64,000 nucleotides of DNA. Origin: an uncultured bacterium (lineage in GTDB: Bacteria > Muiribacteriota > UBA6191). A program made the translations under genes and the position numbers. The stretch covers positions 5,844 through 69,843 of the forward strand of contig CAZDAM010000003.1 in NCBI GenBank assembly GCA_964503595.1, given 5' to 3'. Below, in pieces: positions 1 to 64,000 of the stretch (within the stretch, counting starts at the first letter, position 1; every line of letters begins with the position of its first letter). Below the pieces are notes generated by a model that was not told the origin of the DNA, did not search any database, and was given only the letters and a program-made list of their open reading frames with translations.

Positions 1-5
1 GGCGC

Positions 6-671
6 ATGACAGGGTGGCATGGGGAAGCTCTCAAGGAACTGGATCCGGATCTGATGAGTCTTGATCTGGTGCGTTTCTTTAAAAGCCTGTCCCGTGAAGA
101 AGCCGGACTGGAACTCAATGATATCGCGACTCTGTTTTTTTCCATGCGCCTCGATTTCAGGGTCTTTGTGGCCAGAAGGCTGAGTGCCTTGAAATGGCTG
201 AAGGAAGTTCTGATTCGGGGGGTGGCAGGATCAAGAGATTTCGGGCTTGAGCTTTCCGAGACTTTTCTGGGTCTGCGCAAAGGATATGAATCCCGTTTGA
301 AATCCATTGGAGAAAGCATGCTGGAGGATTCTTCCGAAGGTTTTCATCACTGGCTTTTCGGGGGGCTCAAGCGTTCCGGGGATTTTGAGAATTCCAAACG
401 GGTTTTTGACGATCTGGAGAGACTGGAAGACGGGCATCTTCTGGCTTCTCTTGCGGGCGTCTTTCGGGACGTGGTTCTGCCGGATGCTGAGGGTCAGCTT
501 CTGAGTGCAGAATACGAAGTCGTTCAGTTGATGCGTCAGCCTTTTTCGGCGACGGATCTGGCATCCTTTTCTCAGCGACTGGTCACTGCCCGCTCCATGC
601 TTTATAATCAGCAACCACTCGAGCAGGTCCTCGATTATCTTGCCGTCTGGCTTCTGGGTCGTCTGGCCTGA
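6..671 (+). CDS. Hypothetical protein fragment; the 5' end probably lies upstream of the window. Possibly DNA polymerase III delta' (HolB) C-terminal helical region, judged only from holB-yaaT synteny.
   Basis: ORF runs from the window edge and ends 20 nt before a PSP1/YaaT gene. The holB-yaaT gene order is conserved in many bacteria. No diagnostic motif visible. Confidence 0.3.
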   Translation: MTGWHGEALKELDPDLMSLDLVRFFKSLSREEAGLELNDIATLFFSMRLDFRVFVARRLSALKWLKEVLIRGVAGSRDFGLELSETFLGLRKGYESRLKSIGESMLEDSSEGFHHWLFGGLKRSGDFENSKRVFDDLERLEDGHLLASLAGVFRDVVLPDAEGQLLSAEYEVVQLMRQPFSATDLASFSQRLVTARSMLYNQQPLEQVLDYLAVWLLGRLA

Positions 672-690
672 AGCCTTTTTTTCTAAACTT

Positions 691-1965
691 ATGAATGAAA
701 CAGAATTTGATCCAAATACCCAGGATGTCAATGACAATACCCTGGTTGCTATAGCTGATGGTCAGGGCAGTGGATTTGAGGAGGAAGACTTTTCCGAATC
801 CTCTCCCGCCCAGGGTGTGATTGCCGGACTCAGTTTCCGCAACAAACGAGGTGTCTTCACTCTGAGACAAAATGAATTTGAACTCAGAGAAGGACAGGGC
901 GTGGTTGTGAAAACCAATCGGGGCCGGGAGTTTGCCACGGTCAAGTACCTCGGACTGAACAAGGAAATCGATCGGGGGCGTGATCTCAGAATCTTTGAGA
1001 TCATCCGTATTGCGGATGAAAACGATCTGGCCACGGAAGAACGCAACCGCGCCCAGGAATTGCACTCCCAGTCCATCTGCATGGGCAGGGTGGAGGCATT
1101 GGGCCTTCGCATGAGGATTGTCCGGACCGAGCAGATCTTTGATGCTTCCCGGATAGTCTTTTATTTCGTAGCTCCCCAGAAAGTCGATTTCAGGGAACTG
1201 GTCAGGCAGCTGGCCTCTGAATTCAGGACCCGGATTGAACTTCGGCAGATCAACTCCCGCGAACATGTCGCCATGATGGGAGCTGTGGGTGCCTGCGGTC
1301 GTCAGACCTGCTGTTCAAGTTTTCTGACCAAAACTCCTTCGGTCAGCATGGACATGGTTGAAACCCAGTCTCTGGGAAAAAATCCGGGCAAGCTCAATGG
1401 AGTCTGTGGTCGCCTGAAATGCTGTATCTCCTACGAAAATGATTTTTATCGCGAGGCTCTGGAAGGAATTCCGACCAAAAGCTCCTGTGTGGGTTGTTCA
1501 AGCGGTAAGAAAGGCCGTGTCTGCGGTGTGAATGTGGTCAAGGAAGAGGTGCAGATCCGTCTGGAAGATGACAGCTACATCACCGTCAGTTTTGATGAGA
1601 TCCGACATAAGAAGAAGATTGATGACGAGCCTCGCAGGCCAAAGGCTGAACCTGAAGCTGAGAAAAAAGCTGTCAGCGTGGAAGAAAAGCCCCTGGAGCA
1701 GCAGGAGGCAAAGGAACCGGCCAGAGAGAAAGAGAATCGGGAGAGTCCAAGACGCCAGCGTCAGCGCAGAACGGAAAACCGTTCGGAAGAAAAAGCTGAA
1801 TCCCAGGTGACTCAGGAAAAGGAAACCGGGGAAAGCCCCCGTATGGAAGCGACTGAAAAATCTGAGGAAGAGAATCGTCCTCCCCGTCGTCGGCGCAATC
1901 GCCGGGGTCCACGCAAAAGCAGAAACCCCGAAGCTGGCAAGCCAGGGAGCGGATCGGAGCAATGA
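691..1965 (+). CDS. ricT: PSP1 C-terminal domain protein (YaaT/RicT family) with a long Lys/Glu/Arg-rich C-terminal tail
   Basis: Central block '...GACGRQTCCSSFLTK...VCGRLKCCISYENDFY' matches the PSP1/YaaT cysteine signature. Likely true start is ATG at 691 (MNETEF); the track start at 640 is an upstream alternative codon. Confidence 0.75.
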   Translation: MNETEFDPNTQDVNDNTLVAIADGQGSGFEEEDFSESSPAQGVIAGLSFRNKRGVFTLRQNEFELREGQGVVVKTNRGREFATVKYLGLNKEIDRGRDLRIFEIIRIADENDLATEERNRAQELHSQSICMGRVEALGLRMRIVRTEQIFDASRIVFYFVAPQKVDFRELVRQLASEFRTRIELRQINSREHVAMMGAVGACGRQTCCSSFLTKTPSVSMDMVETQSLGKNPGKLNGVCGRLKCCISYENDFYREALEGIPTKSSCVGCSSGKKGRVCGVNVVKEEVQIRLEDDSYITVSFDEIRHKKKIDDEPRRPKAEPEAEKKAVSVEEKPLEQQEAKEPAREKENRESPRRQRQRRTENRSEEKAESQVTQEKETGESPRMEATEKSEEENRPPRRRRNRRGPRKSRNPEAGKPGSGSEQ

Positions 1966-2789
1966 GGGAAAGCATGGGAAATCCAGCCAGAGTACTTGGA
2001 TTGATCGCTGGAGCCGGGGATATGCCCCGGGAGATTATTCGGGCAGCCCAGGAAGAAGGGTATGAAATTGCCTGTGTGGCTTTGAGCGGTATGGCCCATC
2101 CTGATTATGCTGAAGTCTGCTCCAAGACTCTTTATGTCCACCTGGGAGAGCTGGATAAGACCATGCTGTTTTTTCAGGAGCATGGGGTTCAGGAGCTCTT
2201 CTTTGCCGGAAAAGTCGAAAAAACCAGACTTTTCTCTACCGGACTCAAGCTGGACGGGACGGCCCAGCAGCTGTTTTCCGGCCTGATGACCAGAAATGAT
2301 GATGCAATTTTAAGCGGAGTCGCCGAACTTCTAGCCAGCAAGGGTCTCAAGGTTCTTGATTCCACCCGTTTTCTGAAGAGCATTCTCCCCCCAAAAGGGG
2401 TTCTGACCGGAGAGGAATTGCCGGATGGAGTGCGCCAGGAGATTGATTTTGGCTATAAAATGGCCAAGTCCATCGCGGATCTGGATATCGGGCAGACAGT
2501 CGTGGTCAAAGACCGTATCGTCCTTGCTGTGGAAGCCATTGAGGGCACCGATGAGGCCATCCTTAGAGGGGGGAGTCTCGGACGGGTGGATACGGTTGTG
2601 GTGAAAGTGGCGAAGCCCTCCCAGGACCTGCGCTTTGATATGCCCACGGTAGGCCCGGTTACGATTCAGCACTGCATTGAGGCGAAGGTGAAGGCTTTGG
2701 CCTTTGATTCCGGAGCGACCATTCTTCTGAATCGTGATGAAGTTCTCAAAATGGCCCGTGAAAACAGCATCCTGATTGTTTCCCTGTAA
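1962..2789 (+). CDS. lpxI: UDP-2,3-diacylglucosamine hydrolase LpxI (DUF1009)
   Basis: 'LGLIAGAGDMP' N-terminus and 'LDIGQTVVVKDRIVLAVEAIEGTDEAILRGG' block match Caulobacter-type LpxI. Lies immediately upstream of lpxB. Confidence 0.8.
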   Translation: MRESMGNPARVLGLIAGAGDMPREIIRAAQEEGYEIACVALSGMAHPDYAEVCSKTLYVHLGELDKTMLFFQEHGVQELFFAGKVEKTRLFSTGLKLDGTAQQLFSGLMTRNDDAILSGVAELLASKGLKVLDSTRFLKSILPPKGVLTGEELPDGVRQEIDFGYKMAKSIADLDIGQTVVVKDRIVLAVEAIEGTDEAILRGGSLGRVDTVVVKVAKPSQDLRFDMPTVGPVTIQHCIEAKVKALAFDSGATILLNRDEVLKMARENSILIVSL

Positions 2790-3926
2790 GTGATGGGTAC
2801 AGCGCAGGGTGGGACAAAGAACCTGCTGATTCTGGCAGGAGAAGACTCCGGAGATCTACACGGAGCCGAGCTTGTACGCGAGCTTTTGAAGCATCCGGGA
2901 ATCCGTGTTTATGCTTACGGTGGGCAGCGCATGCAAAAGGCAGGGGCTCATCTTCTGAAAAATACGATGGATACCGCGGTTGTTGGCGTTTTTGAGGTTC
3001 TGAAAGCCTTGCCCCGCCTGTTAAGTCTGCAGAAAAGAATCCGCCAGTGGGTTGTGCAGAACCTGCCTCAGGCCGTGATCATGATTGATTATCCCGGATT
3101 TCATATGCGCCAGCTTTCCCATCTGGCTGGTCTGGTGTCGGTCTTTTATTATATTCCTCCCAAGGTCTGGGCCTGGAAGCCTGGCCGGGCCCGGCTTCTT
3201 CTTGAGCACTGCCGGAGGATTTACACGATTTTCCCTTTTGAGAACCGCTATTTCCCGGGGGAAAACACCCGTTATTTTGGCCATCCCCTGATGGATACAA
3301 CCAGGCCCTCCATGAATAAAAACGAGTTTTTAAACCTCCTGGGCCTGAAGCCTTCGGAGCGTCTCGTGGGTCTTTTGCCGGGTTCAAGAAAAATGGAAGT
3401 CAGAACCATGCTTCCGGAATTTCTGAAAACGGCTGAGTCTCTTTCCCAGCGTCACCGGGATCTGGTCTTTGCCGTAGCCCGGCCGACGTCCATGCCGGAA
3501 TCCTTTTATACCCAAATCAGAAAATCAAAGCTTCCGATTCGCCTGGTGGAGAATCAGTCTCTGGAACTTATCGGGGCCAGTCACCTGATTCTGGCGACAT
3601 CGGGCACGGTGACTCTTGAGGCGGCAATTCTCAAGACTCCCATGCTGATCTGCAACAAAGTCCATCCGATCACCAAATTTGCTTTTGACAAGCTGGCCCA
3701 GACCAGGTGGGTTGGACTTCCCAACATCATTGCGGGAAGAGAAATCAGCCCTGAATTCCTGCAGCAGAAAATGAAGGCCGAGGAGCTTTTCACCTATGCG
3801 TCCCGTCTGCTTGCGGATGATGTTCTTTGGCAGCATCAGGTCGATGAGCTGGAAAAAGTCGTGAAGCGTCTGGGTGAGCCGGGAGTTGTTTCCAGAGTGG
3901 CTGGGGATATGGTGGCAAGCCTGTGA
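2790..3926 (+). CDS. lpxB: Lipid-A-disaccharide synthase LpxB (GT19)
   Basis: 'LILAGEDSGDLHGAELV', 'DYPGF', 'LPGSR' and 'ATSGTVTLEAA' motifs match the LpxB family. Followed by an msbA-like gene. Confidence 0.85.
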   Translation: MMGTAQGGTKNLLILAGEDSGDLHGAELVRELLKHPGIRVYAYGGQRMQKAGAHLLKNTMDTAVVGVFEVLKALPRLLSLQKRIRQWVVQNLPQAVIMIDYPGFHMRQLSHLAGLVSVFYYIPPKVWAWKPGRARLLLEHCRRIYTIFPFENRYFPGENTRYFGHPLMDTTRPSMNKNEFLNLLGLKPSERLVGLLPGSRKMEVRTMLPEFLKTAESLSQRHRDLVFAVARPTSMPESFYTQIRKSKLPIRLVENQSLELIGASHLILATSGTVTLEAAILKTPMLICNKVHPITKFAFDKLAQTRWVGLPNIIAGREISPEFLQQKMKAEELFTYASRLLADDVLWQHQVDELEKVVKRLGEPGVVSRVAGDMVASL

Positions 3927-5680
3927 GTGATCTCAAGCTTTTATGGCCCTATCTCAAGCGTTACTGGCCAGCCATGGTGGCCTCCCTGATTGGGGCTGCG
4001 ATTGTGGCTTTGGCAACCACTGCCAATGCCGAGGTTCTCAAGCACCTTCTGGATAAGGTGCTGGTTCCACCGGATGCCGGAGATATCCAGGCCTACTATG
4101 CCTCCCAGGAAGCCAATCTCCTGTGGGTGACGGTCATGGCCGTGGTGGTGACTCTGACCAAAGGTGGGGGAGATTTTCTGAAGTCCTACAGCCTAAGCTG
4201 GGTTCAGCAGAAGGCTGTCATGAATCTGCGCAAGGACTTTTTCTGTCACCTGCAGTCCTTGCCCATGAGGTTTTTTGCCACTTCCCGTACCGGGGATCTG
4301 ATTTCCAGGCTGAATGCGGACATCATGGCGATTGAGAACCTGTTTCGTCAGTGCATCAACTCTTTGGCTGAGCCACTGGTCATTCTCTGCCTGATTTCCT
4401 ATATGTTCTGGGTGCAGTGGAAGCTTGCTCTCCTGATTTTTGTGATTGTCCCGATTCTTGGAGTCGTGGTCCGGGCACTTTCCGTACGGTTGAGAAGGGC
4501 TGGAGAGCGTCTTCAGGCCAAAGCCGGAGATATTTCCGCCCTGGTTCAGGAAACTGTCACGGGGATTCGGATTATCAAGGCCTTTGGCTTTGAGAAGCGC
4601 CGCGAAGACTTCTTTGAGACTGAGCTTCAGGCCGGTTTCGGCCACTCCATGAAGGCGGTCAAGTATACGGCCCTGACCAGTCCGGCGGTAGAATTTGCAG
4701 ATTCCATCGGGGTTGCCCTGATGCTCTATCTGGGTTCCAAATCCGTAATTGATGGAGTCATCAGCCCTGGGCAGCTGATTGCTTTTCTGACCTGTCTGGG
4801 GCTTCTGTTTCAGCCGCTCAAAAAAATCACTCAGGCGAATGCGCAGATTCAGGCCTCCCTTGGAGCCATTCGCCGTGTTTTTGAAATTCTGGAAGAGCCC
4901 AGGGAAATCGATTCTGGAACCCGAACAGTGGCAGATCCTTCCGGTGGGGTCATCCTGAATTTTGACAATATCTGCTTTGCCTATTCCGATGATAAGCCGG
5001 TTCTCAAACAGTTGACCTTTGAAGCTAGACCGGGCGAAACCATTGCCCTCGTTGGACCTTCGGGGGCTGGAAAAACCACGGTTCTGGGCCTTTTGCCCCG
5101 CTTTATCCGGGAGGGGTCCGGTAAAATTCTGATCAACGGAGAAGAGGCAGACTCCTATTCTTTGAAGTCTTTACGTTCCATCATGGGAATTGTACCTCAG
5201 GAAGTCGTCCTTTTTTCCGGAACGATTGCGGACAATGTGCGCATGGGTCGTCCAGAAGCAACGGATGAAGAGGTACGTGAGGCCTGTCGTATGGCCAATG
5301 CTCATGAATTCATCGAAAAACTTCCTGAAGAGTACAATTCAAGAGTCGCGGAAATGGGAGTTGGTCTGAGTGGAGGGCAGAGGCAGAGAATCGCCATTGC
5401 CAGAGCCCTGTTAAGGGATCCCGCCCTGCTTTTACTGGATGAAGCGACCTCGGCCCTGGATTCTCAATCCGAAACTCTCGTGCAGGAATCCTTGAAAACC
5501 CTTATGAAGGGGCGTACAACATTGGTAGTCGCTCATCGGATTACGACCATTCGTGATGCGGACAGAATTTTAGTGATGGAACAGGGACAGCTGATTGATT
5601 CGGGAAGGCATGAAGAGCTTTTAGGCCGCTGCTCTCTATATGCAGAGCTTTGCCGGGGACTGAGTGAGGCATGCCCATGA
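3923..5680 (+). CDS. msbA: ABC transporter permease/ATPase, lipid A flippase MsbA-like
   Basis: Six-TM N-domain, Walker A 'GPSGAGKTT', ABC signature 'LSGGQRQRIAIARAL' and Walker B 'LLLDEATSALD'. Embedded between lpx genes. Confidence 0.8.
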   Translation: MSDLKLLWPYLKRYWPAMVASLIGAAIVALATTANAEVLKHLLDKVLVPPDAGDIQAYYASQEANLLWVTVMAVVVTLTKGGGDFLKSYSLSWVQQKAVMNLRKDFFCHLQSLPMRFFATSRTGDLISRLNADIMAIENLFRQCINSLAEPLVILCLISYMFWVQWKLALLIFVIVPILGVVVRALSVRLRRAGERLQAKAGDISALVQETVTGIRIIKAFGFEKRREDFFETELQAGFGHSMKAVKYTALTSPAVEFADSIGVALMLYLGSKSVIDGVISPGQLIAFLTCLGLLFQPLKKITQANAQIQASLGAIRRVFEILEEPREIDSGTRTVADPSGGVILNFDNICFAYSDDKPVLKQLTFEARPGETIALVGPSGAGKTTVLGLLPRFIREGSGKILINGEEADSYSLKSLRSIMGIVPQEVVLFSGTIADNVRMGRPEATDEEVREACRMANAHEFIEKLPEEYNSRVAEMGVGLSGGQRQRIAIARALLRDPALLLLDEATSALDSQSETLVQESLKTLMKGRTTLVVAHRITTIRDADRILVMEQGQLIDSGRHEELLGRCSLYAELCRGLSEACP

Positions 5681-6840
5681 CGAAGCGTGTCTTTGTTTCT
5701 GCCGGAGAGTATTCGGGAAGTCTTTACATGGCTTCCATCTTAAGGCGTTTCCACGAGCTTCATCCGGAAGTGAAGTTTTTTGGGGTTGGTGGCAGTGAAA
5801 TGCAGGAAGCCGGGGTGGAGCTTCTCTACAATTCGGATTCCTGGGGTTCGATTGGTCTGGTTGAGGCTGTCAAGCGCTGGCGCCTGATTCCGGTTAATTT
5901 TCATCTGCGCAGGATTCTGGAAAAAGAGAAGCCGGATCTGCTGCTTCTGGCGGATTATCCGGGCTTCAATATGCCCCTGGTCCGTAAAGGTCAGGGACTT
6001 GGTATCAAAAGCGTTTATCTGTTCCCGCCCCGTAAATTTGCCCGTCGGGCCGAAGATGTTGCGGAAGCAGCCAAAGCCATCACCAGAGTCGCGGCAGAGT
6101 TTGAGCCGACTTATACGGCCTATCTGAAGGCTGGAGCCCAGGTGGATTTTGTCGGCCACCCCATGCTTGATATTCTGCCGCGGGAAGATCGGTACATGCT
6201 TAGGGAAAAGAATGGAATTCAGGCAGATGAAAAACTGGTTCTTGTCATGCCAGGAAGCCGGGCCCAGGAAGTTTCCATGCTCTTGCCCGAGTTTGCCGGA
6301 ACCCTGCCCCTGATTCATTCTAAAGTTCCAAAAGTCCGCTTTGTGATGCTGGGTGCCTCCAATTTTGAGAAGGACTCCTGCATTTGCGAATGTCTCAAGG
6401 CTTTTTGTGAGCGCCAGAGACAAGCGGGTCTTAATATTGAACTGGTCTTTGAAAACCGTTTTCACTGGATGCAGCAGGCTGACTTTGCCCTGGTGAGCTC
6501 AGGAACGGCGACAATGGAACTTCTTGTTTATGGGGTTCCCATGATCATCTGCTACAGGGTTTCTCTTTTGACCGAAGTTCTGGCCCGCGCTCTGACCCGC
6601 GAACTTCCGGACAATATCGGGCTTCCCAATCTTCTGGCCGGAAAGCGGATTGTGCCGGAATTCATTCAGCGTCAGGCAACTCCTGAGGTCATGGCCAAGG
6701 CTGCAATCGAACTTTTATTGAGCCAGGAGATTCAGGATCAGATGCGCCTGGAGTTTGAGGATATTCGGGCCAAACTGGGTGGAACGGGGAGTATCGATCG
6801 TTTGTGCCGGGTACTGGCAGAAGAGCTTGGCTTGCGTTAG
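5671..6840 (+). CDS. lpxB: Second lipid-A-disaccharide synthase paralog (LpxB family, GT19)
   Basis: 'VFVSAGEYSGSLYMASIL', 'DYPGFNMPL', 'MPGSRAQEV' and 'SSGTATMELL' match the same LpxB motif set as the 2790 gene, but the sequence is divergent. Confidence 0.7.
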   Translation: MPMTKRVFVSAGEYSGSLYMASILRRFHELHPEVKFFGVGGSEMQEAGVELLYNSDSWGSIGLVEAVKRWRLIPVNFHLRRILEKEKPDLLLLADYPGFNMPLVRKGQGLGIKSVYLFPPRKFARRAEDVAEAAKAITRVAAEFEPTYTAYLKAGAQVDFVGHPMLDILPREDRYMLREKNGIQADEKLVLVMPGSRAQEVSMLLPEFAGTLPLIHSKVPKVRFVMLGASNFEKDSCICECLKAFCERQRQAGLNIELVFENRFHWMQQADFALVSSGTATMELLVYGVPMIICYRVSLLTEVLARALTRELPDNIGLPNLLAGKRIVPEFIQRQATPEVMAKAAIELLLSQEIQDQMRLEFEDIRAKLGGTGSIDRLCRVLAEELGLR

Positions 6841-7850
6841 CGGGTGCTGTGAAACTTCAGGCGTTCCTGATCTCCGGTTTGTATCTTCTGGCGAGATTCG
6901 TGATTCGTCTGTTTCCCCGAAAGCTCTGGTTGAGGCTTTTCGGCTTTGTGGCCTGGATTCTTGGCTCCTTCCCGCTGGGACCGGCCCATAAAACGCTGAA
7001 TGTGATTCAATCACGCCGTAAGGCCTTGGGGATGCCACTTCTGAATACAAGAAAAGTACTTCGTATCAATATCTTCTATCTTTTCAAGAATTTCGTGGAC
7101 TTCTTTCATCTGTTGGATGGACCACCGCAGAAATTCATGAGTCTGGTGCATTGTTCATCAGAAGAGCTGGTCAGGCTTCATCAGTACAGGGACAGCCAGA
7201 AAGGAACTCTGGTCTGGTCTCCTCACTGGGGAAACTGGGAAGCCGGAGCCATTTTTATGGCAGTGAATGACTGCCCATTGGGCTCCCTTTATTTTGAGCA
7301 GATTGATAAGGGTCTTAATGGCCGGATCAATCAGGTGCGCCAGAATGTCGGAACCCGGCTATTTCACCAGCGAAAGGGGCTCCGCCAGGCAGTGGAGTTT
7401 CTGAAGTCCGGGGGGTTTTTATGTATTCTGGGAGATCAGGATGGAACCAGGGCGGGCTGCTTTCTGGAATTCTGTGGCCTGCTCTGCTCTTTCCCAAGAG
7501 CTTCGGAGCTGTTTCTGAAAAAATCCGATGCGGCTTTTGTGCCCGTTTACTGTGCCCATCGGGGTGATGCCTATGAATTCCGTGTTTTCCCGGAAATTCC
7601 CTTTAGTCAGGAAGAACTCAGGGAAAGCCCCCAGACCTTTCATCGCAGAATTGCCATTCTTCTGGAAACCATGGTGCTTGAGGAGCCCGAGCAGTGGCTG
7701 CTCTTCTACGACCGTTTCAAATTCCGGCACAACTCCCGTTTGCAGGAATGGGGCATTGAGGATTTCTGTCGCAGTTCGTTTCAGAAAGCCTGGAAAGGTG
7801 AAATCCCTCCTAAAGTCTCCGAGCCCTACCAAAGCGGGAGGATTGGCTAG
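6804..7850 (+). CDS. Lipid A biosynthesis late acyltransferase (LpxL/HtrB family, LPLAT)
   Basis: N-terminal TM segment and 'WSPHWGNWEAG' (HX4E acyltransferase motif) typical of LpxL/LpxM. Exact start uncertain because the ORF overlaps the lpxB-paralog end. Confidence 0.65.
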   Translation: MPGTGRRAWLALAGAVKLQAFLISGLYLLARFVIRLFPRKLWLRLFGFVAWILGSFPLGPAHKTLNVIQSRRKALGMPLLNTRKVLRINIFYLFKNFVDFFHLLDGPPQKFMSLVHCSSEELVRLHQYRDSQKGTLVWSPHWGNWEAGAIFMAVNDCPLGSLYFEQIDKGLNGRINQVRQNVGTRLFHQRKGLRQAVEFLKSGGFLCILGDQDGTRAGCFLEFCGLLCSFPRASELFLKKSDAAFVPVYCAHRGDAYEFRVFPEIPFSQEELRESPQTFHRRIAILLETMVLEEPEQWLLFYDRFKFRHNSRLQEWGIEDFCRSSFQKAWKGEIPPKVSEPYQSGRIG

Positions 7851-8240
7851 AGCACTGATCCGATCCGGATTTTCAAGATAAATGGCTATATAGCCTTCCC
7901 CACCGGCTTAAGGGCAGCGCTCCATATAAAGAAGAGAATCAGATAATGATTGAAACGTCTGAGGCTGACACCCTCTCCCCAGGTCTGAAAAACTGAATAT
8001 CCCCGTCTTTTTAGCAGGGGTTCATAGAATTTTCTGGAAACCTTCAGATCAGCAACATAGACTTCGGTGTGATGTACCGTCCCGGACGCATAGTACTAGG
8101 CTGAAACACTTCTGATATGCTGGGTGATGGAGCTTTTCAAGGATTCCGGGTCTGACTGGAGTCTGCCCTGGAATCAAAAGCGATCGGGGGGACGAAAAAC
8201 ATCACATCCTCCTTCTACATGGGTAAAGAGAGGGGTAAAG

Positions 8241-9206
8241 GTGCCAAGAGTTGCAATTATCGGAGCCGGTCTGAGTGGTTCTGTTCTGGCCGGTCGCCTG
8301 AGTCAGGCAGGAATTGTGGCTGATGTATTTGAGAAGTCACGGGGAGCCGGGGGGAGGCTTTCTACCAGACGGACGGACTCAGGCAGGGTCAATCATGGAG
8401 CCGGTTTTGTGCATGCCCATGATCCCGGTTTTCGTGATTTCCTTGCTCGTCAGGAAGGAATGCTCTGCCTTGAACCTGAAAGTGTACGCATCCGCTCAGG
8501 CTTTGGGGTTGTTTCTCAGGGAGAAGGCAGGCAGACATCCCGATTCTGTCATCCGGAAGGGATGAATCATTTATGCCGTAACCTGCTTGTGAATAGCAGC
8601 TTGAAAACGGAAAGCAAGGTGACTTCCGTGAAGAAAAAACTGCTTCGTGGCATTGAGTTGTATTCCAGTGAAGTGTCTCTGGGATTCTATGATTGGGTTG
8701 TTACAACCTGCCCACCGGCTCAGGCAGCCGAGATTCTAGGAGGTGTGGCCAGCTTTTCCCGAGCCATTGCGAGTCAGGAATTTCTCCCGGCCTGGGTTCT
8801 GGTGACTTTTCCGAAGAAAGAGGATCTTCCGGGATGGGATTTTGCCGAAGTCGATGATTCTCCGATCTATCAGATTGAAATCCAGAAATTTGCGGATTCC
8901 GTAGCCCTGAAAGCCACAGCTGCGGTGGATTTCTCCCGAAAATATCTGGATTCTGAACCCGAAGCGATTGAGAGTGAACTTCGTCTGGCCCTGGAAGCAA
9001 TTCTTGGAAGAAAGATCGAGGAGTCCGGATTTTGTCATCGCTGGCGCTATGCCCGTCCAGCTACGCGTAATGAAGAAGGTTTTTATCGGGATGGCAGGGT
9101 TCTGGCCATAGGGGACTGGTGCCGGAACGGTTCTTCCGAGGATGCGTTTTTGAGTGCGAATCAGGCAGCGGATCATATGCTGAAGAAGATGGGGAGACTG
9201 TTTTGA
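8241..9206 (+). CDS. NAD(P)/FAD-dependent oxidoreductase (renalase/amine-oxidase-like Rossmann protein)
   Basis: 'VAIIGAGLSGSVLAGRL' dinucleotide-binding motif sits just after an in-frame GTG at 8241 preceded by 'gagagggg'. The track N-terminal extension from 8124 looks non-native. Confidence 0.6.
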   Translation: MPRVAIIGAGLSGSVLAGRLSQAGIVADVFEKSRGAGGRLSTRRTDSGRVNHGAGFVHAHDPGFRDFLARQEGMLCLEPESVRIRSGFGVVSQGEGRQTSRFCHPEGMNHLCRNLLVNSSLKTESKVTSVKKKLLRGIELYSSEVSLGFYDWVVTTCPPAQAAEILGGVASFSRAIASQEFLPAWVLVTFPKKEDLPGWDFAEVDDSPIYQIEIQKFADSVALKATAAVDFSRKYLDSEPEAIESELRLALEAILGRKIEESGFCHRWRYARPATRNEEGFYRDGRVLAIGDWCRNGSSEDAFLSANQAADHMLKKMGRLF

Positions 9207-10123
9207 AGCCTGTCATTGGGATTACGCTTGGGGACCCGGCCGGCATTGGTCCGGAAATTGTTGCCAGGGCTCTTGAGAATCTTCTGGATAAAATGTCTTC
9301 CAGGATTCTGATTCTGGGTCATCCAGGGCTCTTGCCAGACAGGTATCGTCCTCTCTGTCATAGCAAGGTGGACTGGGATGAAGAAATCCGGATTGGTGAG
9401 GAGAGTCCGGCTTCCGGCAGGATGGCCTGGAGCTGGCTTCAGGAATCTGTTCAGATGGCCAGGGACGGCAAGATTCAGGGCATTGTCAATGGCCCGGTCA
9501 GCAAGAAGGCGATTGCCTTTCATATTTCCGGATTTGTCGGTCAGACCGGCTTCTATGCCGAGGAGCTGGGTACAGAAAAGCCGGTTCTGATGTCCTTTTG
9601 GGGAAAGCGGATGAATCTCTGTCTTCTGACCCATCACATCCCCCTGAATCGGGTTTCCGATGAGATTCAGAAGCTTCCTCTTGTGGAGATGTTCAGAACG
9701 GGGATGGAGGGGTTTGAGGCTCTTCTGGGTTCTTCCATTCAGGCCGTAGTGGCAGGAGTCAATCCGCATGCCGGCGAGGGGGGTCTTCTGGATTGTGGCA
9801 CGGATCGGGAAATTGCCCGAGCGGTTCAGACCTGCCAGCAGCAGGGTTACGCAATTGAGGGACCACTTCCGGGTGACACTCTTTTCACACCTCAGGCACT
9901 GAAGCGTTTCAACCTGATCTTCGCGGCCCATCACGATCAGGGGCTGGCGCCTTTCAAGGCCATGCATCCCTTTGAGGGACTGGGTATCAGCATCGGCCTC
10001 TCTGTTCCCAGAATGACGGTGGACCACGGAACTGCCTTTGAGCTGGCTGGCAAGGGAATTGCCTCTTCGCAGTCCATGGAGGATGCTTTATGGATGATGG
10101 ATCAGATGCTGATGAGAAGATGA
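9203..10123 (+). CDS. pdxA: 4-hydroxythreonine-4-phosphate dehydrogenase PdxA
   Basis: 'KPVIGITLGDPAGIGPEIV' N-terminus and 'HDQGLAPFKA' are PdxA hallmarks. Start taken as in-frame TTG at 9203; the track start at 9119 overlaps the upstream gene. Confidence 0.75.
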   Translation: MKPVIGITLGDPAGIGPEIVARALENLLDKMSSRILILGHPGLLPDRYRPLCHSKVDWDEEIRIGEESPASGRMAWSWLQESVQMARDGKIQGIVNGPVSKKAIAFHISGFVGQTGFYAEELGTEKPVLMSFWGKRMNLCLLTHHIPLNRVSDEIQKLPLVEMFRTGMEGFEALLGSSIQAVVAGVNPHAGEGGLLDCGTDREIARAVQTCQQQGYAIEGPLPGDTLFTPQALKRFNLIFAAHHDQGLAPFKAMHPFEGLGISIGLSVPRMTVDHGTAFELAGKGIASSQSMEDALWMMDQMLMRR

Positions 10124-10125
10124 AC

Positions 10126-11883
10126 TCAGCCGTGCTGCACGGATTTGTGGTGCAGAGCTTTTCGATAGGATCGCATGATGTCTTTCTTGAAGACGAGTCC
10201 GGAGAAGCGCCCCTGGCGGTCCAGAACTCTCAGATATTTGACTTCTTCCATTAGAAACCGGTCGTGGGCCACCAGAATGGGGTCATCCTCACAGACAGAT
10301 TCATCATTGATGACCATGGCCTCGCTGGCCGTGCACCTCAGTCCCTTCTTGGCGTCCAGAATAAAGGGAGTCAGATCGTAATGGGTGATGGTGCCGACTC
10401 GTCCGGTGGATTCATCCTCGACGATCAGATAACCATCCTTGGTCTGGTTCAGCCTGGTCAGAACCTGAAAAAGGGGCAGGTCGCCCCTTACCCGATCAAA
10501 GGCTTTCTCCATCAGATCCCGGACGTGATAGGTCCTCAGGATATCCAGATCGTGTCCGTCCTTGAGGTGAATCCCTTTTTCCCAGAGTTTGATGGAGTAG
10601 ATGGATAGCTCATAGATGCTGCGGGCAGCAATGACGGCGGAGATGCTGCCGGCCATCAGGGGTAGAATGATGGTGTACTGATGGGACATTTCACAAAGAA
10701 CCAGAATCGCGGCAATCGGGCCATGAGTGGTTCCGGAAACGAAGGCGGCCATACCGACCATGACATAGATTTCCAGTTCGGCGACCGGGAGATAGGGGCT
10801 CAGAAAACCGTGGAGGGCGGCACCGGTAATGGCACCCATGACAAGGGATGGAAAGAATACGCCGCCAGAGCCGCCGGAACCCAGGGTGATGGAAGTGCAA
10901 AGAATCTTGAGAAGAAGCCAGACAATCAGAAGAGCTACCGGAACGGCAGGTTCATGCAGAAGCTGGTGCATGATGAGTTCGCCAGGTCCGGCCATATTGC
11001 CGAACTGAAGAACAATGCACCCAAAGATGAGACCACCCAGAGCCGGTTTGAGCCAGTCGGGAATCCGAATCGAGGCAAAGGCTTTTTCGACAACGCTTAA
11101 GGTGCGGATGAAGAGAACGGAGCATGCTCCACAGAGAACTCCCAAAAGGCCGAACAGGGCAACATCAAGCAGGGTTTCGTGATATTCGACCCCGATATGA
11201 AGCAATGGCTGATTGCCCCCCATACGGTGAAAGGTCACCGCTGAGATGACGGATGCGACAATGATGGGAGTGAAGGTATTCGGGGCAAAGGTACCCAGGA
11301 TCACTTCCAGAGAGAAAAGAACCCCCCCGATGGGGGCATTGAAGGTTGCGGCAATTCCAGCCGCTGCTCCACAGCCTACGAGGATTTTGATGGCATTGGC
11401 CGGAATCTTCAGAAACTGCCCGAGTCCGGAACCCAGGGAGGATCCGATCTGGACAATGGGCCCTTCCATTCCGGCTGAGCCCAGAGAACCAAGGGTCATA
11501 ATGGTTGCCATGAGCTTGGCAGCCGCAATTCTTAAACGGATTACACCGCCCTTCATCAAAACGGCATAGATCACTTCAGGAATTCCATGGCCCTTGGCTT
11601 CACGGGCAAAGGTGTAGACAATCATTCCGCAGATCAGGCCACCGATGGCCGGAATCAAAGGAAACAGCCAGGCGGGCTGACTCTGCTGAAGGGAGACGGA
11701 AAATTCCTGCAGGGTATGAATTCCAGTCTTGAAGACCCAGGCACCAAGAGCAGTGGTGTAGCCAATCAGGGCGGCAAGGACAACCAGAAAATAATGGCTT
11801 GGAATGTGCAGACGGCGAAACAGGAGGTGAATGAACACCCGGAATGTTTTCATGCGTCTGGAATGGGCCATAACAGGGGTCAT
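10126..11883 (-). CDS. ClC family voltage-gated chloride channel/H+-Cl- antiporter with C-terminal CBS pair
   Basis: 'GKEGP' (GMEGPIVQIGS), 'GxFxP' (GGVFFPSL) and GSGIP-type motifs, multiple TM segments, C-terminal CBS-like repeats. Confidence 0.8.
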   Translation of the reverse strand: MTPVMAHSRRMKTFRVFIHLLFRRLHIPSHYFLVVLAALIGYTTALGAWVFKTGIHTLQEFSVSLQQSQPAWLFPLIPAIGGLICGMIVYTFAREAKGHGIPEVIYAVLMKGGVIRLRIAAAKLMATIMTLGSLGSAGMEGPIVQIGSSLGSGLGQFLKIPANAIKILVGCGAAAGIAATFNAPIGGVLFSLEVILGTFAPNTFTPIIVASVISAVTFHRMGGNQPLLHIGVEYHETLLDVALFGLLGVLCGACSVLFIRTLSVVEKAFASIRIPDWLKPALGGLIFGCIVLQFGNMAGPGELIMHQLLHEPAVPVALLIVWLLLKILCTSITLGSGGSGGVFFPSLVMGAITGAALHGFLSPYLPVAELEIYVMVGMAAFVSGTTHGPIAAILVLCEMSHQYTIILPLMAGSISAVIAARSIYELSIYSIKLWEKGIHLKDGHDLDILRTYHVRDLMEKAFDRVRGDLPLFQVLTRLNQTKDGYLIVEDESTGRVGTITHYDLTPFILDAKKGLRCTASEAMVINDESVCEDDPILVAHDRFLMEEVKYLRVLDRQGRFSGLVFKKDIMRSYRKALHHKSVQHG

Positions 11884-11979
11884 TCTACAGGGTATATCTC
11901 AACCATCAAGTACAATTTCTGATGGGTGTAAAAAAAGCTTGCGAAAAGAAGAAGTCTTCTGTATTATCGACCTCCTGAT

Positions 11980-12051
11980 GCGAAAGTAGCGCAGTGGTAG
12001 CGCATCTCGTTGCCAACGAGAGGGTCGTGGGTTCAAATCCCATCTTTCGCT
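11980..12051 (+). tRNA. tRNA-Gly (anticodon GCC)
   Basis: Cloverleaf read by hand: acceptor gcgaaag/ctttcgc, D-arm gcgc-agtggtag-gcgc, anticodon stem tctcg/cgaga with loop ttGCCaa, T-arm gtggg-ttcaaat-cccat. Confidence 0.85.
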
Positions 12052-12057
12052 TGCAAA

Positions 12058-12099
12058 CGCCCGCTGAATCCTAAAGGTTTGGCGGGTATTTTTTTATTC
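12058..12099 (+). terminator. Putative intrinsic terminator after the tRNA
   Basis: cccgc...gcggg hairpin followed by 'tattttttt'. Confidence 0.4.
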
Positions 12100-12196
12100 C
12101 AACCAATCGGATCTGCATTATAGTTGGAATTTTATGCGGTAGAAATGCGGCACGAGGCTTTACACAAATCCAGCATGATCCGAGGATAGCCCTATC

Positions 12197-12226
12197 TTGA
12201 TGAAATACACATGATGTGTGTATAAT
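12197..12226 (+). promoter_or_regulatory. Sigma70-like promoter for hicAB with a palindromic operator in the spacer
   Basis: TTGATG (12197-12202), 18-nt spacer, TATAAT (12221-12226). The spacer contains the perfect inverted repeat acacat-g-atgtgt. Confidence 0.5.
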
Positions 12227-12236
12227 AAAAAGGGGC

Positions 12237-12425
12237 ATGAATAGTCGCGAAATCATCAGAATCCTGAAAAAAGCTGGCTGGTACAGGGTTGAGTCTAATG
12301 GTAGTCACCATCAGTTTAAGCATCCTATGAAGCCCGGGCGTGTGACTGTGCCACACCCAAACAAGGACGTGCCAGTGGGAACTCTGAGAAGCATTGAAAA
12401 ACAGTCAGGGGTAAAGTTTCGGTAG
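12237..12425 (+). CDS. hicA: HicA family mRNA interferase toxin
   Basis: 62-aa 'MNSREIIRILKKAGWYRVESNGSHHQFKH...' is typical HicA. Followed within 10 nt by a HicB-like gene. Confidence 0.8.
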   Translation: MNSREIIRILKKAGWYRVESNGSHHQFKHPMKPGRVTVPHPNKDVPVGTLRSIEKQSGVKFR

Positions 12426-12434
12426 GAGGAGTTC

Positions 12435-12830
12435 ATGAAAATCTATTTTGCTCTAATCCACAAAGAAGAAGACTCTGATTATGGGGTTTCGTTTCCAGAT
12501 TTGCCGGGATGTATTTCGGTTGGCTCTAGTATGCAGGAAGCTTTGAAGATGGCAGAAGAAGCTTTGGCCCTTCATATCAAAGGCATAACAGAGGACGGGG
12601 AGAAAATTCCCGAACCATCTTCCGTAGAAAATATTGCAAGAGATAATGGGGATGCGATAGCGATTGTGGGGATTCCGCATAACCCAATGACCCTGGAAAC
12701 CAAGAGAATCAATATCACGATCCGGCAGGATATTCTTAATGAGATTGATGCTGCCGCAGAGCTTGCCGGAATGAGCCGTTCAGGTTTTCTTGCTTTTTGC
12801 GCCCAGAATCAGATTCAAGGCAAAATATAA
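12435..12830 (+). CDS. hicB: HicB family antitoxin (RNase H-like fold plus C-terminal DNA-binding region)
   Basis: 'MKIYFALIHKEEDSDYGVSFPDLPGCISVGSSMQEALKMAEEALALHI' matches the HicB N-domain. Paired with hicA. Confidence 0.75.
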   Translation: MKIYFALIHKEEDSDYGVSFPDLPGCISVGSSMQEALKMAEEALALHIKGITEDGEKIPEPSSVENIARDNGDAIAIVGIPHNPMTLETKRINITIRQDILNEIDAAAELAGMSRSGFLAFCAQNQIQGKI

Positions 12831-12918
12831 GAATGTCATGGTTCCGGTTTAGAGTTGAGAAGTATCCAAAAGATATAGGCTCCTGTCCAAGGCTTCCCGA
12901 AAATGCTAAGGTTCTGGC

Positions 12919-13380
12919 ATGGAAGAACAAAAGAAACCCTCGTATAAAGCAACTTATATTGCCTGGTTCGGCATTCTGACGAATGAGGCCATCTATCTTC
13001 TGGTCCTGGTTGTTCTGGCTTTCAGTGAAAGCAATTTCCAGGATATTTCCCTTGAAGCTTTGCAATCCTGGCAGGGCTTTGGTGATGTGGGTCAATCGGA
13101 AGTTTTTCTTCCTGTACTTGTTGGTCTGGGTGTGGTTTCCCTCCTTTTGACAGGGGCCTTGCATATCTTCGCCGAGCGCCTGATCGGGGAATGCAGCACT
13201 CCGGAGGAGTTGAGCCGCAAGGTGCTGATTGCCTGCGCGGTCGCATCCATTCCAGCGAACATGGGCCTGGTAATGGCATTGCTGGGTGGAAAAATCCTCT
13301 GGGTGATTCCGTTTTTTGTGCTGACCTTTTACGGAAAGCTGAAGTTCTTTCCCGGTTTTTATCTGCCGAAAAGTGCCTGA
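12919..13380 (+). CDS. Small integral membrane protein, unknown function
   Basis: 153 aa with 3-4 hydrophobic helices; good coding look. Confidence 0.45.
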   Translation: MEEQKKPSYKATYIAWFGILTNEAIYLLVLVVLAFSESNFQDISLEALQSWQGFGDVGQSEVFLPVLVGLGVVSLLLTGALHIFAERLIGECSTPEELSRKVLIACAVASIPANMGLVMALLGGKILWVIPFFVLTFYGKLKFFPGFYLPKSA

Positions 13381-13401
13381 AATGCTAAAATTTCAGGAAG
13401 T

Positions 13402-13812
13402 ATGCGGAATTCTCTTCTGAAAAATCCGGTTTTGCTCCTCCTCCTTCTGGGTTCCCTGTTTTTACGACTGGGGCTTGTTCCACTTGTGGGGGAGGGCTAT
13501 TCCCGCTGCCTGAAATCTGCCGTGCAGAAGGATTGCTGTGAAGGAGGGGGTTTTGAAGACTGTGTTTCTTCGCATGCTCATCATGAGTTTCACCCGGAGG
13601 ACAAGAGTTGCCTTGATCTTCCGTTCTGGGCCGAAGCTGAAGCCAGAGAGTTTCACGTTTCTGGTCTTGATGAAGCTCCCTTGGACTTTTCTTTCCGCCA
13701 GCTCCTGGATTTTCCCCTTGGAGTTTCTTTTGGAAGGCTTGTGCCAAGGGGCCCACCTGATGAGGGGAAATCCTCCCTCTGGCAGTTTCAGACTGTCCGC
13801 CTGCTCATTTAG
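13402..13812 (+). CDS. Secreted Cys/His-rich small protein (putative periplasmic metal-binding protein)
   Basis: Signal peptide (LLLLLLGSLFL), 'CCEGGGFEDC', 'SSHAHHEFHPED'. Confidence 0.4.
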   Translation: MRNSLLKNPVLLLLLLGSLFLRLGLVPLVGEGYSRCLKSAVQKDCCEGGGFEDCVSSHAHHEFHPEDKSCLDLPFWAEAEAREFHVSGLDEAPLDFSFRQLLDFPLGVSFGRLVPRGPPDEGKSSLWQFQTVRLLI

Positions 13813-13894
13813 ATCAGTACAGAGTTTAGCTTTTTGCCAACAATGTACTGACTGACCGGCTCTGGTCCGGTTCCTTATCGAAAATGAGTGGTTC

Positions 13895-14212
13895 ATGAAA
13901 AATTTTCTTCCCGTTCTTGTGATTGTTCTGGCTGGTTTTGCAGCCTGGTTTGTTCCCATGTCTTCGAGTGTGCAGGCTTCAGAGGTCTGTTCGGTTCATC
14001 ATGTTAAGGAGTGTCCTTTCTGCAATCAGGAGCTTGCCCTTAAAAAGGGGATCTGCAAAGAGCATAAAGCTGCTGGCAAGGATATTCCTGAAGCTCTTTG
14101 TTACCTGTGCAACAAGGAACTGAAAAAAGTCTTTATTCAGGAAAAGGACTGGTGCAAAGGCCATTCTGTTCCTGAATCCCAGTGTACGACCTGCCTGATT
14201 CACGGTCACTGA
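13895..14212 (+). CDS. Secreted Cys/His-rich small protein with three CxxC pairs (putative periplasmic metallochaperone)
   Basis: Signal peptide 'MKNFLPVLVIVLAGFAAWFVPMSSSVQA', then 'ECPFCN', 'CYLCN', 'CTTCLIHGH'. Immediately upstream of the RND adaptor gene. Confidence 0.5.
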   Translation: MKNFLPVLVIVLAGFAAWFVPMSSSVQASEVCSVHHVKECPFCNQELALKKGICKEHKAAGKDIPEALCYLCNKELKKVFIQEKDWCKGHSVPESQCTTCLIHGH

Positions 14213-14224
14213 TTCGGAGACAGC

Positions 14225-15463
14225 ATGAAAAACGCCCTGACAATTTTCGGGGCCATGCTGGTCTTTCTGGGAGTTCGTTATATCAAGACTTCCAGAGGGC
14301 CGGAAATGGTTCCTCCTGTACAGAAAACAGAAGAAAATTCCTATGTAAAAATTCCATCGATTGCACCTTTGAGGGCCCGTCGCTCGGAAAGAAAACCAAA
14401 CCCTGACTGTACCCGTGCCATGCAGGTAGTAAGGATTGAGGATCCCGATCTGATCCCAGAGCGCCTTCAGACAATTCTGATTTCCAGTGGGGATTTTTCG
14501 ATTCAAAGATCCTATCCGGCAGAACTGGATTTTTTGCCCAGCAGGCTCAGGCTGATGACAGCTCGCACTGCTTTGACGGTTCTGAATCTCTTTGTGACGG
14601 ATGGAGAGGAAGTTCTAAGTGGTGATGCCCTGCTTGAAGCGGAAAGCCGCGAACTCGCGGATGCCCAGTCAGCCTGGCTGAAGGCCCAAAGAGCCCTTGA
14701 AGTCCAGAAGGAATCTCTTTTTAGAGAAGAAGAGCTGCTCAAGTCCAGTGTGGGTAATCAGAGGGATCTGAGTCAGGCCAGACGGGACTTCATTCAGACC
14801 CAGTTGAACCTGGAGATTGCCGGGCAGAAGCTGGCCTGGTTTGGCTATCAGAAAGAAGAATACGAAGAGCTTGAGAAGCGGCGAACTGTGGATGCCCGCT
14901 TTGTACTGAGGGCAGCTTCACCGGGGAGGGTTCATTCCCTTGAAGTTGTTGTGGGAACCCATGTTGAAGAAGGGCACAATCTGTTAAAAATTGCGGATTC
15001 CTCCCGCTTGAGGGCTCGCATCTGGGTGCCTGTTGGTCAGGCTGACTCCTTTCATAAAGGTCAGCGCTTTGTGGTTCAAAGCCAGAATCGTCAGACCGAA
15101 GGCAGGATTACCGCTGTGCCCTCATTTCTGGACTCCCATACACGCCAGATTGCCGTTTGGGGTGAGTTTGAGAATCAGGATTTTCTCGCCGGAGAATTTG
15201 TAACCGCCGAACTTCAGGAAGAGCTGAAAAACCGGGTTGCGGTTCCTCTTGGGGCCATTCAGTGGGATGGTTGCTGCAATCTGGTCTTTGAGAAAATCGG
15301 GGAGGGTGAATTCCAGCCCCACAAGGTTGTGCTTTATGAGCGGGGGGATTACAAGCAGGTGGTTTCCGGTCTTCAGGAAGGCATGGAAATTGTGACAGAC
15401 GGCGCTTTTGTTCTCAAATCCATTCTGATGCAGTCAGAAATGGGTGATGCCTGCTGCGGGTAG
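14225..15463 (+). CDS. Efflux RND periplasmic adaptor (membrane fusion protein, CzcB/CusB-like)
   Basis: N-terminal TM anchor, coiled-coil hairpin, beta-barrel region, C-terminal 'MQSEMGDACCG'. A 4-nt gap to the downstream CzcA-type pump. Confidence 0.75.
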   Translation: MKNALTIFGAMLVFLGVRYIKTSRGPEMVPPVQKTEENSYVKIPSIAPLRARRSERKPNPDCTRAMQVVRIEDPDLIPERLQTILISSGDFSIQRSYPAELDFLPSRLRLMTARTALTVLNLFVTDGEEVLSGDALLEAESRELADAQSAWLKAQRALEVQKESLFREEELLKSSVGNQRDLSQARRDFIQTQLNLEIAGQKLAWFGYQKEEYEELEKRRTVDARFVLRAASPGRVHSLEVVVGTHVEEGHNLLKIADSSRLRARIWVPVGQADSFHKGQRFVVQSQNRQTEGRITAVPSFLDSHTRQIAVWGEFENQDFLAGEFVTAELQEELKNRVAVPLGAIQWDGCCNLVFEKIGEGEFQPHKVVLYERGDYKQVVSGLQEGMEIVTDGAFVLKSILMQSEMGDACCG

Positions 15464-15466
15464 ATT

Positions 15467-18400
15467 ATGAAGCGCCTGATAGATTTTTCCCTGAAACAGA
15501 AAGCCGCTGTCGTCGTGATTGCTCTTCTGATTATGCTCATGGGGGTTCATTCGGCCCTGAATCTTCCTCTGGACGCCTTTCCGGATACGACACCGGTTAT
15601 GGTCCATGTCAATGCTGAGGCTGAGGGGCTTGGGCCCCTGGAAATTGAAGAGCAGATTCTAAGACCCCTCGAAAGAACCCTGCTGGCCACAGCAGGAGTT
15701 TGGGAAATCAGATCTCTGGCCCGTTTCGGCTTTGGCCAGATCATTCTGATTTTTACGGATGGCACAAAACTCATGCATGCCCGTCAGTCAGTCCTGGAGC
15801 GGTTGAATGGATTTCAACTGGTGGATGGTCTGGCTCCCCCTGAGCTTGGACCACCAGCAACTGGAATGGGCGAGGTTTTCCATTACACCTTAAGTTCTCC
15901 AATCCGGGATTTGAAGAGTCTGATGGATCTTCAGCGTTATGAGCTTGAACCCCGCTTGGCTTCTGTTTCAGGAGTCGCCGAGATCAATGCCTGGGGAGGC
16001 CTTCTGAGGCGGGCTGAAGTTCTTGTGGATCTCAAGAAACTTAGAAAATACGACCTGCGTCTGAAGGATGTCTTTGAGGCGATTCGGAGCCAGGTATCTG
16101 CCCGGGGAGGGGGTGGAATTGCTCTTGGAGGGGAATATCACCTGATCCAGGGTGATACCCGGTATCGAAAACTGGAAGACATTGAGAACGCGGTTGTGAG
16201 CACGGTTGAAGGTATTCCAGTTCTGGTTTCAGATATTGGCCAGGTGATCGACGGGCATGCCCTCAGAAGGGGGGCGGTTTCCATGAACGCAGAGGGAGAG
16301 GTATTGCTTGGACTGGGTTTCATGAGCTTCGAACAGAATGGCCGTGAAGTCAGCAGGGGGTTGGAACAGGCCCTGGAAAGTGCCCGCGATATTCTTCCGG
16401 AAGATGTGAGTACCCAGGTGATTTATTCCAGAGAAACCATCGTGAATGCGGTCTTGCAGACAGCCGGGAGCAATCTGGTTTTTGGTTCAGCTCTGGTATT
16501 TGTCGTTCTTCTGGTGTTTCTGGGAGATCTTCGTGCCGGGTTGATTGTGGCTTTGAGCATGCCCTTCTGTCTTCTGTTTGCCTTCTGTGGAATGAGGGTT
16601 ATCGGGATTCCGGGAACCCTGATGTCACTGGGGGCCATTGATTTTGGGCTGGTGGTGGACTCCAGTGTGATTCTGGTGGAAAACACCTGGCGAAGGCTCA
16701 GGGGAAAACAGGATTGCAATCGGGATGAAACTGTTTCTGAAGCTTCCATGGAAATGCGTCAGGCAACCATCTTCGGAGAGCTGATTCTGATTCTGACCTA
16801 TCTGCCCATTCTCTTTATGGCCGGGGCAGAAGGAAAGCTTTTCAGGCCCATGGCAATCACCATCATGCTGGCATTGGCGGGTTCTTTTCTGTGGTCGATC
16901 TTCATTGTCCCGGTACTTTCCTCCTGGTTTTTGAAGCCCGGGGTTCAGAAAGAAGCCCGTTTTTTGAAACCGCTCAAAATCCTTTACCTGTACTGTCTCA
17001 AGAGTCTTCTTCCCCGCAGGAAAATAGCTGTTGCCTGTGCTTTTCTTGCCCTTATCGGTGGCGGCTTTATGGCATCCCGGTTGGGAGCACGTTACCTGCC
17101 CAGACTGGAAGAAAATACTCTGGTGCTGTCTACAGTAAGAATGCCGGGAATTTCTCTTGAGGAGAATCTGGTGCAGTCGCGGGATCTGGAAGCATATCTG
17201 CTCAGGCGTTTTCCCCATGAAATTCGGGCAGTTTTAACCCGGATAGGGTCGGCCGAACTGGCTACGGATCCCATGGGTCTGGAGCAGGCCGATGTCTTTT
17301 TGGATCTTTTTGATAAAAAGCATTGGAAAAGGGCTCACTCTCAGGTAGAGCTTCAGGAGCTTGTCCGCAGTGAACTGGAGTCTTTTCCGGGCATTAAAAT
17401 CGTGATGACTCAGCCCATTGAAATGAGAATGAATGAGATGGAGGCGGGGATTCGTTCCGATGTGGGGATTCTGATCTATGGAGAAAACTTTCAGGAGTTG
17501 GCCCAAAGAGCATTGGAAGTGGAAGCTCTGGTCAAGACATTGCCGGATGCAGTGGATGTCAGCGCCGAAAAAATCACCGGTGGACCGATGGTAAGAATTC
17601 AGGCCCATCCTTCAGAGCTTGGACGTTATGGTCTGATGGGGGAAGATGTTCTGAATCTGGTGGAAGCGATCGGAGGAGTTCCGGTGAATCTTCTGATACA
17701 GGGAGAAAAGCGCTATGACGTTGTAGTTCGACTGCCTGAAGAGATGCGCCAGGATCCCGAGAAACTCGGGGGTTTGCAGTTGATGACAGAGGCTGGAGGC
17801 CAGATTCGCCTGGATGCTGTTTCTGATGTTGTCATGGAAGATGGGCCAGTGCTGATTTCCCGGGAAAGAACCCGCAGAAGAGTTGTCGTACAAGCTTCTG
17901 TAGCTCATTCGGATGTGGGCGGTTTTGTTACAAGACTCAAGGAACAGCTGGAGCGCTCCCTGGAGTGGAATACGGGGCTTTCCTTTGAGCTTGGAGGTCA
18001 GTTTCGCCATTACGAAAGTGCCCGCAGGGGATTGGTTTTCAGTATTTCCCTGACACTGATTCTGATTTTTTTTCTGCTTCAGGCCAGCACAGGAAATCTT
18101 CGGGATACCTTCTGCATCATGAGCGGGGCTCCGTTCGCTGCTCTTGGAGGTATTCTGGCCCTTTCCCTTATGAATCTTCCCTTTTCGATTTCAGCAGGAG
18201 TCGGTTTTGTGATTGTCTGCGGAGTTTCCATGCTCAATGGCCTGGTGATGATTTCCACTCTTAGAAGAAGAGAAAGGAAATTCCTGAATCGCAGCCTGAT
18301 TCTGGCGGCACTGGAACGCTTGCAGCCGGTTTTGATGACGGCTCTGGTAGCATTCTTCGGGTTTCTTCCGATGGTTTTCAGCAGTGGGATCGGTGCAGAA

Positions 18401-18511
18401 ATTCAGCGACCTCTGGCGGTAGTGGTTGCCGGTGGGGTCATTTCGGATACCTTGCTGACTCTGCTCATTTTGCCCTGTCTTCTGGGGCTTTTTCACAAGG
18501 AGGTGGAATGA
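15467..18511 (+). CDS. czcA: Heavy-metal efflux RND transporter (CzcA/CusA family, HME-RND)
   Basis: 1014 aa, 12-TM RND topology with two large periplasmic loops. HME-type conserved blocks 'AIDFGLVVDSSVILVEN' and 'GAPFAALGGILAL'. Confidence 0.8.
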   Translation: MKRLIDFSLKQKAAVVVIALLIMLMGVHSALNLPLDAFPDTTPVMVHVNAEAEGLGPLEIEEQILRPLERTLLATAGVWEIRSLARFGFGQIILIFTDGTKLMHARQSVLERLNGFQLVDGLAPPELGPPATGMGEVFHYTLSSPIRDLKSLMDLQRYELEPRLASVSGVAEINAWGGLLRRAEVLVDLKKLRKYDLRLKDVFEAIRSQVSARGGGGIALGGEYHLIQGDTRYRKLEDIENAVVSTVEGIPVLVSDIGQVIDGHALRRGAVSMNAEGEVLLGLGFMSFEQNGREVSRGLEQALESARDILPEDVSTQVIYSRETIVNAVLQTAGSNLVFGSALVFVVLLVFLGDLRAGLIVALSMPFCLLFAFCGMRVIGIPGTLMSLGAIDFGLVVDSSVILVENTWRRLRGKQDCNRDETVSEASMEMRQATIFGELILILTYLPILFMAGAEGKLFRPMAITIMLALAGSFLWSIFIVPVLSSWFLKPGVQKEARFLKPLKILYLYCLKSLLPRRKIAVACAFLALIGGGFMASRLGARYLPRLEENTLVLSTVRMPGISLEENLVQSRDLEAYLLRRFPHEIRAVLTRIGSAELATDPMGLEQADVFLDLFDKKHWKRAHSQVELQELVRSELESFPGIKIVMTQPIEMRMNEMEAGIRSDVGILIYGENFQELAQRALEVEALVKTLPDAVDVSAEKITGGPMVRIQAHPSELGRYGLMGEDVLNLVEAIGGVPVNLLIQGEKRYDVVVRLPEEMRQDPEKLGGLQLMTEAGGQIRLDAVSDVVMEDGPVLISRERTRRRVVVQASVAHSDVGGFVTRLKEQLERSLEWNTGLSFELGGQFRHYESARRGLVFSISLTLILIFFLLQASTGNLRDTFCIMSGAPFAALGGILALSLMNLPFSISAGVGFVIVCGVSMLNGLVMISTLRRRERKFLNRSLILAALERLQPVLMTALVAFFGFLPMVFSSGIGAEIQRPLAVVVAGGVISDTLLTLLILPCLLGLFHKEVE

Positions 18512-19374
18512 AAGGAAAATTCTTCTGGATGCAGGCTTTCGAGGCCCATCCCTTCAGCGGAAACCCCTGTCCGGTCTACCTGTTGCCAAAGCCTCTCGAA
18601 GAGGTCAGGATGCTGGCGATTGCAAAAGAAATGAATCAGTCGGAAACGGCTTTTGTCCATCGGGAAAAGGGCAGGATTCATGCCCGCTATTTTACCTGCC
18701 TGGAGGAAATTCCCATGGCTGGACACCCGACTCTCTGCACGGCTAAAGCCCTGGTAGAAGCGGGCTGGGTTGAGGCCGGGAGCCGCATAGGGCTTCATCT
18801 GCCGGCAGGTGTCTATTTCTGTGGAGCTGATCAGAATGAGGCTTACATGGAGCAGGAGCCGATTGCTTCCGGAAACCGGCTCTCAAAGGAGTCTGCCGCG
18901 GAGTTGGGAGGCCTGAATGCGGATGATTTCTTTGCTCCTCCCCAGATTTTCAGCACCGGGACTCCGATGCTGATGGTTCCTCTAAAGCCGGGAAGGCTTG
19001 CCGGGATTCATTTGAACCGGGAGGTCCTGACCCGTTTGAAAGCCGAGATGGACTTTTTCTCCGTGCATTTTTTTGAGTGGGATGAAGAGAATCGGATCAC
19101 CCAGGCTCGTCATCTTGGTCATGATGGAGAGGATTCCTTCACCGGTTCGGCAACCGGAGCCATGGCAGCCTGGCTGGCAGCTCATGGTTATGTGAAGGAT
19201 AGATTTACCGCCCTTCAGGGGGAGTTTGTGGGTCGCGAAGGCCGGGCCGATGTAAAAATTCTATCGGATTCCATCAGAATCCAGGGCAGGGTTCGTACTC
19301 TGGTTTCGGGGGAATTCAACCTTGACGGTTTGTCAGGTGAATCAGAAGCATCCCGCAGATCATTCCAGCCATAA
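18508..19374 (+). CDS. PhzF family phenazine-biosynthesis-like isomerase
   Basis: 'MQAFEAHPFSGNPCPVYLL' and 'NQSETAFV' are PhzF/YddE hallmarks. Start overlaps the czcA stop; the true start may be ATG at 18529. Confidence 0.65.
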   Translation: MKGKFFWMQAFEAHPFSGNPCPVYLLPKPLEEVRMLAIAKEMNQSETAFVHREKGRIHARYFTCLEEIPMAGHPTLCTAKALVEAGWVEAGSRIGLHLPAGVYFCGADQNEAYMEQEPIASGNRLSKESAAELGGLNADDFFAPPQIFSTGTPMLMVPLKPGRLAGIHLNREVLTRLKAEMDFFSVHFFEWDEENRITQARHLGHDGEDSFTGSATGAMAAWLAAHGYVKDRFTALQGEFVGREGRADVKILSDSIRIQGRVRTLVSGEFNLDGLSGESEASRRSFQP

Positions 19375-19729
19375 CCGTGAGGGATGGAATCTGAAGGGTT
19401 CCTGTTGAGACAATGGCAGGTCCGGGACAATAGCCGCCAAGACCCCATCCCATGCCAAAGAGGATGGCTCCAAGAATCAGTCTGGAATCAATCCGACTTG
19501 CCGTGGGCAGATGGAATTTCACATCGCAGACCGGACGGCTGCGCTTTTTGGTGAGATGCCATAGGGGAGTATTGATCAGAAGGGCTCCACCCATGACGAA
19601 GGCAAGAGTCGGATCCCACTGGCCGAAAATATCCAGAAAGCCAATGACCCGATCTGGTCGGACCATACCGGAGACAATCAGTCCTGAGGCAAAAAGAAGG
19701 GCGCTGAAAACCGTGATGAGAAGCTGCAT
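19316..19729 (-). CDS. YeeE/YedE family membrane protein (sulfur-compound transporter component, half-size)
   Basis: 'GWGLGGYCPG' motif with 4 TM segments. Adjacent to a second YeeE/YedE half. Confidence 0.65.
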   Translation of the reverse strand: MQLLITVFSALLFASGLIVSGMVRPDRVIGFLDIFGQWDPTLAFVMGGALLINTPLWHLTKKRSRPVCDVKFHLPTASRIDSRLILGAILFGMGWGLGGYCPGPAIVSTGTLQIPSLTVMAGMICGMLLIHLTNRQG

Positions 19730-19730
19730 G

Positions 19731-20156
19731 TCAGACTCCCTGCATGATAAACATGCGCACAAGGGTTGCGGTGATCATTCCTGAAGCCATGAAGGTGAGA
19801 ACGGCGGCAATGGAACGGGGTGAGAACCGGGCCAGACCACAGATACCGTGTCCGGAGGTACAGCCGCTTCCAAGGCGGGTTCCTGCGCCGACCAGAACAC
19901 CTGCGGCAAAGAGATGTATCAGATTTCTGCCGGTGTCGGCGGATTGAAAGAACTCGGGTCTGATCTGATGAACCAGTAGTCCTGTGAGCAGGATGACAGT
20001 CAGAAACAGGAGACTGGGCATGCGGTTGTCCCCCCTGGAAAACAGGGAGCCCATCATTCCGGAAACACCCAGAATACGGCCACGTCCAAACATCATGAGA
20101 GCGGCGGAAAGCCCAATAAGAATTCCTCCGATTAGACCAAGAATCCAGGGGTGCAT
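19731..20156 (-). CDS. YeeE/YedE family membrane protein (second half-size paralog)
   Basis: 'GSGCTSGHGICG' motif characteristic of the YeeE/YedE thiosulfate/sulfur transporter family. Confidence 0.65.
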   Translation of the reverse strand: MHPWILGLIGGILIGLSAALMMFGRGRILGVSGMMGSLFSRGDNRMPSLLFLTVILLTGLLVHQIRPEFFQSADTGRNLIHLFAAGVLVGAGTRLGSGCTSGHGICGLARFSPRSIAAVLTFMASGMITATLVRMFIMQGV

Positions 20157-20167
20157 ATCTGATCTCC

Positions 20168-20908
20168 TTATAGCTGAATGATCTGGATGAAGGTAATGAG
20201 AGAAGCCATCGCGAGCAGGATGGCGAGAAGCTTTCTGAGGATGGTTTCAGGAATCTTGCCCGCAAGCATGCGGCCAGTGAAAGCTCCCAGAAGACAAAGC
20301 AGAATCAGTTCGATGGAGGGGTGAAGCAATGGAGTCAGAGTTTGCATCCATCCGAAAAGACCCGCGGTGGAATTCATGCCAATGATCAGAAGGGAAGTCG
20401 AAGAGGCAATGTGGGCAGGGAGAGAATTCAGGCTCATCAGAACAGGTACGGCCAGAAATCCTCCTCCGACTCCGGCGATTCCGGTGAGAATTCCGACGCC
20501 GAATGCTCCCGGCAGGAACCATTTTTTCCGGTTTGTGGCTGAGGAGGAAGGGGCAGAAAACATTTTGAAGGAAGCATAGCCAGCCGCAGTCCCGAAAATG
20601 GCGAGACGCATAGAGTCCGGGAATTCAGATCCGAGCTTTCCTCCCAGGGCTGCTCCAGTCATGGAAGGAGGCATGAACATGAGTGCTGCCTTCAGATCGA
20701 GCTTACCATCGAGCCAGGCTTCAAAAGCACCCCCAAAGCTGGCAATGCCAACAATGAGAAGGCTGTAGACAACGGCTTCAGCGGAATTCATTCCGGCCAG
20801 GGTGAGAATTGGAATGGCCAGAATGGAGCCGCCTCCACCGGTAAGTCCAAGCAGTATGCCGGCACCAAAGATCCCGAATCCGGCATATGTCAGACTGATT
20901 TCGCTCAT
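20168..20908 (-). CDS. TauE/SafE family sulfite/organosulfonate exporter (DUF81)
   Basis: Gly-rich TM repeats 'GILLGLTGGGGSILAIPIL' and 'GIAGVGGGFLAVPVLM' are typical of TauE/SafE. Confidence 0.7.
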   Translation of the reverse strand: MSEISLTYAGFGIFGAGILLGLTGGGGSILAIPILTLAGMNSAEAVVYSLLIVGIASFGGAFEAWLDGKLDLKAALMFMPPSMTGAALGGKLGSEFPDSMRLAIFGTAAGYASFKMFSAPSSSATNRKKWFLPGAFGVGILTGIAGVGGGFLAVPVLMSLNSLPAHIASSTSLLIIGMNSTAGLFGWMQTLTPLLHPSIELILLCLLGAFTGRMLAGKIPETILRKLLAILLAMASLITFIQIIQL

Positions 20909-21594
20909 TTCTCGCCTTCAAGTCCGCAAACAAGGTTGGCAGGGACAGATTCCCTGATTTTTTTGGGCTGGGCCAGATTGAGGTTGGCCATGAACTGAAC
21001 AAAACCGTCCTCACTGAGTGTCAGGCGTGGATTCAGCTTTTTCTCCTGTCCAACTGTGGAGCTGGTATGGCCTTTGTAATCGTGGGCCGGGTAGATCCGT
21101 GTTCCTTCGGGTAGAGTGAAAATCTTGCTGTGCACGGACTGATAGAGCCTGTGGCTGTCTCCCTGCTGGAAATCCGTACGGCCACAGCCCCGAATCAGCA
21201 GGGCATCTCCGGTAAAGACCATATCTTCGCAGGCATAGCTCATGCAGCTGTTGGTATGTCCGGGAGTCATCAGTCCCCGGATTTTATGTTTCCCGAAAGA
21301 AAGTTCCTCTTCATCCTTTAAAAGAATGTCTGCAAGCTCCACCCCACTGGCGTGGCTCAGAACAATTTTAGCTCCGGTTTTCTGGCGGATGTGACCTGAG
21401 GCGGTGATGTGATCAGCGTGAACATGGGTGTCCAGGATATAAAGAAGCCGGATGCCGAGTTCATCGATCAGTTTGAGATCCCTCTCCATGGTTTCACGAA
21501 CGGGGTCGATCAGAATGCCTTCCAGGGTTGTTTCGTCTGCGAGCAGGTAGGTATAGGTGGATGATTCGTGTTCAAACAGCTGATGGAAGATCAT
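20905..21594 (-). CDS. MBL-fold metallo-hydrolase, persulfide dioxygenase (ETHE1/Blh)-like
   Basis: 'LDTHVHADHITASG' (HxHxDH) metal site, about 229 aa. Co-located with TauE and YeeE as in sulfur-detox clusters. Confidence 0.65.
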   Translation of the reverse strand: MIFHQLFEHESSTYTYLLADETTLEGILIDPVRETMERDLKLIDELGIRLLYILDTHVHADHITASGHIRQKTGAKIVLSHASGVELADILLKDEEELSFGKHKIRGLMTPGHTNSCMSYACEDMVFTGDALLIRGCGRTDFQQGDSHRLYQSVHSKIFTLPEGTRIYPAHDYKGHTSSTVGQEKKLNPRLTLSEDGFVQFMANLNLAQPKKIRESVPANLVCGLEGEK

Positions 21595-21700
21595 GGGAGT
21601 CTCCTTTTTACCCGGTTTTCATTCTGATTCTGCCACAGCCAGGAAGGAGGCAATATGACCGGGATCAGGATTTGAATTTTTTTTTCATGAAAATCCAGGA

Positions 21701-21728
21701 TTGACATCTGGGAATTGGGTCTTAGGAT
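21701..21728 (+). promoter_or_regulatory. Putative promoter of the S1 protease gene
   Basis: TTGACA at 21701-21706, 16-nt spacer, TAGGAT. RBS ggaaagga upstream of the ATG at 21758. Confidence 0.3.
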
Positions 21729-21757
21729 TTCGGGAAATTCTAGGAAAGGATTACCTG

Positions 21758-22624
21758 ATGCGTAAACTTGCTGTGTCTTTGATGGTGGCTTTCTCTGCCG
21801 CTGTTCCTTCTTTTGCTGATTCGGAAGCTCTTGCTCCTACACTTGAAGGCTCTCTGCGCCATAGTGGGGCAATTTCCCGCATGAACCGTATTGTCGGCGG
21901 TGTCGAAGCCCAAAAGGGAGAATGGCCTTTTATCGTAGGTCTGATCCAGAAAGGCAAGCCCACTTATGATGGTCAGTTCTGTGGCGGCTCCCTGATTGCT
22001 CCCCAATGGGTTCTGACTGCTGCCCACTGTGTAAAAAGTGGCAACAACACGGCAAGTCCCCGTTCCATGGAAGTCTATCTGAATGGTCATGATTTGACCG
22101 ACGATTCTTCCGGATACCGGGTGAATGTGTCCAAGGTCATTCCGCATTCCCGCTACAATGAGAACAATATGGACAATGATATTGCTCTTCTGAAGCTGTC
22201 CCGCCCGGTGACGGATGTCACTCCTGCTCCTATTCTGGAAAGAGGCAGCCGCCTGGACGCTCCTCCTTATGTTTCCCGGGTCATGGGCTGGGGCAATATG
22301 AAGGAACAGGGCAGCAACTTCCCGGCGAAGCTTCAGAAAGTCGATGTGCCTTTTGTCGATCGCCAGACCTGTGATCGGGCGATTGGGAATCTGGTGAACC
22401 AATCCGGAATCATCAGTGCCAATATGCTTTGTGCCGGTTTTTCCCAGGGTGGCAAAGATAGCTGCCAGGGCGATTCCGGAGGTCCACTGGCAGTTCAGGA
22501 TGGCAACACCTGGAAACAGGCTGGGGTTGTCAGCTGGGGAATCGGCTGTGCCCGCCCGAATGCCTATGGAGTTTACACCCGTGTGCAGAACTATCACGGC
22601 TGGATAGAATCCCAGATGCGCTGA
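21758..22624 (+). CDS. Secreted trypsin-like serine protease (chymotrypsin fold, S1A) with zymogen-type propeptide
   Basis: Signal peptide, 'NR|IVGGVEA' activation junction, 'CGGSLIAPQWVLTAAHC' (His57), 'DIALLKLS' (Asp102), 'DSCQGDSGGPL' (Asp189 and Ser195). Confidence 0.85.
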   Translation: MRKLAVSLMVAFSAAVPSFADSEALAPTLEGSLRHSGAISRMNRIVGGVEAQKGEWPFIVGLIQKGKPTYDGQFCGGSLIAPQWVLTAAHCVKSGNNTASPRSMEVYLNGHDLTDDSSGYRVNVSKVIPHSRYNENNMDNDIALLKLSRPVTDVTPAPILERGSRLDAPPYVSRVMGWGNMKEQGSNFPAKLQKVDVPFVDRQTCDRAIGNLVNQSGIISANMLCAGFSQGGKDSCQGDSGGPLAVQDGNTWKQAGVVSWGIGCARPNAYGVYTRVQNYHGWIESQMR

Positions 22625-22646
22625 TTGCCATCAGAAAGCAGAAGGT

Positions 22647-22674
22647 AAAAGCCCCGCTTCGGCGGGGTTTTTTC
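22647..22674. terminator. Bidirectional intrinsic terminator (GC stem with UUCG tetraloop, flanked by an A-run and a T-run)
   Basis: aaaa-gccccgc-ttcg-gcggggc... -tttttt lies between the convergent protease (+) and acr3 (-) genes. Confidence 0.7.
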
Positions 22675-22677
22675 ATG

Positions 22678-23682
22678 TCAGGAAAAACGGTGACGGGTGC
22701 GGTTGGCAATGGCTACCAGGGAAAGCATGACAGGGACTTCGACGAGTACCCCGACCACGGTGGCAAGGGCAGCACCGGAGTGGAGTCCGAAAAGGGAAAT
22801 GGCGACGGCCACAGCCAGTTCAAAGAAATTGGATGTCCCGATCAGACAGGCTGGAGCAGCAATCGAGTGGGGCAGTTTCATTTTCCAGGCTGCCAGATAG
22901 GAGATTGCGAAGATGCCGTAGGTCTGAAGAGTCAGGGGAATGGCAATCAGCAGAATGATGAAGGGTTCCTTAAGAATGGTTTCTGCCTTGAAACCAAACA
23001 GAAGAATGACGGTGAGGAGAAGCCCGATGATGGAAAAGGGTTTGAGTTTCACAAGCAGGTTTTCAAGCTTTGGAGCAGGCAGGGCCTTTCGGGTGAGAAC
23101 TCCGGCAATCAGGGGCAGAACCACATAAAGCAAGATGGAAATCAGAAGCGTTTCCCAGGGGACCTGGATATCACTGACGCCAAGCAGAAATGCCGAGATG
23201 GGGGCAAAGGCAAAGACCATGATCAGATCGTTTACCGAAACCTGAACCAGGGTGTAGTTGGGATCTCCCTTGGTGAGCTGACTCCAGACAAAGACCATGG
23301 CGGTACAGGGAGCCACCCCTAAGAGGATCATCCCGGCAATGTATTCCTGGGCTTTGTGGGCCTCTACCCAGGAGCTGAAAAGAACCCGGAAGAACAGCCA
23401 GCCCAGAAAGGCCATGGTAAAGGGCTTGATCAGCCAGTTTACGATCAGGGTCAGGGCGAGTCCTTTGGGCTTTTTCTTTATGTCCCGGATAGCGCTGAAA
23501 TCAATCTGAATCATCATGGGATAGATCATGAGCCAGATCAGAACCGCAACAATCAGATTAACGTGAGCAAATTCGAGAGAGGCGATTTTCTGGAATCCAT
23601 CAGGCGAGAGAATGCCCAGAAGCACTCCAAGTCCAATGCTTAGCGCTACCCAGATGGATAGATATCTTTCAAAGAGTCCCAT
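22678..23682 (-). CDS. acr3: Arsenite efflux transporter, ACR3 family
   Basis: '[23 protein letters not shown]...' is an ACR3-type N-terminus with 10 TM segments. In an operon with arsC and arsR. Confidence 0.8.
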
Positions 23683-24154
23683 ATTCTTTCTGCTCCTCCA
23701 GATTTTCAAGGACCTGAATTCTGGCTTCATGTGACAAAAGGGCTACTTCACAAAGTTGCCCGACTCTTTTCTGAATCATGTCGATCACTCTTTCAAATGC
23801 CTGATCGATTTCTTCCGGGCTACCCTGAATCCGGGATGGGTCAGGCAGCTCCCAATGAATTTTTAACCCATTGCGAAGAACCAGTGGGCAGGATTCCCGG
23901 GCAGCCTGATCACAGACTGTGATGATGGCGTCGAATTCCTGGTTTTCAAAATCATCCCAGGACTGACTTTTCAGACTCTGGGTGGGAATGCCAAGAGCTC
24001 TCAGGTGTTTCAAGGTCAGTGGATGGACTTCTCCACTTGGTTGAGAGCCTGCGCTGAAGGCCTGGATGAGACCCTTTCCACAGTGATTGGTCAGGGCCTC
24101 GGACAGAATGCTGCGACAGCGGTTATGGGTACAGACGTAAAGGATTTTCAGCAT
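23669..24154 (-). CDS. arsC: Arsenate reductase ArsC (LMW-PTP family, thioredoxin-coupled)
   Basis: '[21 protein letters not shown]' is the CX5R P-loop of LMW-PTP ArsC. 161 aa. Confidence 0.85.
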
Positions 24155-24498
24155 GAGGTTTCCTGGCACAGTTCGTAATTCAGCTTTGCCAATTGGGATT
24201 GAATGGTGTCGGTTTGGGACTCGATGATCTGCATCAGGACGCTGTGAGCCCAGGAAGGGAGATCCGGGTGTAGTTTGTAGTAAACCCATTTTCCTTTTCG
24301 TTGGTCCAAAAGCAGATTGCAGTTTCTGAGTTCGGCCAGGTGACGGGAAATTTTGGGCTGACTCAATTCCAGACAGGTTTGAATTTCGCAGACACAGAGT
24401 TCCCCGCTAAACCCGATTAGAAGGATGGATTGCAGGCGGGTTTCGTCTGCCAGACATTTGAAAAAGGTCAGAGGTTCCAGAAGAGATGGTTCAGTCAT
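24148..24498 (-). CDS. arsR: ArsR/SmtB family metalloregulator
   Basis: 'ELCVCE' metal-binding motif within a winged HTH. TGA overlaps the arsC ATG. Confidence 0.85.
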   Translation of the reverse strand: MTEPSLLEPLTFFKCLADETRLQSILLIGFSGELCVCEIQTCLELSQPKISRHLAELRNCNLLLDQRKGKWVYYKLHPDLPSWAHSVLMQIIESQTDTIQSQLAKLNYELCQETSC

Positions 24499-24504
24499 AT
24501 GCGA

Positions 24505-24535
24505 AATATCGTATATATGAAAAATCGTATATGAT
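24505..24535. promoter_or_regulatory. AT-rich tandem direct repeats (atcgtatat x2) in the arsR/chrA divergent promoter region; candidate ArsR operator
   Basis: 'aaatATCGTATATatgaaaaATCGTATATgatc' lies immediately upstream of the arsR start at 24498. Confidence 0.3.
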
Positions 24536-24572
24536 CAAGTAGGATAGGTGCCGTGTTTGAAAACAGGAGTTT

Positions 24573-25712
24573 ATGGGCGAGATTTTTCTGACTTTTCTCA
24601 GGCTTGGCTGTACATCTTTTGGTGGTCCAGCGGCTCATCTTGGGTATTTTCAGGATGAATTCGTCAGAAGGAGGGGTTGGATTTCCAATGAAACCTATGC
24701 CGATCTTCTGGCTCTGTGTCAGTTTCTTCCTGGACCGGCCAGCACCCAGCTGGGCATTTCCATCGGACATTTAAGGGGTGGATACCCTGGCGCATTTCTG
24801 GCCTGGCTGGGTTTTACCCTGCCCTCTGCCCTTGTCCTGATTGGATTTGCCCTATCCGTGAAAAGCTTTTCCCATCCGGCTTTGGAGGGAGCTCTGCATG
24901 GCCTGAAGATTGTTGCGGTAGCGGTGGTAGCCAAGGCCATTCTTGCCATGGGAAAAAAACTGTGCCCGGATGCTCCACGGATTGCCATGATGGTACTGAG
25001 TGCGGTGATTCTGCTTTTTTGGCCAGATGCATCTGCCCAGTTTGTCGTGATTGGAACCGGGGCGGCACTGGGCTGCATTTTTTTACCGGGGGGTCAGTCC
25101 GGTGTGGCCCGGCCTGAATCTCCCGGTTCGCGTCGTATTGGCTTTGCCTGGCTGCTTTGCTTTGGAGGACTTTTGCTGTTTCTGCCTCCGTTGGCACAGA
25201 GCTCAGTGCTTGCCCAAAATCTGGAAGTATTCTATCGCACCGGAGCTCTGGTCTTCGGGGGAGGTCATGTTGTCCTGCCTCTGCTGGAAAAATCACTGGT
25301 ACCACATCAAATCAGCCAGGATCTGTTTTTAGGAGGATATGGGGCAGCTCAGGCTGTGCCGGGACCACTTTTTACGCTGGCGGCATATCTGGGAGCAGTG
25401 TCTTCCGGTTTTGCCGGAGGTGTTTTTTGTCTGATGGCGATTTTTCTGCCTTCGTTTCTGCTCATTTTTGGGGTGATGCCTTTCTGGCAGAATCTGCGTG
25501 GTTATCCCCGTGTACGTCAGGCTCTTTCAGGAGTGAATGCTTCTGTAGTAGGACTCCTGGTAGCAGCTTTCTACGATCCGGTGTTCACAGGGGCCATTTC
25601 AGTTCCACAGGACTTTGCTCTGGCTCTGATGGCTTTCTGCGCTCTGCATTTTTTCCGTACTCCTGCCTGGCTTACGGTACTTCTCTGTGGGGCTGTTGGG
25701 GCCTTCCTATAA
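24573..25712 (+). CDS. chrA: Chromate ion transporter ChrA (CHR family, long two-domain form)
   Basis: 'FLRLGCTSFGGPAAHLGYF' and the second-half 'ALVFGGGHVVLPLL' repeat are typical ChrA. 379 aa. Confidence 0.8.
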   Translation: MGEIFLTFLRLGCTSFGGPAAHLGYFQDEFVRRRGWISNETYADLLALCQFLPGPASTQLGISIGHLRGGYPGAFLAWLGFTLPSALVLIGFALSVKSFSHPALEGALHGLKIVAVAVVAKAILAMGKKLCPDAPRIAMMVLSAVILLFWPDASAQFVVIGTGAALGCIFLPGGQSGVARPESPGSRRIGFAWLLCFGGLLLFLPPLAQSSVLAQNLEVFYRTGALVFGGGHVVLPLLEKSLVPHQISQDLFLGGYGAAQAVPGPLFTLAAYLGAVSSGFAGGVFCLMAIFLPSFLLIFGVMPFWQNLRGYPRVRQALSGVNASVVGLLVAAFYDPVFTGAISVPQDFALALMAFCALHFFRTPAWLTVLLCGAVGAFL

Positions 25713-26300
25713 AATCCGGGCAATCATCAGCCTGAGCCAGAGTCCGACCGGGGACAGAATCCCGGTCGTTATCAGTTTGATTTTTCCTTCGTGAAGGATA
25801 TGGATGGTGGGAAAGACCTGAACCTGCCACTGCTTTGCCAGCAGGGCCTCTTCATCGCTGATTAGATGAAATCTGTAGCCCTTCTTGCGAGCGTACTCGC
25901 TCACCTTGCTATCCGGGCCGGATTTTACGGCGATTCCGATTGCAGTATAGCTGGAAGAAAAGGCACTGATGGTTGGTGATGTCGTGAGACAGATGCCGCA
26001 CCAGGTTGCCCAGGTATAAAGAATCACCGGCTTGTCATGACTTGCTTCCAGCAGGTTTATTTTTTCTTTATCGATAGTTTCAAGAATGGAATGTTCGGGG
26101 CTTAGGGGGACTGTCTGATTGCTGTATCGAAAGGCTTCGATGAGGCCAACACAGAAGCTGAGCCCCAGGAAAATGCCCACAGCTTTCAGGGTTGTCTTAA
26201 GGGCGGATGATAAAGAGGTAAGTCGTGACAGATTGGTTCTCCTGATATAGAGCTTTGCAGGGGCTACTTTTGGATGAAAACCCCAAATAGGGTACAGCAT
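25707..26300 (-). CDS. TlpA/ResA-like thiol-disulfide oxidoreductase (membrane-anchored thioredoxin fold)
   Basis: N-terminal TM anchor plus 'WATWCGIC' CxxC active site. Confidence 0.65.
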   Translation of the reverse strand: MLYPIWGFHPKVAPAKLYIRRTNLSRLTSLSSALKTTLKAVGIFLGLSFCVGLIEAFRYSNQTVPLSPEHSILETIDKEKINLLEASHDKPVILYTWATWCGICLTTSPTISAFSSSYTAIGIAVKSGPDSKVSEYARKKGYRFHLISDEEALLAKQWQVQVFPTIHILHEGKIKLITTGILSPVGLWLRLMIARIL

Positions 26301-26484
26301 TTAGTTGAACATCCGGGAGTTCGGTGAGGATGCCCAAGATGGATTGTTCTGCTTTGAGTGTATATGTCTTAAAGAAACCGACCCTTTCATACGACAAATT
26401 CTGTCGTATAAAATACCCTGTTTTCAGGAGATATATATCCTATCAGAGATGAGATCCAAAATCAGGATTTCTCTGTTCAGTGCT

Positions 26485-27879
26485 CTAGATCCCACTTAAA
26501 GCCTGAAATTCACTTTGAGCAAAATCATCTGTCATACCGGCCAGAAAGTCGACGACGAGGCGAATTCTGAGGCCGAGTTCCCGCCTTTCCTCCGCGGCGT
26601 CAACCTGCTCGCGGTAAATCTGGACATATCGGTTGGGAAGACGGCGCAACAGTCTGGCCTCAATCGGGAAACCGCGATCCTTGCCCTTTAGAATGTCCTC
26701 CATGTCGGCTTTTTTCAGGGTCAGGAGGGGGCGGTAGAGATTGAGCAGTCCGTGAACCACCGAATAGCCCCTTAATTCGAGGGTTTCCACGTCACGATGG
26801 GCGAAGATGTGGTTGCGGGCGACTTTTAAGAGAGTGCTTAGGGCGGTGTGTTCCGGGGCTGGAGCGGCAATCAGGGGTTCAAGCATTTCACCGCTTAGAA
26901 TACGAGGCAGGCAATCAACAAAACGTCGGGCGGCGAATTCACAGAGACTGTGCTGAAGGGCAGTCCTGAATCTTACAAAGGAGGGGACGTTCCCCTGTCT
27001 TTGCAGAAGGGTGAGAAACCGATCGAGAAAACCCTGTTCCTCAGGTTTCAGATGACGGCCGAGATCCTGCCAGGTTTCTTCCAGCAATCGTCGGGTTTCA
27101 TGGACTGTAATCATGTTTTTGTCCATGCCGTCTTCCAGATCGCTCACGCAGTAGGAAATATCATCTGCGGCTTCCATGATGAATGCCAGTGGATAGCGGG
27201 CATGATTGGGAATTCCGAGCTTTTCCCGGGCGGCGACAATGACCGGCTCCTCGGTCTGAAACCAGCCTGCCTTGCGGCGGAATGGGCCCTGGGTTGAGGC
27301 CCCGGCACTTCGGATATATTTCTGGGTTGCCAGAATCTGGGGATAGGTCAGGTTCAGCCTGTGAAGTGTGATGATGATGCGCTGGGTGTGGGCATTGCCA
27401 TCAAATTCCATCAGATCGGCTTCCATCATTCCGGGTTCTTTGCCTCGTCTGCGAAAAGGTTCGTAAAGGCGGGGAACCTCGGTTTTAAGCCACTTCATGA
27501 GTGAGGCTTCGCCGAAATGCCCGAAGGGAGGATTTCCCAGATCGTGCAGAAGGCAGGCCATTTCCACGATGGAGACAAAAGGGCCCTTGAGTTCTTCGGG
27601 AACGGCAAAATCCGTGTTGCCCAGAAGCCTGATGACCTTGAGAGCAATGAAACGCCCGGTTTGTTCCACTTCGAGTGAGTGGGTCAGGCGGGACCGCACC
27701 GCAGCATTTTTTTCCAGAGGATGCACCTGGGTTTTGAGCTGAAGTCTTCTAAGGGCAGGAGAGCCGATGATTCGGCCTCGGTCGGATTCTAGCTCTTCCC
27801 ACAGTTCTCTGGGTTCTGTGGAAGGGGGGCGGTATCTTAGGGGCTGGATGAGGCGGTGCCAAAGGCTTGATGATTGCAT
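26485..27879 (-). CDS. dgt: Deoxyguanosinetriphosphate triphosphohydrolase-like protein (dGTPase, HD domain)
   Basis: 'RSRLTHSLEVEQTGR', 'HDLGNPPFGH' HD motifs and the Dgt-type C-terminal region. Confidence 0.8.
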   Translation of the reverse strand: MQSSSLWHRLIQPLRYRPPSTEPRELWEELESDRGRIIGSPALRRLQLKTQVHPLEKNAAVRSRLTHSLEVEQTGRFIALKVIRLLGNTDFAVPEELKGPFVSIVEMACLLHDLGNPPFGHFGEASLMKWLKTEVPRLYEPFRRRGKEPGMMEADLMEFDGNAHTQRIIITLHRLNLTYPQILATQKYIRSAGASTQGPFRRKAGWFQTEEPVIVAAREKLGIPNHARYPLAFIMEAADDISYCVSDLEDGMDKNMITVHETRRLLEETWQDLGRHLKPEEQGFLDRFLTLLQRQGNVPSFVRFRTALQHSLCEFAARRFVDCLPRILSGEMLEPLIAAPAPEHTALSTLLKVARNHIFAHRDVETLELRGYSVVHGLLNLYRPLLTLKKADMEDILKGKDRGFPIEARLLRRLPNRYVQIYREQVDAAEERRELGLRIRLVVDFLAGMTDDFAQSEFQALSGI

Positions 27880-28047
27880 GGCTCAAGTTTACCCAAAGCA
27901 GGTCAAAAGGGCAGCATTCGGGCTTAAGTGTTCTTTCCGGGTGAATTCGGCACATGCAGATGGATGACGAAATAAAGTCTTCGTCTCGGGATTGCCGATA
28001 ACAAATTCAGGGTATAAAATCCTTTTTTTGTTCGAGAGGGGGACCAC

Positions 28048-28410
28048 ATGGCAATAGAGAAAGTCCGCGCTGCATATACTCGTCTGGAAGAATTGGCTGC
28101 CAGGCTTGAAGAGCTTCGTAATCATCGGGCCCAGGAGCGCTATGAATGGGTGAATCAGGCACGTGAGTTTGTGGAAACATCTTCGGTAGCTCGTTCCGAG
28201 GCTTTAGGGCAGTTCCGTACCATGCACCCGGAGCCGGTGGAGATTGCAGTTCCTGAAGAGCATCGCAATCCATGTCTTCAGTTGCATCCGGCCAGGGTTG
28301 AAGCCCTGATTGCAATCTATGAGGAAATGGTTTCAGAGAATCGCGGACCGTTGTCCCGTCAGGAAATTGAGTTTTTCTTTGAGGATTGCGATCTGGTAGA
28401 AACAGCCTGA
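28048..28410 (+). CDS. Hypothetical protein
   Basis: 120-aa ORF with a coiled-coil-like N-terminus. Heads a three-ORF, closely spaced string. Confidence 0.35.
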   Translation: MAIEKVRAAYTRLEELAARLEELRNHRAQERYEWVNQAREFVETSSVARSEALGQFRTMHPEPVEIAVPEEHRNPCLQLHPARVEALIAIYEEMVSENRGPLSRQEIEFFFEDCDLVETA

Positions 28411-28440
28411 AATGTCAATTCTCTGAAATGAGCTGCTGGT

Positions 28441-28803
28441 TTGTACACCAGCGGCTCATTCCGTTTTATCGGGCTTGGCAGTCTGGAGCGTTTTGAAGGT
28501 ACGGATTTGTATCTCTACCAGTTTGCCGGCAAACCGATGGCCGTCGAAGAGCTTGAGGTTCTCAAGCAGATCTTAAACACCAATGAAAAAACCCAGGCCG
28601 AAATTGTGACGCCGGTTTTAGAGCGGGGGACGAGCGGCAAGATTTACTTTCGTCTGCAGGATGAAGAGGATCGGAACAAAGCTGAAGTTGGGGAAACCGA
28701 ACCGTTGGTACAGCTGACTTCACGGGGTTTGGAAGTCTGGCGCTGGTTCAATCCAAGAGAAGAGTTCAACCTCATGTTCAAACTGAATCTGGAGAAAAAA
28801 TGA
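28441..28803 (+). CDS. Hypothetical protein
   Basis: 120-aa ORF whose stop overlaps the next ORF start (ATGA). Confidence 0.35.
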   Translation: MYTSGSFRFIGLGSLERFEGTDLYLYQFAGKPMAVEELEVLKQILNTNEKTQAEIVTPVLERGTSGKIYFRLQDEEDRNKAEVGETEPLVQLTSRGLEVWRWFNPREEFNLMFKLNLEKK

Positions 28804-29342
28804 AACAGCTCCTGGCGCTTGTTTTGCTGGCCTCACCGTTCCGGGCTTCGGATCGCATTCTGGATTATGTCAATCATCCGGAAAATCTTCAGAAGACCAT
28901 GGAAAAAAATGCCTTGGAATCGATCGGGGAAATGAGGATGCTGGAACTGATTCAGGGAATTCTGAATCAGGCTGGACTGGGGGTTTCCTATTCGGTTGTG
29001 CGAAAAATCCAGGGCTATGATGTTCATGAAGTGAAGCACGAGAATGGAACCTCGGCATGGATTTCGCCGTTTGCGGGTGAATACCCTTTTCCTTCAGAAA
29101 CTCCCCGGAGTCCAGGTTTTCAAAGAGTTGGGAAAAATCCCATCCGCCGGTTTTTGCCGGCTTTTCTCCGGGCTTCAGGCCAAGGCTTAAATGATAGGTC
29201 ATTCCAGCCAGGCTCAGATAGATCTCCCGGATGTCATAGGGGTTGTGCGGGGAAAGAAATTCCCTTTCCTCTGTTTCAAGTTCAAAGTCAGGATCCAGCC
29301 ATAGCCCGAAATCTCCCAGGACGAAAAGCTCTCCATTGGTGA
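28800..29342 (+). CDS. Hypothetical secreted protein; 3' extent doubtful
   Basis: Signal-peptide-like 'MKQLLALVLLASPFRA'. Good coding look only to about 29080. Overlaps antisense with the kinase-like ORF. Confidence 0.25.
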   Translation: MKQLLALVLLASPFRASDRILDYVNHPENLQKTMEKNALESIGEMRMLELIQGILNQAGLGVSYSVVRKIQGYDVHEVKHENGTSAWISPFAGEYPFPSETPRSPGFQRVGKNPIRRFLPAFLRASGQGLNDRSFQPGSDRSPGCHRGCAGKEIPFPLFQVQSQDPAIARNLPGRKALHW

Positions 29343-29777
29343 GAAGATTCATGAAATGGGCATCCCGATGAAGAATTCCCTGCTGCTCCAGAAACTGGCA
29401 GGCGGATTCAAGCTGCCCAAGACATTCAGGGACCTGGGCCTGATTTTGGGGAAGCCAGCTGTAAAGACTGTAGGGGAAAAAATCCAGAATCAGCAGAATT
29501 TCCTGGGTCGTATCATGTCGGGCTTCCACATAGTTTCGGATGGAGGTCTGATTTCCCCAGTATTCAAAATAAGAATCCGGATGCTTTTGCAGGTTCTGCT
29601 TCACCTGGGCAGGGAATAGAGATTTCGGGTTGAATCGGGGTGGCCGCTTTCCAGATCCGTCAAGGGAATGCCTTCCAGAAAAACAGGCATTCCCTCAATC
29701 TGGACAATCTGATTCCAGCCCCAGCCGGGTTTGACCGAATCAAAGTCCGCCAGCCCAAGAATTTCCTCCTGGCTCAT
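28870..29777 (-). pseudogene. Small protein-kinase-fold (Kdo-kinase/APH-like) gene, apparently split by a frameshift near 29604
   Basis: Downstream ORF carries the catalytic loop 'ILHRDAHFMNLL' and 'LGDFG' but has no N-lobe. A 58-aa ORF (29777-29601, frame shifted) with a good coding look abuts it immediately downstream of sodC. Confidence 0.4.
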
Positions 29778-29834
29778 GCCAAGAAGCTTGTTGCGGATGG
29801 AATGAAATCTCAGGTGGCGATCTGATATGGGTTC

Positions 29835-30380
29835 CTAGTTTTCTGCTCGGATCACACCACAGCCAATGCGCCCTCCCGAGCCTCCGATGGGCTGGGTAAA
29901 GTGATCATCGGGCTGGGCGTGGATCATCAGGGTAGAGCCGTCACTGTCCAGCAGTGCGGGCTGATCCTGTGTTCCATGAAGGCTGACGAGTTCGGTGTAG
30001 ACTTCGGTTTCCACGGTTCCGTCACGGTGAACAATCAGATTTGGAAGGTTACCTTCGTGAGGGCCTTCGGGATTCAGGAAGCCGTGCGGTTTGCCCGAGG
30101 GCATGATGTGACCTCCGGCAAGCTTGAAGCCGGCTGAGGTGTCTTCACAGGTGCCTACATGATGGAAATGCATGCCGTGTTTGCCGGAAGGCAGCCCTCC
30201 GGCCTTGATGTGAATCAGGACGCCGTGGGATCCCTGAGTGTATTTGGCATGACCAATGATACGGCCATTATTGTCGATGATATTGCTGTAGGCCTGGGAG
30301 CCAAGATGAGCCTTATCAGCAAAATTTGTGGTGAGCAGGCCACTGATGGCCATTGTTGCAAAGGCTATTTTTTTGAGCAT
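29835..30380 (-). CDS. sodC: Periplasmic Cu/Zn superoxide dismutase
   Basis: Signal peptide, 'HGMHFHHVGTCE', 'GGHIMPSGKPHG', 'GGSGGRIGCGVI'. Confidence 0.85.
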   Translation of the reverse strand: MLKKIAFATMAISGLLTTNFADKAHLGSQAYSNIIDNNGRIIGHAKYTQGSHGVLIHIKAGGLPSGKHGMHFHHVGTCEDTSAGFKLAGGHIMPSGKPHGFLNPEGPHEGNLPNLIVHRDGTVETEVYTELVSLHGTQDQPALLDSDGSTLMIHAQPDDHFTQPIGGSGGRIGCGVIRAEN

Positions 30381-30523
30381 ATTCTCTCCCGTTCACAAAT
30401 GAGACCCGAGTCTACCCCAGAGGCTTGAAAACTGACAGGAATGTTCGAAAATCTAAAAGGCTGGAGTCAGTTGGTTTCTTTAATTGATGCATGAAGTTTA
30501 TTTTTGAGGCAGAATGGAATCTT

Positions 30524-30994
30524 ATGCAAATCAGCCAGCAGACAGATTATGCAATGCGCATCCTGATTTTTCTGGGGACCATGCCTGCCTCCCAGGGGCC
30601 TTGGCCTGCTAGGCATATTGCTGATGTTTATCAGATTCAGCTTTCTCATCTGAATAAGGCCATTCAGGCATTGGCAGATAAGGGATATGTCCGCTCCACT
30701 GCCGGACGCAATGGCGGGATTTCTCTGAATATTCATCCCTGGGAGCTCTCCCTTGGGGATGTGATGCGCTGCACCGAACCGGAATGGAATCAGAGTGACT
30801 GTCTGCGCGGATGCGAGGATACCTGCATTCTGGCAACCATCTGCCAGGTCAAAAAAGAATTTCTGAAAAGTATGGGAGTGTTTCTGGAGCGGCTGGATCA
30901 GGTGACTCTTGAAGATGTCCTGATCAATCGCAAGGAACTCTCGGATGTTTTCTGGGATCGCCTGGAAGCCAACGGGCATGTCACTCTTGTCTAG
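30524..30994 (+). CDS. Rrf2 family transcriptional regulator (IscR/NsrR-like, probable Fe-S sensor)
   Basis: 'MQISQQTDYAMRILIFLG' Rrf2 HTH and the Cys cluster 'DCLRGCEDTCILATIC'. Confidence 0.75.
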   Translation: MQISQQTDYAMRILIFLGTMPASQGPWPARHIADVYQIQLSHLNKAIQALADKGYVRSTAGRNGGISLNIHPWELSLGDVMRCTEPEWNQSDCLRGCEDTCILATICQVKKEFLKSMGVFLERLDQVTLEDVLINRKELSDVFWDRLEANGHVTLV

Positions 30995-31001
30995 GCCCTG
31001 A

Positions 31002-31637
31002 ATGAAGACCCGTAATATTGCTTTGGGAGGTTTTGCCCTTGCTTCCCTGGCAGGTTATATCAATGCTTCCATGCTTCAGGTGTTTCATGTTCCGGTCAGT
31101 CATATGAGCGGAGCGGCCACCAGGCTGGGAGGCGCTCTTGGGACAGGGCATCTGGCGGATGTTGCTGCCGGGTTCAGTATTCTCCTGTCCTTCTTTCTGG
31201 GAGCTGCCTTAAGCGGTTATCTGATCGACTCCCGAGTCCTGGAGCCCTCCCCCCGCTATGGCATGGCCCTGATGCTGGAAGGAATGCTTCTGGCTGGGGT
31301 CTGTCTGGTCCATCACGAGCTTCTGGGGGCTTCGATGGCAGCTTTTGCCTGTGGTCTTCAGAATGCCATGGCAACATCTTTTCGGGGGCTGGTCCTCAGG
31401 ACAACCCATGTAACCGGGATTCTGACGGATCTGGGTCTTTATGCGGGGAGATTTCTGCATGGGGAAAGACCCTCCCGATCCAATGTCTGGATTCTGGTTT
31501 CCCTTTTGACTGGATTTGTGGGTGGAGGGTTTCTGGCTCTTTATCTGATGCCCTTGCTTAGACAGGCTCTTCTGTGGCCTTCGGCAGCAGCGGCCTTTTT
31601 AGGTGGTCTGGGGTATTTTCTATGGATTCGCCGGTAG
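31002..31637 (+). CDS. YoaK/DUF1275 family membrane protein
   Basis: 'THVTGILTDLG' signature with 6 TM segments. Confidence 0.65.
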   Translation: MKTRNIALGGFALASLAGYINASMLQVFHVPVSHMSGAATRLGGALGTGHLADVAAGFSILLSFFLGAALSGYLIDSRVLEPSPRYGMALMLEGMLLAGVCLVHHELLGASMAAFACGLQNAMATSFRGLVLRTTHVTGILTDLGLYAGRFLHGERPSRSNVWILVSLLTGFVGGGFLALYLMPLLRQALLWPSAAAAFLGGLGYFLWIRR

Positions 31638-32329
31638 TTCCTGCCCTTGTTCCTCAAACTGCCCGATTGCCGGATGACGAAACTCTGGATCGCCTGTCGC
31701 ATGATTTGGGCTATGGTCCTGGCTTTGCGGTTCTTGAGAATTGCCCGGCTTCTGATCTGGCAGAAAGACTTTATCGTGAGGCCAGGGAGCTGCTTCCTGA
31801 GTTTCAGCCGGCGGGAATCGGAAGGGGACAGGACAACACGGTGGTATCTCAGATTCGGCGTGATCAGACCTTCTGGCTCGATGGAACGACTGAGCCCCAG
31901 CTTGAGTTTCTGTCTCTTCTGGAAGCCCTCCGGCTGGAATTGAACCGGCGCCTGTTTCTGGGGATTTTTGACTTTGAGTCCCACTATGCCTGCTACAAGC
32001 CCGGAGCCTTTTACAAGAGGCATTTTGACAGCTTTCGCGGAGCGAAGAACCGGGTTTTGTCAGTGGTTACCTGGCTGAACCCGGACTGGAAGCCCGGAGA
32101 TGGGGGCGAGCTGAGAATCTGGCCTGAAAATCAGGACGCGCTGGATATCGCACCGACTTTTGCCCGGACCATCGTTTTTCTGAGTGAAGAGATGGAGCAT
32201 GAAGTGCTGGTGACCCACAAGCCCCGCTTCTCGATTGCAAGCTGGTTTCGGGTCCGGGCAGCCAAGGTCAAAACCCCTGGGGTTCTGCCTTCTTCTATTG
32301 CCGGTTCATTTCGATCGGGCCCCAGCTGA
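31622..32329 (+). CDS. 2OG-Fe(II) oxygenase superfamily protein (PKHD-type hydroxylase-like)
   Basis: 'YKRHFDSF' (HxD), distal 'HEVLVTHKPRFSIASWFR' (His and RxS). Confidence 0.65.
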   Translation: MDSPVVPALVPQTARLPDDETLDRLSHDLGYGPGFAVLENCPASDLAERLYREARELLPEFQPAGIGRGQDNTVVSQIRRDQTFWLDGTTEPQLEFLSLLEALRLELNRRLFLGIFDFESHYACYKPGAFYKRHFDSFRGAKNRVLSVVTWLNPDWKPGDGGELRIWPENQDALDIAPTFARTIVFLSEEMEHEVLVTHKPRFSIASWFRVRAAKVKTPGVLPSSIAGSFRSGPS

Positions 32330-32506
32330 AGCCGCTGCTCTCAAGAGTCATCGGCAGGCTGAAAAAAGAAACTCCGATCATAAGCACCATCAAAAGACCG
32401 TAAAACTGATCCCAGGTCCATCCGTTTTTCATGGTTTCCTCCTTGCCATTCAACTCATTATCGAGAAATTCCGGCTAGGAAAACAGGGCCAGATCCGGGA
32501 GAGTTT

Positions 32507-33331
32507 TCAGGGAACAGAAGGGACCAGTTTATGGATTTCCTCCTGAAGGATGCGCATTCCCCGGTTCCAGTCCTTATCGCAGTGAGCCGAGATATTGAGA
32601 CGGAAACAGTTGGCATGGCGGCCGGAGGTAGAGAAGACGGTGCCGGGAAGAATGAACACTCCCCGTTCGCTGAGTCTCCAGAAAAGAGCCTCGGCATCCA
32701 GATCCGGGACTTCCACCCACAAAAAGACTCCTCCGGAAGGCATGGTCATGCGGGAATTTCCCGGCAGTCGGGAGGGGAGATCCAGAAGGATTTCATCCAG
32801 GGCCAGATTCATGGCTTCCATGCAGCCGCTGGTGACGAGAATTTCCTCCGGGTTGATGGGAGTGCCGCCTTCCACCATGTGGGCGGCCAGAATGGTTCGA
32901 AGTTCGGTGAGACCGGCGACCGGGGCATAGGAGAGGAGACTTGGCTGAAGCATGGCCTCCCGGAGAAGATCGGCCAGGGTCTTCTGGGGCATCAGGCTGA
33001 GATGAAGGCTGGCGGAGCCCAGATCGAGCATATCGGGCTTGCGGAAAAACTCGGTGATGCCTTCATTTTTGGGTTCGGGACGGGTGGCAATCGGAGAGCT
33101 GGGTCTGTGTTCGGCCCGCCTGACGAAAAAGCCGGAGTGTTCACGGGTTTCGATTTTTCCGAGACTCTCCAGTTCGTAGTAGGCCTTGAGGATGGTGTTG
33201 CGGCTTACTCCCTGCTGATACATCAGATCCCTGACGGAGGGCATGCGGCTTCCGATGGGATAAACTCCCTGTTCGATGCCTTTCAAAAGCGTGGAGGCAA
33301 GGCGCTGCCAGGCAAAACCATCCGTTCCCAT
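32507..33331 (-). CDS. MocR-like GntR-family regulator with an internally deleted aminotransferase domain
   Basis: GntR wHTH 'SVRDLMYQQGVSRNTILKAYYELESLG'. An AAT-like N-part then joins directly to the C-terminal small domain 'GGVFLWVEVP...NCFRLN'. Only 274 aa against about 470 expected. Confidence 0.55.
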   Translation of the reverse strand: MGTDGFAWQRLASTLLKGIEQGVYPIGSRMPSVRDLMYQQGVSRNTILKAYYELESLGKIETREHSGFFVRRAEHRPSSPIATRPEPKNEGITEFFRKPDMLDLGSASLHLSLMPQKTLADLLREAMLQPSLLSYAPVAGLTELRTILAAHMVEGGTPINPEEILVTSGCMEAMNLALDEILLDLPSRLPGNSRMTMPSGGVFLWVEVPDLDAEALFWRLSERGVFILPGTVFSTSGRHANCFRLNISAHCDKDWNRGMRILQEEIHKLVPSVP

Positions 33332-34470
33332 CAGCCTCCCATGGCCAAAGCCAGAGTCTCAACCTGCTTTTTGGTGTTGAACATGTGAAAAGAGAGCCTC
33401 AGGTTTCCCTCGCGAACGCTGGCATCAATTCTTTCCTGCCTGAGTCTTTCTTCCAGAAGAGCGGATTCCATGTTTTTGAGCTTAAGGCAGACAATGGAAG
33501 ACTGTCCACTGGGCTCACAGACTTCGACATTGCCAGAGGGGACAATATCAAGAAAGTGCCGGACCAGAGCCATATTATGCTCTTCAATCTGTTTCAGGCC
33601 GATTTCAAGAAAGAGCTGAAGGCTTCCTTTCAGAAGGGCCATGGGAAGCATGTTCGGGGCCTGTCCGCGATCAAAGCGCCGGGCGCCGGGCAGGGATTCG
33701 GTGGTGTATTTCACCAGGCTGCCGACTTCCTTGCTGTTGGGGCTGGAAAGCCAGGAGGCATGGGTACGCCGAATCTGGTCCAGGGCGTTGGGAGAGAAGC
33801 GGGCAAAGGCATGACCATAGGGGCCGAGCATCCATTTATAGCTGACGCAGGCCAGAATATCGATCACTTCCAGCTCTTCCTTGCGGATCCCGCGTGAGCC
33901 CAGACACTGTGAGGCATCGACCAGAAACAGGATGCCCCGCTTCTTGAGCTCTCTGCCAAGTCCGACAATATCCAGGCAGGTTCCGGTATCAAAACGCACC
34001 AGACTCAGATCCACGAGTCTGGTCTGTGGTGGCAGGTTCTGGATAAGCTGGCCGATATCGGTGAAATCGGCGGGCTTCTGACGATGCAGGGTGAATCCCA
34101 GCTGCTCTTCATTGATCATCCAGGGCAGAATATTGGAAGGGTAGTCTCCTTCCATGACAACGATGGCATCGCCGGGCTGGTAGGTGATGCCGTTGACCAC
34201 ATGGGAGATGATTTCGGATACCGAGGTGGAATGGGCGACTTCATCGGCAGGACAGCCAATCACCTGGGCCAGAAGAGTCCGCATTTCTTCTGTCAGATCG
34301 ACCCAGGCCCGGTAAGGATAGCCGGAAGGATCCATTTCTCTTTCCAGAGCTTTCAGGGCCAGAGTTTTGGCACGGGCCGGAGAGGGGCCGAAGTAGGCGC
34401 TGTTAAAAAACAGGGTGGAGAGATGGGCAAATTCCTGCTGTACGGTCTCAGACTCCAGTGCGGCCATCAT
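33331..34470 (-). CDS. Aminotransferase class V-fold PLP-dependent enzyme (cysteine desulfurase/epimerase-like)
   Basis: 379 aa with class V fold blocks 'GDAIVVMEGDYPSN' and 'ILFLVDASQCLG'. Start/stop abuts the MocR-like gene. Confidence 0.6.
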   Translation of the reverse strand: MMAALESETVQQEFAHLSTLFFNSAYFGPSPARAKTLALKALEREMDPSGYPYRAWVDLTEEMRTLLAQVIGCPADEVAHSTSVSEIISHVVNGITYQPGDAIVVMEGDYPSNILPWMINEEQLGFTLHRQKPADFTDIGQLIQNLPPQTRLVDLSLVRFDTGTCLDIVGLGRELKKRGILFLVDASQCLGSRGIRKEELEVIDILACVSYKWMLGPYGHAFARFSPNALDQIRRTHASWLSSPNSKEVGSLVKYTTESLPGARRFDRGQAPNMLPMALLKGSLQLFLEIGLKQIEEHNMALVRHFLDIVPSGNVEVCEPSGQSSIVCLKLKNMESALLEERLRQERIDASVREGNLRLSFHMFNTKKQVETLALAMGG

Positions 34471-34817
34471 TCCTTTTATCCTTTCTTATCCCCCGGCCTC
34501 ACTGTAACACCGTTAATCCATAGGGATCCAGATCTGAAAAACAGGCAGCAAAATGTTTGGTAGTCAACGATTAGATGAAGCTGATTTTTTACTCTCTGGC
34601 CTTGTGATAGGATCTTTGGGCTGGTGCACCCACCATTATTTCTTTCACTCTTCACACAGAGCTAAAAGCATCAAGTCCTGTACTTTTCTACTGCATCTGA
34701 AGGCTGCTCTGGCCGATAAGGGTGTGCAAAAGTTACAAAAGTTCTTGTTTGTTTTCATCTGTTTTTCTACTGGGCGTTATGTGCGGAATGTAACCTATTT
34801 TCAATGGAGAATGTGTA

Positions 34818-35747
34818 GTGTTTTCTTGCAAGCTGTGTGATGCTCATCAAGCAAAGATCTCTGAGCATAAAGATGCAAAAAGCGGCGAGATCCTGTCGAT
34901 CGCTTTTTGTCAGTCCTGTGGTTTGGTGCAACAGACCGAAATTGCCTCAGATGAAGCGCTAAAAATTTATTATTCACATCATTATCGAACGGATTACAAG
35001 AACACTTACAAGCCTAAACTTAGATACGTTTTTCGTGCAGGCAATGCGGCGTTGAAACGCCTGGAATTTCTGCAAAGAGTGATCTCGAAGCCAGAGGCGA
35101 AGTCGCTCATTGACATAGGTGCGGGTGGCGGCGAATTTGTCTATCTGGCCCAGAAGAGTGGATTCCTGGCGCGTGGGATAGAGCCGAATCAGGGTTATTC
35201 GGAATATGCGCGTGACGAATATGGTGCTCGCGTGGATACCCTTATGCTGGATACATTAGAAAACGCATCTGCAGATGTTGTTACGCTGTTTCATGTATTT
35301 GAGCATATGGCCAAGCCGCTAGAAACCATGCGTAAGATTTCAGACATCCTGACCAAGGATGGCTATCTCTTTATTGAAGTTCCGAATATTCTTCAGGCTG
35401 ATGCTTCGCCGCATAACATCTTCTTCAAGGCGCATTTGTTTTACTACAGTCGCTACACGCTTGAGGCTGCAGCTGCGCCGTTTTTTGAAACATTGTTGGT
35501 AGAGGATGGTGGCAACCTTAAGATGCTATTTCGAAAGAAGTCCGTTGCCTTGCCCGCAGTTGTGTCACAAAACTCTGAAGCGGTTATCCAGACACAGCTG
35601 CGACTACACCACAAGGGGTGGATTGAATACTTATTCAAAGCTGGAGGAGCTCTCAAGCTTTTCCGGAGAATTGTTCAGTCTCGACAGGAGAGCACTCTGG
35701 CGGATCCAAGTGCTAAAGCATTGCTTGACCGCTTATTTTTGCAATAG
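34818..35747 (+). CDS. Class I SAM-dependent methyltransferase with N-terminal zinc-ribbon (C-methyltransferase-like)
   Basis: 'CKLCDAHQ...CQSCG' Zn ribbon and 'LIDIGAGGGEF' motif I. The gene and its 350-nt upstream region are visibly lower in GC than the flanks. Confidence 0.65.
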   Translation: MFSCKLCDAHQAKISEHKDAKSGEILSIAFCQSCGLVQQTEIASDEALKIYYSHHYRTDYKNTYKPKLRYVFRAGNAALKRLEFLQRVISKPEAKSLIDIGAGGGEFVYLAQKSGFLARGIEPNQGYSEYARDEYGARVDTLMLDTLENASADVVTLFHVFEHMAKPLETMRKISDILTKDGYLFIEVPNILQADASPHNIFFKAHLFYYSRYTLEAAAAPFFETLLVEDGGNLKMLFRKKSVALPAVVSQNSEAVIQTQLRLHHKGWIEYLFKAGGALKLFRRIVQSRQESTLADPSAKALLDRLFLQ

Positions 35748-35791
35748 CAGGACTGCCTCACTGCTTCCCATCATGGAATTCCTCTCTCAGG

Positions 35792-37753
35792 CTACCTCAA
35801 ACTGAAAGACATCATCTCGTTCAGGCTGAAGTCACGGTTGAGAACGCGCAGGCGGATGGAAGAAGTGCGGCTTTCAATCCGGCGCTGAATGAGATGCATG
35901 ATCAGGCGGGAGAGGCGGTTTCCCCAGGGGGTTTTGCAGGACCTGTGCAGGAAGTTCTGCAGAAACTGGGGGCAGTGTTTACGAAACAGGTCATCTTCAA
36001 GGCTTAGAACCAGTTTGACGCTTCCGGGCTGACCCTGGCGTGAAGTCCTTCCATAAAGCTGAAGATCAATCCGGCAGGATTCATATTTCTGGGTGGCCAC
36101 GACATGAAGTCCGCCAAGTTCCTCGACCTCGCGATCCACATGAATATCGGTACCCCGGCCCGCCATATTCGTGGCAATCGTAATGCCGCCGAGTTCTCCG
36201 GCCTTTGCCACAATCTGGGCTTCCTCTTCATGCTTCAGGGCATTTAAGATTGTGCAGGAGAGATCGGAGGCGGCGAGTTCATTGGCCAGCCATTCGCTTT
36301 CTTCTACGGAACGGGTTCCGACAAGAACGGGCTGGTTTTTGCGATGGACTTCGCGAATATGCTTGAGGATGAAGGACCATTTCTCATCAAGGGTGGCGCA
36401 GACGGTGACAGGTTCAAACTCGTAGGTCCGGGGAATGCGCTTGGGGATTTTCATGGTAGGCAGACGGTAGATCTGCCACAGTTCTTCCTGAAGATTCTGA
36501 AGGGTTCCGCTCATGCCTGAGAGGCGCTTGTACAGGCGGAAGTAGCGCTGAAAACTCATGCGGGTATGGGTTTCGGTTGGATCTGATAATTCGAGTTCTT
36601 CCTTGGCTTCAATGGCCTGATGAAGGCCTGAGCCCCAGTTGCGGTGTTCCATGATCCGGCCTGTTGCTTCATCGACAATCACGACTTTGCCTTCTTCATC
36701 AATCAGATACTGCTGGTTGAGGTGATAGAACTCACGGGCAGCCAGGGCCTGATGCACCAGAAACTGGCGTCTTTCCTTGGCTTTCCACATGGCGGGAAGG
36801 GGTCGTACCAGTTCATCCACAAAGCTTTCACCAGCTGGAGTCAGGCGAATGTCCTGGAATTTACGGTTGACGGTGTAGTGTTTGTCGGGTCGCATCTTGC
36901 GGGCGATTTCACAGGCAATCTGGCTGGCTTCCTTGAGAAGTTCGTTTTCTGAGGGGATGGAAATGATCAGCGGGGTGGTGGCCTCATCGGCCAGAACGCT
37001 GTCAGCCTCATCAATGATGGCGGTGTGAAGGCCGCGCATGACCATGGGTTTTGGGGGTCTTCCCTGAAGATTCCGGATTAGAGAACGGTCCCAGTCCAGA
37101 TCCTCCTGGCCCATCCGATCCCGTAGAAAGTCGGCCAGAAGCTCTTTGCTGGTGGTATAGACAATATCGCGGGAATAGGCTTCCTTTCTTTCCCGGGGGC
37201 TCATGGAGCCCGTAACAGAGGCTCCTCTTAGCTGGCAAAGAGAAAACAGGGGCTGCATGAGTTCGGCATCGCGGGAAGCCAGGTAATCATTTGAGGTGAC
37301 AACATGACAGGGAAGGCCGCTCCAGCCTGCCAGAACCGCCGTGATGCCGGCGACGATGGTTTTTCCTTCTCCCGGTTTCATTTCGATCAGGTAGCCATCA
37401 AACTGGGCCAGCACTCCCATGAGCTGAACTGGGTAGGGGCGCATTCCAAGAGAGCGAAAGGATGCTTCGGCCACCAGAGCCAGGGAGTCGGCCAGATTCT
37501 GTTCTTCCGGATTGGGATTTCCACGAAAGATCTTGCGCGCCGATCTGATTTTTTCCTGAAGCTCTTCGGGGGACAGATGGGCATGCTGAAGGGAAATCTG
37601 GTGGATGGCTTCGGCTTTTTTGCGAAAAACCCGCGGGCTTTTGCGCAGGCGGTGGATCAGGCGGAAAAAGGAATGAACCCAGGCATCAAGGCCCTCATAG
37701 GACTTTTTTTCCCTTGGGACGTGAAAGCGCTGGAATTCGGCGGAAAGATCCAT
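35792..37753 (-). CDS. SecA-like translocase ATPase paralog (motor domains only, lacks SecA C-terminal scaffold/wing/CTD)
   Basis: 'MKPGEGKT' Walker A, 'VVTSNDYLASRD', 'IIDEADSVLADEATTPLIIS', 'ATNMAGRGTDI' and 'GGLHVVATQKYESCRIDLQLYGRTSRQGQPGS...SLEDDLFR' are all canonical SecA blocks. Only 653 aa. Confidence 0.8.
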   Translation of the reverse strand: MDLSAEFQRFHVPREKKSYEGLDAWVHSFFRLIHRLRKSPRVFRKKAEAIHQISLQHAHLSPEELQEKIRSARKIFRGNPNPEEQNLADSLALVAEASFRSLGMRPYPVQLMGVLAQFDGYLIEMKPGEGKTIVAGITAVLAGWSGLPCHVVTSNDYLASRDAELMQPLFSLCQLRGASVTGSMSPRERKEAYSRDIVYTTSKELLADFLRDRMGQEDLDWDRSLIRNLQGRPPKPMVMRGLHTAIIDEADSVLADEATTPLIISIPSENELLKEASQIACEIARKMRPDKHYTVNRKFQDIRLTPAGESFVDELVRPLPAMWKAKERRQFLVHQALAAREFYHLNQQYLIDEEGKVVIVDEATGRIMEHRNWGSGLHQAIEAKEELELSDPTETHTRMSFQRYFRLYKRLSGMSGTLQNLQEELWQIYRLPTMKIPKRIPRTYEFEPVTVCATLDEKWSFILKHIREVHRKNQPVLVGTRSVEESEWLANELAASDLSCTILNALKHEEEAQIVAKAGELGGITIATNMAGRGTDIHVDREVEELGGLHVVATQKYESCRIDLQLYGRTSRQGQPGSVKLVLSLEDDLFRKHCPQFLQNFLHRSCKTPWGNRLSRLIMHLIQRRIESRTSSIRLRVLNRDFSLNEMMSFSLR

Positions 37754-37757
37754 TTCG

Positions 37758-39902
37758 TCAGAATTGGTAGCGCTTCTGAAGAAGCTGTTTCAGAAAGAGC
37801 ATGAATTGACCCATCACGGAGGAATCCGCCAGCTCGATACGGATTTCCCCGGTGCGCCCGTGCAGGGTTTTGAGGTTCTCGTGAGGATGGAAGACGGCCC
37901 TGGCTTCAAAGAAGGATTCCTGGGTCTTGAGCCCGTCTTCTCTTTCCACGGCAATATCACCGCCACCGTACCAGCCCAGAGCCATGGAGGGAAGTTCATC
38001 CTTTTCATGGGGAATAACAGTAAACTGGGTGACGGGCAGGGTGATTTCGGACTGCCCCCTGAATTTGAGGCTGGCCTGGGGCTCTTTGAGTTCGAACAGG
38101 TCGTAGGCGTTTTCCTGGGAAACAACGGCCACGAATTCAAGATCCTGAGACGGAAGGATGGCCCCGAGTTCGGCTCCAGCCTTGGCCCAGGTGCCGAGGT
38201 AGCGACGTAGATCCGGGGCAATCCAGGTGCCATTGGTTTTGGCCCGCACGGTAAGTTTGTCCCTGCGATCCTTTAGAAGATCCAGCTTGCGGCCGAGAAA
38301 GGCAATGCGTTCGGAGATGGGCTTCAAATCGGCAACCCGGTTTTCGCGGGCCTTGATTTCAAGCGCTTTGGATTCCTGAATCTGGGCCCCTACCAGCAGA
38401 ATTTCCACGTCCAGATCCGGGTTTTCCAGGCGGGCCAGAATCTGATCCGTCTGAACCACGCTGCCACTGGGGGCAATGATTTCCTTAAGAATACCGGGGG
38501 TCTGATTGTGGATGCGGGTGTAGTCACGAGCATGGATAACACCGGGAGCCCGGATGGAATTGGACATGGGGACATAGAAGAGGAGTCCGATCAGAAGGGA
38601 GATGGTCAGAATGGCGAGGCTTACGGCCCTGAGCCGGACCATTTCCAGGGCCGGATCAAAAAACAGGTAATGTATGAGGTTGTAAACAGGCTTGAGGAGC
38701 CAGGTCCAGGCGGAGATGGCCACGATGATCAGACCGACTTCAAACCACTGGTCCAGAACAAACAGGGCAATCCCGGCAGAAAGCAGAACCCGGTACGCCT
38801 GGGAGGCGAAGCCATAGGAAAGGAGCCAGAAGGACTCGGTGGCACTTGAGGCGGCTCTTTCGATATCCGGCATTCCCAGGATTTTACTTTCCAGAATATA
38901 GCGCCATTCCTCGCGGGATCTCTGGGCCAGATTCGGAATTTCGAGAACATCAGAGAGGATGTAATAGGAATCCAGACGGGTCAGGGGATTTCCATTGAAA
39001 AGAAGGCTTGAAACGGAACCGATGAACATCAGGTTGAAGGCCAGGCTGTTGATGACTCCGGGGCCGGTATGAGACCAGACAATCGTGGCCAGAGCAGCAA
39101 TGAAGAGTTCGACAATCATGCCGGCGGCACCAACCAGGGCTCTTTGCCAGCGGTTTCGGAAGGCCCAGCTTGAAGTGGCATCCATATAGGGCAGGGGAGT
39201 CAGAATCAGAAACATGACCCCCATGGTGTGAACTTCCCCCCCGAAGCGGCGGGTAGCCATGGCATGACCCATTTCATGCAAAAACTTCAGTCCGGCCAGA
39301 CAGATGTAAAGCAGAAAGATATTGGATGGGGCAAGGACTCCCTGGCCACTCTGATAAAGGGCCTGGGGGTTTTCCAGGGCGTACCAGAACCCGGTGAAAA
39401 CCACTAGGGCCCAAACCAGAAACCCTCCCCTGGAGAAAATCATTCTGGTGACATTGTCGTAGCGGACAAGCCAGGTGTGGGGATCCCACAGGGGCATGCG
39501 AAAGAACAGGAAGGACTGGATCTTGCTGGTCAGCTCCTTCTGTTTGGTGCGGGAATAGCGCTCAAAAACGGCCTCTGTATCCGGGGAGTTTTCCACATAA
39601 AGCAGGTTTGAGAGATGAAGCTGGGAGAGGAGACGGATGACGGCGTCCTGGGATGGGGTGTCATCCGGGTTTTCCCGGAGGGATTCTTCCCAGAGATCAT
39701 GCACGGTGGATTTGGGGTTCAGGCGCATGACAAAGCGGTAGGCCTCAGGAGAGAGGCGAAAAAAGCGGGAATTGAAGGGGTCTCTTAAGACGTAGCACAT
39801 TTCCCCACGAAAGAACTGTTTGTGGCTTTGGATGGCGCTGTGAATTCCGGCCCGAAGTTCGGCAACCCGATACCAGGATTCACTGAATAGATTCCCGATC
39901 AT
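37758..39902 (-). CDS. Fusion protein: polytopic M50 (site-2-protease-like) zinc metalloprotease domain plus C-terminal HlyD-like periplasmic adaptor
   Basis: 'HEMGHAM' HExxH sits inside a hydrophobic segment with multiple TMs. The C-terminal 300 aa has biotin-lipoyl-like 'VQTDQILARLENPDLDVEIL', a coiled coil and a beta-barrel. A 4-nt gap to the neighbouring genes. Confidence 0.7.
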   Translation of the reverse strand: MIGNLFSESWYRVAELRAGIHSAIQSHKQFFRGEMCYVLRDPFNSRFFRLSPEAYRFVMRLNPKSTVHDLWEESLRENPDDTPSQDAVIRLLSQLHLSNLLYVENSPDTEAVFERYSRTKQKELTSKIQSFLFFRMPLWDPHTWLVRYDNVTRMIFSRGGFLVWALVVFTGFWYALENPQALYQSGQGVLAPSNIFLLYICLAGLKFLHEMGHAMATRRFGGEVHTMGVMFLILTPLPYMDATSSWAFRNRWQRALVGAAGMIVELFIAALATIVWSHTGPGVINSLAFNLMFIGSVSSLLFNGNPLTRLDSYYILSDVLEIPNLAQRSREEWRYILESKILGMPDIERAASSATESFWLLSYGFASQAYRVLLSAGIALFVLDQWFEVGLIIVAISAWTWLLKPVYNLIHYLFFDPALEMVRLRAVSLAILTISLLIGLLFYVPMSNSIRAPGVIHARDYTRIHNQTPGILKEIIAPSGSVVQTDQILARLENPDLDVEILLVGAQIQESKALEIKARENRVADLKPISERIAFLGRKLDLLKDRRDKLTVRAKTNGTWIAPDLRRYLGTWAKAGAELGAILPSQDLEFVAVVSQENAYDLFELKEPQASLKFRGQSEITLPVTQFTVIPHEKDELPSMALGWYGGGDIAVEREDGLKTQESFFEARAVFHPHENLKTLHGRTGEIRIELADSSVMGQFMLFLKQLLQKRYQF

Positions 39903-39905
39903 GTT

Positions 39906-41753
39906 CTACCACCAGAGGTACAGACGCATGGTGTCCGTAATGCGGTGAAACAGAATCCAGCCGACACTGCGTCTTCCGGCCTTGATGCGGGCCAGGCCGC
40001 TCATGCCGGGTCGCCACCAGCTTTCCGGGCTCTCTACGAACCGGGCCTTCAGTTCGAAGGTGTTCCCGCTTCTGGGGTCTACTCTGGCAACAGGGACCAG
40101 GGTTTCGATTTCAAAGGGGTATTTCATCTGGGGATTGCTCAGAAGAGCCATTTCTCCCTGTCCGGGAACGGTAATCTCATCAATATCTCTTTCGGGAACC
40201 TTCAGGATGAGATACATGGCCTCAGGCTGGGCAATCTGGTACAGAAGATCGCCTTTGTTGATGGGGGCGCCCATCAGCTTTTCCTTTTCCCCCTCAACAA
40301 TGACTCCATCCTGAGGGGCCTTGAGATCGGCCCTGTTCAGGTAGAACCGGACCCGTTCCAGCTCGGCTTTGGCCTGAGCCAGACGGGCTTCGGAGATATT
40401 CATGTCTGCGAGTCGGCCATCGGCACGGGCCTTCTGGGTTTCCCTCTCATAGCGGGTGACTTCGGCCTGGGCTTCGGTGATTTTGAGATGGATTTCCTCG
40501 GTGTCGATCTGAATCAGGGTCTGGCCTTTGGTGACGGTATCCCCGCTATGGGCCAGTACATTCAGAATCACTCCGTCCATGGGGGAGGAAATGTAGGAAA
40601 TCAGATCGGTTTTGAGTTCGGCTCCGACTTCCACATCATAGTCCCAGGTGCCAAAAGTCAGAAACAGAACAGAGGCGAATCCAATCAGGGCCAGGAGCTT
40701 GGCAAAGGAGTTCTCCGGGCCCAGAAGCCACTGAACCTTGTCCTTCAGATAGTTTTTGAGGCGCTCGCCAGCCCATTGATCGTCGGCATGAAGGCGGGCC
40801 AGAACCGGGGCGCTTTGATTGGCAATCAGTCTCAAGGCCATGATTTCCTGGGGGTGGAACCGGCTTGAGGCCTTTTCAATGGTCAGAACTCCGGCGGGCT
40901 CATCCCTGAATCTTAGGGGGAGGCTGATCACCTGAAAGGCACCGCACTGGGACAGAAACTGCTGGTGGGCAGTCTGAATGGTTCCGGGATCCTCATGTCC
41001 GGGGCAGAGGATCTCTTCGTTCTGATCCAGGCTCTCTTCCATGGCATTGGCCAGACGGACACAGGCTTCGGTCTGGGAGTCAAAGCGCTCGAGATGGCTG
41101 ATGGCCTGAATTTTGATATAGGGGTTCTCATGCCAGCCAAGGCTGACCCGGGATACCTGAAACCGGGAGCAGAGATCGTTGACCAGGCTCATGGAGGCCA
41201 GCTGAAACCGCTCGGCCTTCAGAAGCTGGCTGATGACTTCAAGGGAAGAACCGATCATGCCCTGTTCGCGGGTTTCCCCTGTGTCAGGCAGATTTTCCTC
41301 ACTGATCATGGCCAGCAGTCTGGTGCGGATCAGGAGCTCATTCAGGGCTCTTGAGGGCAGGGGGCCCAGAGCCAGAATGATCAGGTGAGGGGTCTGGGAA
41401 CGTTGAGTTTCGTAGGCGATCACGTTCTGAAGTTCGGGAACTTCGGTGCGGATTTTTTCCAGGGCACAGCCTTTTTCCCTCACCCTGGGCAGCATATCCC
41501 GTCCCGATTCGGCGAGCTGTTCCATGAGGGAATTGGCGTGTTCCTTCGGGTTGAATACGGCATCGACCTGAATCTGCTCTGGGCCGGGAGAAAGAATCAG
41601 TCCGGTGTCAGCGCTACAGATTCCACATACGATTCGCAGATAATCGGACCAGAATGCCTCACTTTTTGGCATCTGGCGCAGGGTTTGAAGTTCTGAAAAA
41701 TACTGGGTCTGGTTCATGGGGAACTCGATTCTTCCGGTTCCGAATTTTCTCAT
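39906..41753 (-). CDS. HlyD-family membrane fusion protein with a roughly 330-aa cytoplasmic N-terminal (GAF-like?) domain
   Basis: Single TM 'LLALIGFASVLFLTFGTW'. Then 'GDTVTKGQTLIQIDTEEIHLKITEAQAEV' lipoyl-like, a coiled coil, and a C-terminal beta-barrel 'ARIKAGRRSVGWILF'. Confidence 0.65.
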   Translation of the reverse strand: MRKFGTGRIEFPMNQTQYFSELQTLRQMPKSEAFWSDYLRIVCGICSADTGLILSPGPEQIQVDAVFNPKEHANSLMEQLAESGRDMLPRVREKGCALEKIRTEVPELQNVIAYETQRSQTPHLIILALGPLPSRALNELLIRTRLLAMISEENLPDTGETREQGMIGSSLEVISQLLKAERFQLASMSLVNDLCSRFQVSRVSLGWHENPYIKIQAISHLERFDSQTEACVRLANAMEESLDQNEEILCPGHEDPGTIQTAHQQFLSQCGAFQVISLPLRFRDEPAGVLTIEKASSRFHPQEIMALRLIANQSAPVLARLHADDQWAGERLKNYLKDKVQWLLGPENSFAKLLALIGFASVLFLTFGTWDYDVEVGAELKTDLISYISSPMDGVILNVLAHSGDTVTKGQTLIQIDTEEIHLKITEAQAEVTRYERETQKARADGRLADMNISEARLAQAKAELERVRFYLNRADLKAPQDGVIVEGEKEKLMGAPINKGDLLYQIAQPEAMYLILKVPERDIDEITVPGQGEMALLSNPQMKYPFEIETLVPVARVDPRSGNTFELKARFVESPESWWRPGMSGLARIKAGRRSVGWILFHRITDTMRLYLWW

Positions 41754-41910
41754 GGATATCCGGATTTGACCAGTTTCGCTTTATCGATTCATAAAGTTCA
41801 TTTAAGGTATTGAAAATAGATCATTTCTATTCTTACGTATGGTAGAATTGTCCCCTGAATTTGCCGATTTTTCAGGTGTTAGAGATAAATTTAGGTAGTA
41901 CAGGAGTCCT

Positions 41911-42660
41911 ATGTTTAAAAAGATTGTGCCGATCACTAAAGATGCCCATAAGAAAACAAAGATCAAAGCGTTGGCAAATTTCGAGTTTGCGAAGGACGTC
42001 AACCTTGCGGCCGTGATGGTCCATGAGTTTTCCCGTGCGGCAGCGACTTACCCGATTGTGTTTCTGGAAGACAAGGAAAAGGACCAGTTCCGTCCTACGG
42101 TTCTTCTGGGCCTTGAGCAGGGCGAAAACCTGTTTGTGAAGGAAGGAAAGTGGGAGGCTTCGTACATCCCGGCCATCATCCGCCGCTATCCTTTTGCCCT
42201 GGCAAATACAAACGAAGCGGATAAGTACACAATCTGCCTCGATGAAGGCAGCGATCTGGTTAATGATAAAGACGGCCAGGAGCTTTTCGACGGCAAGGGC
42301 GAACCAAGTGAGCTGATGGAGCGCGTGAAGCGCTATCTGGGCGAGCTTCAGCAGATGGAGCGTTTCACTCAGGAGTTCTGTGCAGCGATGTCCCATCTGA
42401 ACATGTTCACTCCCCTGAATATGAAAGTGCGCCTTGGCAATGAAATCAAAAACATCAATGGGGCCTATGTCATCAATGAAGAGCGCCTGGGCTCTCTTTC
42501 GGATGAAAAATTCATCGAGCTTCGCAAGAAGCAATACATTCCGGTGATTTACTCCCACCTGAGCAGTCTGTCCCAGATTGAGCGTCTTCTGACCTTCAAG
42601 GACAAGAAGGGTGGAGTGACTCCAGATGCCATCGAACAGTTCTCGGAGACCGTGAATTGA
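41911..42660 (+). CDS. SapC family protein
   Basis: About 250 aa with 'YPIVFL' and 'PAIIRRYPF' blocks, which I recognise as the SapC family (named from the Campylobacter fetus S-layer secretion locus). Divergent from the HlyD/SecA-like operon. Confidence 0.6.
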   Translation: MFKKIVPITKDAHKKTKIKALANFEFAKDVNLAAVMVHEFSRAAATYPIVFLEDKEKDQFRPTVLLGLEQGENLFVKEGKWEASYIPAIIRRYPFALANTNEADKYTICLDEGSDLVNDKDGQELFDGKGEPSELMERVKRYLGELQQMERFTQEFCAAMSHLNMFTPLNMKVRLGNEIKNINGAYVINEERLGSLSDEKFIELRKKQYIPVIYSHLSSLSQIERLLTFKDKKGGVTPDAIEQFSETVN

Positions 42661-42680
42661 GTTTGGTTCTCTTCTGTATC

Positions 42681-42739
42681 CCTCCGCCGTGCCAGGCGGA
42701 GGAATGAAAACAATCGGGATTCCGCTACAGGTGTAGCGG
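42681..42739 (+). other. Two tandem GC-rich hairpins between sapC and the giant gene (possible attenuator/terminator)
   Basis: cctccgcc-gtgcca-ggcggagg (8-bp stem) and ccgctac-aggt-gtagcgg (7-bp stem) followed by a T-rich tract. Confidence 0.4.
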
Positions 42740-42788
42740 GGTCCCTTTGGTGTTTCTTGGCAATTTTCGAAAAACGCAGGAAAAACTT

Positions 42789-45700
42789 ATGAGCTCAAAA
42801 ATGAAAAGCCTTGTCAGAACCCAGACCTACATGAAAGCACGCCGCTTTTTTCAGAAATTTACGAAGAAGAAGGAGGCCGCTCCTCAGGTGCTTGATGGCA
42901 GACGGGAACGCTTCCGTCTGGACAGCCTTGAAGAGAGAGTTCTGCTTTCAGCAGATCCGGTTACGGAGACGGCTCATGCGATTTTGCACGAACCTCAGAA
43001 GAACGAGTCCCGAATTGAGCTTTTAAGTGAGGCTTCCCTGCGTCAGCCTACCCTAAGCCTTCAGGAACAGCACCCTCAGGCCGCAATTGTTCTGGATGCC
43101 GGCACGCTTTCCCAGAACAGAAATTCCCTGGAATCCTCCCTTGTGATCGGCGAGAACGAAGTTCTTGGCGGCAGTGGAAATCTGGGCATTCACCTGATGA
43201 ATGATGGCACCGTTGCTCCCGGATATTCTCCCGGAGTTCAGAATGTAGCCAGCTTCACCCAGGCCGAAGGTGCGACCCTTGAAATCGAAATCGGGGGCAG
43301 TGGGGTTGCCGGGGCCTCCGATGGTTTTGATCAGCTCAATGTCTCCGGTCTGGCAAGCCTTGGTGGCAAGCTTGAAGTCACCCTTCTGAATGACTACAAA
43401 CCTCAGGTCGGAGACACTTTCGACATCCTTACCTTTGGCTCGGTGAGCGGAGAATTTGATTCGGTAGGCGGTCTTTACGGATTTTATGCAGATTATTACT
43501 TCGATGTGGTGCAAAAATCCGATCGCATTCAGCTGGTCGTCAAGGAGCTTTTGCCCGGAGATACCTTCGAGATTGCCGCTGACGAGGCCTTTCGAGATGC
43601 CATGTCGGAGTTTCTGGCTCAGGATTATCTCAAGAAGCCGACTTCCATTACCTTTACCGGCTCCATTGATCTTGGAGATGCCTTTTCGGTTGGAGGCACC
43701 TTTACCCTGAATCAGGTCAGCACCGGTCAGGATGTCACTTTAAGTGATGGGTCCACAGTCAATGTTTCGATCAAGACTCTGGGGATGCGGGGCGCTTCAG
43801 CTTCTTTGGGTGGAAGCTTCGGCCTTCAGTTCGGCGGAGCTGATCTGGGAATTGCCATTTTTGATGCAACTTCCGAAGAAGATGGCCGCAGTTGGGTTGG
43901 AGCCCAGGGAAGTCTGGAAAGCGTTTCTCTTTTGAATCTTGGAAGCTACGGCATCCAGGGAGAAAACCTTCAGCTTGACATCTTCCAGGCCCTGGGAGAA
44001 GACAATGATGTTTTAATCGATTTGTCGGAAACCCCGTTGAGTATTTCTGATGGCAGTGGAACACTGGCTGAATTCTCCAATGACGGAGTTTTTGGGGAGT
44101 ATCTGAACGTGGCTGGAAATCTCCAGCTCACCATGCCTTTTTTGAATGTCTCCGGAGATTTCTTTGTCTCCGCGGATGATGCCTCCCTGTTTCTGGCCGG
44201 AGAAAATGTCACCGCTAGCTTTGAAGCCGGAGGCATGACTCTGGGTGTAAACAATGCCCGCTTTGGGGCCTACATTTTTGAAGATCAGAGCATGGTTCTG
44301 GAAGCAACCGGTGGCCTTGTCATGAGTGGAGGCGATTTCACGCTTCCTACTGGCGATTCTGTGAGCCTCAAATACAACACCACTGGCATCGAATTCACCG
44401 ATCTGGAAATGGCGATTGGGGAGAGATCCTTCACTTTTGGAACCATCGAAGCTTCCGAAGAACTCCTGGAATTGAGCATCAGTGGCTTTGAAGCCAACCT
44501 GGGCGGAGTGTTCGGGCTGTCCGGAGACTTCGGTTTCCGCAAAAACGGGGAAGATCTGAATGTGGTGGCTCAGAATGCTGCCGTAAGCCTGAATGCTGGC
44601 GGCTTCAAGGCTGGAGTGAAAGACGCCACCCTGGGTCTGAAAATGAGCGATCTGGGAACCGCCATGGAAGCAACCGGCGCGGCCTGGTTTGAGCTTGGAG
44701 ATGCAGTTTCCCTGAGTGCTGACAGTGTCCAGGTGCTCTATAACGAAACCGGAGAAGACCTGATTGGAACCAGTCTCTCGGCTGCTTCTCTGGAATATAC
44801 CTTTACAGCAATTGAGGGTTCGACGACCCTTCAGCAAGTGGCTGTAAGTGGGGCCAGCCTGGAAGTGGCCGGCTTTGTGCAGGCCAGCGGTAATCTTGCC
44901 GTCAAGCGGGATGAAGTTGCTCTGGAGCTTTCGGATGAGTCCCTGGTTCTGGCCGAGCTTTTGACCATTGGTGGCAAGAATGTAAGCGCCTTTGCCGGCC
45001 TGAATGGTGGCTCTTCCTCCGCTTTGGGCCTTCAGATCAGCGCCCTGACTTTCGGGGTCGCCCTGATGAGCGAAATCGATGGTGAGGAGAGAAGCTGGAC
45101 AGCCGTCTACGGGGAAGCCGAATCCGCCGGATTTGTCGGTCCAGACAGCCTCACGATTTCTGCCAGTGCCCTGAAACTCGAACTGAATCTGGCCTCAGAA
45201 GACGGCCTGGTAGTGGATTTCTCGGAATTCAGTCACAGCGTTCCCGTTGGTGTGGGCGAAAGCCTCAGCCTTACGATGGACGCTCAGCGGGGCGAACTGA
45301 TCAGTGTCAGTGGCAACCTGAACATCCGCATCTTTGATTTCTTCGCCGTCTCCGGAGGCTTTGCCCTGGAAAAATCCACAGAAACTCTGAGGCTTTCGGA
45401 TGAAAGCGAAGTGGAAGTGGAGCTTCTGACTCTGGGAACCCAGGGAGTCTCGGCTTTTGCCGGTCTGAATCATGGCAGTGACAATGCCTTTGGTTTCTCT
45501 TTGGGAGATGTGAGCCTGGCTTTGGTCATGGCCACAGAAAAAGAGGATTCCTCCCAGTCCTATGTGAGCCTGAAAGCTCAGGCTGGCAGCGTAGCCTTTG
45601 AAGGAATCCCCGGAATCACCATTGCCGCAGATACCCTGGCCGTGGAACTGAACCTGGCATCAACAGAAGGTCTTTTGGTGGACTACTCCACCAAAGCCCT

Positions 45701-48700
45701 TACCGTACCCACGAGTTCTTCCACCAATATGAGCCTCACTATGGATTCCGAGGATGGCGAGCTGGTACGCGCTTCCGGAAATATGGATCTGGATCTCTTC
45801 GGCTTTGTGCAGGTTTCCGGGGGCTTTGGTTTTGAAAAGAAAACTGAAGTGGTGACTCTGGCTGATGGCAGCGAAGCCGAAGTCGATCTGATGACACTGG
45901 GGGCAAATGATGTCTCCGCATTCGCCGGAATCGCAGCTTCAAGCTCAAGTCGGGTGGGCCTTGCCTTAAGCGGACTGAATTTCGGTCTGGCCCTGATGTC
46001 CGATAAAAGCCGGGATGATCGCTCCTGGCTGGCCCTGAAAGGAAATGTAGGGGCTGCCAGTTTTGAGGGAATTCCTGGAATGGAGCTGGCCGCAGAATCC
46101 CTCAAGCTTGAAATCAACCGCTATACCGGAGAAGAAGGCGCATCCACAACCGAAACGATTGTGGAAACCTCCACGGAAACGGTCACGACGGAAAATACTC
46201 AAACCACCACAACAACAACCAAAACCGACACGATCTACAAACTGGATCTGAATGGGGTTGTGGCTCCGATTACTTTGAAACTGGGCGGAGAAACAGCCAC
46301 GATTCAGGTAAGCAAAGGGGCCGATTCGGATTCATTGCTGACCTCGATCAGGCAGGCTCTGGAAGGTTTTGCTGCCATTGGCGAAGGCAATGTTACCGTA
46401 AGTGGCAATCTGGTGGCGGGCTTTGAAATCCGCTTTCTGGGCGATCTGGCGGGAACTTCGGTGGAAGGCCTGAGTGTTGAGACCAGCTTCTTTGAAGTTT
46501 CCACAAACAGCTCGGAAACAAAGAATGCTCTGGTGGGCCGAAGTGAAAGCCAGACTCTGACTATTTCCAATCCAACCCTCAAGGGTTCGGGACGCTACAC
46601 CTTAAGTCTGGATGGCAAGAGCACCGGCGAAATCCGTTTTGCCGGATCCGATGTGGGCAACAATGCCCGCTATATCCGTGAGGCTCTGGAAAAAGTTTCC
46701 GGTATTGGAGCGGGTAATGTGAAGGTGGTCTACGACCAGAACTCCTCCACAACCAGCCAGCGCTATATCATCACCTTCAAAAAAGGTCTGGCCTACACCG
46801 ATATCAGCCTGCTTCAGGCCAATAACAATGGTTTGAAGAATGCGATTGTGGCCGTGACTCCGGGGCAGGATGGTTCCGTTGCCAGAGGAGAAACCAACCG
46901 GGTTTCCATCAATACCCTCGGCGATGTGGATCTGAACCTGCGCTTCACGATCAACGGCAAGGAATACCGCACGGATTATTTTGAGTCTGACTCTTCCGCC
47001 GACAAAGTGAAGTTCATGATTGAGCGGGAAGTCTACAGGGATGATATTGAAGTCCAGGTGACCGAGATCGCCAAAGGCACCTGGGACATCACCTTTGGAG
47101 GGGCTGCAACTGGGGTTTCCCTGGATGATTTTCTGGTGAATACATCGCAAAGCATTGAGTCTGCCAAGCTTCTGGTTTCCCAGATGGGTAAGACGGATGT
47201 AGAGACGGAGACGACGACTACCAGCAGCACGGAAACCATTGAGGTGGAAGAGACCACGGTTCTGGAATATCCGGCAGATGTGGTGGTGGACTTCTCTGAG
47301 AGCAATCTTGATGTTCTCACCGGACCCGACGCGACCATTGGGATTGATTTTGACGGAGATCTTGGAAATCTCCTGAGAGCTTCCGGAAATCTGAATATCA
47401 ATCTGTTCAATTTCTTCTCGGCATCCGGGGCTTTTGCTCTGGAAAAGTATGCCAGCGAAGTGACCCTGGATGATGGAAGCACCCTGGAAGTGGATATGCT
47501 CACCATCGGCGGGCATGGAATTGATGCTTTCGCGGGCCTTAACGGAGGAAGCCCTTCCCGTGTTGGCTTTGAGCTCGAGGCTGCTGATTTTGCCCTGGCG
47601 ATTATGACTGGCGTGGAAGACCCGGCTCTTCAATACACCAGCCTTCATGCCAGTGCCGGAAGTGCGGCTTTTGTTGGCTTTGACAATCTCAGAATTGCGG
47701 CAACCGACATCGAGATCCAGATCAATCAGGCTGATGAATACGGCTTTGTCGTGGACTGGCTGAAATCTCCTCTGGCCCTGACGACTGGCCCTGATTCTTC
47801 CACAGAAATGAATATGGATGGCTCGCGTGGAGAGCTTCTGAGCCTGTCGGCCAATATGGAAATCGATGTGGCCGGATTCTTCATGGTCAACGGACGCCTG
47901 GCCTTTGAAAAGTATGAATCCGTTGTGAAGCTTTCGGATGGCAAGGAAGCCGCAGTCAATCTGATGACGATTGGCGGCAAGAATCTCAATGCCTTTGCCG
48001 GAGTCAACGGAGGCAGTTCCGATCGGATGGGGATTGCCATCGACAATACGGAATTCGCCCTGGCCATGCTTCAGGAAAAAGGCGAAGGAGGCCGTAGCTG
48101 GACTTCTTTGAAAGCAACGTCTGATTACGCTGGCCTGGTGGGCCTTGATGGAATTCTGACGCTGAACGGGCAGGGCATTGCCGTCAATATCAATGACAGT
48201 GCTGAGGATGGCACGGTTGTGATGTATGGCGAAGAGGGCATGGCCATTCGGACCAGCGCGGATACCTCGCTGATTCTTGATATGAACCACCCAGGCAAGA
48301 TCATGCGGGCTGAAATCTATCGGGCTACTCTGGATATTGGTGGTTTCATCCAGATTCTGGGTGGAATCTATTTTGAGAAGGCCGAAAACGTCGAAGTGGA
48401 TGTTCGTACCGGCCTGCCGCTGGACTTGAGTGCCAATACTGGTTTGAGCTCCATCAGCTCGGATCTGCAACGTCTTAAGAATGATGGAATTCTGAGTGAG
48501 GACAATCAGACTCTGACCAATCTGAAGGTGGATTCCCTGACTTTTGGAGCCGGAGACGTTGATGTCTTCGTTGGCTACGGCCCTTATTTTGTGGATTCCA
48601 ACAATGATGGTGTCATCGATAGTCATGACACCCCCAACGAGGATGCATTCGGGTTTTCCCTGGAAAATATCGATGTTGGCTTTGTCACCATGCAGGCGGC

Positions 48701-51700
48701 CAAATCGGTGGATCCGAACGGCGTCATTCCCAAGATGTTTGCCCTGAAGGCGTTCTGGGCGGATCCGCTTGATATTGACTGGGGTTTCTTCAAATTTGAT
48801 ATCGATAATCTGATAGTTGAAGCGAACCAGGGTTCCAAGTGGAAGGGCACCCAGGCCACTCCATTCATTGATTTTGCCTCAAGCTTTGAAAACGGCTATG
48901 CCATTCCGACCCCAGGCGGCGATTCGGACATCGTTCTGGATTACAGCTCCTCCGTGATCGGAGCGTCTTTTGGACATACGCTTCTATCGATTGAGAATTT
49001 CTTCACGATTGAAGGTTCCTTCGCATTCTACAAATACGGTGGCATCACCGTTGATATCGCTACCGGACTTCCCGGAACCCTGCCTACCGGAACTGACGGA
49101 AATACCCGTACCGGTCTTCAGCAGCTGAAGAGTGCGGGCTATCTCTCGGATGACAATTCCCGCATCATGGCAATGCCGATGAATGTGATCACCATTGGTG
49201 GAGATCAGGTCAATATCTATGTGGGCGATGTGGATGATCCATTGCTCTCCTTCACCGACATTGATTTTGGAATTGCCCTTTATACCGCTGATAAGGGAAT
49301 TGATACCAAAGGGATCATTCCCCGCATGTATTCCATGCGCGCTTCCATTCCGGATGCCGTTGATATCGACTGGGGCTTTTTGCAGCTTGAAGTCAAGGAT
49401 CTGGTCCTAAAGGCCAATTCCGGAAGCCAGTGGAAGGGCCTGACCGGTCTGAAGCCCTATGTGGATTACACCACAAGTTTTGAAGAAGGCTTTGCCATTC
49501 AAACCGGAAATGAGCCCGTTATTCTTGATTATAACCGTGGCTTTTTGGGCGTGGAAATGGGTTATGCCCTGGTGAATATCGGGGACTTCCTGTTTCTGAA
49601 CGGCTCCTTCAATCTGGAAAAGACCGACAACGTTGCGATCGATATCGTAACCGGATATACCTCATCTTCCTTCTGGACCGCTCCTTCCAAGGTTCAGGCC
49701 GGTCTTCAGAAGATGGGTGGATTGTCTTCGGACAAAACCCGCATTGAAGATATGACGATGTCCGGCTTTGTTCTGGGCGGGGACAGTGTCAATGCCTTCA
49801 TTGGAATGGGTCCTTACTTTGAGGACACCAACGGGGATGGCCGGATCAATTCGGATGATGTCAGAAATGATGGTGCCATTGGCTTTGCCGTGGACAATCT
49901 TGATATTGGTCTGTCCATTTTCAAAAGCATCAAGGCTCTGGATCCGGACAAGGTCCTGCCGACATTCTATGCCCTGAAAGCCAGTGTGGATGCGATCGGT
50001 CTGGTTGGAATCGATTTCTTTGAACTCTCAGCCGAGGGCGTGACCCTCAAGGCCAATTCCGCGAGCAAGTACAAAGGTGCCCAGGTCAGTCCCTGGATTG
50101 ACTTCACTCAGAATTATCCTGATGGATTTGAAGTTTCCAAGGGCAACGGGGAATCCGTCTTCCTGGACTTCAGGGATCCGATTCTGGGGATCAATGTTGA
50201 ACGGGCCACCTTCATCATTGATAAATTCATTCATATCCAGGGAGCCTTCTCCTTTGAGCAGGGAGCCCGTCACCGTGTCAGTGTCGATACGGGAGTGAAT
50301 ACCTTCACAGGCTCTGCTCTGGCGGGCACTCTTGCCCAGCTGGAGCTCAAAACCGATGCTGAGGTCTCTTCCGACTGGACCCGGATTGAAAACCTGGAAG
50401 TGATTTCCACCACGATTGCCCTGAGTGATGTGGATGTTTTCGTAGGCTTCGGGGAACCTGATTTTGATCAGGACTTCAAAGAGCAGGACGATCTTTTCGG
50501 CTTTGGTATCAAGGACGTGGATCTGGCCATCGGCATGTTCAAGATTGCTGCCGACGTCAAAAACTTCCCGACTTTCATGGCCCTTTATGGGGCATCCAGC
50601 CAGTTTGAACTGTTCACCGGTCTTGATTTCTTTGAGTTCTCAGGGGAAGCCCTTCAGATCGAGCTGAACAAGGGAACCAAGTGGAAGGGCTCCGTTGCAG
50701 CTCCGACCATCAATTTCAAGGACAGTTTCCTGCCAGTTGGTGATAAGCCGGCTGGAATGGAGACGGTTGCCGGAACCGAAAGTTTCTACCTAGATTTTGC
50801 CGGTCCGGTCATTGGAGTCCAGGTCTTTGATGCTGTCATGAGAATTGACGGCTTTTTGCACATCGCTGGTGATTTTGCCTTCCGCAAGGAAACCACCAGG
50901 CAGACCATTAAAACGACTCTGGGATCCTATGAGGATGTAAACCTTGAGGCCATGAGCATTGCGGCCAATGATGCCTACCTGTTTGCCGGTCTGAGCTATT
51001 ACGATTTCTCTTCCGGGGAAATGGAGACTCTGGTCGGGGTTGAACTGGAGAATGTGAATGTCGGAATCGGTATGTTCAAGCCGACTCTGGACAATTCTCC
51101 CCTGATTACATCCCAGAAATTCCAGTTCACCACGGTCAAAGCCCATGCCGATCGGGCGGCCCTGGTAGGAATTGAAGATCTTCTGACTGTGGATCTTCGT
51201 GATATCACGATTGAAGCCAATCTTGGCAAAGGCAGCAATCCACTTCTGAAGCCTTTCATTGATTTCTCGGAAGATCCCTATGTGATTGAAGTTGGTGGAG
51301 AAGAAGTCGTCTTTGATTATGACAACAGCTGGCTTCTGGCATCTGTTGGTCTGGCCCATCTTCAGCTTTCCCAGTTTCTTTACCTGCATGGCTCTCTTGC
51401 TATCAGCAAAGCTGGAGCCCGTGAAGTCAAGGTCAATGCCGGGGAGTTCTCCTCTCTTCTGGGTGGAGATACGGTGACCCAGAGTGTTGAAACCATCACC
51501 ATCGGCGGACAGGATCTTTACGGTTTTGCCGGAATCGGCGGACCTTACCGCGAGGATTCCAACGGGGATGGTGTGATTGATGATCAGGACGGGGTCAATG
51601 ACTCTGCTCTTGGGGTCAGTCTGGAGGATGTGGATTTTGGGGTTGCCGTGATGACAACGGTTCTTCCCGGAGGCCTTCCTGCCAAGGGTCTGCCGACCTA

Positions 51701-54700
51701 TGTCGCGACCAAGGCCCATGTTGGACGGGCTGCCCTGATTGGTATGGAAGAGTTTCTGGATGTGGAACTCAACAAGGTGGAAGTCAATATCAACACTTCC
51801 ATCATCAAGGGACTGCCACCTCAGGCAGCTCTGGTGGCCCGCCTTCCGAACATCAATTTTGAAGAGTCCTTTGAAGAGGGTTACTACGCTGTTCCTACCG
51901 GGGCGGATGATGTCCTCATGGACTTCAATAATGAGCTGATTGAAATTTCGATTGGCTATGCAGAAGGAAACCTGGCCGGAATTCTTCAGCTCAGCGGTTC
52001 CATGGCCTTTTCCAAGCGGGGCTCGGAAGAAGTGACCTTAACGGATGGAACCAAGAAAACGGTTTCCACTCTGAGTCTGGGGATTGGAAATGCCTACGGC
52101 TTTGTCGGCTACGGAGGTTACTGGAGAGATTCCGATGGCAACGGCAAGATCGATGAAAACGATATTCCGAATACCTCAGCTGTAGGCCTTGCCATTGAAG
52201 ATTTGAATGTTGGCGTTGTATTCATGCGCGCCATTGACAATACGGATGTCTATGTCGGAGCCCAGGCCGATCTGACCAAGGCCGGATTCGTCGGAATTCC
52301 GGGAGTTACCTTTGAAGGCCGTGATTTCAGCCTCAGCCTGAATGCTTCCGTGACCGGTCCTGCCGTGGATTTCTCGGTATCCGGTGCAGATGGTGGGGCA
52401 TATCATGTGAAAACCGGTGAATTTGATCCGGAAACAGAAGAAGAAATCGATATCCTTCTGGAGCATGATGAGAAGCTTCTGGCAGCCCAGGGTGTTGCTG
52501 AAATCAACTTCTTTGATGTGGTTCAGATTGACGGAGCCTTCGATATCACAGTCGCAGAGTCCGGCATTGTGCTGTTTGCGGATGGCGATGCCTTCATCGG
52601 TGCGGGTGGCATTGGAATGTCCACCAGTGTGACCGGTCTTGTGGCCATTGAAGATGGTATGGCCATGCGTCTGAATCTGGAGCAGGGTCTGGATCTTGGA
52701 CCTCTGGCTTCCTTTGATGCGGAATTTGAATTCCGGATGAATACCTTTGGCCGGGACTATGTCTATGTGGTTCCGGAAAAACTCAGGGAGAAAACCGGAT
52801 TCGATGAATTCGTGGTTTCAGCCAAAGCACCCGGACAGGATGAGGTTTCCGATTTCTATGTCTCCCTGACCGGAGAAGGACACCTGAGTCTTCTGAGTGC
52901 TCTTGATATTGATGGTGAATTTGCAATTGTCTTCACCGAAGACAGTGCCCGTCTGGAAATCGGCGGCATCATCGATATGCCTCTGTTTGAACCTATCGGT
53001 GTTACCGGAACTCTCGGGTTTGAGGATGGCGGGCTTTACGGAGCTCTTCAGCTCGGACATCCATCCGGTTCGACTCTGATTGATGCGGGAGTTTTCTCCA
53101 TCAGCGGTTCTTTCCTGCTTCAGATCAATACGACATCGGAAACCCAGACCGTCAAGGCTCTGGACTTTTCTGAAGACGGAACCATCATTGGTTTCACTAC
53201 CAGAGAGATTGCCGCGGAAGAACTCTATATCGCCGGAACTGCATCGATTGAGCTGGCCGGATTTCTGGAAATGTCCGGCTCCGCAAGCCTGAGGCTGAGT
53301 TCTGAAGGAGTGGAAGCCGATCTGGCCATGAGCCTGGATCTGGGAGCCTTCGGAAGCCTGGAATTCAAAGGTGCTGCCGCAATTCTGAATACTGAGGATG
53401 AGGGCGCGGTCTTTGCCCTGAGCGTGGAAACCAATGTTGTCCTGGGCATGGATATTGTCGGAATTCAGGCTGGAGCCCTGCTTCAGATCAATACCAGCTC
53501 CATGCACGAATATGCAGGTGTTCAAGCCGGAACCACCTTCCTTCTGGAGCTCGACGGGGCCCTGAAGCTTCTGGCCTTCAATATCGATTTTGCCGGATCG
53601 ATCAGCGTGATTGACGGCATCTTTGAACTCCGAGTTGATGAAGCCAGTCTGAGCTTCTTCAATTTCGTGAATATTGAAGTCAGCGGATATTTCCGCTCGG
53701 ATGGAAAATGGAGAGTCAGTGGCGAAGCCCATATGAACATTGACATGGGTCCACTGGAACTCAGTGCCGGCTTTGAACTCACGGTCGGGCACGACATCTT
53801 CCGGGCAAGGGTCTATGGTTCTTTGGATATCAATATCGATATGGGGCTTTTCTCCATCAATGAAACCCTGGCAGGTTTTGAGGGTCTGATTGAAATCACG
53901 GAAGCCTCGGCCCACCTGAAAGCATCCGTTACCATTGTGGGAATCAGTGTCTCCGGTTCCATGACCTGGAGCTGGGGTGCTCCTCCGGTGATTGCTTCCC
54001 AGGTTGGCGACACCGTCATCCTTCACATGGGTGATGATGCTGACAAACGGGGCGATCTCTATCTCGACATCGTCAACGAGACCTATCACATCGAGGAACA
54101 GAAGGGAGTCCTGACAGTCCGCGCCATGGGTGAAACCATGGAATTCCGCAACGTGAAGCGGATTGTCGCCAAAGGTGGCAATGGCAATGACACCATCATT
54201 GTTGGCACGGGTGTTACCGCCAAGCTCGAATTTGATGGAGAAGACGGAACGGACACTCTGCTGATTGCCGGAGGTGCTGAGGGCTCTGTCATTCGTGGTG
54301 GTGCCGGCAATGACTATATGGTTGGTGGAAACGGCGGCATCTACTATTACGGGGATGGTGGCAATGACACCTTCATCGGGGGCGATGGCGGCGAAATCAT
54401 TGACATGGGTACCGGCAAGAACACAATTACAGCTGCCGGTGGAAATGACGTTATCTATATCGGAGCCGGGAATAACACGGTAGATGCCGGTTCTGGCAAT
54501 GACACCATGTATGTGGGCTGGAACGGGTATCTGGAGCTCACTGCCGGATCCGGAGAAGACATTGTCATCATGGATACCCTGGCTTCCAACGAGTCCCTGA
54601 AATTCAAGGATCACAGTCTGGAATACAGCTTAAGGGCCATGGACTTCGGTGATGATCTCGAACTGATTCAGATCAGGGATACCGCGGCGACCACAAAAAT

Positions 54701-57700
54701 CGAGAACAATGGTGTGGACAGCTGGGGTTCCACCGGGCTTTATCTGGAGTCGTCCGGAGTGCTGGATGTCACCGAAGCAAGTCTGATCATGCCCAAAGGG
54801 CAGGTTACCCTGATTTCTCAGGGCATCAACGGGGTTCTGAACACCCAGATCGACACGCTTACGGTTGTAAACCATGCCACAGGTTCTTACGCGGACATTG
54901 TCATTCGTGAAGTCGATGATCTGAAGATTGTGAAGAATGGTCTGGCCCAGGGAGGCATCTATACAGCCGGGGGTCAGATTGATATTCAGCTGAATGCCCA
55001 CGAAGCCAATCTTCATCTCGAATCCGGAATCATCCGGACCCATGGAGCCGGAAAAGGCATTCGCATTGTTGCCGATGATGTGGACTTCAATTCCGGTAAA
55101 GACATGGTTACGGCTTCGGGGCAGTTTGAGCTTCTGACCCGTTCCCAGTCTCAGGGTTACCGAATCGGTGGCGCTGGTCAGTCCTCCTTTGGCAATGACT
55201 ATACCCTCGGCTGGGATAACGGCTACCTGAATTTCTCCATGAAAGACGTGGAAGCTCTGACTGACGGCTTCAGTCTCCTGAAATTCGGCACCGAAAATTC
55301 CACGGCCCTGATGTTTGTCGGGGATCTGGAAAATGCTGACGTGGATGTGAAGCATTTTGATGCCAAAATCACGGATGTTGCGGAATTCCATGCCCGCCGG
55401 ATCAATATCGTCGGGGATGTTCAGGCTTCCCAGAAGGTGACTTTTGCCTCCGAACTCCTGGAAATCTGGCGAACCAATATCAACAATCCGTTCGGACAGC
55501 CGGACTCAGGGATTACAGGCACCGAACTTGTCCTGAATATCAGTGAGCAGATGCTGGTGACCGGCTACATCCGGGCCGAGGACAGCCTGAAAATCCGGGT
55601 GAATGGATCGACGGGTCAGGGTGCCATGGTGACCTATGGAGCCGAGCCGAATTCCTTCACGGCCGATCAGGGCAGTTCGATTGTGACCCTGAATGATGGT
55701 GCCGTCCTTGATATTGAAACGTCCGGCTCCATTTACAGCGCCACGAATATCGAGGTCATGGGCAAGAACTCCCAGCTGAAGATGAAGGCGGGAACAGGAC
55801 TTACCATCCTGGAAGGAGCCGTGGTCGCGGCCCGTTATGACAACAGCTCGATTCTTCTTGAATCCAGCAAGTATCTCCACATCAATTCTGGTGGAGCGGT
55901 TACTGCGGGAGCCCGCTTTGATGATATCAACGGGGAACCGGTTGCCGTAAAAACCGGGGCAAATGCTTCCATGACCCTGAAAACTTCCGGGGAAATGAAG
56001 CTTTCCGGCTCGATTACAGCGTCGGGAAGTATGGAACTGAGTGGGGGCGGGGCAGAATCCGACTACAAAGATTACTTTGATACGATTCCCGGAAAAGTAC
56101 TTGGAAAAATGGTGGCATCGGATACGGTGCTGGCAGCTCTTCAGGCTGGAAACATTGATTCAGCCTTAAGGCAGCTTTTCGCTGAAAATCATCTGGATCT
56201 TGGCAACAGTGTCAGCGTGAACGGAGTCGGTTCCTACACTTCTTTCAATGATCTGACTCCGGAACAGAAAGCTCTGGTGGCTCAGGCTCTGGGCTATACC
56301 GTCTATGAGGGCACCAATTACTACAATCCGGATGCGCCTGCTGGAAGACAGCTGATTGATGCCTTCATTGAAGGCAACAGTCCATTCCTGCAACCGGGAC
56401 AGACTCCCGCGGATCTGGGCTATACCTGGCATGCAGGCACTTTCTTTTACAACCCGCTCACCGGAGAAATCCTCAGTGGTTTCAAACAGGGTGTGTCCGC
56501 AGACTATGACAATGCGGATATCAACTGGGGCAGTGCGGGAGCTCCCGCTTCCGGCACCGGTTTTGATGCCCTTACCGCAGATCAGAAACTCAAGGTTGCA
56601 GCTCATCTGGGATACCAGACCGATGATGGCAAGGATTTCTATAACTTCAATGCTGTTCAGGGTAAGAAAGTGGTTCGCACCTTCACCCAGGGACTGGTAA
56701 CCCAGTACCGCAATGCGGATATCTACTGGGGCAATGTTGCCAAGCCGTCGGATTCCCAGTCATTTGCAAGTCTGAGCGCTGAACAGAAAGCTGTTGTAGC
56801 CAGAACTCTTGGTTTTGAGATGGTCACTGGGGGCGCCTATGTAAATCTCAATGCCAGTGCCGGCTTACAGGTGGTTTCACAACTGACAACGGCTCCAGCG
56901 GATTACCGGTTGTCCCAGATTGATTTTGCGGGAGTTCCGGCTCCTCAGGAAGGGACAGCCTTTGAATCCCTGACTCTGGAACAGCGCAATCATGTGATCA
57001 GCGCACTGGGATACGAAGTCTTTGAAGGTCTGCTCTATATCAATCCTGAGAGCGGATCTCTGGTCACGACATTTACCAGCTACAACGGGGTTGAGTGGGG
57101 CGATGATCTGGCGGCTCCGGCCGAAGGCACGCCATTTGAAAAACTGTCCGGCCAGCATCAGCAGAAGGTTCTTGAGAGTCTTGGCTACAGGGTTTTCACC
57201 GGAACGGCCTACTACAATTCCGACGCAATCCCAAGCAAGCAGTTTGTGCAGGGTTTTGTCGAGGGAGTGGACTATCTGAATTCGGCCATAACCTGGTCCA
57301 GGGTAGAGATTCCGGATGCAGGCACAGCCTTTGAGGACATGACTGCCAATCAACAGAATGCCCTCCTCAAGTCCCTGGGCTATGAAGTCCACAACAACAC
57401 GGTCTTTTACAAGGCAGGAGCTCCGCTTGAGACCCGCCTGATGACAAATTTTGTGGAAGGTCTTCATTACAATAATGCTGATATGCCTTGGGGCGAGTCC
57501 GGAACGGCCGTGACCAACCGCTACATTGTGAATGACGGAACAAATCAGTACGTCATCTACACTCTGGATCAGGAAAATGATGGAATCATCGATGAGATCC
57601 AGATCCAGAAACCGCATGAGCTTCTGGGCCAGCGTGGGTATGGATTCCTGCTGACCGGTACGATTACAACACTGGAAGATGGCCGGGATCTGGTCATTGC

Positions 57701-60700
57701 CAGTGAAGATGACACCATCATCCGGGGCAATATCAACCTGTTGGGAGCAAACTCGGATCTTACGGTTCAGTCCGACAAATGGGTCTTCTGGGAAGGGGCT
57801 GCGAACGTAACCGGAAATATCACGGTTCAGGGTGGAGTTTCTCTGGATGGAACCAGTCTGAATGGTGCCCGTGCCGACGGGACCAGTGTTCTGATTACGG
57901 CAACTTCCAAACTGGTTACCAGTGGCGCTGGAACTTCGATCACCATTCAGGGTGGTCAGGATGTGGACATCATTGGCCGCATCATTGCCGGTGGAGCCGC
58001 AAACAGCAATGGAGTCCAGTTTGCCGGGGATGATTCCCGTGTGGATATCACGGCCGGGCAGCAGATCTATGTTGACAGTGTCGTAACGGCCGCCAAAGCG
58101 GTGACCTTGACCACAACCGGTGTTCCTGGAGCCGATGATGCCTCCCAGGGAGTGATTGTCACTACCGCGGCTGGCCTGACCACGGCTGGTGAAACCAGTG
58201 ACAATTCGGGTGGACTGGTAAAAATTGATGCTGTGGGTGGCGTTCAGATTATGGGGATTGTTCTCTCCGGAGGCACGATTTCCCAGACCTTTGATGCCAA
58301 TGGTGTCCTGACAAGTGAAACGATTGCCTATTCTACCGAAAGGTCATCTGTTGAAATTTCCAGCCAATCCCAGACCTATATTGGCGGGATGGCCCGTACG
58401 GAAACCGGGAATATGGTTGAAGTCGGTGGTGTGATTCGGGCAACCCAGAATATTACTCTGAGCGGAGGAACAAGCTCGGACGATATCGGAGTCAAGCTCC
58501 CCGGTTCCGCCAAGGTGGTCACCACGAACCGCGACAGCAGCATTGTTGTGAATTCCGCTCAGGATGCAGAAATTTATGGCCTCCTGATTGCCGGTGGAAT
58601 TATTACGGATCACCGGGATTCGCTGGGCCTTTATCTGGGGACGACTGTTGAGACTCTGGATGGAAACTCCACAATTTCCGTAGAAGCAGGACATCAGATC
58701 CGGCTTGGTCGTGATCTTTACGCTGGCAAGCTGATTGATCTGAGGGGCGGAACGGATCCTGCCGATGGATCCTCGGAATTTGCCGGTCAGGGCGTTGTTG
58801 TGGGTGGAGCCGTCCATCTGAAGACTTCCCAGGCTGGTTCGACCATCAATCTGAGTGCTTCCGGGGATACCTCCATTCTGGCTCCGGCCTGGACCCAGGA
58901 AATCATTGCGGATGGTTTTGCCGAGTTTGCCAGTGGCAAGCTCAGCCAGGATGTCAGCCTGCATCTGATTGTGAATCTGGGAACCCATACGGTGGAAGGT
59001 ACGGTTCAGCTCAGCGCTCAGGAAACCCAGAACAATACCGGGCTGGCTTCTTTGGTTGCCGATCTGAATGCGGCACTTCTGGCCACCAACTTTACGGTGA
59101 CGGCTTCTCCAGGTGGAAATCCCGTGGTTGGATCCACCCAGCTTTTCAATGCCAATGATCCCGAGGTAACCATCCGTCTGACGGACGGTCGCCTCATGCT
59201 GACTTCGGCCTTTGAAATGACTCTGAAAGGGGATTCCAGCGATTCCCTGATTGGTTTCACCCAGAGTGGGGATGTAGCTTCCACCCGAAGCTACACCATG
59301 GATGCTTCAGCCAGTGGCTCCGTCATCAACATTGGTAAAAAAGATGCCCCCAACGGTCAGATTTATGTGGCAGGCAATCTCAGGGCTCATTCTGCCATCA
59401 ATCTCTATTCCGGTACTGAAGGGGACGGTTCCCAGAATTTCACTCTGGGAGCAACCGGGATTCTGGAAACCCTGAGTGGCAGCGTGGAACTCAATCCGGG
59501 AGATCATGGGGTCATTACCGGGACAATCATTGCCCGCGGTCGCGGTGCCGACATTATCGTTCATTCCAAGCATACCCTTGAAATCAAGGGAACCCTGAAA
59601 GCTCAGGATGACATCACGATCACGGCAGGCTCAATTGAGAAGGCCGGAGAGGAAAGCATCCGAACCCATGGAACCAGTGAACTGATCACTTTTGATGATG
59701 ACGGCCGGATTCTGATTCAGGGTCTGAATGATGTTGTCATCAACAGTGTTGTTGGAACCGGGGGCGGAGCCTTAAGGGAAGTAACGGTTGAATCCACAAC
59801 GGGTACCCTGACTCTGGAAAAAACCTCGGGTCAGATTGAAACCGGTGGTCAGCTGAACCTCAAAGGCAAGAATATCGATCTGGCAGGTACGATCACCAGT
59901 ACCCGCGCGACAGATGCGACTTACGATCATGAAATTTCCATTCAGGCTGAGAATGATGCCAAGGTTCATGGAAACCTGACTCTGGCTGGCTCACTTCTGA
60001 TTGAAACTGGTGGCAATCTTGAGATTTACAACACCAGACTGATGATCAACGGTGAGGGGCAACGGCTGAAAATCCAGAGTACGGGTGATGTCCGTCTGGG
60101 TACAACGGCTCCGGTTCAGGGCCAGGCCAGTGATCGTGCAGTCATTCTTCAGGCCAATCAGCTCATGGATATTCGAACGGATGGGGCCTTCCTTCTGGGA
60201 AGTGATGCCCAGCTCTATACAACCGCGAATCTGAGCGAGATGAAAATTCAGGCTCTGAGCGCGTCGATCGTCGGCTCCATGAGAGCCGGAGCCAGCTTTG
60301 ATGGAACTTCGTCCTATACTTATACAGGGAAAAATTCCAGTCTCAAGCTGAGCACGGATGCTGCTGTTTCCGTTGGAGGCCAGGGCCTTGATGAAAATGC
60401 CAATCTGGTCTCAAGGGGTGGAGATATCTTTGCAACCGGCAAGGTGGATCTGCGCACTGGTATTGGGACCAACGGTCTGGGCATGACGGTTTCCACTTTA
60501 AGCTCCATTCAGGTGGATGCGACTGGTGGCGGGGCTCTGGCAGATGATATTGATGGCCAGATCAACCTGAGATCCGACGGCAGCATTCAGCTTTACGGTA
60601 CTGTCCTTGCCAAGGACAGCGGATCGGATATCAAGATCCAGTCCGAAGGCCTGCTTCTGATCGACAATCTGGTATCCGCTCAGGATCACCTGGAAGTCAT

Positions 60701-63700
60701 CGGCGGAACTTCCTCCTCTGGTGGTCTGATTGTGAACAGCTTTGCCTTTGATGGCAATGATCAGAGAATCGCGGGGGGAACCCTGAATACGGCTCTGAAT
60801 GGCACGATGGTGATCGAGGCTGTTGGCACGATTTACCTCAAAGGGGTTATAGGTCAGCTGGATGGAAGCAACAACGCGATCACTTCCTCGATTTCGGTGG
60901 ATTCCACTGCCGGCGATGTCACGGTAACCGGTCTGGTGGATGCCAGAGATTCCGTAACCATGCTTGGAACGGATCTGAACATCATGCAGGATGCCCACGT
61001 ATTCGCTCAGAATACAGGGGCTCAGGTTCTGATGGATGCCCGCGATGAGCTCTATGTCCAGTCTTCTCAGGCCAGCGGGAATTCCGATGGTCTGGTTTAC
61101 GCTGACAATCTGCTTCATTTAAGAGGCGGGAGCGTTCAGATTGACGGGATTGTGAAGTCGCTTGCGGCCAATTCCCAGATGTTCATTCATTCCGCAGATG
61201 ATCTGATTGTACGTGGACTGGCTCAGTCCGCCGGTAGCGCCACTCTGGCAGCCGGCGTTTCCAGAGACGCTACTCTTGCGACCCTAAGAGCCGGTGTGAC
61301 GACCTCAAACCTGCTTGGAGGAAATGTCCGCATTCTTGGTCAGGGCATGGTGGAAGCCGTTGGCAATGCCAGTGTCCAGGCAGGCCAGGATGTCATTATC
61401 AGTGCCGATTCAACGGTGGCAGGAACCCGGGTCGTTCAGATTCCGGTCATTACAACGGTCGAAGAAACCATCACGGTAACTGTGGGTTACCAGGAAGTTG
61501 CTATCGGGACTGTTTCTGTGCCCGTAATCAGCTGGGAAACCAGTTCGATCACCGAGCAGATTGGAACCGAGAAGGTCAAGGTGGGTGCCGAGAATCTGCG
61601 CATGGATGTCACCCTGCGCCAGACCGGTTACTACAACCCGAATGCTCCGGAAGGTCAGAAATTCCGTGAGATTCTGATTGAAGGCATTGATTACCATAAT
61701 GATGAAGTGAACTGGAACAATGCCGGGAATGAGGCGACTCCAGGTCGTACTTCCGAAGCGGTAACAGCGAATTATAAAGATGCCAGCTATAAGGGATTTA
61801 CCAGCCTGAACGATGCTCAGCGTCAGGCCGTTTTGAACCATACGGGCTACATGAAGCTCTATCAGTTCACCTATGCCAATGCCATCCTGGAAAAAACCCT
61901 GAATGGAAATTACACCGAAACTGCCGTGACTCCTCAGTGGGCAGGCAACGAGCAGGTAATCTACCGTATCGAGGTCGATGGCTGGAAAGACAAATATATC
62001 CAGATGCCCAAAGGTGCCCAGAACGACATTCTGAATGTGGTCACTCAGGGCGAGGCCAAATACCTGACTGGTGATACCACCCGTAACGGGAATAATGATG
62101 GAACCTGGGTCAGTGCTTCTTCCAATCCGGGAGGAGAGCTGGTAGGTCGTTACAAGGATCAGTCCGATGTGAATTACACTCAGGATCGTTCCGACTATTA
62201 CTTCCCAAATGATGGCTACCCTTCCGGGTATCTGAGTCCACATGATGCGGAAGAAGATGGAGAAGCCCGCTGGGATGTGAACTATTCCTCGAATTCCGGA
62301 TATCGTCATTTTGATGTGGAAAGCCGCAATGACAATAAATCCATGATGCGGGATCCAAACTGGTTCTGGCAGGGTACGGCCAAAGCTGACGGCGATGATG
62401 ATTACACAACCGGTTTTGACAATGATCGCTATACCCAGTACATCTGGGCCCAGCAGGATTTCCTGAGCACGCTGTCAGCCGATACGGCGACCTTTGAAGA
62501 AAAATCGACCTCGGTCCGTCAGGATCAGGAAGCTTTCAAGTTCAAGTACTGGAGCAGCTGGTACGGTCTTGGCGGCTACTGGATGGACAATGACGATGGT
62601 TCTGAGATGCCCTATGGTGAAGAGGAAGATGTTCCGACCTGGGGCTGGAGGGATCTGACTGCTGGTGATGAGTCTGTTCTGAAAAGTGTCTGGACGGGTC
62701 ATGATGTCTCCGGTGATAACAACTGGCATCACGATGGGATGAATTTTTCCCACAATTACCTGACAGCGGGCAATTTTTCGAACTGGAAGTCCAATTACCA
62801 GTGGCTGCAATCGACCAGTGTTTACACCACCCAGTTCGGTGGGGATGATGTCGGAGGGTTTGTTCGGGGTAAGTTCGAATACACCCCGGATGACTACGTC
62901 CATGTCGGTGGAGATGGCATCCATAAACGTCCGGTCGTTCTGCAGGATTACAACGACTATGTCTATGACTGGATTTCCGATTGGCATGATATCTATGATC
63001 AGAGGATTCAGCTTCAGTATGAGCTGGTGACTCAGTCTCAGGATATCTTTGACTACCGGCCGATTTATGAGACCAGCACCAAGCAGGTCAAAATCACCCA
63101 GTTTGAAAATCAGACGGTCTGGGAACGTCAGGCGATCACGGATACGGAAACGATTACCTGGACCCAGCGGGATTTCCAGAACGGGGATACCCGTTCCTAC
63201 GGGGAATTTGATGGGGAGTCTCTGAAAGGCTCTGCCATCACGATTTCCACAAACCGTGATGTGACGGTCAGCGGTCTGGTCACGGCAACAGACAGCCTGC
63301 TTGTGAACAGCGGGCGCAATGCTACGGTTCAGGGGACGGTGGCAAGCGGTGCTGAACTGGCTTCCCAGTCCCGTTTAACGGCGGCAAACAGCATCACGGT
63401 CGAAGCTGAGAGCAAGCTGAATCTCATGGATTCAGCCAAACTTGAAGTGACGGCAGCTGACAGTGATATTGTTCTGAAAAGCTCTGGCACTATGAAGGCC
63501 GGCGGTGAAATCCTGGCCAAGGATACAGTGACTTTGAAAGCTGCTACCGATCTGGAGCTTTCAGCATCCATTCAGGCCGGAAATCTGGTAGAGATTAGGG
63601 CAGGGGATTCGACTGTCGGAGATATTCTTGATGGAGACATCACGGCCAATATCTCGGCTCAGATTATCGTGACAGAGGCAGGCTCTGACATTGTCATGAG

Positions 63701-64000: not shown

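Follow-up and report, generated by a model that had tools for sequence, protein, structure and literature searches.

The window analysed here, a stretch of DNA of 64 kb, carries four genes arranged head to tail in the order ORF1, ORF2, periplasmic adaptor and inner-membrane pump, preceded by a further reading frame, ORF0. For substitution counts and dN/dS, a 95%-identical contig of another strain (L001) served as the reference. The features on which the following argument draws are these:

12919-13380, plus strand: ORF0, a membrane protein (153 aa, four hydrophobic segments; dN/dS 0.15 against L001)
13402-13812, plus strand: ORF1, a 136-aa, small, exported-looking Cys/His protein and putative metal sensor, CutF/CzcI-like and of the leader type
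13507-13611, plus strand: Cys/His cluster of ORF1, residues 36-70 (C36, C45, C46, C54, H58, H60, H61, H64, C70)
13744-13758, plus strand: PRGPP motif of ORF1, residues 115-119, 49 residues after C70
13799-13892, plus strand: predicted RNA structure in which the last ORF1 codons (13799-13810) pair with AAAUGAGUGGU (13882-13892), with an inner hairpin at 13814-13851
13895-14212, plus strand: ORF2, a 105-aa predicted secreted protein consisting of a signal peptide and one three-knuckle Cys3His module
13988-14194, plus strand: the module with its three Cys3His units, ORF2 residues 32-100
14225-15463, plus strand: periplasmic adaptor, 412 aa, ZneB/CzcB-like, without an N-terminal module and with its own membrane anchor (hydrophobic residues 3-20)
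14408-14410, plus strand: adaptor Cys62, where the conserved core of the adaptor begins
15272-15277, plus strand: adaptor vicinal pair Cys350-Cys351, in the motif QWDGCCN
15452-15457, plus strand: adaptor C-terminal vicinal pair Cys410-Cys411, in the motif DACCG
15467-18511, plus strand: HME-RND inner-membrane pump, 1014 aa, closest to ZneA

An earlier note on this DNA had described two small, secreted, Cys/His-rich ORFs directly upstream of an adaptor and a pump, and the ORFs, their motifs and their coordinates are all present as described: CCEGGGFEDC and HAHHEFH form residues 45-54 and 58-64 of ORF1, and ORF2 contains CPFC, CYLC and CTTC and ends in HGH. The note had allowed that the small ORFs might not be conserved, and the opposite was found. 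Across ORF1, ORF2, the adaptor and the pump, dN/dS against L001 is 0.07-0.18, indicative of purifying selection (ORF1 0.18, ORF2 0.07, adaptor 0.14), and 19 of 31 substitutions in ORF1 and 11 of 13 in ORF2 fall on third codon positions. Since substitutions concentrate at third positions and dN/dS is low, ORF1 and ORF2 are, judged by this pattern, real genes and not chance ORFs. Both are also exported-looking, with a hydrophobic N-terminal segment each, and both are members of the pump operon. ORF0, which ends 21 nt before ORF1, may be co-transcribed; it has no Pfam or NCBIfam match, and its homologues come from the same species only. A promoter scan predicted none directly upstream of ORF0 or ORF1, and a terminator scan found no convincing terminator inside the operon. 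Taken together, the region is best explained as a metal-efflux operon of the divalent-cation CzcBA/ZneBA type that comprises ORF1, ORF2, adaptor and pump, and perhaps ORF0.

The pump matches the CusA/CzcA model TIGR00914 over residues 2-1012 with 880.6 bits (cut-off 701.45) and ACR_tran with 1.4e-233, and it scores 571.6 bits against ZneA and 466 bits against CusA. In the Nies classification, the TM4 motif DFG-x3-D-x2-x3-EN marks the divalent-cation type of HME-RND pumps. The window pump has the TM4 motif AIDFGLVVDSSVILVEN at 16634-16684 and is nearer to the Zn(II) pump ZneA than to CusA, which together place it in the divalent-cation type, although positions three and four of the motif are SS and not GA. 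Among solved structures, adaptor and pump are closest to ZneB/ZneA (3lnn, 4k0e) and CzcB/CzcA (adaptor 3e-19, pump 3e-170). Like ZneA, the pump keeps the equivalents of E136 and D602 together with the DFG...D...EN motif of TM4, whereas D654 and E599 of ZneA are replaced by Met and Leu. No Cys is conserved among 33 pumps of the family, so that a purely thiolate relay would have to end at carboxylate or His sites. As for the substrate class, CDF transporters lie downstream of the pump in two related loci (L003 and L039), 10 related operons open with an ArsR/SmtB regulator that has an E[LC]CVCD thiolate motif, and on a Planctomycete plasmid the same parts are found beside cadA, czcD, an HMA protein and trxA.

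The adaptor belongs to HlyD_D23 (PF16576; 1.4e-23, 83.8 bits against a cut-off of 30) and to TIGR01730 (102.9 bits, above the cut-off of 94.9), and it aligns to ZneB (3lnn) with 3e-19; against the CzcB/NccB subfamily model TIGR00999 it reaches 110.5 bits, below the cut-off of 319.3. Five of its cysteines recur among 58 family adaptors. Cys62 is Cys in 72% of them, most of the others having an alignment gap in this column, and the DGCC pair is Cys in 64% and 72%. The C-terminal pair in DACCG, to which the earlier note had already drawn attention, is conserved in the family (98% and 90% Cys; family consensus of the tail IGAGCCE). The adaptor cysteines are specific to this family: ZneB has SGFYT in place of the DGCC pair, and the CC tail of the window adaptor lies beyond the region that aligns to ZneB. 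A parallel to such cysteines can be seen in the mer thiol relay, where MerP, the CC pair of MerT and the C-terminal CC tail of MerA pass on a soft metal by ligand exchange between vicinal Cys on flexible segments. The CC tail and DGCC pair of the adaptor could work in the same way, although there is no sequence kinship and although mer imports Hg(II) for reduction, whereas the window system exports metal.

ORF1 has a single N-terminal hydrophobic segment (residues 5-30, by inspection), followed by the Cys/His cluster, which includes the motifs DCC and CLDLP and is the sole stretch that aligns to the profile of the type B leaders of related loci. In type B relatives, PP, RGPP or RAGP follows the equivalent Cys after 49-56 residues (49 in ORF1), and the motif order DCC ... 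C[IL]D[LV]P ... RGPP ... hydrophobic C-terminus is common to ORF1 and type B; in type A leaders, the spacer between Cys cluster and proline motif is exactly 42 residues. In 34 of the 51 related loci with enough upstream DNA, the operon is headed by a small ORF that has four or more Cys and a hydrophobic segment at its N-terminus, and 24 of these 34 ORFs carry a PP or RAGP motif near the C-terminus. Homology of ORF1 to the type B leaders is nevertheless not established, as the type B HMM matches it with E=0.44, within the noise among 4413 ORFs, and hhalign gives probabilities of 36% (P 4e-4) and 8% (P 4e-3). ORF1 has no significant homologue outside its own species, and tblastn of plasmids with ORF1 gave no match. 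Word-indexed protein searches with ORF1, with ORF2 or with an alignment of ORF1 and P0152 returned same-species sequences or seeds only; the family of ORF2 surfaced only in an exhaustive HMMER search.

CutF-like proteins, which combine a signal peptide, a Cys motif and a C-terminal PP, are most often encoded upstream of OEP/RND efflux genes; CutF itself senses Cu co-translationally, and CzcI is a PP-less member of this group upstream of czcCBA (PMC9973294). ORF1 and the type A and B leaders resemble them in that they are shorter than 150 aa, have a signal peptide, a Cys/His motif and, at a fixed distance, a proline motif towards the C-terminus, and immediately precede RND efflux genes on the same strand. 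The rules for CutF-like proteins fit ORF1 in part, namely in its 136 aa, its hydrophobic segment at residues 5-30 (by inspection) and its 82-nt gap to ORF2, while the PP of ORF1 (residues 118-119) lies 17-18 residues from the C-terminus and the rule places PP within the last 15 (PMC9973294). Further differences are the cluster, which reads CC/C/H4/C and not CxxxC, and the lack of a match to DUF2946 (PF11162), the Pfam model of CutF/CzcI, which neither of the small ORFs matches. For ORF1, no Pfam family was found at E<=1, and of ten leader ORFs scanned from related loci none gave DUF2946 and only one gave any family at this threshold. Judged by its motifs and its position in the operon, ORF1 appears to be of the leader type, and it is more probably a sensor similar to CzcI/CutF than a chaperone.

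If a CutF-like protein acts in cis, a metal-dependent pause in its translation should expose the ribosome-binding site of the gene that follows. In this context, the predicted RNA structure between ORF1 and ORF2 has to be considered, since AAAUGAGUGGU (13882-13892) is the presumed ribosome-binding region of ORF2. The structure, which coincides with the inverted repeat I4, has a minimum free energy of -31.7 kcal/mol (z -2.74; 1 of 200 shuffles as stable), and three substitutions in L001 leave its helices intact. In folding windows of up to 260 nt, the helix between the 3' end of ORF1 and the ribosome-binding region has base-pair probabilities of 0.8-1.0, and alternative pairings mask the region as well. 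With a model ribosome placed at RGPP or at the stop codon of ORF1, the ribosome-binding region of ORF2 was still masked, and it also stayed paired in models with the 3' end of ORF1 held open. As the PP lies 17 residues before the ORF1 stop, a ribosome that stalls at the PP would stop short of the predicted helix, which lies 50 nt downstream of the PP site.

This equivocal RNA model is one of the reasons to consider that ORF1 could instead be a stable metal-binding protein, periplasmic or anchored in the membrane, that works in trans as a chaperone or CusF/CopK-like buffer and not as a cis-acting or regulatory leader. Its cluster offers nine potential ligands, the PP is followed by 17 more residues that end in a hydrophobic tail, unlike in classical arrest peptides, and on plasmid pK2D_1 a type B-like protein that has no PP is encoded between czcC and czcB. 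The AF2 model of ORF1, however, made from a shallow alignment, shows no confident fold (pLDDT 43), and the sequence evolves very fast outside a few motifs whose spacing is kept, as is typical of leader peptides and not of folded chaperones. Since the operon-head position also matches that of CutF/CzcI-type proteins, a trans-acting ORF1 is in our opinion a possible but rather doubtful reading, and we continue with ORF1 as a putative sensor.

ORF2 is no isolated case; its sequence relatives make it a member of a large, unnamed domain family. The exhaustive HMMER search with ORF2 retrieved 66 representatives at E<=1e-10 (7e-36 to 1e-10 for 65 of them) and, with the threshold at E<=1e-3, 212 cluster representatives, which is a lower bound for the family. 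The family is also seen at more than 500 metagenome loci, and its members come from Planctomycetota, Omnitrophota, Riflebacteria and other groups. The hydrophobic segment of ORF2 spans residues 1-24, followed by a VQA|SE site that fits the -3/-1 rule (by inspection). The module of about 70 residues contains nine Cys and three His in three C-x2-H...C-x2-C units, with C32/H35/C40/C43, C54/H57/C69/C72 and C87/H90/C97/C100 as candidate ligands. The family can be defined by 12 ligand columns with the spacing C-x2-H-x4-C-x2-C, C-x2-H-x5-C-x2-C and W-C-x2-H-x-x-P-E-S-x-C-x2-C, and ORF2 has all 12, with a five-residue insert (KAAGK) in unit 2 that is unique to it. Since each of the 12 Cys/His positions is conserved in 95-100% of 110 aligned homologous modules, the Cys/His content of ORF2 is not due to chance. 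The number of knuckle units per protein ranges from 1 to 8 and single units also occur between low-complexity linkers, by which each C-x2-H-x6-C-x2-C unit is to be regarded as an autonomous, predicted four-ligand site.

Cysteines in the oxidising periplasm often form disulfides and not metal sites. The rare replacement at C40 is mostly Asp, however, which can ligate metal and cannot form a disulfide, and from this replacement and the conservation of the sites we infer that the Cys3His sites of ORF2 bind metal. Sequence searches and a search of the predicted model against PDB folds gave no Pfam or NCBIfam model and no PDB match for the module, and nothing specific on a Cys-rich domain of RND adaptors was found in the open-access literature. 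The AF2 model of ORF2 consists of short helices and loops (pLDDT 87.6, pTM 0.70).

In every case examined, the module either forms the N-terminal part of an HME-RND adaptor or has a gene of its own beside that of such an adaptor. Eight full-length relatives subjected to a Pfam scan are HlyD_D23 (CusB/CzcB-type) adaptors with an N-terminal module, and most long matches in the wider list end in the C-terminal Cys motif of the adaptor. Among 90 loci, 46 have a fused module only, 18 a fused module and a separate module ORF, and 13 are split as in the window; the typical order is OMF-[module]-adaptor-pump, where OMF denotes the outer-membrane factor. As the module itself was the query that retrieved the 80 metagenome loci, this near-universal linkage is partly built in and the sole unbiased case is L002; a search seeded with the adaptor and not with the module yielded one relative, from an Omnitrophota MAG, in which the module is likewise fused to the adaptor. 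The module-linked adaptors share Cys62, DGCC and the C-terminal ACC cysteines with the adaptor of the window, whose start lies 12 nt after the end of ORF2. A recent frameshift that split a fused gene into ORF2 and adaptor was considered and rejected, as each has its own N-terminal hydrophobic segment and the split recurs in 13 loci.

Because the module is elsewhere fused to, or adjoins, HME-RND adaptors with the same cysteines, ORF2 most likely represents an arm of the adaptor for metal binding that has become detached, similar to CusF in its role and not in its fold. In the Cus system, metal travels from CusF via CusB to CusA (PMC8277102). ORF2 would have the same role as CusF and the CusB N-terminal metal site of E. 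coli CusCFBA, in that it would be a small periplasmic metal-binding protein encoded beside the adaptor in an HME-RND operon. CusF is an OB-fold protein that binds metal via Met, His and Trp and has no Cys, whereas ORF2 has nine Cys and three His, does not match CusF (PF11604) and yields a model that matches no PDB fold; moreover, the pump of the window is ZneA-like (divalent type) and not CusA-like. The suggestion of CusF/CzcI analogues therefore has to be divided: neither small ORF is related to CusF in sequence or predicted fold, while ORF2 very probably serves the adaptor as a partner that binds metal in the periplasm, as the module is fused to the adaptor in most relatives. The module follows a pattern known from SilB of Cupriavidus metallidurans, an adaptor with a fused CusF-like domain at its C-terminus, in that the accessory metal domain is either fused to the adaptor or a separate gene; it differs from SilB in being N-terminal, repeated up to eight times and of the Cys3His type.

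We propose that ORF2 represents the usual N-terminal extension of the adaptor, here in the form of a separate secreted protein with three autonomous Cys3His knuckles, each of which would bind one thiophilic, Zn(II)- or Cd(II)-like metal ion in the periplasm. Ligand exchange would then hand the metal on to the adaptor cysteines (Cys62, the pair in DGCC and the CC of the flexible C-terminal tail), and the adaptor would deliver it to the ZneA-like pump. ORF1 would most likely sense periplasmic metal and tune the expression of the downstream genes, a role that has been shown for CutF and proposed for CzcI. The outer-membrane channel would be encoded elsewhere in the genome. In this scheme, metal binding, the identity of the metal, the route of its hand-off and the sensor role of ORF1 are all putative, and for the scheme as a whole, from CzcBA/ZneBA-type operon to distant channel, the balance of probability leans slightly in its favour. 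The earlier suggestion that both ORFs may be metallochaperones or sensors would then apply to each in a different sense, with ORF2 chaperone-like in its proposed role and ORF1 likelier a sensor; the two are different kinds of protein. One could go further and speculate that these operons form an undescribed, thiolate-based class of HME-RND systems, in which knuckles capture a soft metal and deliver it via adaptor Cys pairs to the pump, and in which leader peptides with a fixed spacer between Cys cluster and proline arrest sense metal co-translationally; we regard this as tentative and, on the whole, as improbable rather than probable.

It is also conceivable that the module is a structural or interaction domain that never carries substrate metal, its cysteines holding structural Zn or disulfides, and that it acts as a spacer or docks the adaptor to pump, channel or cell wall. 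Small Cys/His knuckles are typically structural, unit numbers between one and eight resemble a modular spacer, the predicted model is compact and confident, and the pump has no conserved Cys to take over a thiolate-bound ion. This explanation nonetheless seems unlikely to us, as the module is found only with metal-efflux adaptors, which have themselves gained conserved vicinal Cys pairs, one of them on a flexible C-terminal tail, as the regulators and neighbour genes of related loci point to soft-metal handling, and as the frequent separate secreted form is hard to explain for a docking piece.

Less probable still is that ORF2 and the adaptor cysteines form a periplasmic metal switch, with metal altering the conformation or assembly of the adaptor hexamer and thereby activating the pump. 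Three high-affinity Cys3His sites would fit sensing better than rapid turnover, and metal-dependent conformational changes have been described for ZneB and CusB. In addition, ligand binding by ZneB involves its beta-barrel domain (PMC8277102). Several tandem modules are, however, not obviously needed for a switch, and the sequence does not distinguish it from the relay that we prefer.

In a tripartite RND system, an outer-membrane factor (OMF) is encoded with the pump; the window contains none, as the earlier note had claimed: among ten large ORFs there is no OEP (PF02321) match in Pfam, and an HMM built from 44 OMFs of related operons gave a best E-value of 4.9 against all six frames of the 64 kb. 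ORF1 as a degenerate OMF fragment was rejected, given that this HMM finds nothing in the window and that ORF1 is under purifying selection. The missing adjacent OMF is not unusual, because 17-19 of about 58 assessable related loci, about a third, also have none. While these absences would fit a system without any channel, in which adaptor and pump move metal from the cytoplasm or inner membrane to the periplasm for sequestration by ORF1 and ORF2, such a system is very improbable, as 39 related loci carry an OMF immediately upstream of the same parts, the host has an outer membrane, given its lipid A synthesis (two LpxB genes), a protein of 77 residues that sequesters metal stoichiometrically would confer little resistance, and OMFs encoded elsewhere in the genome, such as TolC of E. 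coli, are well known.

Overall, the characterised HME-RND systems handle periplasmic metal with Met (Cus) or carboxylate/His (Czc, Zne) chemistry, and what differs here is a tandem Cys3His module together with Cys pairs of the adaptor in a large, unannotated family. If these sites carry the substrate, the chaperone-adaptor-pump model would extend to thiolate ligand exchange, which would point to a way in which bacteria of sediment and groundwater handle metals of the Cd/Zn/Pb type. The split arrangement offers an experimental handle, as it provides the module as a stand-alone protein of 77 residues, and the leader ORFs represent many new candidates for CutF-type co-translational metal sensing, of which type A with its invariant 42-residue spacer is the clearest. 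A domain model for the module would annotate hundreds of 'hypothetical proteins' as well as unexplained adaptor extensions.

The metal-efflux genes of the window lie head to tail, with intergenic gaps of 21, 82, 12 and 3 nt from ORF0 through ORF1, ORF2 and the adaptor gene to the pump gene:

Genes of the efflux operon and the gene that follows it (window coordinates)
12919-13380, + strand: ORF0, 153 aa, four hydrophobic segments
13402-13812, + strand: ORF1, 136 aa
13895-14212, + strand: ORF2, 105 aa
14225-15463, + strand: adaptor, 412 aa
15467-18511, + strand: pump, 1014 aa
18508-19374, + strand: PhzF-family isomerase gene, overlapping the pump gene by 4 nt (ATGA, shared by start and stop codons)

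The pump passes the threshold of the curated CusA/CzcA family (880.6 bits vs. 701) and has ZneA as its closest solved relative (3e-170), ahead of CusA. The adaptor, whose closest solved relative is ZneB (3e-19), passes the general RND-adaptor model and falls below the threshold of the CzcB/NccB subfamily model. The PhzF-like gene probably shares a transcript with the efflux genes, for a reason that is not obvious. Directly upstream of ORF0, a HicA-like toxin (69 aa) and a HicB-like antitoxin (131 aa), judged from sequence, are encoded at 12216-12830 (+ strand), and the only strong sigma-70-like promoter match of the region (12197-12226) precedes these two genes.

The sequence motifs that the earlier note had named for the small ORFs and the adaptor are all present. 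By inspection, ORF1, ORF2 and the adaptor each carry one N-terminal hydrophobic segment, with a VQA|SE site in ORF2, and neither small ORF matches any entry in Pfam or NCBIfam. Both behave as real genes: on a strain contig from Logan (L001) that is 95% identical across 12848-15073, ORF1 differs at 31 positions and ORF2 at 13, mainly at third codon positions, and the resulting dN/dS values (0.18 and 0.07, respectively) are comparable with those of the adaptor (0.14) and ORF0 (0.15). The pair was further seen, unchanged, on short contigs of two additional samples.

A word-indexed search with ORF2 returned only a near-identical copy; an exhaustive HMMER search returned 212 cluster representatives at E ≤ 1e-3, 66 of them at E ≤ 1e-10. 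We confidently place ORF2 in this large, unnamed family as a free-standing copy of a conserved Cys3His-knuckle module, one that goes with adaptors of this class. In an alignment of 110 modules, nine Cys and three His residues are each 95-100% conserved and form three units:

Units of the module (ORF2 numbering)
Unit 1: C32-x2-H35-x4-C40-x2-C43
Unit 2: C54-x2-H57-...-C69-x2-C72
Unit 3: W-C87-x2-H90-x-x-P-E-S-x-C97-x2-C100

A 5-residue insert in the second unit and the LIHGH tail are private to ORF2. C40 is rarely replaced, and then mostly by Asp, a residue that is able to ligate metal but unable to form a disulfide. A protein may carry 1 to 8 units, and some units stand alone between low-complexity linkers, so each unit represents an autonomous four-ligand knuckle. 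In public records, free-standing module proteins are listed as 'hypothetical protein' and fused ones as 'efflux RND transporter periplasmic adaptor subunit'.

The eight full-length module relatives scanned against Pfam are all CusB/CzcB-type adaptors (HlyD_D23), with a module region that is covered by no Pfam family, and in the wider list, most long matches likewise finish with the C-terminal Cys motif of the adaptor. Gene contexts were examined in 90 loci including the window, namely 80 metagenome loci fetched with the module together with the contigs of three free-standing homologues, using our own ORF calling and HMMs built for this analysis. In every case the module forms part of an HME-RND adaptor or adjoins one, and the pump follows; this linkage is partly built in by the search because the loci were mostly chosen through the module. 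The sole relative found with the adaptor as query, from an Omnitrophota MAG, carries the module fused to the adaptor as well. Fusion alone occurs in 46 loci, fusion together with a separate module ORF in 18, and the split arrangement of the window, i.e., a module-less adaptor next to a separate module ORF, in 13. The usual order is outer-membrane factor, optional module ORF, adaptor with or without module and pump, at times followed by a CDF transporter. In a metagenome copy of the closest related operon (L006, 5016-6993), the 659-aa fused adaptor is broken into ORFs of 156 and 496 aa. The break stems from a sequencing frameshift or from a recent fission, and it shows a possible origin of a split arrangement like that of the window.

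Five cysteines are common to the adaptors of the family and distinguish them from ZneB, in which they are missing or lie beyond the alignable region; the pumps of the family have no conserved cysteine.

Cysteines of the window adaptor and their frequency among family adaptors
C62, start of the adaptor core: 72%
C350 and C351, QW[DE]GCC: 64% and 72%
C410 and C411, C-terminal GAGCC: 98% and 90%

From our point of view, ORF2 most likely binds the substrate metal and passes it to the cysteine pairs of the adaptor, and would therefore be CusF-like in role. The stretch 35792-41753 (- strand) holds three large genes: a second, unrelated adaptor-like gene (615 aa, GAF and HlyD_D23/HlyD_3 domains) and, beside it, genes for a peptidase M50-domain protein of 714 aa and a SecA-like protein of 653 aa.

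For ORF1, protein and plasmid searches gave no significant homolog outside its own species, and structure prediction was uninformative. Among 51 related loci with enough upstream DNA, 34 have a small ORF with an N-terminal hydrophobic segment and at least 4 Cys directly upstream of the operon head, and 24 of these 34 leaders carry a PP or RAGP motif near the C-terminus. Two types can be told apart. Type A leaders contain 'CCPDGCxxCxxPCC' and end in '[VI]F[RH]PPR[AS]', located 2-5 codons ahead of the stop:

Type A leader ORFs (locus and coordinates)
L012: 7163-7672
L014: 1518-2183
L019: 814-1251
L021: 2215-2679
L025: 2184-2624
L027: 1857-2276
L037: 5934-6389
L046: 6230-6685
L051: 62-511
L089: 766-1170

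The distance from the last clustered Cys to PP is exactly 42 residues in 10 of 14 type A leaders and 41-46 in the rest, with a spacer sequence that is only 11% identical between leaders. Judged from these sequences, the spacer would suit a molecular ruler that gauges a nascent chain across the ribosome tunnel and translocon. Type B leaders follow the order 'hC[IL]xxxG', 'CC', 'C[ILV]D[ILV]P', PP/RGPP/RAGP and 'TVLxI-COOH'. Two of them (L045, 594-1094; L047, 5146-5652) have 'WARAGP' about 20 residues before the C-terminus, which we take to resemble the RAGP core of the SecM arrest motif, and 'RGPP' stands at the equivalent place in L063 and in ORF1.

ORF1 fits type B in operon position and motif order (C36, DCC45-46, C70-LDLP, RGPP116-119, TVRLLI-COOH), and its Cys-to-PP distance of 49 residues compares with 49-56 in the others. 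The statistical match is weak: the type B HMM gives E = 0.44, and hhalign gives a probability of 36% (P 4e-4) for nine sequences and of 8% (P 4e-3) for twelve. By their features, ORF1 and the related leaders resemble the proteins described as CutF-like, which have a signal peptide and, about 45 residues apart, Cys/His and C-terminal proline motifs, and which are encoded most often upstream of OEP/RND efflux genes (PMC9973294). The nascent chain of CutF senses periplasmic Cu and unmasks the ribosome-binding site of the next gene, and CzcI, whose gene lies upstream of czcCBA, is related but lacks the proline motif (PMC9973294). Neither ORF1 nor the tested leaders match DUF2946; if functionally related, they would constitute new families. 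The final codons of ORF1 are predicted to form an RNA helix with the ribosome-binding region of ORF2 (z -2.74; base-pair probability 0.8-1.0). Alternative folds leave this region paired as well, and 50 nt separate the RGPP codons from the helix downstream of them, so that a CutF-type mechanism is only a candidate for this operon. Separately, an 18-nt inverted repeat (13366-13407, 78% complementary, 6-nt loop) covers the ORF0 stop codon together with the ribosome-binding site and start codon of ORF1, and may couple translation of the two. The earlier proposal of periplasmic metallochaperones (CusF/CzcI analogs) or sensors thus holds in part: ORF2 resembles CusF in its proposed role but belongs to no known family, and ORF1 is probably a CzcI/CutF-like leader or sensor, by resemblance and not by significant homology.

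The reported lack of an outer-membrane factor gene (czcC/cusC) is borne out across the 64 kb. The organism has an outer membrane, as lipid-A genes are present. Such a factor lies immediately upstream in 39 related loci; 17-19 others have none adjacent although their upstream DNA extends to 1.5 kb or more, and 32 loci were not assessable. Its absence is therefore real but ordinary for this family, and the gene for the channel probably lies elsewhere in the genome. At 2790-6840 (+ strand), an ABC exporter with an ABC_membrane domain is encoded between two LpxB (lipid-A-disaccharide synthase) paralogs of 378 and 389 aa.

Concerning the metal, several features taken together point to thiophilic divalent ions of the Zn/Cd type as the substrate predicted from gene content. 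The pump is of the ZneA/CzcA type with a DFG...D...EN motif and keeps E136 and D602 of ZneA, and CDF transporters follow the pump in some relatives. In ten related operons the leading gene, ahead of that for the outer-membrane factor, encodes an ArsR/SmtB regulator bearing the E[LC]CVCD thiolate motif (L007, L008/L009, L013, L016, L023, L025, L028, L029, L032 and L039). Lastly, on pK2D_1, a plasmid of a cultured Planctomycete, the same parts adjoin genes for an HMA protein, cadA, trxA and czcD. This metal-resistance island (CP036351.1, 1-13273; L092) reads czcC, a Cys-rich, type B-like hypothetical protein of 137 aa, czcB with GCC motifs as well as knuckle units, czcA, a 120-aa lipoprotein version of the module with two knuckle units, HMA protein, cadA, trxA and czcD. 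The only ArsR-like ORF of the window (24151-24534, - strand) is part of an ars cluster and not of the efflux operon. It lies in a detoxification neighborhood (19316-25712) in which this ORF and a chromate transporter were confirmed computationally, and in which two YeeE/YedE-like membrane proteins, a TauE-like permease, an MBL-fold hydrolase, an ACR3 arsenite carrier and a low-molecular-weight phosphatase-type ArsC were recognized from translations only.

Overall, the combination of an accessory metal-binding protein and a leader sensor for an HME-RND pump is a known concept; literature searches, as far as they reach, gave no earlier description of the module, of the adaptor subfamily with its cysteines or of the leader classes. 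With Planctomycetes bacterium K2D, a cultured organism is at hand that allows the module to be studied.

Follow-up and report, generated by a model that had tools for sequence, protein, structure and literature searches.

A SecA-like ATPase, an M50-HlyD fusion and a GAF-HlyD adaptor as the candidate core of an ABC-independent export machine for giant LEPR-XLL proteins

How surface proteins of 10,000-36,000 aa, including those of the Chlorochromatium symbiosis, leave the cell is a question that the locus considered here raises in a particular form: what do a SecA-like ATPase and two HlyD-type adaptors, one of them fused to an M50 protease domain, do next to the gene of a giant protein? The initial annotation of the window (the whole stretch of DNA analysed, 64 kb) had seen in them a dedicated export or maturation module for the adjacent giant rather than a canonical ABC-dependent type I secretion system (T1SS), a view that is upheld by the collinearity of these genes in other genomes, by a leader in 19 of 21 neighbouring giants and by the near absence of ABC genes. 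As judged from sequence comparison and structure prediction, the trio probably forms, at the inner membrane and in the cytoplasm, the core of a type-I-like secretion machine that works independently of ABC transporters, with the adjacent giant LEPR-XLL protein as its putative cargo.

The three genes were recovered from the ORF list exactly where they had been proposed to lie, tightly packed on the minus strand with gaps of 3 and 4 nt, and they are transcribed divergently from sapC and the giant gene. The features of the locus are:

35792-37753, minus strand: SecA-like ATPase gene, 653 aa
37758-39902, minus strand: M50-HlyD fusion gene, 714 aa
38970-38996, minus strand: NGNPLTRLD, aa 303-311 of M50-HlyD, site-2-protease NxxPxxxLD motif with the third zinc ligand
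39264-39278, minus strand: HEMGH, aa 209-213 of M50-HlyD, zinc-binding/catalytic HExxH motif of the M50 domain, invariant in 21 homologues
39603-39851, minus strand: candidate PqqD/RRE-like beta3-alpha3 subdomain, aa 18-100 of M50-HlyD, from predicted secondary structure and PF05402
39906-41753, minus strand: GAF-HlyD gene, 615 aa
41754-41910: divergent intergenic region between the trio and sapC, 157 bp
41911-42660, plus strand: sapC, 249 aa, product cytoplasmic, no transmembrane (TM) helix
42716-42745, plus strand: terminator-like hairpin between sapC and the giant gene, 13-bp stem with 8 G-C pairs and a T-rich tail
42789-64000, plus strand: giant gene, 5' part, at least 7070 codons, no stop up to the window end
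42912-42980, plus strand: LEPR-XLL leader motif (NF012209), giant aa 42-64, FRLDSLEERVLLSADP...

Profile searches on the three proteins, suggested as a check in the initial annotation, returned GAF and HlyD, Peptidase_M50 with an adaptor, and SecA_DEAD with SecA_PP_bind, respectively. The SecA-like protein comprises NBD1, the preprotein cross-linking domain (PPXD) and NBD2, and ends early in the scaffold helix (SecA_DEAD, 278 bits; SecA_PP_bind, 82; P-loop_SecA, 170); the domain search returned no wing/scaffold domain, and a TM helix is absent. Its alignment with Bacillus subtilis SecA spans residues 21-607 of 841 (376 bits), in agreement with its earlier description as a SecA paralog truncated after NBD2. 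With SecA and SecA2 it shares the NBD1-PPXD-NBD2 order and the full set of ATPase motifs (Walker A GEGKT, aa 128-132; Walker B IDEADS, aa 247-252; TNMAGRGTDI; GRTSRQGQPG), but it is truncated, is unlinked to secY2 or asp genes and falls below the cutoffs of the NCBIfam SecA equivalog (NF009538; 522 bits against 814) and of every SecA2 model. By stopping at approximately residue 607 in B. subtilis numbering, it lacks the wing domain, the two-helix finger and the C-terminal tail. The wing domain and the two-helix finger are the parts coupling SecA to SecY, so that the SecA-like protein would act on the polytopic M50 domain rather than on SecYEG.

The M50-HlyD fusion is formed by a cytoplasmic N-domain (aa 1-150), approximately six TM helices (aa 154-444) and a periplasmic adaptor (aa 445-714) with a lipoyl domain, an alpha-hairpin (aa 495-548) and a beta-barrel. 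That an HlyD adaptor is joined here to a polytopic, HExxH-containing M50/site-2-protease-like domain, as first read from the sequence, is borne out by a Peptidase_M50 match above cutoff (33.4 bits; cutoff 27.2), by zinc motifs placed inside TM helices, and by an RND_mfp-like C-terminus; in an AF2 model (pLDDT 79) the C-terminal adaptor matches MacA (E 7e-12), MexA and AcrA. Residues H209, E210, H213, N303, N305, P306, L307 and D311 are invariant in the 21 homologues, and the catalytic motifs are, at the level of sequence, intact. The N-domain appears to resemble PqqD/RRE and may be a leader-peptide binding element: its predicted secondary structure agrees with the beta3-alpha3 winged-helix PqqD fold, and PF05402 matches 14 of 21 N-domains of the family at E<=1 (best E 4e-6; Vreelandella copy, 8e-4), the match to the window's own N-domain being sub-threshold (13.2 bits, cutoff 23.4, E 0.12). 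A search of the N-domain profile against PDB sequences returned only noise.

The best NCBIfam match of the M50 part of the fusion is the daptide HExxH intramembrane protease (NF041824; 155.5 bits, cutoff 300), YydH/LiaK also being matched below their family cutoffs, and its family bears the JGI name 'putative peptide zinc metalloprotease'. With the membrane proteases that process the leaders of RiPPs, and with RRE, it has in common a polytopic HExxH protein, a putative PqqD-like beta3-alpha3 domain at the N-terminus and, in its cargo, an N-terminal leader that is conserved; it differs from them in being far below cutoff, in the attached periplasmic adaptor and in a putative substrate of more than 7000 aa instead of a peptide. 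The second HlyD adaptor, for which a sensor domain had been proposed, matches GAF (31 bits), HlyD_D23 and HlyD_3, and weakly, far below cutoff, the NHLP bacteriocin HlyD family of NCBIfam. It consists of a cytoplasmic N-region with the GAF domain (aa 190-315), a single TM helix (aa 350-368) and a periplasmic HlyD adaptor (aa 369-615), its length being 615 aa by ORF and 603 aa in the NCBI/ENA gene call. The HlyD parts of both proteins are true periplasmic adaptors with an alpha-hairpin.

The putative cargo had been labelled a giant LEPR-XLL/RTX adhesin, and the first half of this label holds, the region of aa 42-64 scoring 25.5 bits against NF012209 (cutoff 17). The RTX adhesin part was set aside as weakly founded: the visible 7070 aa contain a single sub-threshold HemolysinCabind match (22.9 bits, cutoff 23), four GGxGxD motifs and no adhesin domain. 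In this visible part there are no cysteines, D+E amount to 13.4% vs 6.0% for K+R, and neither TM segments nor BLAST-level internal repeats were found, with almost no Pfam signal; the composition fits a substrate that is exported unfolded via a TolC-type duct. A lysine/arginine-rich stretch precedes the leader, and the N-terminus has neither a hydrophobic signal-peptide core nor a Sec signal.

In other genomes the same genes recur as a cassette that normally counts five members, namely an outer-membrane factor (OEP/TolC), a small HlyD, GAF-HlyD, M50-HlyD and the SecA-like ATPase. Among species-representative genomes, at least 581 stretches from more than 10 phyla carry the family, and this gene order is collinear in Desulfobacterota, Campylobacterota, Cloacimonadota, Verrucomicrobiota and others, and likewise in Gamma- and Betaproteobacteria, Spirochaetota, Planctomycetota and Chlorobi. 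Among 83 non-redundant loci from other genomes, the trio is found in 71 and the complete set of five in 49. In 31 of the 83, the cassette is flanked by an open frame (1000 aa or more) that continues past the edge of the locus; of the 34 loci extending 4 kb or more to either side, 24 have such a frame and about 10 have no giant ORF within 10 kb. Called giant products beside cassettes include proteins of 13,222, 8,208, 9,829 and 16,191 aa. 

The leader, F-x-LE-x-LEPR-x-LLS, is present in 19 of the 21 cassette-adjacent giant ORFs with a visible N-terminus (the exceptions being those of L008 and L043) and in none of about 35 other long ORFs. In 13 loci the gene directly preceding OEP is sapC, and sapC also directly precedes the giant gene in the window, in L086 and in Arcobacter roscoffensis. 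On the co-occurrence of trio, SapC and LEPR-XLL proteins, which the initial annotation had proposed to look for, other genomes show collinear genes in the 83 loci, a shared leader and a recurrent SapC. In several cassette-linked giants the extreme C-terminus is conserved as well (FEYWIEDVVF-like), with no NCBIfam family matched in the upstream giants; it could be a T1SS-style C-terminal signal, and export may run in either direction.

Where a giant gene ends beside the cassette (L001, L005, L026, L030, L034, L055 and L061), the order is [SapC]-OEP-small HlyD-GAF-HlyD-M50-HlyD-SecA-like. An outer-membrane factor after the giant gene, together with an ABC transporter and with no co-conservation of the trio, had been named in advance as speaking against a dedicated module; in these relatives, taken as a proxy for the window, the outer-membrane factor comes without an ABC transporter. 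An ABC ATPase ORF lies near the cassette in only 4 of 86 sequences, that of the window being MsbA-like. The implied lack of a TolC partner did not stand, as OEP and a further, small HlyD (the third adaptor) are usual members of the family that simply do not adjoin the trio here. No OEP/TolC or small-HlyD homologue and no T1SS-type ABC gene were found across the full 64-kb window; the window's copy may therefore be incomplete, and this genome would have to encode OEP and small HlyD in another place, perhaps after the giant gene. The closest relative, L086, has the same divergent layout, with an AAA_35 ATPase instead of the SecA-like protein after M50-HlyD, which suggests that the motor may be exchangeable or dispensable.

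The module had been put forward as undescribed, wrongly so, because it was published in 2015 by Kamneva, Poudel & Ward (PLoS One 10:e0129066; PMC4452313), who described it by comparative genomics, with META1p2399-2402 of Methylobacterium extorquens AM1 as an example, and proposed the SecA-like protein as the ATPase and the M50 protein as the membrane pore, its role being 'completely unknown'. Their loci, too, combine in one operon a SecA_DEAD paralog devoid of wing and scaffold, a Peptidase_M50-like protein with HlyD and a GAF-HlyD, and the same architecture-level hypothesis, with HlyD and OEP as the conduit, was reached. They differ in having a separate short HlyD and, in some loci, an OEP, which are not near the window's trio, although system components can be encoded elsewhere according to the same study, whose reanalysis of M. 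extorquens arrays found only the GAF gene to be expressed in exponential phase. PMC4452313 identifies no substrate, and SapC, giant proteins and a PqqD-like domain do not appear in it; the links of the cassette to these three are made in the present analysis and are new. No experimental follow-up of the 2015 module was found in the literature, nor did the literature on LEPR-XLL and on SecA-like proteins with giants and TolC yield a description of a cargo link.

Partial counterparts are known. In Chlorobium chlorochromatii, the SapC-giant-TolC locus Cag_662-665 (bioRxiv 10.64898/2026.03.19.712371) has sapC immediately upstream of the giant gene, as in the window, and in Omnitrophota a SecA_DEAD+PPXD module without scaffold and wing is tied to giants as well, but fused inside the giant proteins themselves (West-Roberts et al. 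2023, bioRxiv 10.1101/2023.11.21.568195); in neither study are the giants connected to the M50-HlyD/GAF-HlyD/SecA-like cassette. Canonical T1SS (HlyBD-TolC; LapBCE) are similar in their periplasmic alpha-hairpin adaptors, in the TolC-family duct seen in relatives of the cassette, and in a giant, acidic, cysteine-free cargo without a Sec signal peptide. The cassette departs from them by the absence of an ABC transporter, by a motor derived from SecA, by two to three distinct adaptors (one M50-fused, one GAF-fused) and by a cargo with a conserved N-terminal leader that is not RTX-rich in its visible 7070 aa.

A mechanism that would accommodate these observations begins in the cytoplasm, where the leader would be captured by the PqqD/RRE-like N-domain of M50-HlyD and/or the PPXD of the SecA-like protein. 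The latter would then feed the unfolded, cysteine-free, acidic giant chain into the M50 domain, which would cleave the LEPR-XLL leader, while the M50-HlyD and GAF-HlyD adaptors (with the small HlyD in relatives) would build a periplasmic tunnel to the TolC-family duct, and a small ligand, sensed by the cytoplasmic GAF domain, would control the gating. An M50 fold is not known to serve as a protein-conducting channel, and support for the roles of the cassette members is comparative or predicted throughout. More tentatively, and with somewhat less than even confidence, the motor derived from SecA, the RRE-M50 protease-adaptor, two further adaptors (one with GAF, one small) and a TolC-family duct may constitute a distinct secretion class, exporting proteins of 7,000 to more than 16,000 aa by leader recognition and cleavage, possibly N-terminus first and co-translationally, with SapC as a dedicated accessory.

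Among other explanations, the cassette could be a processing, retention or release device, the giant leaving through an ABC-type T1SS encoded elsewhere by means of a C-terminal signal, and the M50 domain cutting the LEPR-XLL region under GAF control for release or anchoring, by analogy with LapG/LapD acting on LapA-type adhesins. The acidic-aromatic C-terminus common to several giants, their T1SS-like composition and the intact M50 residues would suit such a device, as would the name-giving SapC of Campylobacter fetus, encoded with the ABC-type T1SS sapDEF (Thompson et al. 1998, as cited in PMC2938197). However, an outer-membrane factor and three adaptors are parts of a conduit rather than of a protease switch, an ABC gene is absent beside the cassette in 82 of 86 sequences, and the model has no use for a full SecA-type ATPase that includes a domain for binding preproteins, which makes this reading unlikely. 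Export in two steps, the SecA-like protein serving as an accessory SecA2 that drives the giant through SecYEG before adaptors and TolC carry it across the outer membrane, would agree with the strong SecA homology, PPXD included, and with the 2015 phylogeny, which sets the clade beside actinobacterial SecA2 (PMC4452313); it is rendered improbable by the missing wing, two-helix finger and most of the scaffold that engage SecY, by a substrate leader devoid of a hydrophobic core, by scores below all SecA/SecA2 equivalog cutoffs, and by a gene that always shares an operon with its own set of membrane proteins.

The daptide protease (155 bits), YydH/LiaK and NHLP matches, the PqqD/RRE-like N-domain and the JGI family name could also point to export and maturation of a small leader-bearing peptide of RiPP or bacteriocin type, adjacency to giants being incidental. 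All such matches nevertheless fall far short of the family cutoffs, the neighbours in which a leader was seen are giants (19 of 21), and the densely spaced cassette genes showed no recurrent small ORF on non-systematic inspection; a peptide cargo thus appears quite improbable. The lack of any OEP or small-HlyD homologue in the 64-kb window could mark the window's copy as a non-functional remnant. Against this, none of the three ORFs is disrupted and their catalytic and ATPase motifs are kept, the closest relative shares the divergent layout, a split SapC-giant-TolC arrangement exists elsewhere, e.g. in Chl. chlorochromatii, and TolC genes are often unlinked; we regard a remnant as very improbable.

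If the preferred reading of an ABC-independent exporter is correct, Gram-negative bacteria of more than 10 phyla have a secretion route in which a SecA-derived motor and a membrane protease replace the T1SS ABC transporter, and which would serve the largest proteins bacteria make. It would also give a functional context to the NCBIfam LEPR-XLL motif, to the SapC family and to the family named 'putative peptide zinc metalloprotease', which has more than 5600 database matches. The leader of the neighbouring giants turns the orphan gene-neighbourhood observation of 2015 into a directly testable hypothesis, and cultured carriers include Vreelandella aquamarina, Pseudomaricurvus alkylphenolicus, Oceanospirillum sanctuarii, Thiomicrospira microaerophila and M. 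extorquens.

Other genes of the window were considered and set aside. Its sole ABC exporter (3923-5680, MsbA-like) lies 30 kb from the trio in an LpxI-LpxB-ABC-LpxB-LpxL lipid A cluster, where the following 389-aa ORF, considered as its partner in a T1SS ABC/MFP pair, is the second LpxB. The RND genes at 14225-18511, 20 kb distant, form an ordinary AcrAB-type pair. Between the trio and sapC, a convincing sigma-70 consensus site was sought in the 157-bp region and not found. SapC itself matches PF07277 at 245.9 bits, above the gathering score, over profile positions 2-220 of 220, and is 61-79% identical to homologues of other phyla; it is proposed, from these comparisons, to be a cytoplasmic accessory, highly conserved and linked to the giant gene at its 5' end. 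The sapC-giant intergenic RNA (141 nt), which contains the terminator-like hairpin, folds at -55.8 kcal/mol (z = -4.3).

The three open reading frames (ORFs) that the initial annotation had assigned to the minus strand of the window were all found exactly where it had placed them, and each of its domain calls was confirmed by Pfam and NCBIfam. The gaps within the trio are of 3 and 4 nt, and a 157-bp intergenic region separates it from the divergently transcribed sapC.

Genes of the locus (window positions, strand, description)
39906-41753, minus: GAF-HlyD, ORF of 615 aa
37758-39902, minus: M50-HlyD, ORF of 714 aa
35792-37753, minus: SecA-like, ORF of 653 aa
41911-42660, plus: sapC, divergent from the trio
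ATG at 42789 to the window end, plus: giant gene, at least 7070 codons, stop-free

GAF-HlyD combines a GAF domain with HlyD_D23/HlyD_3; M50-HlyD matches Peptidase_M50 with 33.4 bits (cutoff 27.2) and ends in an RND_mfp-like region; the SecA-like protein matches SecA_DEAD (278 bits), SecA_PP_bind (82 bits) and P-loop_SecA (170 bits), and SapC its own family with 246 bits. Hydropathy analysis reveals no transmembrane (TM) helix in either of the latter two proteins.

The trio had been taken for an undescribed module, which it is not: the locus is a split-layout member of a cassette described computationally and never characterised experimentally. Truncated SecA-like proteins without the wing-scaffold domain were reported in 2015, together with neighbouring genes for Peptidase_M50/HlyD, GAF/HlyD and HlyD proteins and, sometimes, an outer-membrane factor (OEP), and it was proposed that the SecA-like protein supplies the ATPase activity and the M50 protein the membrane component, the broader biological role of the module being called ‘completely unknown’ (Kamneva, Poudel & Ward, PMC4452313). 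That report, which lessens the novelty of the module, makes no mention of a substrate, giant proteins, SapC or PqqD, and no later paper carrying the system further was found in the literature searched. Two preprints contain adjacent facts, the connection to the cassette not being made in either, namely the presence of SecA_DEAD and preprotein cross-linking domain (PPXD) modules without wing/scaffold inside giant proteins of Omnitrophota (bioRxiv 10.1101/2023.11.21.568195), and a SapC-giant-TolC locus in Chlorobium chlorochromatii (bioRxiv 10.64898/2026.03.19.712371). With respect to the same literature, the links to a cargo and to SapC and the domain resembling a leader-recognition element (RRE) appear to be new.

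The M50-HlyD fusion family is very large, with more than 5600 database matches, the best 120 of which are all full-length (704-719 aa), and with at least 581 encoding stretches among genomes sampled at one per GTDB species. When four diverse contigs were examined by gene calling and 83 non-redundant loci by tblastn, a collinear five-gene order emerged: OEP, a small HlyD (approx. 270 aa), GAF-HlyD, M50-HlyD and SecA-like. The trio is present in 71 of the 83 loci and the complete set of five in 49; contig ends truncate most of the rest. Carriers belong to Gamma- and Betaproteobacteria, Desulfobacterota, Campylobacterota, Verrucomicrobiota, Planctomycetota, Spirochaetota, Chlorobi, Bacteroidota, Elusimicrobiota, Fibrobacterota, Methylomirabilota and Cloacimonadota, and include the cultured Vreelandella aquamarina QJJ-865 (complete chromosome, NZ_CP085210.1, with the locus at approx. 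1.409-1.426 Mb), Pseudomaricurvus alkylphenolicus, Oceanospirillum sanctuarii, Thiomicrospira microaerophila and Pseudacidovorax intermedius. The window copy is atypical because the first two genes, OEP and small HlyD, are missing. Its closest relative, L086 (ENA ERZ27315062 k141_1874799), has the same divergent layout, with M50-HlyD and GAF-HlyD on one side and SapC and a 9829-aa giant on the other. After M50-HlyD, L086 encodes a 507-aa AAA_35 (PF14516) ATPase (344-1867, minus) in place of the SecA-like protein, which may reflect a swap of the motor or, given that the contig stops shortly afterwards, a SecA-like gene located elsewhere. In the Desulfobacteraceae Eth-SRB1 locus (L001), an 849-aa ORF without a Pfam match directly follows the SecA-like gene (14144-16693, plus), and may be an extra, lineage-specific component.

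The SecA-like protein aligns to residues 21-607 of the 841 of Bacillus subtilis SecA, and retains intact Walker A (GEGKT), Walker B (IDEADS) and TNMAGRGTDI motifs, the arginine-finger segment GRTSRQGQPG and the PPXD. It terminates early in the scaffold helix and therefore has none of the parts by which canonical SecA engages SecY: wing domain, two-helix finger and C-terminal tail.

M50-HlyD, as judged from hydropathy, consists of a 150-residue cytoplasmic domain, approximately six TM helices and a periplasmic adaptor. The site-2-protease zinc-site motifs H209-E210-x-x-H213 and N303-x-x-P306-x-x-x-x-D311 are invariant on alignment of 21 homologues at 42-53% identity and, for this reason, the protease is probably active. 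In the AlphaFold2 model (pLDDT 79), a lipoyl domain, a hairpin of two helices (495-520 and 527-548) and a beta-barrel make up residues 445-714, as is typical of adaptors; for this region Foldseek returned MacA (E 7e-12), MexA and AcrA. The cytoplasmic N-domain has a predicted order of three or four beta-strands and then three helices. PqqD (PF05402) matches 14 of the 21 N-domains of the family over almost the whole profile (best E 4e-6), and each of the other Pfam families at most three; the score is only 13 bits for the window copy and 20 bits for that of Vreelandella. The domain is read here as a candidate RRE-like element for leader-peptide binding. GAF-HlyD is built of approximately 350 cytoplasmic residues, one TM helix and, then, a periplasmic adaptor (hydropathy).

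What the cassette may serve is indicated by its neighbours. Beside the cassette, a reading frame of 1000 aa or more stays open to the edge of the locus in 31 of 83 loci, and in 24 of the 34 that have 4 kb or more on each side; called giant products beside the cassette or SapC include proteins of 13,222, 8,208, 9,829 and 16,191 aa. Among the 21 neighbouring giants whose N-terminus falls within the fetched DNA, 19 carry, after a basic stretch, the leader F-x-L-E-x-L-E-P-R-[VLI]-L-L-S-[AG]-D, which begins 12-55 residues past the start codon where the latter is confidently placed, and which is found in none of the approximately 35 other long ORFs of the loci. The cargo rule therefore has exceptions, namely an Elusimicrobia giant with a classical signal peptide (L008 9441-12944) and one of an uncultured Chlorobiaceae with a different conserved N-terminal region (L043 11713-15138). 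SapC is 61-79% identical across phyla, the other components 40-53%. In 13 loci its gene immediately precedes OEP, and it immediately precedes the giant gene in the window, in L086, in Arcobacter roscoffensis and, likewise, in Chlorobium chlorochromatii. SapC goes with the giant gene's 5' end rather than with the cassette, because in the complete genome of the cultured A. roscoffensis (L087 10001-20747; CP100595.1, 1.168-1.179 Mb) sapC immediately precedes the gene call of 16,191 aa, with no cassette upstream.

In the giant of the window, residues 42-64 match the LEPR-XLL family (NF012209; 25.5 bits, cutoff 17) and the N-terminus has no hydrophobic core by hydropathy. Its visible part, of at least 7070 aa, contains neither TM segments nor BLAST-level internal repeats and no cysteine, with 13.4% D+E versus 6.0% K+R, a composition that fits unfolded export through a TolC-type duct. 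The label of RTX adhesin is poorly founded, the sole Pfam match being one sub-threshold HemolysinCabind, with four GGxGxD motifs. At the other terminus, seven giants of related loci whose genes stop shortly before the cassette have in common the extreme C-terminal sequence [FVY]-[ED]-[YWD]-[WY]-x-[ED]-x3-[FL]-COOH, an acidic-aromatic motif of the form FEYW(I/T)E(D/N)xx(F/L) and variants (e.g. FEYWIEDVVF), often preceded by (I/M)PTFG. No NCBIfam family matched this motif, a possible C-terminal signal for secretion or docking.

Giants with the C-terminal motif (locus, end of the giant)
L001: ...5226
L005: ...4719
L026: ...3742
L061: ...2944
L030: ...6858
L034: ...3213
L055: ...3480

In the light of the domains, topology and motifs, of the synteny with an outer-membrane factor and three adaptors, of the absence of ABC genes and of the leader conserved on neighbouring giants, the best-supported model, which we regard as somewhat likely to be correct, is that the cassette exports LEPR-XLL giant proteins as its dedicated cargo, working as a type-I-like system independent of ABC transporters. 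The initial interpretation survives in this part, namely an exporter lacking an ABC transporter with the LEPR-XLL giant as cargo, and is not supported in the claims of novelty and of an RTX adhesin. The RRE-like domain, the PPXD or both would capture the leader, ATP would drive the threading of the cargo either through the M50 membrane domain or alongside it, the M50 site would cleave the leader, and the adaptors would assemble onto the outer-membrane factor, with the GAF domain possibly gating the machine. Conservation of both termini of the giants bears on the direction of transport. If validated, the system would be a distinct class of secretion system, and the link to the cargo makes the exporter hypothesis directly testable.

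Among the alternatives, a processing or release device of the LapG/LapD type, working for a type I system encoded elsewhere, would also accommodate a probably active protease, and is unlikely in our estimate; only four of 86 sequences have an ABC ATPase ORF near the cassette. The giant gene of the window runs past its end, and related loci serve as a proxy for the region downstream, where a canonical pair of ABC transporter and outer-membrane factor would have counted against the initial interpretation: in those loci in which the giant gene stops next to the cassette, it is followed by an outer-membrane factor and no ABC transporter. A SecA2-like two-step route via SecYEG is rather improbable. 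The ATPase motifs and the PPXD are common to SecA, SecA2 and the SecA-like protein, whereas the wing, two-helix finger and tail are absent from the latter, which reaches none of the NCBIfam equivalog cutoffs for SecA or SecA2 (522 versus 814 bits). Even less credence is given to a RiPP-type peptide exporter, with which the PqqD resemblance would agree and for which the adjacency of leader-bearing giants would be incidental. That the trio is a non-functional remnant in this genome, its two missing genes being set beside its intact ATPase motifs, is the most doubtful reading.

Elsewhere in the window, a lipid A cluster (1962-7850), whose genes overlap by a few bases, comprises LpxI (1962-2789), two LpxB paralogs (2790-3926 and 5671-6840) and a lipid A acyltransferase (6804-7850), and these genes show that the host is diderm. 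The LpxB genes flank the sole ABC exporter of the window (3923-5680), which is MsbA-like and internal to this LpxI-LpxB-ABC-LpxB-LpxL arrangement. An AcrA/AcrB-type RND pair (14225-18511, plus; adaptor of 412 aa, pump of 1014 aa), with no adjoining outer-membrane factor gene, is unrelated to the trio; no OEP/TolC gene is found anywhere in the 64-kb window, despite two systems (the trio and the RND pair) needing one. A 307-aa protein (21701-22624, plus) matches the chymotrypsin-type Trypsin family (PF00089) with 222 bits, a strength uncommon for a bacterial protein. Finally, the 128-nt spacer between sapC and the giant gene (42661-42788) is highly structured (MFE -55.8 kcal/mol, z = -4.3), with hairpins at 42681-42702 and 42716-42745; one structure in it resembles a terminator, with a 13-bp hairpin and a T-rich tail, and may curb read-through into the giant gene by attenuation or partial termination.

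Follow-up and report, generated by a model that had tools for sequence, protein, structure and literature searches.

How do bacteria export proteins of 10,000 to 36,000 residues? Giant proteins that carry an LEPR-XLL motif have no recognised export signal, although at least two of them have been reported to be exported. A stretch of DNA from an uncultured bacterium of the Muiribacteriota (64,000 nucleotides, hereafter the window) poses this question in a concrete form. Here, a gene for a shortened relative of the preprotein motor SecA follows two genes for membrane-anchored MFP proteins, and on the opposite strand a gene of giant length begins (Table 1). What does a SecA-type motor do in such company, and is the giant protein its cargo? 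From the domain architecture of the encoded proteins and the synteny of related loci, we propose, with a probability of roughly 0.6, that the SecA-like gene encodes the cytoplasmic motor ATPase of an envelope-spanning exporter for LEPR-XLL giant proteins, similar to type I secretion but not driven by an ABC transporter.

Results

An intact gene for a SecA-type motor with a single scaffold helix

The SecA-like ORF has an ATG start and a clean stop, and its product comprises a family-specific N-terminus (residues 1-41), NBD1, PPXD, NBD2 and one long scaffold helix. Pfam assigns SecA_DEAD to residues 41-426 (E 1.2e-82) and P-loop_SecA from residue 451 onward (E 9.7e-50). As in housekeeping SecA, the Walker A/B and arginine-finger motifs and the PPXD insert are all present, with GEGKT at 128, DEAD at 248, the exact ATNMAGRGTDI at 527-537 and GRTSRQG at 568. 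These matches and motif positions confirm the signature blocks of NBD1, PPXD and NBD2 that a preliminary description had recognised in the sequence. SLEDDLFR occupies residues 584-591 and 62 residues follow it, in agreement with the earlier estimate of about 60. No Pfam match to SecA_SW was found anywhere in the protein; wing, two-helix finger and zinc tail are therefore all missing, and its C-terminal end is equivalent to about residue 610 of B. subtilis SecA.

The absence of the wing and the C-terminal tail had been noticed before, but two other statements need correction. Firstly, the helical scaffold was said to be absent as a whole. The alignment extends to about residue 604-607 of B. subtilis SecA, and the AlphaFold model (pLDDT 87.5, pTM 0.83) shows a single C-terminal helix of 39 residues, corresponding to the first long scaffold helix; the chain stops just after it. 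Secondly, a basic N-terminal extension of 90 residues had been described. In phmmer, residues 42-645 align to SecA in the PDB and residue 42 pairs with residue 18-21 of B. subtilis SecA, so that the extension amounts to only about 20 residues; the first 41 residues contain nine K/R versus five D/E.

Table 1. Features of the SecA-like locus (positions in the window)
Feature	Position	Strand	Basis or remark
Methyltransferase gene, convergent to the SecA-like gene	34818-35747	+	End 44 nt from the SecA-like stop
SecA-like motor ATPase ('secondary SecA_DEAD domain protein')	35792..37753	-	653 aa; Pfam, phmmer, AlphaFold, Foldseek
Long scaffold helix of the SecA-like protein, aa 609-647	35813..35929	-	AlphaFold, family alignment, B. 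subtilis SecA alignment
PPXD of the SecA-like protein, aa 279-382	36608..36919	-	Pfam SecA_PP_bind, E 4.3e-23
M50-MFP, 714 aa, three-part membrane protein	37758..39902	-	Pfam Peptidase_M50; AlphaFold; Foldseek
GAF-MFP, 615 aa	39906..41753	-	Pfam GAF, HlyD_D23, HlyD_3; hydrophobicity scan
Divergent intergenic region, 157 bp, between the GAF-MFP operon (-) and the SapC and giant genes (+)	41754..41910	.	Presumed promoters
SapC-family protein, 249 aa	41911..42660	+	Pfam SapC, E 4.4e-73; an accessory gene of type I secretion loci
Structured SapC-giant spacer, two strong hairpins	42661..42788	+	RNA fold -52.3 kcal/mol, z = -4.4
Giant gene, at least 7,070 codons, running past the window end	42789..64000	+	Stop-free frame 42708-63998; candidate cargo
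LEPR-XLL leader motif FRLDSLEERVLLSADP, giant protein aa 42-57, basic stretch before	42912..42959	+	NF012209

The protein scores below every NCBIfam cut-off for the SecA equivalogs (522.4 bits vs 814 for NF009538 and 504.8 vs 800 for TIGR00963) and for the four SecA2 models (461.7 vs 1085, 423.2 vs 930, 395.9 vs 725 and 340.8 vs 1100). Weak Pfam matches to DEAD and Helicase_C, and the PGAP names 'DEAD/DEAH box helicase' or 'helicase-related protein' given to some homologues, would suit an enzyme whose likeness to SecA is superficial, either a helicase acting on nucleic acids or an ATPase of anti-phage defence. We consider this very improbable, as the protein has the PPXD insert specific to SecA, its gene is surrounded by genes for envelope proteins, and in Foldseek the model matches SecA structures at E values of 1e-31 or lower (best 1e-50) compared with about 1e-10 for helicases. 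None of the four operon proteins was matched by PADLOC models, and a defence role was dropped on this ground.

Could the gene simply be what decay or mis-assembly has left of the housekeeping secA? The product is about 250 residues shorter than a typical SecA, and no second secA lies within the 64-kb window. However, the 68 aligned homologues from many phyla are uniformly 637-678 residues long (median 656) with conserved, family-specific N- and C-terminal residues, and the catalytic motifs are all intact. Furthermore, a convergent gene lies directly past the stop (Table 1), and no same-strand coding remnant was found there (no ORF of more than 93 codons in 1 kb). The operon is itself conserved, also on plasmids, and published genomes contain both copies (PMC4452313). 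The fragment reading thus retains a negligible probability, and a frameshift or fragment origin was rejected on the intact ends, the uniform homologue length and the convergent neighbour. The preliminary view of an intact SecA reduced to the motor core, and probably a paralog, stands; in complete genomes, family members coexist with canonical SecA (PMC4452313).

A new member of a family described in 2015

The family and its locus were first described computationally by Kamneva, Poudel and Ward (PLoS One 2015; PMC4452313). According to these authors, the family keeps SecA_DEAD, PPXD and NBD2 but has lost SecA_SW wholly or partly, forms a separate clade placed beside actinobacterial SecA2, and is encoded with Peptidase_M50/HlyD, GAF/HlyD and HlyD proteins, with an OEP only sometimes adjacent and no ABC transporter. 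They proposed a co-opted ATPase role and a pore role, and named no cargo; giant proteins, LEPR-XLL, PqqD and SapC are not mentioned. In exponentially growing Methylobacterium extorquens AM1, the operon genes were barely expressed except for the GAF gene (PMC4452313), a point against the exporter proposed here. The window protein combines SecA_DEAD, PPXD and NBD2 without SecA_SW and has the M50/HlyD and GAF/HlyD neighbours. Judged by this match of domains and locus, it is an additional member of the 2015 family with a new sequence, and the same co-opted ATPase role is proposed here; the small HlyD and the occasional OEP of the published locus were not found in the 64 kb of the window. The links to giant LEPR-XLL genes and to SapC, and the PqqD-like domain of M50-MFP described below, are new relative to the 2015 account.

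The 68 aligned homologues are 43-55% identical to the window protein, with nothing found above 55%, and the closest relatives come from Cloacimonadota and UBP17 MAGs. In the family alignment, the region of the C-terminal helix has two invariant residues, Q623 and R634, and two that hardly vary, L638 and F650. Among the best 120 matches, all but one are 625-678 residues long; the exception (P0019, 830 residues, 74% query coverage) lies on a 4.4-kb contig, and the operon genes are absent from that short contig. When homologues of 640-670 residues were looked up, five of five sat in the operon. The family is large, as judged from the partner M50-MFP, for which 5,609 clusters at 50% identity were found at E values of 1e-30 or lower. 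Public and PGAP names for its members are inconsistent and include 'prepilin peptidase', 'helicase-related protein', 'DEAD/DEAH box helicase' and 'SecA'.

A conserved operon with MFP partners and without an ABC transporter

To describe the operon across relatives, 80 loci from at least 12 phyla, seeded with M50-MFP in a set of species-representative genomes other than that of the window, were compared. The gene order is near-invariant: TolC-like OEP, small MFP, GAF-MFP, M50-MFP and SecA-like. The next gene after M50-MFP is the SecA-like one in 68 of 69 loci, GAF-MFP lies upstream of or adjacent to M50-MFP in 67 of 69, and the OEP and small MFP were found in 49 of 52. In one locus (L056), the SecA-like gene is truly missing downstream of M50-MFP. 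An ABC-like ATPase ORF occurs in a single locus of the 80. Complete plasmids of cultured Alphaproteobacteria also carry the operon, and this plasmid location, along with the published genomes that have both copies (PMC4452313), backs the paralog status of the SecA-like gene in relatives. Cultured carriers include M. extorquens AM1 (META1p2399-2402), Pseudosulfitobacter sp. DSM 107133, Pseudomaricurvus alkylphenolicus KCTC 32386 and Thiomicrospira microaerophila ASL8-2. The alphaproteobacterial versions contain a recurrent small gene, DUF3467, which gave no informative PDB sequence match.

In the window, the genes are tightly packed. The GAF-MFP stop and the M50-MFP ATG are 3 nt apart, and the M50-MFP stop precedes the SecA-like ATG on the same strand by 4 nt (TGAcgaaATG). 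The two latter genes, which the preliminary description had called translationally coupled, are predicted to be so from this spacing. The only ABC gene of the window is msbA-like (3923-5680) and belongs to a lipid A cluster, not to the operon. The window also holds lpxI, two lpxB and a lipid A acyltransferase gene, and these lipid A genes identify the host as a diderm. HMMs built from relatives found neither the OEP nor an orthologous small MFP in the 64 kb, which counts against the exporter model; this system may use a TolC-like OEP encoded past the edge of the window, or one that also serves a different system.

M50-MFP consists of three parts. A cytoplasmic PqqD-like (RRE-type) domain of beta3-alpha3 topology lies within residues 18-100 at the N-terminus (elements at 18-97 in the AlphaFold model, pLDDT 83; Pfam match at 37-100). 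The middle part is a membrane domain of the M50/site-2-protease type, whose motifs are HEMGH (209-213) and NGNPLTRLD (303-311); the HExxH and NPL..D columns are invariant across the alignment. The periplasmic MFP domain covers about residues 445-714, with Foldseek matches to MacA, MexA and AcrA (E about 1e-12). The PqqD score of the window protein, 13 bits, is below the cut-off of 23.4 and counts against leader capture by this domain. In two plasmid homologues, the domain exceeds this cut-off with 25.7 and 31.6 bits in the same register, and with one exception every M50-MFP protein tested has the domain in that register. In GAF-MFP, a cytoplasmic GAF domain (residues 190-315) is joined through one TM helix (350-368) to a periplasmic MFP domain (374-615).

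PqqD-type domains are typical of RiPP pathways, and PGAP labels homologues 'PqqD family peptide modification chaperone'. In addition, the nearest curated NCBIfam families of the M50 domain, all below cut-off, are the daptide and YydH/LiaK-type leader-peptide metalloproteases. The locus could accordingly serve the maturation and export of a small RiPP-like peptide, with the PqqD-like and M50 domains processing a short leader peptide, MFP and OEP exporting the product, and the giant proteins as bystanders. We regard this as quite improbable. In the loci inspected, we did not notice any gene for a small precursor or for a modification enzyme that recurred, the sole conserved leader-like motif found is on giant proteins, and a motor of 650 residues that clamps polypeptides would be unneeded for short peptides.

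Giant neighbours with a conserved N-terminal motif

Divergent from the operon, a SapC-family gene precedes the giant gene, and SapC genes recur in related loci. A scan reported no sigma-70 consensus site inside the divergent interval, whose role as a promoter region is therefore presumed. In the spacer between the SapC and giant genes, a T-rich tract comes after the second hairpin (42716-42745, 13 bp); from its sequence, this terminator-like match looks like a terminator or attenuator.

Composition and a hydrophobicity scan revealed no TM segment, hydrophobic signal peptide or cysteine in the in-window part of the giant protein, which has one RTX block (Pfam HemolysinCabind). NCBIfam NF012209 LEPR-XLL scores 25 bits at residues 42-64 (cut-off 17). 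No match was returned when the first 100 residues served as a protein query. The motif is alignable across 17 related giant ORFs, with leader-bearing giants at 17 of the 80 loci, and has the consensus [F/Y]x[L/V]Ex-LE(P/E/Q)RxLLS-(A/G)DP. A regular expression for the motif gave 16 matches in the 1.12 million six-frame residues of the 80 loci, and all 16 are located within the first 75 residues of ORFs that flank the operon; a variant of the motif is found in L074 and a further case in L089. Two complete plasmids, of Pseudosulfitobacter and Pontibrevibacter, encode PGAP-annotated LEPR-XLL proteins of about 12,900 and 10,600 residues directly upstream of the operon. The placement of the operon beside giant genes with a conserved N-terminal leader suggests that the giant proteins are its exported cargo.

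An adjacent ORF of at least 1,500 residues, present in 20 of the 80 loci, also favours the cargo link. The association has its limits. In some loci (L011, L039 and L088) the large neighbours have ordinary signal peptides instead, which speaks against the cargo link. In the reverse direction the link is partial: of 36 LEPR-XLL gene starts for which 4 kb or more of upstream sequence was available, seven have SecA-like or M50-MFP genes there and six more have SapC only. The operon may instead lie downstream of the giant gene or in another part of the genome. The LEPRxLL giants Cag_663 and Cag_665 of Chlorobium chlorochromatii were reported to be exported though they 'lack known signals', and in a MAG of this species (L066) the operon immediately follows a giant ORF. 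Neither Cag_1676 nor secA is covered in the supplement of the Chlorochromatium preprint.

Discussion

How might these components work together? In the exporter that we propose, the window would supply the RRE-M50-MFP and GAF-MFP proteins as partners of the motor, and most relatives add the small periplasmic MFP and a TolC-like outer-membrane factor. The cargo would be the neighbouring giant protein, with its short basic N-terminus and LEPR-XLL motif as the leader. This leader may be captured by the PqqD-like domain of M50-MFP and is probably removed by its intramembrane HExxH protease. The SecA-like motor would hold the unfolded chain in its PPXD clamp and, at the expense of ATP, drive it N-terminus first through an inner-membrane passage of the M50 membrane domains, independently of SecYEG, into the MFP tunnel and on to the outer-membrane channel, while the GAF domain could act as a gate that responds to a small ligand. 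One difficulty for this model is that M50 proteases are not known to serve as protein-conducting pores.

An alternative is an accessory Sec motor in the sense of SecA2, which would dock on SecYEG and move special cargo, possibly the giant protein, to the periplasm, with MFP and OEP acting later or separately in a two-step process. The model of the SecA-like protein superposes best on SecY-bound SecA (5eul and 6itc, TM 0.82-0.83), and it retains two elements known to face SecY in complexes, the PPXD and the long scaffold helix. The clade position beside actinobacterial SecA2 (PMC4452313) and the lack of a dedicated inner-membrane channel protein of known type in the operon point the same way. 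However, the two-helix finger and the wing are missing, the LEPR-XLL leader has no hydrophobic core of the Sec type, and no SecY2 or accessory Sec genes were seen in the annotated related loci. Moreover, the near-universal tight coupling is with membrane-anchored MFP proteins. We therefore consider an accessory Sec motor unlikely, and prefer the dedicated exporter.

With canonical SecA (B. subtilis; PDB 1m6n, 5eul and 6itc), the SecA-like protein shares about 36% identity, a TM-score of up to 0.83, the DEAD motor with Walker A/B, PPXD, NBD2 with ATNMAGRGTDI and GRxxRQG, and the first scaffold helix. The wing, the two-helix finger and the C-terminal linker with zinc tail have no counterpart in it, and the N-terminal segment of SecA is replaced by about 41 family-specific residues. 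SecA-N68 is an artificial laboratory truncation with a deregulated ATPase. This form of E. coli SecA (PDB 5k9t; Foldseek E 3e-43) has nearly the same domain content, without the C-terminal regulatory third, whereas the window protein is natural and conserved, retains the long helix and begins with an N-terminal segment of its own. SecA2 proteins retain the two-helix finger. In Gram-positives and mycobacteria, SecA2 is likewise a second, non-housekeeping SecA that seems reserved for particular surface proteins, many of them very large, but the window protein misses all SecA2 cut-offs, belongs to a diderm and has partners of the MFP/TolC type instead of SecY2/Asp.

Type I secretion systems (HlyB-HlyD-TolC) and ABC exporters of bacteriocins with a C39 domain resemble the system in their MFPs, the TolC-like channel encoded in most related loci, SapC accessory gene, very large calcium-binding, repeat-rich cargo and, under the present proposal, a leader-cleaving protease within the inner-membrane component. 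In contrast, they rely on an ABC transporter where the window operon has a SecA-type motor, their protease is C39 rather than M50, and the operon of most relatives encodes three different MFP proteins. Furthermore, the type I signal is C-terminal and uncleaved, whereas the candidate LEPR-XLL signal is N-terminal; the C-terminus of the giant protein lies outside the window. Finally, West-Roberts et al. (bioRxiv 10.1101/2023.11.21.568195) reported SecA DEAD/PPXD domains embedded in giant proteins of Omnitrophota and actinobacteria. Those motors likewise do without scaffold and wing, occur alongside a normal SecA and are proposed to aid export, but they are fused into the giant beside TM segments, whereas the window motor is a separate protein of 653 residues in an MFP/M50 operon.

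In its most specific form, which we advance tentatively and rate at a little short of even odds, the operon would constitute a distinct export pathway for the largest bacterial proteins that is neither Sec, Tat nor ABC-driven. M50-MFP would capture and cleave the LEPR-XLL leader, and the wingless SecA would thread chains of 7,000 to 36,000 residues N-terminus first, possibly co-translationally, through the MFP/TolC conduit. If this is true, a SecA-type motor would be the fourth energiser of tripartite envelope machines, beside ABC, RND and MFS, and a second SecA in diderm bacteria would have its first job. It would also identify the cargo class lacking in the 2015 description and explain the exit of Cag_663 and Cag_665. 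The putative link between leader and RRE opens concrete experiments in cultured carriers of the operon.

The SecA-like protein keeps the SecA motor

The SecA-like gene and the features around it are listed in the table. The preliminary description saw in this gene an intact SecA paralog cut down to its motor, with all NBD1, PPXD and NBD2 signature blocks, and the Pfam domains, intact motifs, alignment, structural model and structural matches show this main observation to be correct. Residues 18/21-604/607 of Bacillus subtilis SecA align with residues 42-645 of the SecA-like protein (phmmer, E 3e-111), and SLEDDLFR (aa 584-591) is followed by 62 residues, about 60 having been estimated. SecA_SW, the wing/scaffold domain, had no Pfam match in the 653 residues. 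An AlphaFold model made with 68 homologues is confident (pLDDT 87.5, pTM 0.83) and ends in a single 39-residue helix (609-647). Compared with canonical SecA, the protein retains the first long scaffold helix but lacks the wing domain, the two-helix finger and the C-terminal tail; the losses of wing and tail described before thus stand, whereas the scaffold is not wholly absent. The 90-residue basic N-terminal extension once proposed shrinks to about 20 extra residues, as residues 42-100 already show homology to the helices at the N-terminus of SecA; residues 1-41 are mildly basic (9 K/R against 5 D/E).

In Foldseek searches with the model, the top matches were all SecA structures; helicases came next at about E 1e-10, and a helicase or defence role is very improbable. 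The best superpositions were on 5eul and 6itc, which are SecY-bound, substrate-engaged SecA (TM 0.82-0.83). The main rival reading, in which a SecA2-like motor still works through SecYEG, has to be weighed at this point and appears unlikely. The protein misses the cut-offs of all four NCBIfam SecA2 models, and also that for housekeeping SecA (522 against 814 bits).

Features of the window
Feature	Position	Strand	Remarks
LpxI	1962-2789		lipid A cluster
LpxB paralog	2790-3926	+	lipid-A-disaccharide synthase
MsbA-like ABC exporter	3923-5680	+	flanked by the LpxB pair
LpxB paralog	5671-6840	+	lipid-A-disaccharide synthase
Lipid A acyltransferase	6804-7850		lipid A cluster
Small ORF	12435-12830	+	N-terminus HicB-antitoxin-like, judged by eye
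Cys/His-rich small ORF	13895-14212	+	precedes membrane-fusion protein gene
Membrane-fusion protein	14225-15463	+	ends ...GDACCG
AcrB-family pump	15467-18511	+
MocR-like regulator	32507-33331	-	274 aa; GntR domain and aminotransferase-domain pieces
Class V aminotransferase	33331-34470		follows MocR-like regulator gene
Methyltransferase	34818-35747	+	convergent; ends 44 nt from SecA-like stop
SecA-like gene	35792-37753	-	653 aa, ATG to clean stop
SecA_DEAD	aa 41-426		Pfam E 1.2e-82
SecA_PP_bind	aa 279-382		Pfam E 4.3e-23
P-loop_SecA	from aa 451		Pfam E 9.7e-50
Motor motifs, all intact	aa 128; 248; 527-537; 568		GEGKT; DEAD; ATNMAGRGTDI (exact); GRTSRQG
M50-HlyD (M50-MFP)	37758-39902		stop 4 nt before SecA-like ATG
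Part 1, cytoplasmic	aa 18-97		beta3-alpha3 domain (model elements)
Part 2, membrane	aa 209-213; 303-311		HEMGH; NGNPLTRLD; each invariant across family
Part 3, periplasmic			MacA/MexA/AcrA membrane-fusion fold, E ~1e-12
GAF-HlyD (GAF-MFP)	39906-41753		stop 3 nt before M50-HlyD ATG
SapC-family gene	41911-42660		divergent, 157 bp upstream of GAF-HlyD operon; Pfam E 4.4e-73
Spacer	42661-42788	+	two strong hairpins, -52.3 kcal/mol, z = -4.4
Second spacer hairpin	42716-42745		13-bp stem, then TTTGGTGTTT
Giant open frame	42789 to past window end		after SapC gene; at least 7,070 codons
Antisense ORFs in giant gene	46602-48626, 50790-51719, 52818-54614, 56877-57617	-	up to 674 aa

The gene is an intact member of a secondary SecA family

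No same-strand ORF of more than 93 codons lies within 1 kb past the SecA-like stop, a stretch that holds the convergent methyltransferase gene. Lengths of the 68 aligned homologues range from 637 to 678 aa (median 656), with 43-55% identity to the window protein, and both termini have conserved family-specific residues, G21 and D23 close to the start and Q623, R634, L638 and F650 in the last helix. The neighbouring gene, the homologue lengths and the conserved termini bear out the earlier statement that this is no secA fragment, a possibility that is now practically negligible. A second secA was not found within the 64-kb window.

With high confidence, we assign the gene to the secondary SecA_DEAD family as a new member, one that works with the M50-MFP and GAF-MFP proteins. 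Family and locus have already been described by computation: members coexist with canonical SecA and form a separate clade adjoining actinobacterial SecA2, and their neighbours are Peptidase_M50/HlyD, GAF/HlyD, HlyD and sometimes OEP (TolC-like outer-membrane factor) genes, with no ABC transporter (Kamneva, Poudel & Ward, PLoS One 2015, PMC4452313). These authors proposed that the SecA_DEAD protein is a co-opted ATPase and the M50 protein a possible pore, and called the biological role "completely unknown"; no cargo is named there, and the words giant, PqqD, SapC and adhesin are absent from PMC4452313.

Partner proteins and conserved gene order

Six homologues were compared with Pfam PqqD, and in five of them the N-terminal domain of M50-HlyD matched, always in the same register; the score was 31.6 and 25.7 bits in the two plasmid homologues (gathering threshold 23.4) and 13 bits, below the threshold, in the window protein. 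In RiPP pathways, domains of the PqqD type serve to recognise leader peptides. Among curated families, daptide and YydH/LiaK leader-peptide metalloproteases come nearest to the M50 part (NCBIfam, below cut-off); a small-peptide system is nonetheless quite improbable. GAF-HlyD combines a cytoplasmic GAF domain, a single transmembrane helix and a periplasmic membrane-fusion protein (MFP) domain. Neither an OEP nor a small MFP gene was found in the 64-kb window, the rest of which is an ordinary diderm chromosome (lpxI, two lpxB, msbA-like, lipid A acyltransferase, CzcBA-type pump). The genes at 13895-18511 resemble an operon for heavy-metal efflux (Czc/Cus-type) that lacks an adjacent outer-membrane gene, and the MocR-like regulator may be truncated.

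All five looked-up homologues of 640-670 aa lie in the order TolC-like OEP, small MFP, GAF-MFP, M50-MFP, SecA-like, often beside very large genes; a sixth (P0019, 830 aa) has no operon genes on its 4.4-kb contig. A scan seeded with M50-MFP, one genome per species, found relatives in 183 stretches. Among the best 80 of these loci, from at least 12 phyla, the SecA-like gene adjoins M50-MFP in 68 of 69 with room for it and GAF-MFP is adjacent in 67 of 69; OEP and small MFP occur in 49/52, and an ABC-type ATPase ORF in one of the 80. The sole related locus with M50-MFP but no following SecA-like gene is L056 (1-12037, Geobacteraceae MAG), where tblastn found none in 10 kb downstream. M50-MFP proteins form a large family of uniform length (5,609 clusters at 50% identity, E <=1e-30). 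The system also occurs on complete plasmids from cultured Alphaproteobacteria (Methylosinus, Pseudosulfitobacter, Alisedimentitalea, Pontibrevibacter), whose SecA-like proteins have 39-41% identity to the window protein.

Several side observations concern these loci. Public names for the SecA-like family vary and are in part incorrect (loci L086, L087, L211, L212 and protein-search matches): members are named "prepilin peptidase", "helicase-related protein", "DEAD/DEAH box helicase" or "preprotein translocase subunit SecA", and the M50-MFP partner "PqqD family protein", "site-2 protease" or "HlyD family...". On two alphaproteobacterial plasmids a small DUF3467 gene (L086 9744-10064, L212 12854-13135) separates the giant gene from the MFP gene, in the slot held elsewhere by SapC; its product may be a cargo chaperone, and a PDB sequence search gave no informative match. 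In locus L042, one 1,104-codon open frame (1647-4958) spans the usual GAF-MFP and M50-MFP positions; this is a fusion of both genes or else an artefact of assembly.

A giant neighbour with a LEPR-XLL leader as candidate cargo

Within the window, the giant product (at least 7,070 aa) contains a single RTX block and is free of transmembrane segments, of a hydrophobic signal peptide and of cysteine. It carries the LEPR-XLL leader motif FRLDSLEERVLLSADP at aa 42-57 (NCBIfam, 25 bits against a cut-off of 17). The second spacer hairpin, ahead of its gene, might act as an attenuator or terminator and so control read-through into that gene. The long antisense ORFs inside the gene are almost certainly artefacts of repetitive, stop-poor coding sequence, since their translations look low in complexity.

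A leader-motif regular expression matched 16 times in 1.12 million six-frame residues from the 80 loci, each time among the 75 N-terminal residues of an ORF that flanks the operon; a close variant occurs in L074, and L089 is another case. In the aligned leaders, [F/Y]x[L/V]Ex-LE(P/E/Q)RxLLS-(A/G)DP comes after a shared basic stretch. An adjacent open frame of at least 1,500 aa is found in 20 of the 80 loci, and on two plasmids PGAP-annotated LEPR-XLL proteins of ~12,900 and ~10,600 aa are encoded directly upstream of the operon. In the reverse test, a metagenome scan for DNA encoding LEPRILLS(A/G)DP gave 120 loci, of which 117 were in frame; the median distance from the upstream stop to the motif was 50 residues. 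Upstream DNA of 4 kb or more was present at 36 loci, and only seven of these had SecA-like or M50-MFP genes there, while six more had SapC only. This is an undercount, because the "giant gene first" layout, as in L087, puts the operon tens of kb from the leader; the reverse test is weaker than the forward one and does not prove a one-to-one leader-operon link. Furthermore, the leader model does not fit every big neighbour: large proteins in L011 (6820-13422), L088 (12010-21765; FG-GAP, Big and cadherin domains) and L039 (547-6570) have an ordinary hydrophobic signal peptide instead of LEPR-XLL.

Discussion

From gene content, domains, motifs and co-occurrence, we infer, with a probability of about 0.6, that the SecA-like protein acts as the motor in a non-ABC, tripartite exporter, which would have the neighbouring LEPR-XLL giant as its cargo. 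The leader would be captured by the PqqD-like domain and cleaved at the M50 site, and the chain would be pushed, with its N-terminus leading, across the M50 membrane domains and on through the MFP tunnel and a TolC-like channel, with the GAF domain as the putative gate.

Related observations come from other bacteria. West-Roberts et al. (bioRxiv 2023) reported giant Omnitrophota proteins with SecA domains that lack the wing fused into them, and suggested that these giants export themselves. A 2026 preprint describes LEPRxLL giants Cag_663 and Cag_665 of Chlorobium chlorochromatii, which "lack known signals", as exported to a partner cell, proposing a route of SapC, TolC and a distant HlyD; SecA-like/M50 genes were not connected. 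In a Chl. chlorochromatii MAG (L066), a giant open frame is immediately followed by the SecA-like/M50-MFP operon. The links to cargo and to leader recognition, which are new here, would make the export of the largest bacterial proteins open to specific experiments.

Follow-up and report, generated by a model that had tools for sequence, protein, structure and literature searches.

A fused RiPP recognition element, M50 metalloprotease, and membrane fusion protein: candidate core of an ABC-less export cassette for giant proteins

Introduction

The RRE-M50-MFP fusion protein is a 714-residue membrane protein encoded on the minus strand (37758..39902) of the window, the 64,000-nucleotide stretch of DNA analysed here. 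Its sequence and structural model identify it as a single polypeptide uniting an intramembrane zinc protease with a peptide-binding domain on one side and a periplasmic adaptor on the other. With a probability of roughly 55%, it serves as the inner-membrane core of a conserved export cassette that resembles a type I secretion system (T1SS) without an ABC protein and that would export very large proteins carrying an LEPR-XLL leader, with cleavage of that leader. This reading draws on the observed architecture, conservation of catalytic motifs, gene order, adjacency of LEPR ORFs, and homology to leader peptidases that depend on an RRE. Far from being a rarity, the gene belongs to a known, widespread, and uncharacterised family.

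How proteins of many thousands of residues cross two membranes is poorly understood in bacteria. The classical type I secretion signal is C-terminal, so the whole chain has to be made before export starts. The family described here suggests an alternative in which a leader at the N-terminus is combined with a threading motor of the SecA type and with a periplasmic adaptor that carries the leader peptidase.

Domain architecture of the fusion protein

The fusion gene is a single uninterrupted ORF with no internal stops, and its homologs are collinear with it at 714-719 aa. It is therefore one gene and not two, and a hidden stop splitting the region, which the earlier note had named as a possible refutation, is ruled out. 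Between an N-terminal RRE and a C-terminal adaptor lie all of its approximately seven transmembrane (TM) segments, as judged from topology prediction and an AF2 model with a pLDDT of 79. Pfam, invariant motifs, and Foldseek matches fully support the proposed fusion of a site-2-protease-like M50 domain to an HlyD-type adaptor. A PDB sequence search with the whole protein as query returned nothing at E<=1. Source databases name its homologs "putative peptide zinc metalloprotease".

The N-terminal domain (aa ~15-100; 39603..39860, minus strand) is a PqqD-like RiPP recognition element (RRE), predicted to be cytoplasmic. It shows the RRE fold of a three-stranded sheet and a three-helix winged helix. 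The earlier note had overlooked the identity of these first ~100 residues. Also overlooked was the homology of the N-terminal two-thirds of the protein to intramembrane leader peptidases that depend on an RRE, for example the daptide protease MpaP. The NCBIfam model daptide_HExxH (NF041824) matches aa 45-397 at 155.5 bits, and the YydH/LiaK family matches at E 1e-5. The daptide score lies below the equivalog cut-off of 300, and the operon partners are a GAF-HlyD protein and a SecA-like protein, not daptide enzymes. By sequence, the fusion protein is thus classed as a homolog, and not a member, of the daptide intramembrane metalloprotease equivalog. In daptide clusters, MpaP combines an RRE and an intramembrane site-2 protease in one protein, to which the authors assign leader removal; the daptide leader motif is ELExMEAP at positions -8 to -1 (bioRxiv 10.1101/2023.03.08.531785).

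The protease core and its topology

The M50/S2P transmembrane core (aa ~150-345; 38868..39455, minus strand) comprises TM1-TM4 plus, at aa 227-240, a re-entrant beta hairpin. A Pfam Peptidase_M50 match of 33.4 bits, above the gathering cut-off of 27.2, places the HExxH segment in the M50 family, and the core fold is similar to solved S2Ps including RseP and SpoIVFB. The zinc-binding and catalytic motif HEMGH (aa 209-213; 39264..39278, minus strand) sits at the cytoplasmic end of TM2, a helix predicted at aa 192-219. The earlier description of HEMGHAM in a hydrophobic helix flanked by further TM segments thus holds. A second M50 motif, NGNPLTRLD (aa 303-311; 38970..38996, minus strand), follows the helix at aa 283-303 and supplies the putative third zinc ligand, D311. 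The surroundings of D311 (aa 304-323) are modelled at a pLDDT below 50, so the geometry of the modelled zinc site is of low confidence.

Residues H209, E210, H213, N303, N305, P306, L307, and D311 are invariant in all 32 aligned homologs, which share 43-53% identity. HExxH occurs in all 78 complete orthologs taken from other genomes, and NxNPxxxD in 76 of the 78. The chance of a lone HExxH in a protein of this length is roughly estimated at ~9%; a chance occurrence is rejected by the pairing of two invariant motifs together with the Pfam score and the fold match. Because HExxH and NxNPLxxxD are invariant or nearly so across homologs, the fusion protein is likely an active enzyme.

Three more TM helices (aa ~354-443; 38574..38843, minus strand) follow the core and return the chain to the periplasmic side according to topology prediction, the model, and loop K+R counts. 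These counts obey the positive-inside rule for an N-in/C-out protein, with K+R enriched in the predicted cytoplasmic loops. Prediction and model place both HEMGH and NGNPLTRLD at the inner ends of their helices, so that the HExxH site is predicted to face the cytoplasm.

The periplasmic adaptor domain

The membrane anchor is followed by a periplasmic membrane fusion protein (MFP) adaptor domain (aa ~445-714; 37761..38570, minus strand). Its AF2 secondary structure consists of a lipoyl domain, an alpha-hairpin (aa 495-548), and a beta-barrel, which bears out the domain order previously proposed for the C-terminal 300 residues. In Foldseek searches of the PDB, the AlphaFold model of this domain matches MacA (E 2e-12) as well as MexA, AcrA, and CusB, with E values ranging to 1e-9. 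Sequence models score below their cut-offs (HlyD_D23, 15.3 bits against 30, E 0.013; RND_mfp, 25.8 against 94.9). Membership in the MFP family therefore rests on fold. Within the family alignment of 32 members, this protein among them, 12-19 have HlyD or lipoyl Pfam matches at E<=0.01. BLASTP also pairs the domain with the adaptor part of the neighbouring GAF-HlyD protein (E 2e-5).

Operon neighbours and the cassette family

The GAF-HlyD, M50-HlyD, and SecA-like genes of the window are adjacent, lie on one strand, and are 3-4 nt apart. The upstream gene (39906..41753, minus strand; 3-nt gap) encodes the GAF-HlyD protein, which has 615 aa, a single TM segment at aa ~350-368, and Pfam GAF, HlyD_D23, and HlyD_3 matches above cut-off. 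The downstream gene (35792..37753, minus strand; 4-nt gap) encodes a truncated SecA-like ATPase of 653 aa with Pfam SecA_DEAD, SecA_PP_bind, and P-loop_SecA matches. The SecA-like protein has NBD1, PPXD, and NBD2 and lacks the wing domain and the two-helix finger. It contains no convincing TM segment; its one hydrophobic stretch, aa 133-151, is part of the region matched as the ATPase domain (aa 41-426). Assignment as a canonical SecA or an accessory SecA2 is rejected, as its NCBIfam scores of 341-522 bits lie under all SecA/SecA2 cut-offs (725-1493) and it aligns only to residues 18-604 of B. subtilis SecA.

A SapC-family protein of 249 aa (Pfam SapC, 246 bits) is encoded divergently at 41911..42660 on the plus strand; SapC adjoins the cassette in 11/83 loci. 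A terminator-like hairpin with a 13-bp stem and a T-rich tail (42716..42745, plus strand) lies between SapC and a giant gene. Promoter-like matches in a scan of the locus were no more numerous than in shuffled sequence.

The RRE-M50-MFP architecture occurs in at least about 4,000 clusters at 50% identity and in the genomes of at least 578 species from many phyla. Gene order is nearly constant: TolC-like OEP, short HlyD, GAF-HlyD, M50-HlyD, and truncated SecA. GAF-HlyD, M50-HlyD, and SecA-like genes occur together in 69 of 83 loci, and in at least 48 of the 83 the OEP and short HlyD genes are also present in one fixed order. No ABC gene was found in the cassette of the window or of the inspected loci; the one ABC protein found in the window is encoded at 3923..5680, some 30 kb away. 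The cassette is not assigned to the type I secretion systems, as it has no ABC transporter energiser.

A T1SS-related module associated with SecA_DEAD was described computationally by Kamneva, Poudel & Ward (2015, PLoS One; PMC4452313). As the paper's account of the module has it, GAF/HlyD, Peptidase_M50/HlyD, and HlyD/Biotin_lipoyl proteins, sometimes with an OEP, accompany a secondary truncated SecA proposed to replace the ABC ATPase; the M50 protein is cast there as a possible pore, not as a leader peptidase. The three window genes fit this module of truncated SecA, GAF/HlyD, and Peptidase_M50/HlyD, and the phyla that the account names overlap with those of the cassette here (Verrucomicrobia, Planctomycetes, Proteobacteria, Nitrospirae, and Chlorobi). 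The window differs from the module as outlined there by the presence of a SapC gene and by the absence of OEP and short HlyD genes, which were looked for throughout the 64 kb and not found. The study is purely comparative; its text does not contain "giant" or "SapC", it is not among the papers found to use the name LEPR-XLL, and the passages on the module do not mention an RRE.

A literature search for an experimental study of the cassette found none, the 2015 comparative paper (PMC4452313) being the only description found, and none of the literature searched describes its RRE or connects it with giant proteins of the LEPR-XLL type. A preprint on giant genes of Omnitrophota concerns a different arrangement, with SecA domains inside the giant proteins, and is not the same system. 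Of the interpretation offered in the earlier note, the M50-adaptor architecture stands. The fusion is not unique, as the family is very large and its gene module was described in 2015. The conserved substrate feature is LEPR-XLL, not the basic N-terminus that the earlier note singled out for a cleavage test.

The giant neighbour and its leader motif

The putative substrate is a giant ORF of more than 7,000 aa (42789..64000, plus strand) that runs off the window. Its frame is open from 42708 to 63998, and the start is either ATG 42789 or GTG 42888. GTG 42888 is preceded by AAGGAGG (42870-42876) and fits the family better than ATG 42789. With this AAGGAGG ahead of GTG 42888, translation may begin only downstream of the basic stretch that the earlier note named. 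The conserved element is instead the LEPR-XLL leader-like motif FRLDSLEERVLLSAD (42912..42956, plus strand), which NCBIfam NF012209 matches at 26.9 bits against a cut-off of 17. A Pfam search of other LEPR proteins and of ~7,000 aa from the giant ORF gave a single RTX repeat match and nothing else.

The leader pattern F-x-L-E-x-LEPR-[VIL]LLS[AG]D occurs at the N-terminus of huge ORFs adjoining cassettes. The strict LEPR pattern has 23 matches across 1.10 M ORF residues, against ~0.4 expected by chance in a rough estimate from amino-acid frequencies. Nearly all matches (21/23) fall within the N-terminal 150 aa of ORFs that are 300 aa or longer. Leader positions outside the strict pattern are also conserved, with F in 18/21, L in 14/21, E in 20/21, A/G in 20/21, and D in 14/21. 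Called genes adjoining cassettes encode 13,222, 8,208, 8,652, 4,886, and 3,524 aa. Among the 25 cassette-side LEPR ORFs, 21 start within 520 bp of the cassette.

Of the 74 loci whose flank extends for 1 kb or more, 24, or about a third, have an LEPR ORF beside the cassette. No adjacent LEPR ORF was found in the other two thirds of these loci, so the linkage is frequent and not obligatory in cis.

Proposed mechanism and alternatives

The cytoplasmic RRE would capture the leader F-x-L-E-x-L-E-P-R, and the M50 zinc site at the cytoplasmic membrane face would remove it at or just after LEPR. The SecA-like motor would feed the chain N-to-C, possibly during translation. The C-terminal adaptor domain and the two other adaptor proteins may then form a periplasmic duct to an outer-membrane channel. 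Leader binding, cleavage and its position, transport direction, the component that forms the inner-membrane channel, and the stoichiometry of the complex are inferred elements of this model. The LEPR leader is not a TM helix, unlike the substrates of classical S2Ps. Coupling of export to cleavage of the giant neighbour's N-terminus, as suggested in the earlier note, fits everything found and is strengthened as an interpretation.

No obvious protein-conducting channel across the inner membrane is apparent among the cassette components, and the M50 domain may instead be mainly structural. In this unlikely alternative, a 7-TM bundle oligomerised through the adaptor domain would be an inner-membrane conduit replacing ABC membrane domains, with proteolysis incidental or directed at something other than the cargo. 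It is essentially the pore role proposed by Kamneva et al. in their account of the module (PMC4452313). The cassette encodes no other polytopic membrane protein, the GAF-HlyD protein having one TM segment and the SecA-like protein none that is convincing, and the S2P core is extended by three additional TM helices. Strict retention of catalytic and zinc-ligand residues in more than 70 orthologs, down to ~36% identity, is nonetheless unexpected for a scaffold, and the fused RRE suggests an enzyme that has to recognise a peptide, in line with the proposal for MpaP. The cavity of S2P folds faces the cytoplasm and is not a through-pore. Conduit and protease roles are, moreover, compatible with each other.

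Two further readings keep the protease active and change its substrate. In the first, which is improbable, the cassette matures and exports a RiPP or bacteriocin: the RRE-M50 part trims a small unannotated precursor, the adaptor aids its export, and the giant genes are unrelated neighbours. The closest named relatives are indeed RiPP leader peptidases (daptide_HExxH, 155 bits; YydH/LiaK, E 1e-5), the "peptide zinc metalloprotease" label of homologs agrees with it, and two cassette-side LEPR ORFs are small, at 264 and 455 aa. Most LEPR ORFs, however, run off the locus at 700 to more than 2,600 aa and are called at 3,524-8,652 aa where a length is recorded, and large ORFs carry the sole leader-like motif found to be conserved. 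RiPP tailoring enzymes such as radical SAM or YcaO proteins were seen neither in the window operon nor among the Pfam-annotated genes of five annotated contexts, and a SecA-type motor with three adaptors is out of proportion for a small peptide. Slightly less probable still is regulated intramembrane proteolysis of the RseP/SpoIVFB type, in which a membrane-anchored regulator such as GAF-HlyD is cleaved to control the expression of secretion genes or their assembly. M50 membership and the fold similarity to RseP and SpoIVFB agree with such a role, as does the GAF sensor protein with its one TM segment, always encoded directly upstream. Yet the protein carries an RRE where RseP and SpoIVFB have PDZ or CBS domains, a signalling cascade gives no reason for fusing the protease to a periplasmic adaptor, and no sigma or anti-sigma genes were seen beside the cassette in five Pfam-annotated contexts.

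The cassette may even be a distinct Gram-negative secretion pathway, a tentative proposal that stands at somewhat less than even odds. Such a pathway would pair a SecA-derived motor with a TolC/adaptor duct, read the LEPR-XLL leader through the RRE, and remove it with a built-in metalloprotease. It would allow proteins of 3,000-13,000 residues to leave the cell in one step, N-to-C and possibly co-translationally, and would extend RiPP-style leader recognition to giant proteins. The analysis yields a substrate motif, mutable catalytic residues, and cultivated hosts, which make the "secondary SecA" puzzle of 2015 directly testable. Carriers of the cassette in culture include Methylobacterium extorquens AM1 (META1p2399-2402), Pseudomaricurvus alkylphenolicus KCTC 32386, and Thiomicrospira microaerophila ASL8-2.

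Comparison with known systems

MpaP/DapP shares with the fusion protein a homologous RRE and M50 core in the same order, RRE then M50. Its leader motif ELExMEAP resembles the cassette-side LExLEPR, a likeness that spans just 7-8 residues. MpaP/DapP has no adaptor fusion and works with an ABC transporter and tailoring enzymes on precursors with ~24-residue cores, whereas here the putative substrates run to thousands of residues and the ATPase partner is SecA-like. Classical S2Ps (RseP, SpoIVFB, and M. jannaschii S2P) differ in that the fusion protein has no PDZ or CBS domain and has gained an RRE and an adaptor. Its presumed substrate is a soluble leader, not the type-II TM anchor of a regulator.

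PCATs with HlyD-type adaptors, which export bacteriocins and colicin V, carry a C39 cysteine protease fused to an ABC pump and recognise a double-glycine leader. They resemble the cassette as proposed here in having a leader peptidase built into the exporter, a short N-terminal leader that is cut, and an adaptor/TolC exit. The cassette differs in its zinc intramembrane protease fused to the adaptor, its other leader, and its lack of an ABC protein.

The tripartite systems of MacA, AcrA, MexA, and HlyD, including HlyBD-TolC, share the adaptor fold of the C-terminal domain, and the cassette usually encodes a TolC-family OEP. Unlike tripartite pumps and T1SS, the cassette has a motor derived from SecA and not from ABC, RND, or MFS proteins, and it contains three different adaptor-type proteins. 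Its putative signal is N-terminal, in contrast to the C-terminal signal of classical T1SS.

Domain architecture of the fusion protein

The M50-HlyD fusion gene (37758..39902, minus strand) encodes a 714-residue protein with an ATG start and zero internal stops. Its nearest public relatives are 714-719 residues long and collinear end to end, so the locus is one gene and not two, in agreement with the earlier note, which had described a site-2 protease (S2P)-like M50 domain fused to an HlyD-type adaptor. The M50 identity also holds: the Pfam Peptidase_M50 score of 33.4 bits exceeds the 27.2 cut-off, HEMGH occupies residues 209-213, and the second M50 motif, for which that note had proposed a search, is present as NGNPLTRLD (residues 303-311). 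The catalytic residues are conserved, with H209, E210, H213, N303, N305, P306, L307, and D311 invariant in an alignment with 31 homologs of 43-53% identity. Complete orthologs from 82 other genomic loci carry HExxH in 78 of 78 cases and NxNPxxxD in 76 of 78.

The C-terminal domain is assigned as an adaptor on its fold, since sequence models are weak for the fusion protein itself, neither HlyD_D23 (E 0.013) nor RND_mfp (25.8 bits) reaching its cut-off. Of the 32 aligned family members, 12-19 have matches to HlyD and lipoyl Pfam families (E<=0.01). The model of residues 445-714 contains strands, a helical hairpin (residues 495-548), and a barrel, and matches MacA (E 2e-12), MexA, AcrA, and CusB in the PDB; the domain also aligns to the adaptor region of the adjoining GAF-HlyD protein (E 2e-5). 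As judged from this model, the adaptor assignment is sound, and the proposed M50-adaptor fusion stands.

The protein also contains an N-terminal RiPP recognition element (RRE), which was overlooked earlier, and its domain order is RRE, M50, three transmembrane helices, and adaptor. Fold comparison scored 9.3 for the RRE of TfuB1 (lasso peptide, with bound leader), 8.8 for that of TbiB1, and 8.5 for the RRE-type fold of PqqD, while the site-2 proteases M. jannaschii S2P, SpoIVFB, and RseP scored 8.0, 7.6, and 6.1/5.1. RREs and site-2 proteases again held the top Foldseek ranks, but with non-significant E-values. Eight of 32 homologs have a Pfam PqqD match. The top NCBIfam model is the daptide intramembrane metalloprotease (155 bits, residues 45-397), with a weaker match to YydH/LiaK. 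Because the equivalog cut-off of the daptide model is 300, membership in this family of RRE-dependent leader peptidases was rejected, and the fusion protein is a homolog only.

Membrane topology

Hydropathy and an AlphaFold model (mean pLDDT 79) place helices at approximately residues 158-177, 192-219, 251-278, 283-303, 354-385, 387-415, and 423-442, and a beta hairpin at residues 227-240. With seven transmembrane helices between the two domains, the RRE would be cytoplasmic if the adaptor is periplasmic. The distribution of Lys and Arg (5, 6, and 2 in predicted inside loops; 0, 0, and 0 in predicted outside loops) fits this orientation. HExxH and NPLxxLD each lie at the inner end of a predicted outside-to-inside helix, which suggests that the putative active site faces the cytoplasm beside the RRE. 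The question of whether HExxH lies on the cytoplasmic face, raised in the earlier note, is thus answered yes as a prediction.

A conserved cassette with a proposed role in export

The fusion gene belongs to a widespread module known from computational description and never studied experimentally; no experimental study was found in the literature searched. Kamneva, Poudel & Ward 2015 (PMC4452313) describe "secondary SecA_DEAD" proteins in a conserved neighborhood with GAF/HlyD, Peptidase_M50/HlyD, HlyD/Biotin_lipoyl, and sometimes OEP (outer-membrane channel protein) genes, and propose that SecA_DEAD replaces an ABC transporter as the ATPase. The terms "giant" and "SapC" are absent from that paper, and in its accessible text "LEPR-XLL" was not found and an RRE is not mentioned. 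In the literature searched, a single further paper cites the phrase "secondary SecA_DEAD".

At least 578 genomes in a one-genome-per-species scan carry a relative of the fusion protein, with Desulfobacterota, Verrucomicrobiota, Planctomycetota, Beta- and Gammaproteobacteria, Campylobacterota, Spirochaetota, Chlorobi, and Fibrobacter among the groups listed. At E<=1e-30, an all-against-library search gave 4,033 clusters (50% identity), with collinearity down to ~31% identity. Our ORF and phmmer pipeline annotated 83 loci (80 from the scan, two fetched earlier, and the window). The operon is conserved, with a nearly universal order of OEP, short HlyD, GAF-HlyD, M50-HlyD, and SecA-like genes that recurs in five contigs with precomputed Pfam annotation. 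GAF-HlyD, M50-HlyD, and SecA-like genes are present in 69 of 83 loci and all five genes in at least 48; most exceptions lie at contig ends. In one locus, L083, the SecA-like gene is called as two pieces of 352 and 292 residues (12154-14145), which could stem from a frameshift or an assembly error, or be a true split.

In the window, the GAF-HlyD gene (39906..41753, minus) and the SecA-like gene (35792..37753, minus) flank the fusion gene with gaps of 3 and 4 nt. The SecA-like protein retains the DEAD motor, preprotein cross-linking domain, and NBD2, and falls under every SecA/SecA2 cut-off. It aligns to B. subtilis SecA residues 18-604 only, and therefore lacks the wing domain, two-helix finger, and C-terminal tail. 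OEP (TolC-like) and short HlyD genes are absent from the 64-kb window, and a divergent SapC-family gene (41911..42660, plus; 246 bits) stands on that side instead; in the source genome the two missing genes may be located on the far side of the giant gene. SapC-family genes adjoin the cassette in 11 of 83 loci (the window, L003, L018, L031, L033, L034, L040, L041, L045, L047, and L066), usually just upstream of OEP. A 2026 preprint reports SapC and TolC adjoining the giant Chlorochromatium proteins Cag_663 and Cag_665.

Outside the region of the cassette and the giant gene, the window is ordinary diderm chromosome, as indicated by a lipid A cluster and an RND pump (1962-7850 and 14225-18511). 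The cluster comprises LpxI, two LpxB-like genes, an MsbA-like ABC protein, and an acyltransferase; the LpxB-family duplication (2790..3926 and 5671..6840) is unusual. The pump is ordinary, with an adaptor and AcrB.

LEPR-XLL proteins beside the cassette

The giant ORF follows SapC on the divergent side and is an open frame of more than 7,000 residues from 42708 to the window end. It carries FRLDSLEERVLLSAD and matches the NCBIfam model NF012209 "LEPR-XLL" at 26.9 bits (cut-off 17). Many long ORFs of up to 674 residues lie antisense to it (43000-63000, minus); these match no family, are odd in composition, and almost certainly represent its non-coding shadows.

LEPR giant ORFs are frequent neighbors of the cassette. 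The strict pattern LE.R[..][LMV][LMF]S had 23 matches across the six-frame ORFs of the annotated loci (1.10 M residues), against ~0.4 by chance (a rough estimate from amino-acid frequencies), and 21 of the 23 lie within the first 150 residues of ORFs >=300 residues. An HMM built from these matches detected a LEPR-bearing ORF in 24 of the 74 loci with >=1 kb of flank, and 21 of 25 LEPR ORFs start <=520 bp from the cassette. Positions outside the pattern are also conserved (F-x-L-E-x-L-E-P-R-[VIL]-L-L-S-[AG]-D). The motif usually begins 12-20 residues past the start codon, and no hydrophobic signal peptide follows it in LEPR ORFs at cassette loci.

Called genes adjoining cassettes reach 13,222, 8,208, 8,652, 4,886, and 3,524 residues. 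The 8,652- and 3,524-residue calls (L083, 14442-14591; L084, 14524-14673) begin at the Met within LEPRIMLSGD, which hides the motif; their true N-terminus (...PPNSFELESLEPR...) is encoded further upstream, from a non-ATG start. Databases therefore probably under-annotate LEPR-XLL leaders. Complete LEPR ORFs of 264 (L032, 14321-15112) and 455 residues (L037, 3847-5211) also stand beside cassettes, so the putative substrates are not exclusively giant.

The start of the window's giant gene is ambiguous within 42716-42956, downstream of a strong terminator-like hairpin 3' of SapC (42716-42745). ATG 42789 yields a 46-residue basic extension ahead of the motif, while in-frame GTG 42888, 11 nt past AAGGAGG (42870-42876), leaves 12 residues ahead of LEER, a length shared with the shortest members of the family. 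With the GTG start, the basic stretch flagged in the earlier note as the substrate's N-terminus may be untranslated.

Proposed function and comparison with daptide systems

The idea that a protease-adaptor fusion couples export to cleavage is plausible but unproven. Kamneva et al. proposed the M50 protein as a possible membrane pore (PMC4452313). Such a scaffold or pore role is compatible with proteolysis; taken alone, it conflicts with the RRE and with the invariance of the catalytic residues. The cassette might instead export small peptides (RiPPs), but no tailoring enzymes were seen in the operon or among the Pfam-annotated genes of five contexts, and the sole conserved leader motif found is on large ORFs. 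A signaling protease of the RIP type is the third reading, against which the fusion protein lacks PDZ or CBS domains and the five Pfam-annotated contexts show no sigma or anti-sigma genes beside the cassette.

A leader peptidase with LEPR-XLL giants as substrates appears to be a new reading; in the searched literature, "LEPR-XLL" is mentioned only in passing, in two papers. In this proposal, the SecA-like motor would drive N-to-C threading and the three adaptor-type proteins would form a duct to the OEP. We reason that with a signal at the N-terminus export could start before a chain of 7,000-13,000 residues is finished, which is impossible with a C-terminal T1SS signal.

A parallel is the daptide peptidase MpaP, an RRE-S2P fusion termed an "RRE-dependent intramembrane peptidase", to which the daptide authors assigned leader removal (bioRxiv 10.1101/2023.03.08.531785). 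Besides their RRE-M50 peptidase, daptide clusters contain an aminotransferase and a methyltransferase, and similar genes lie directly past the window's SecA-like gene (32507-35747): a GntR/aminotransferase fragment (32507..33331, minus), a class-V aminotransferase (33331..34470, minus), and a SAM methyltransferase (34818..35747, plus). The L083 cassette likewise has an aminotransferase nearby. This proximity is probably coincidental. The daptide leader motif ELExMEAP spans positions -8 to -1 (bioRxiv 10.1101/2023.03.08.531785), and its LExMEAP resembles the cassette-linked LExLEPR. By this likeness the RRE would bind the leader, and because the daptide leader ends at P(-1), the M50 site would cut at or just past LEPR.
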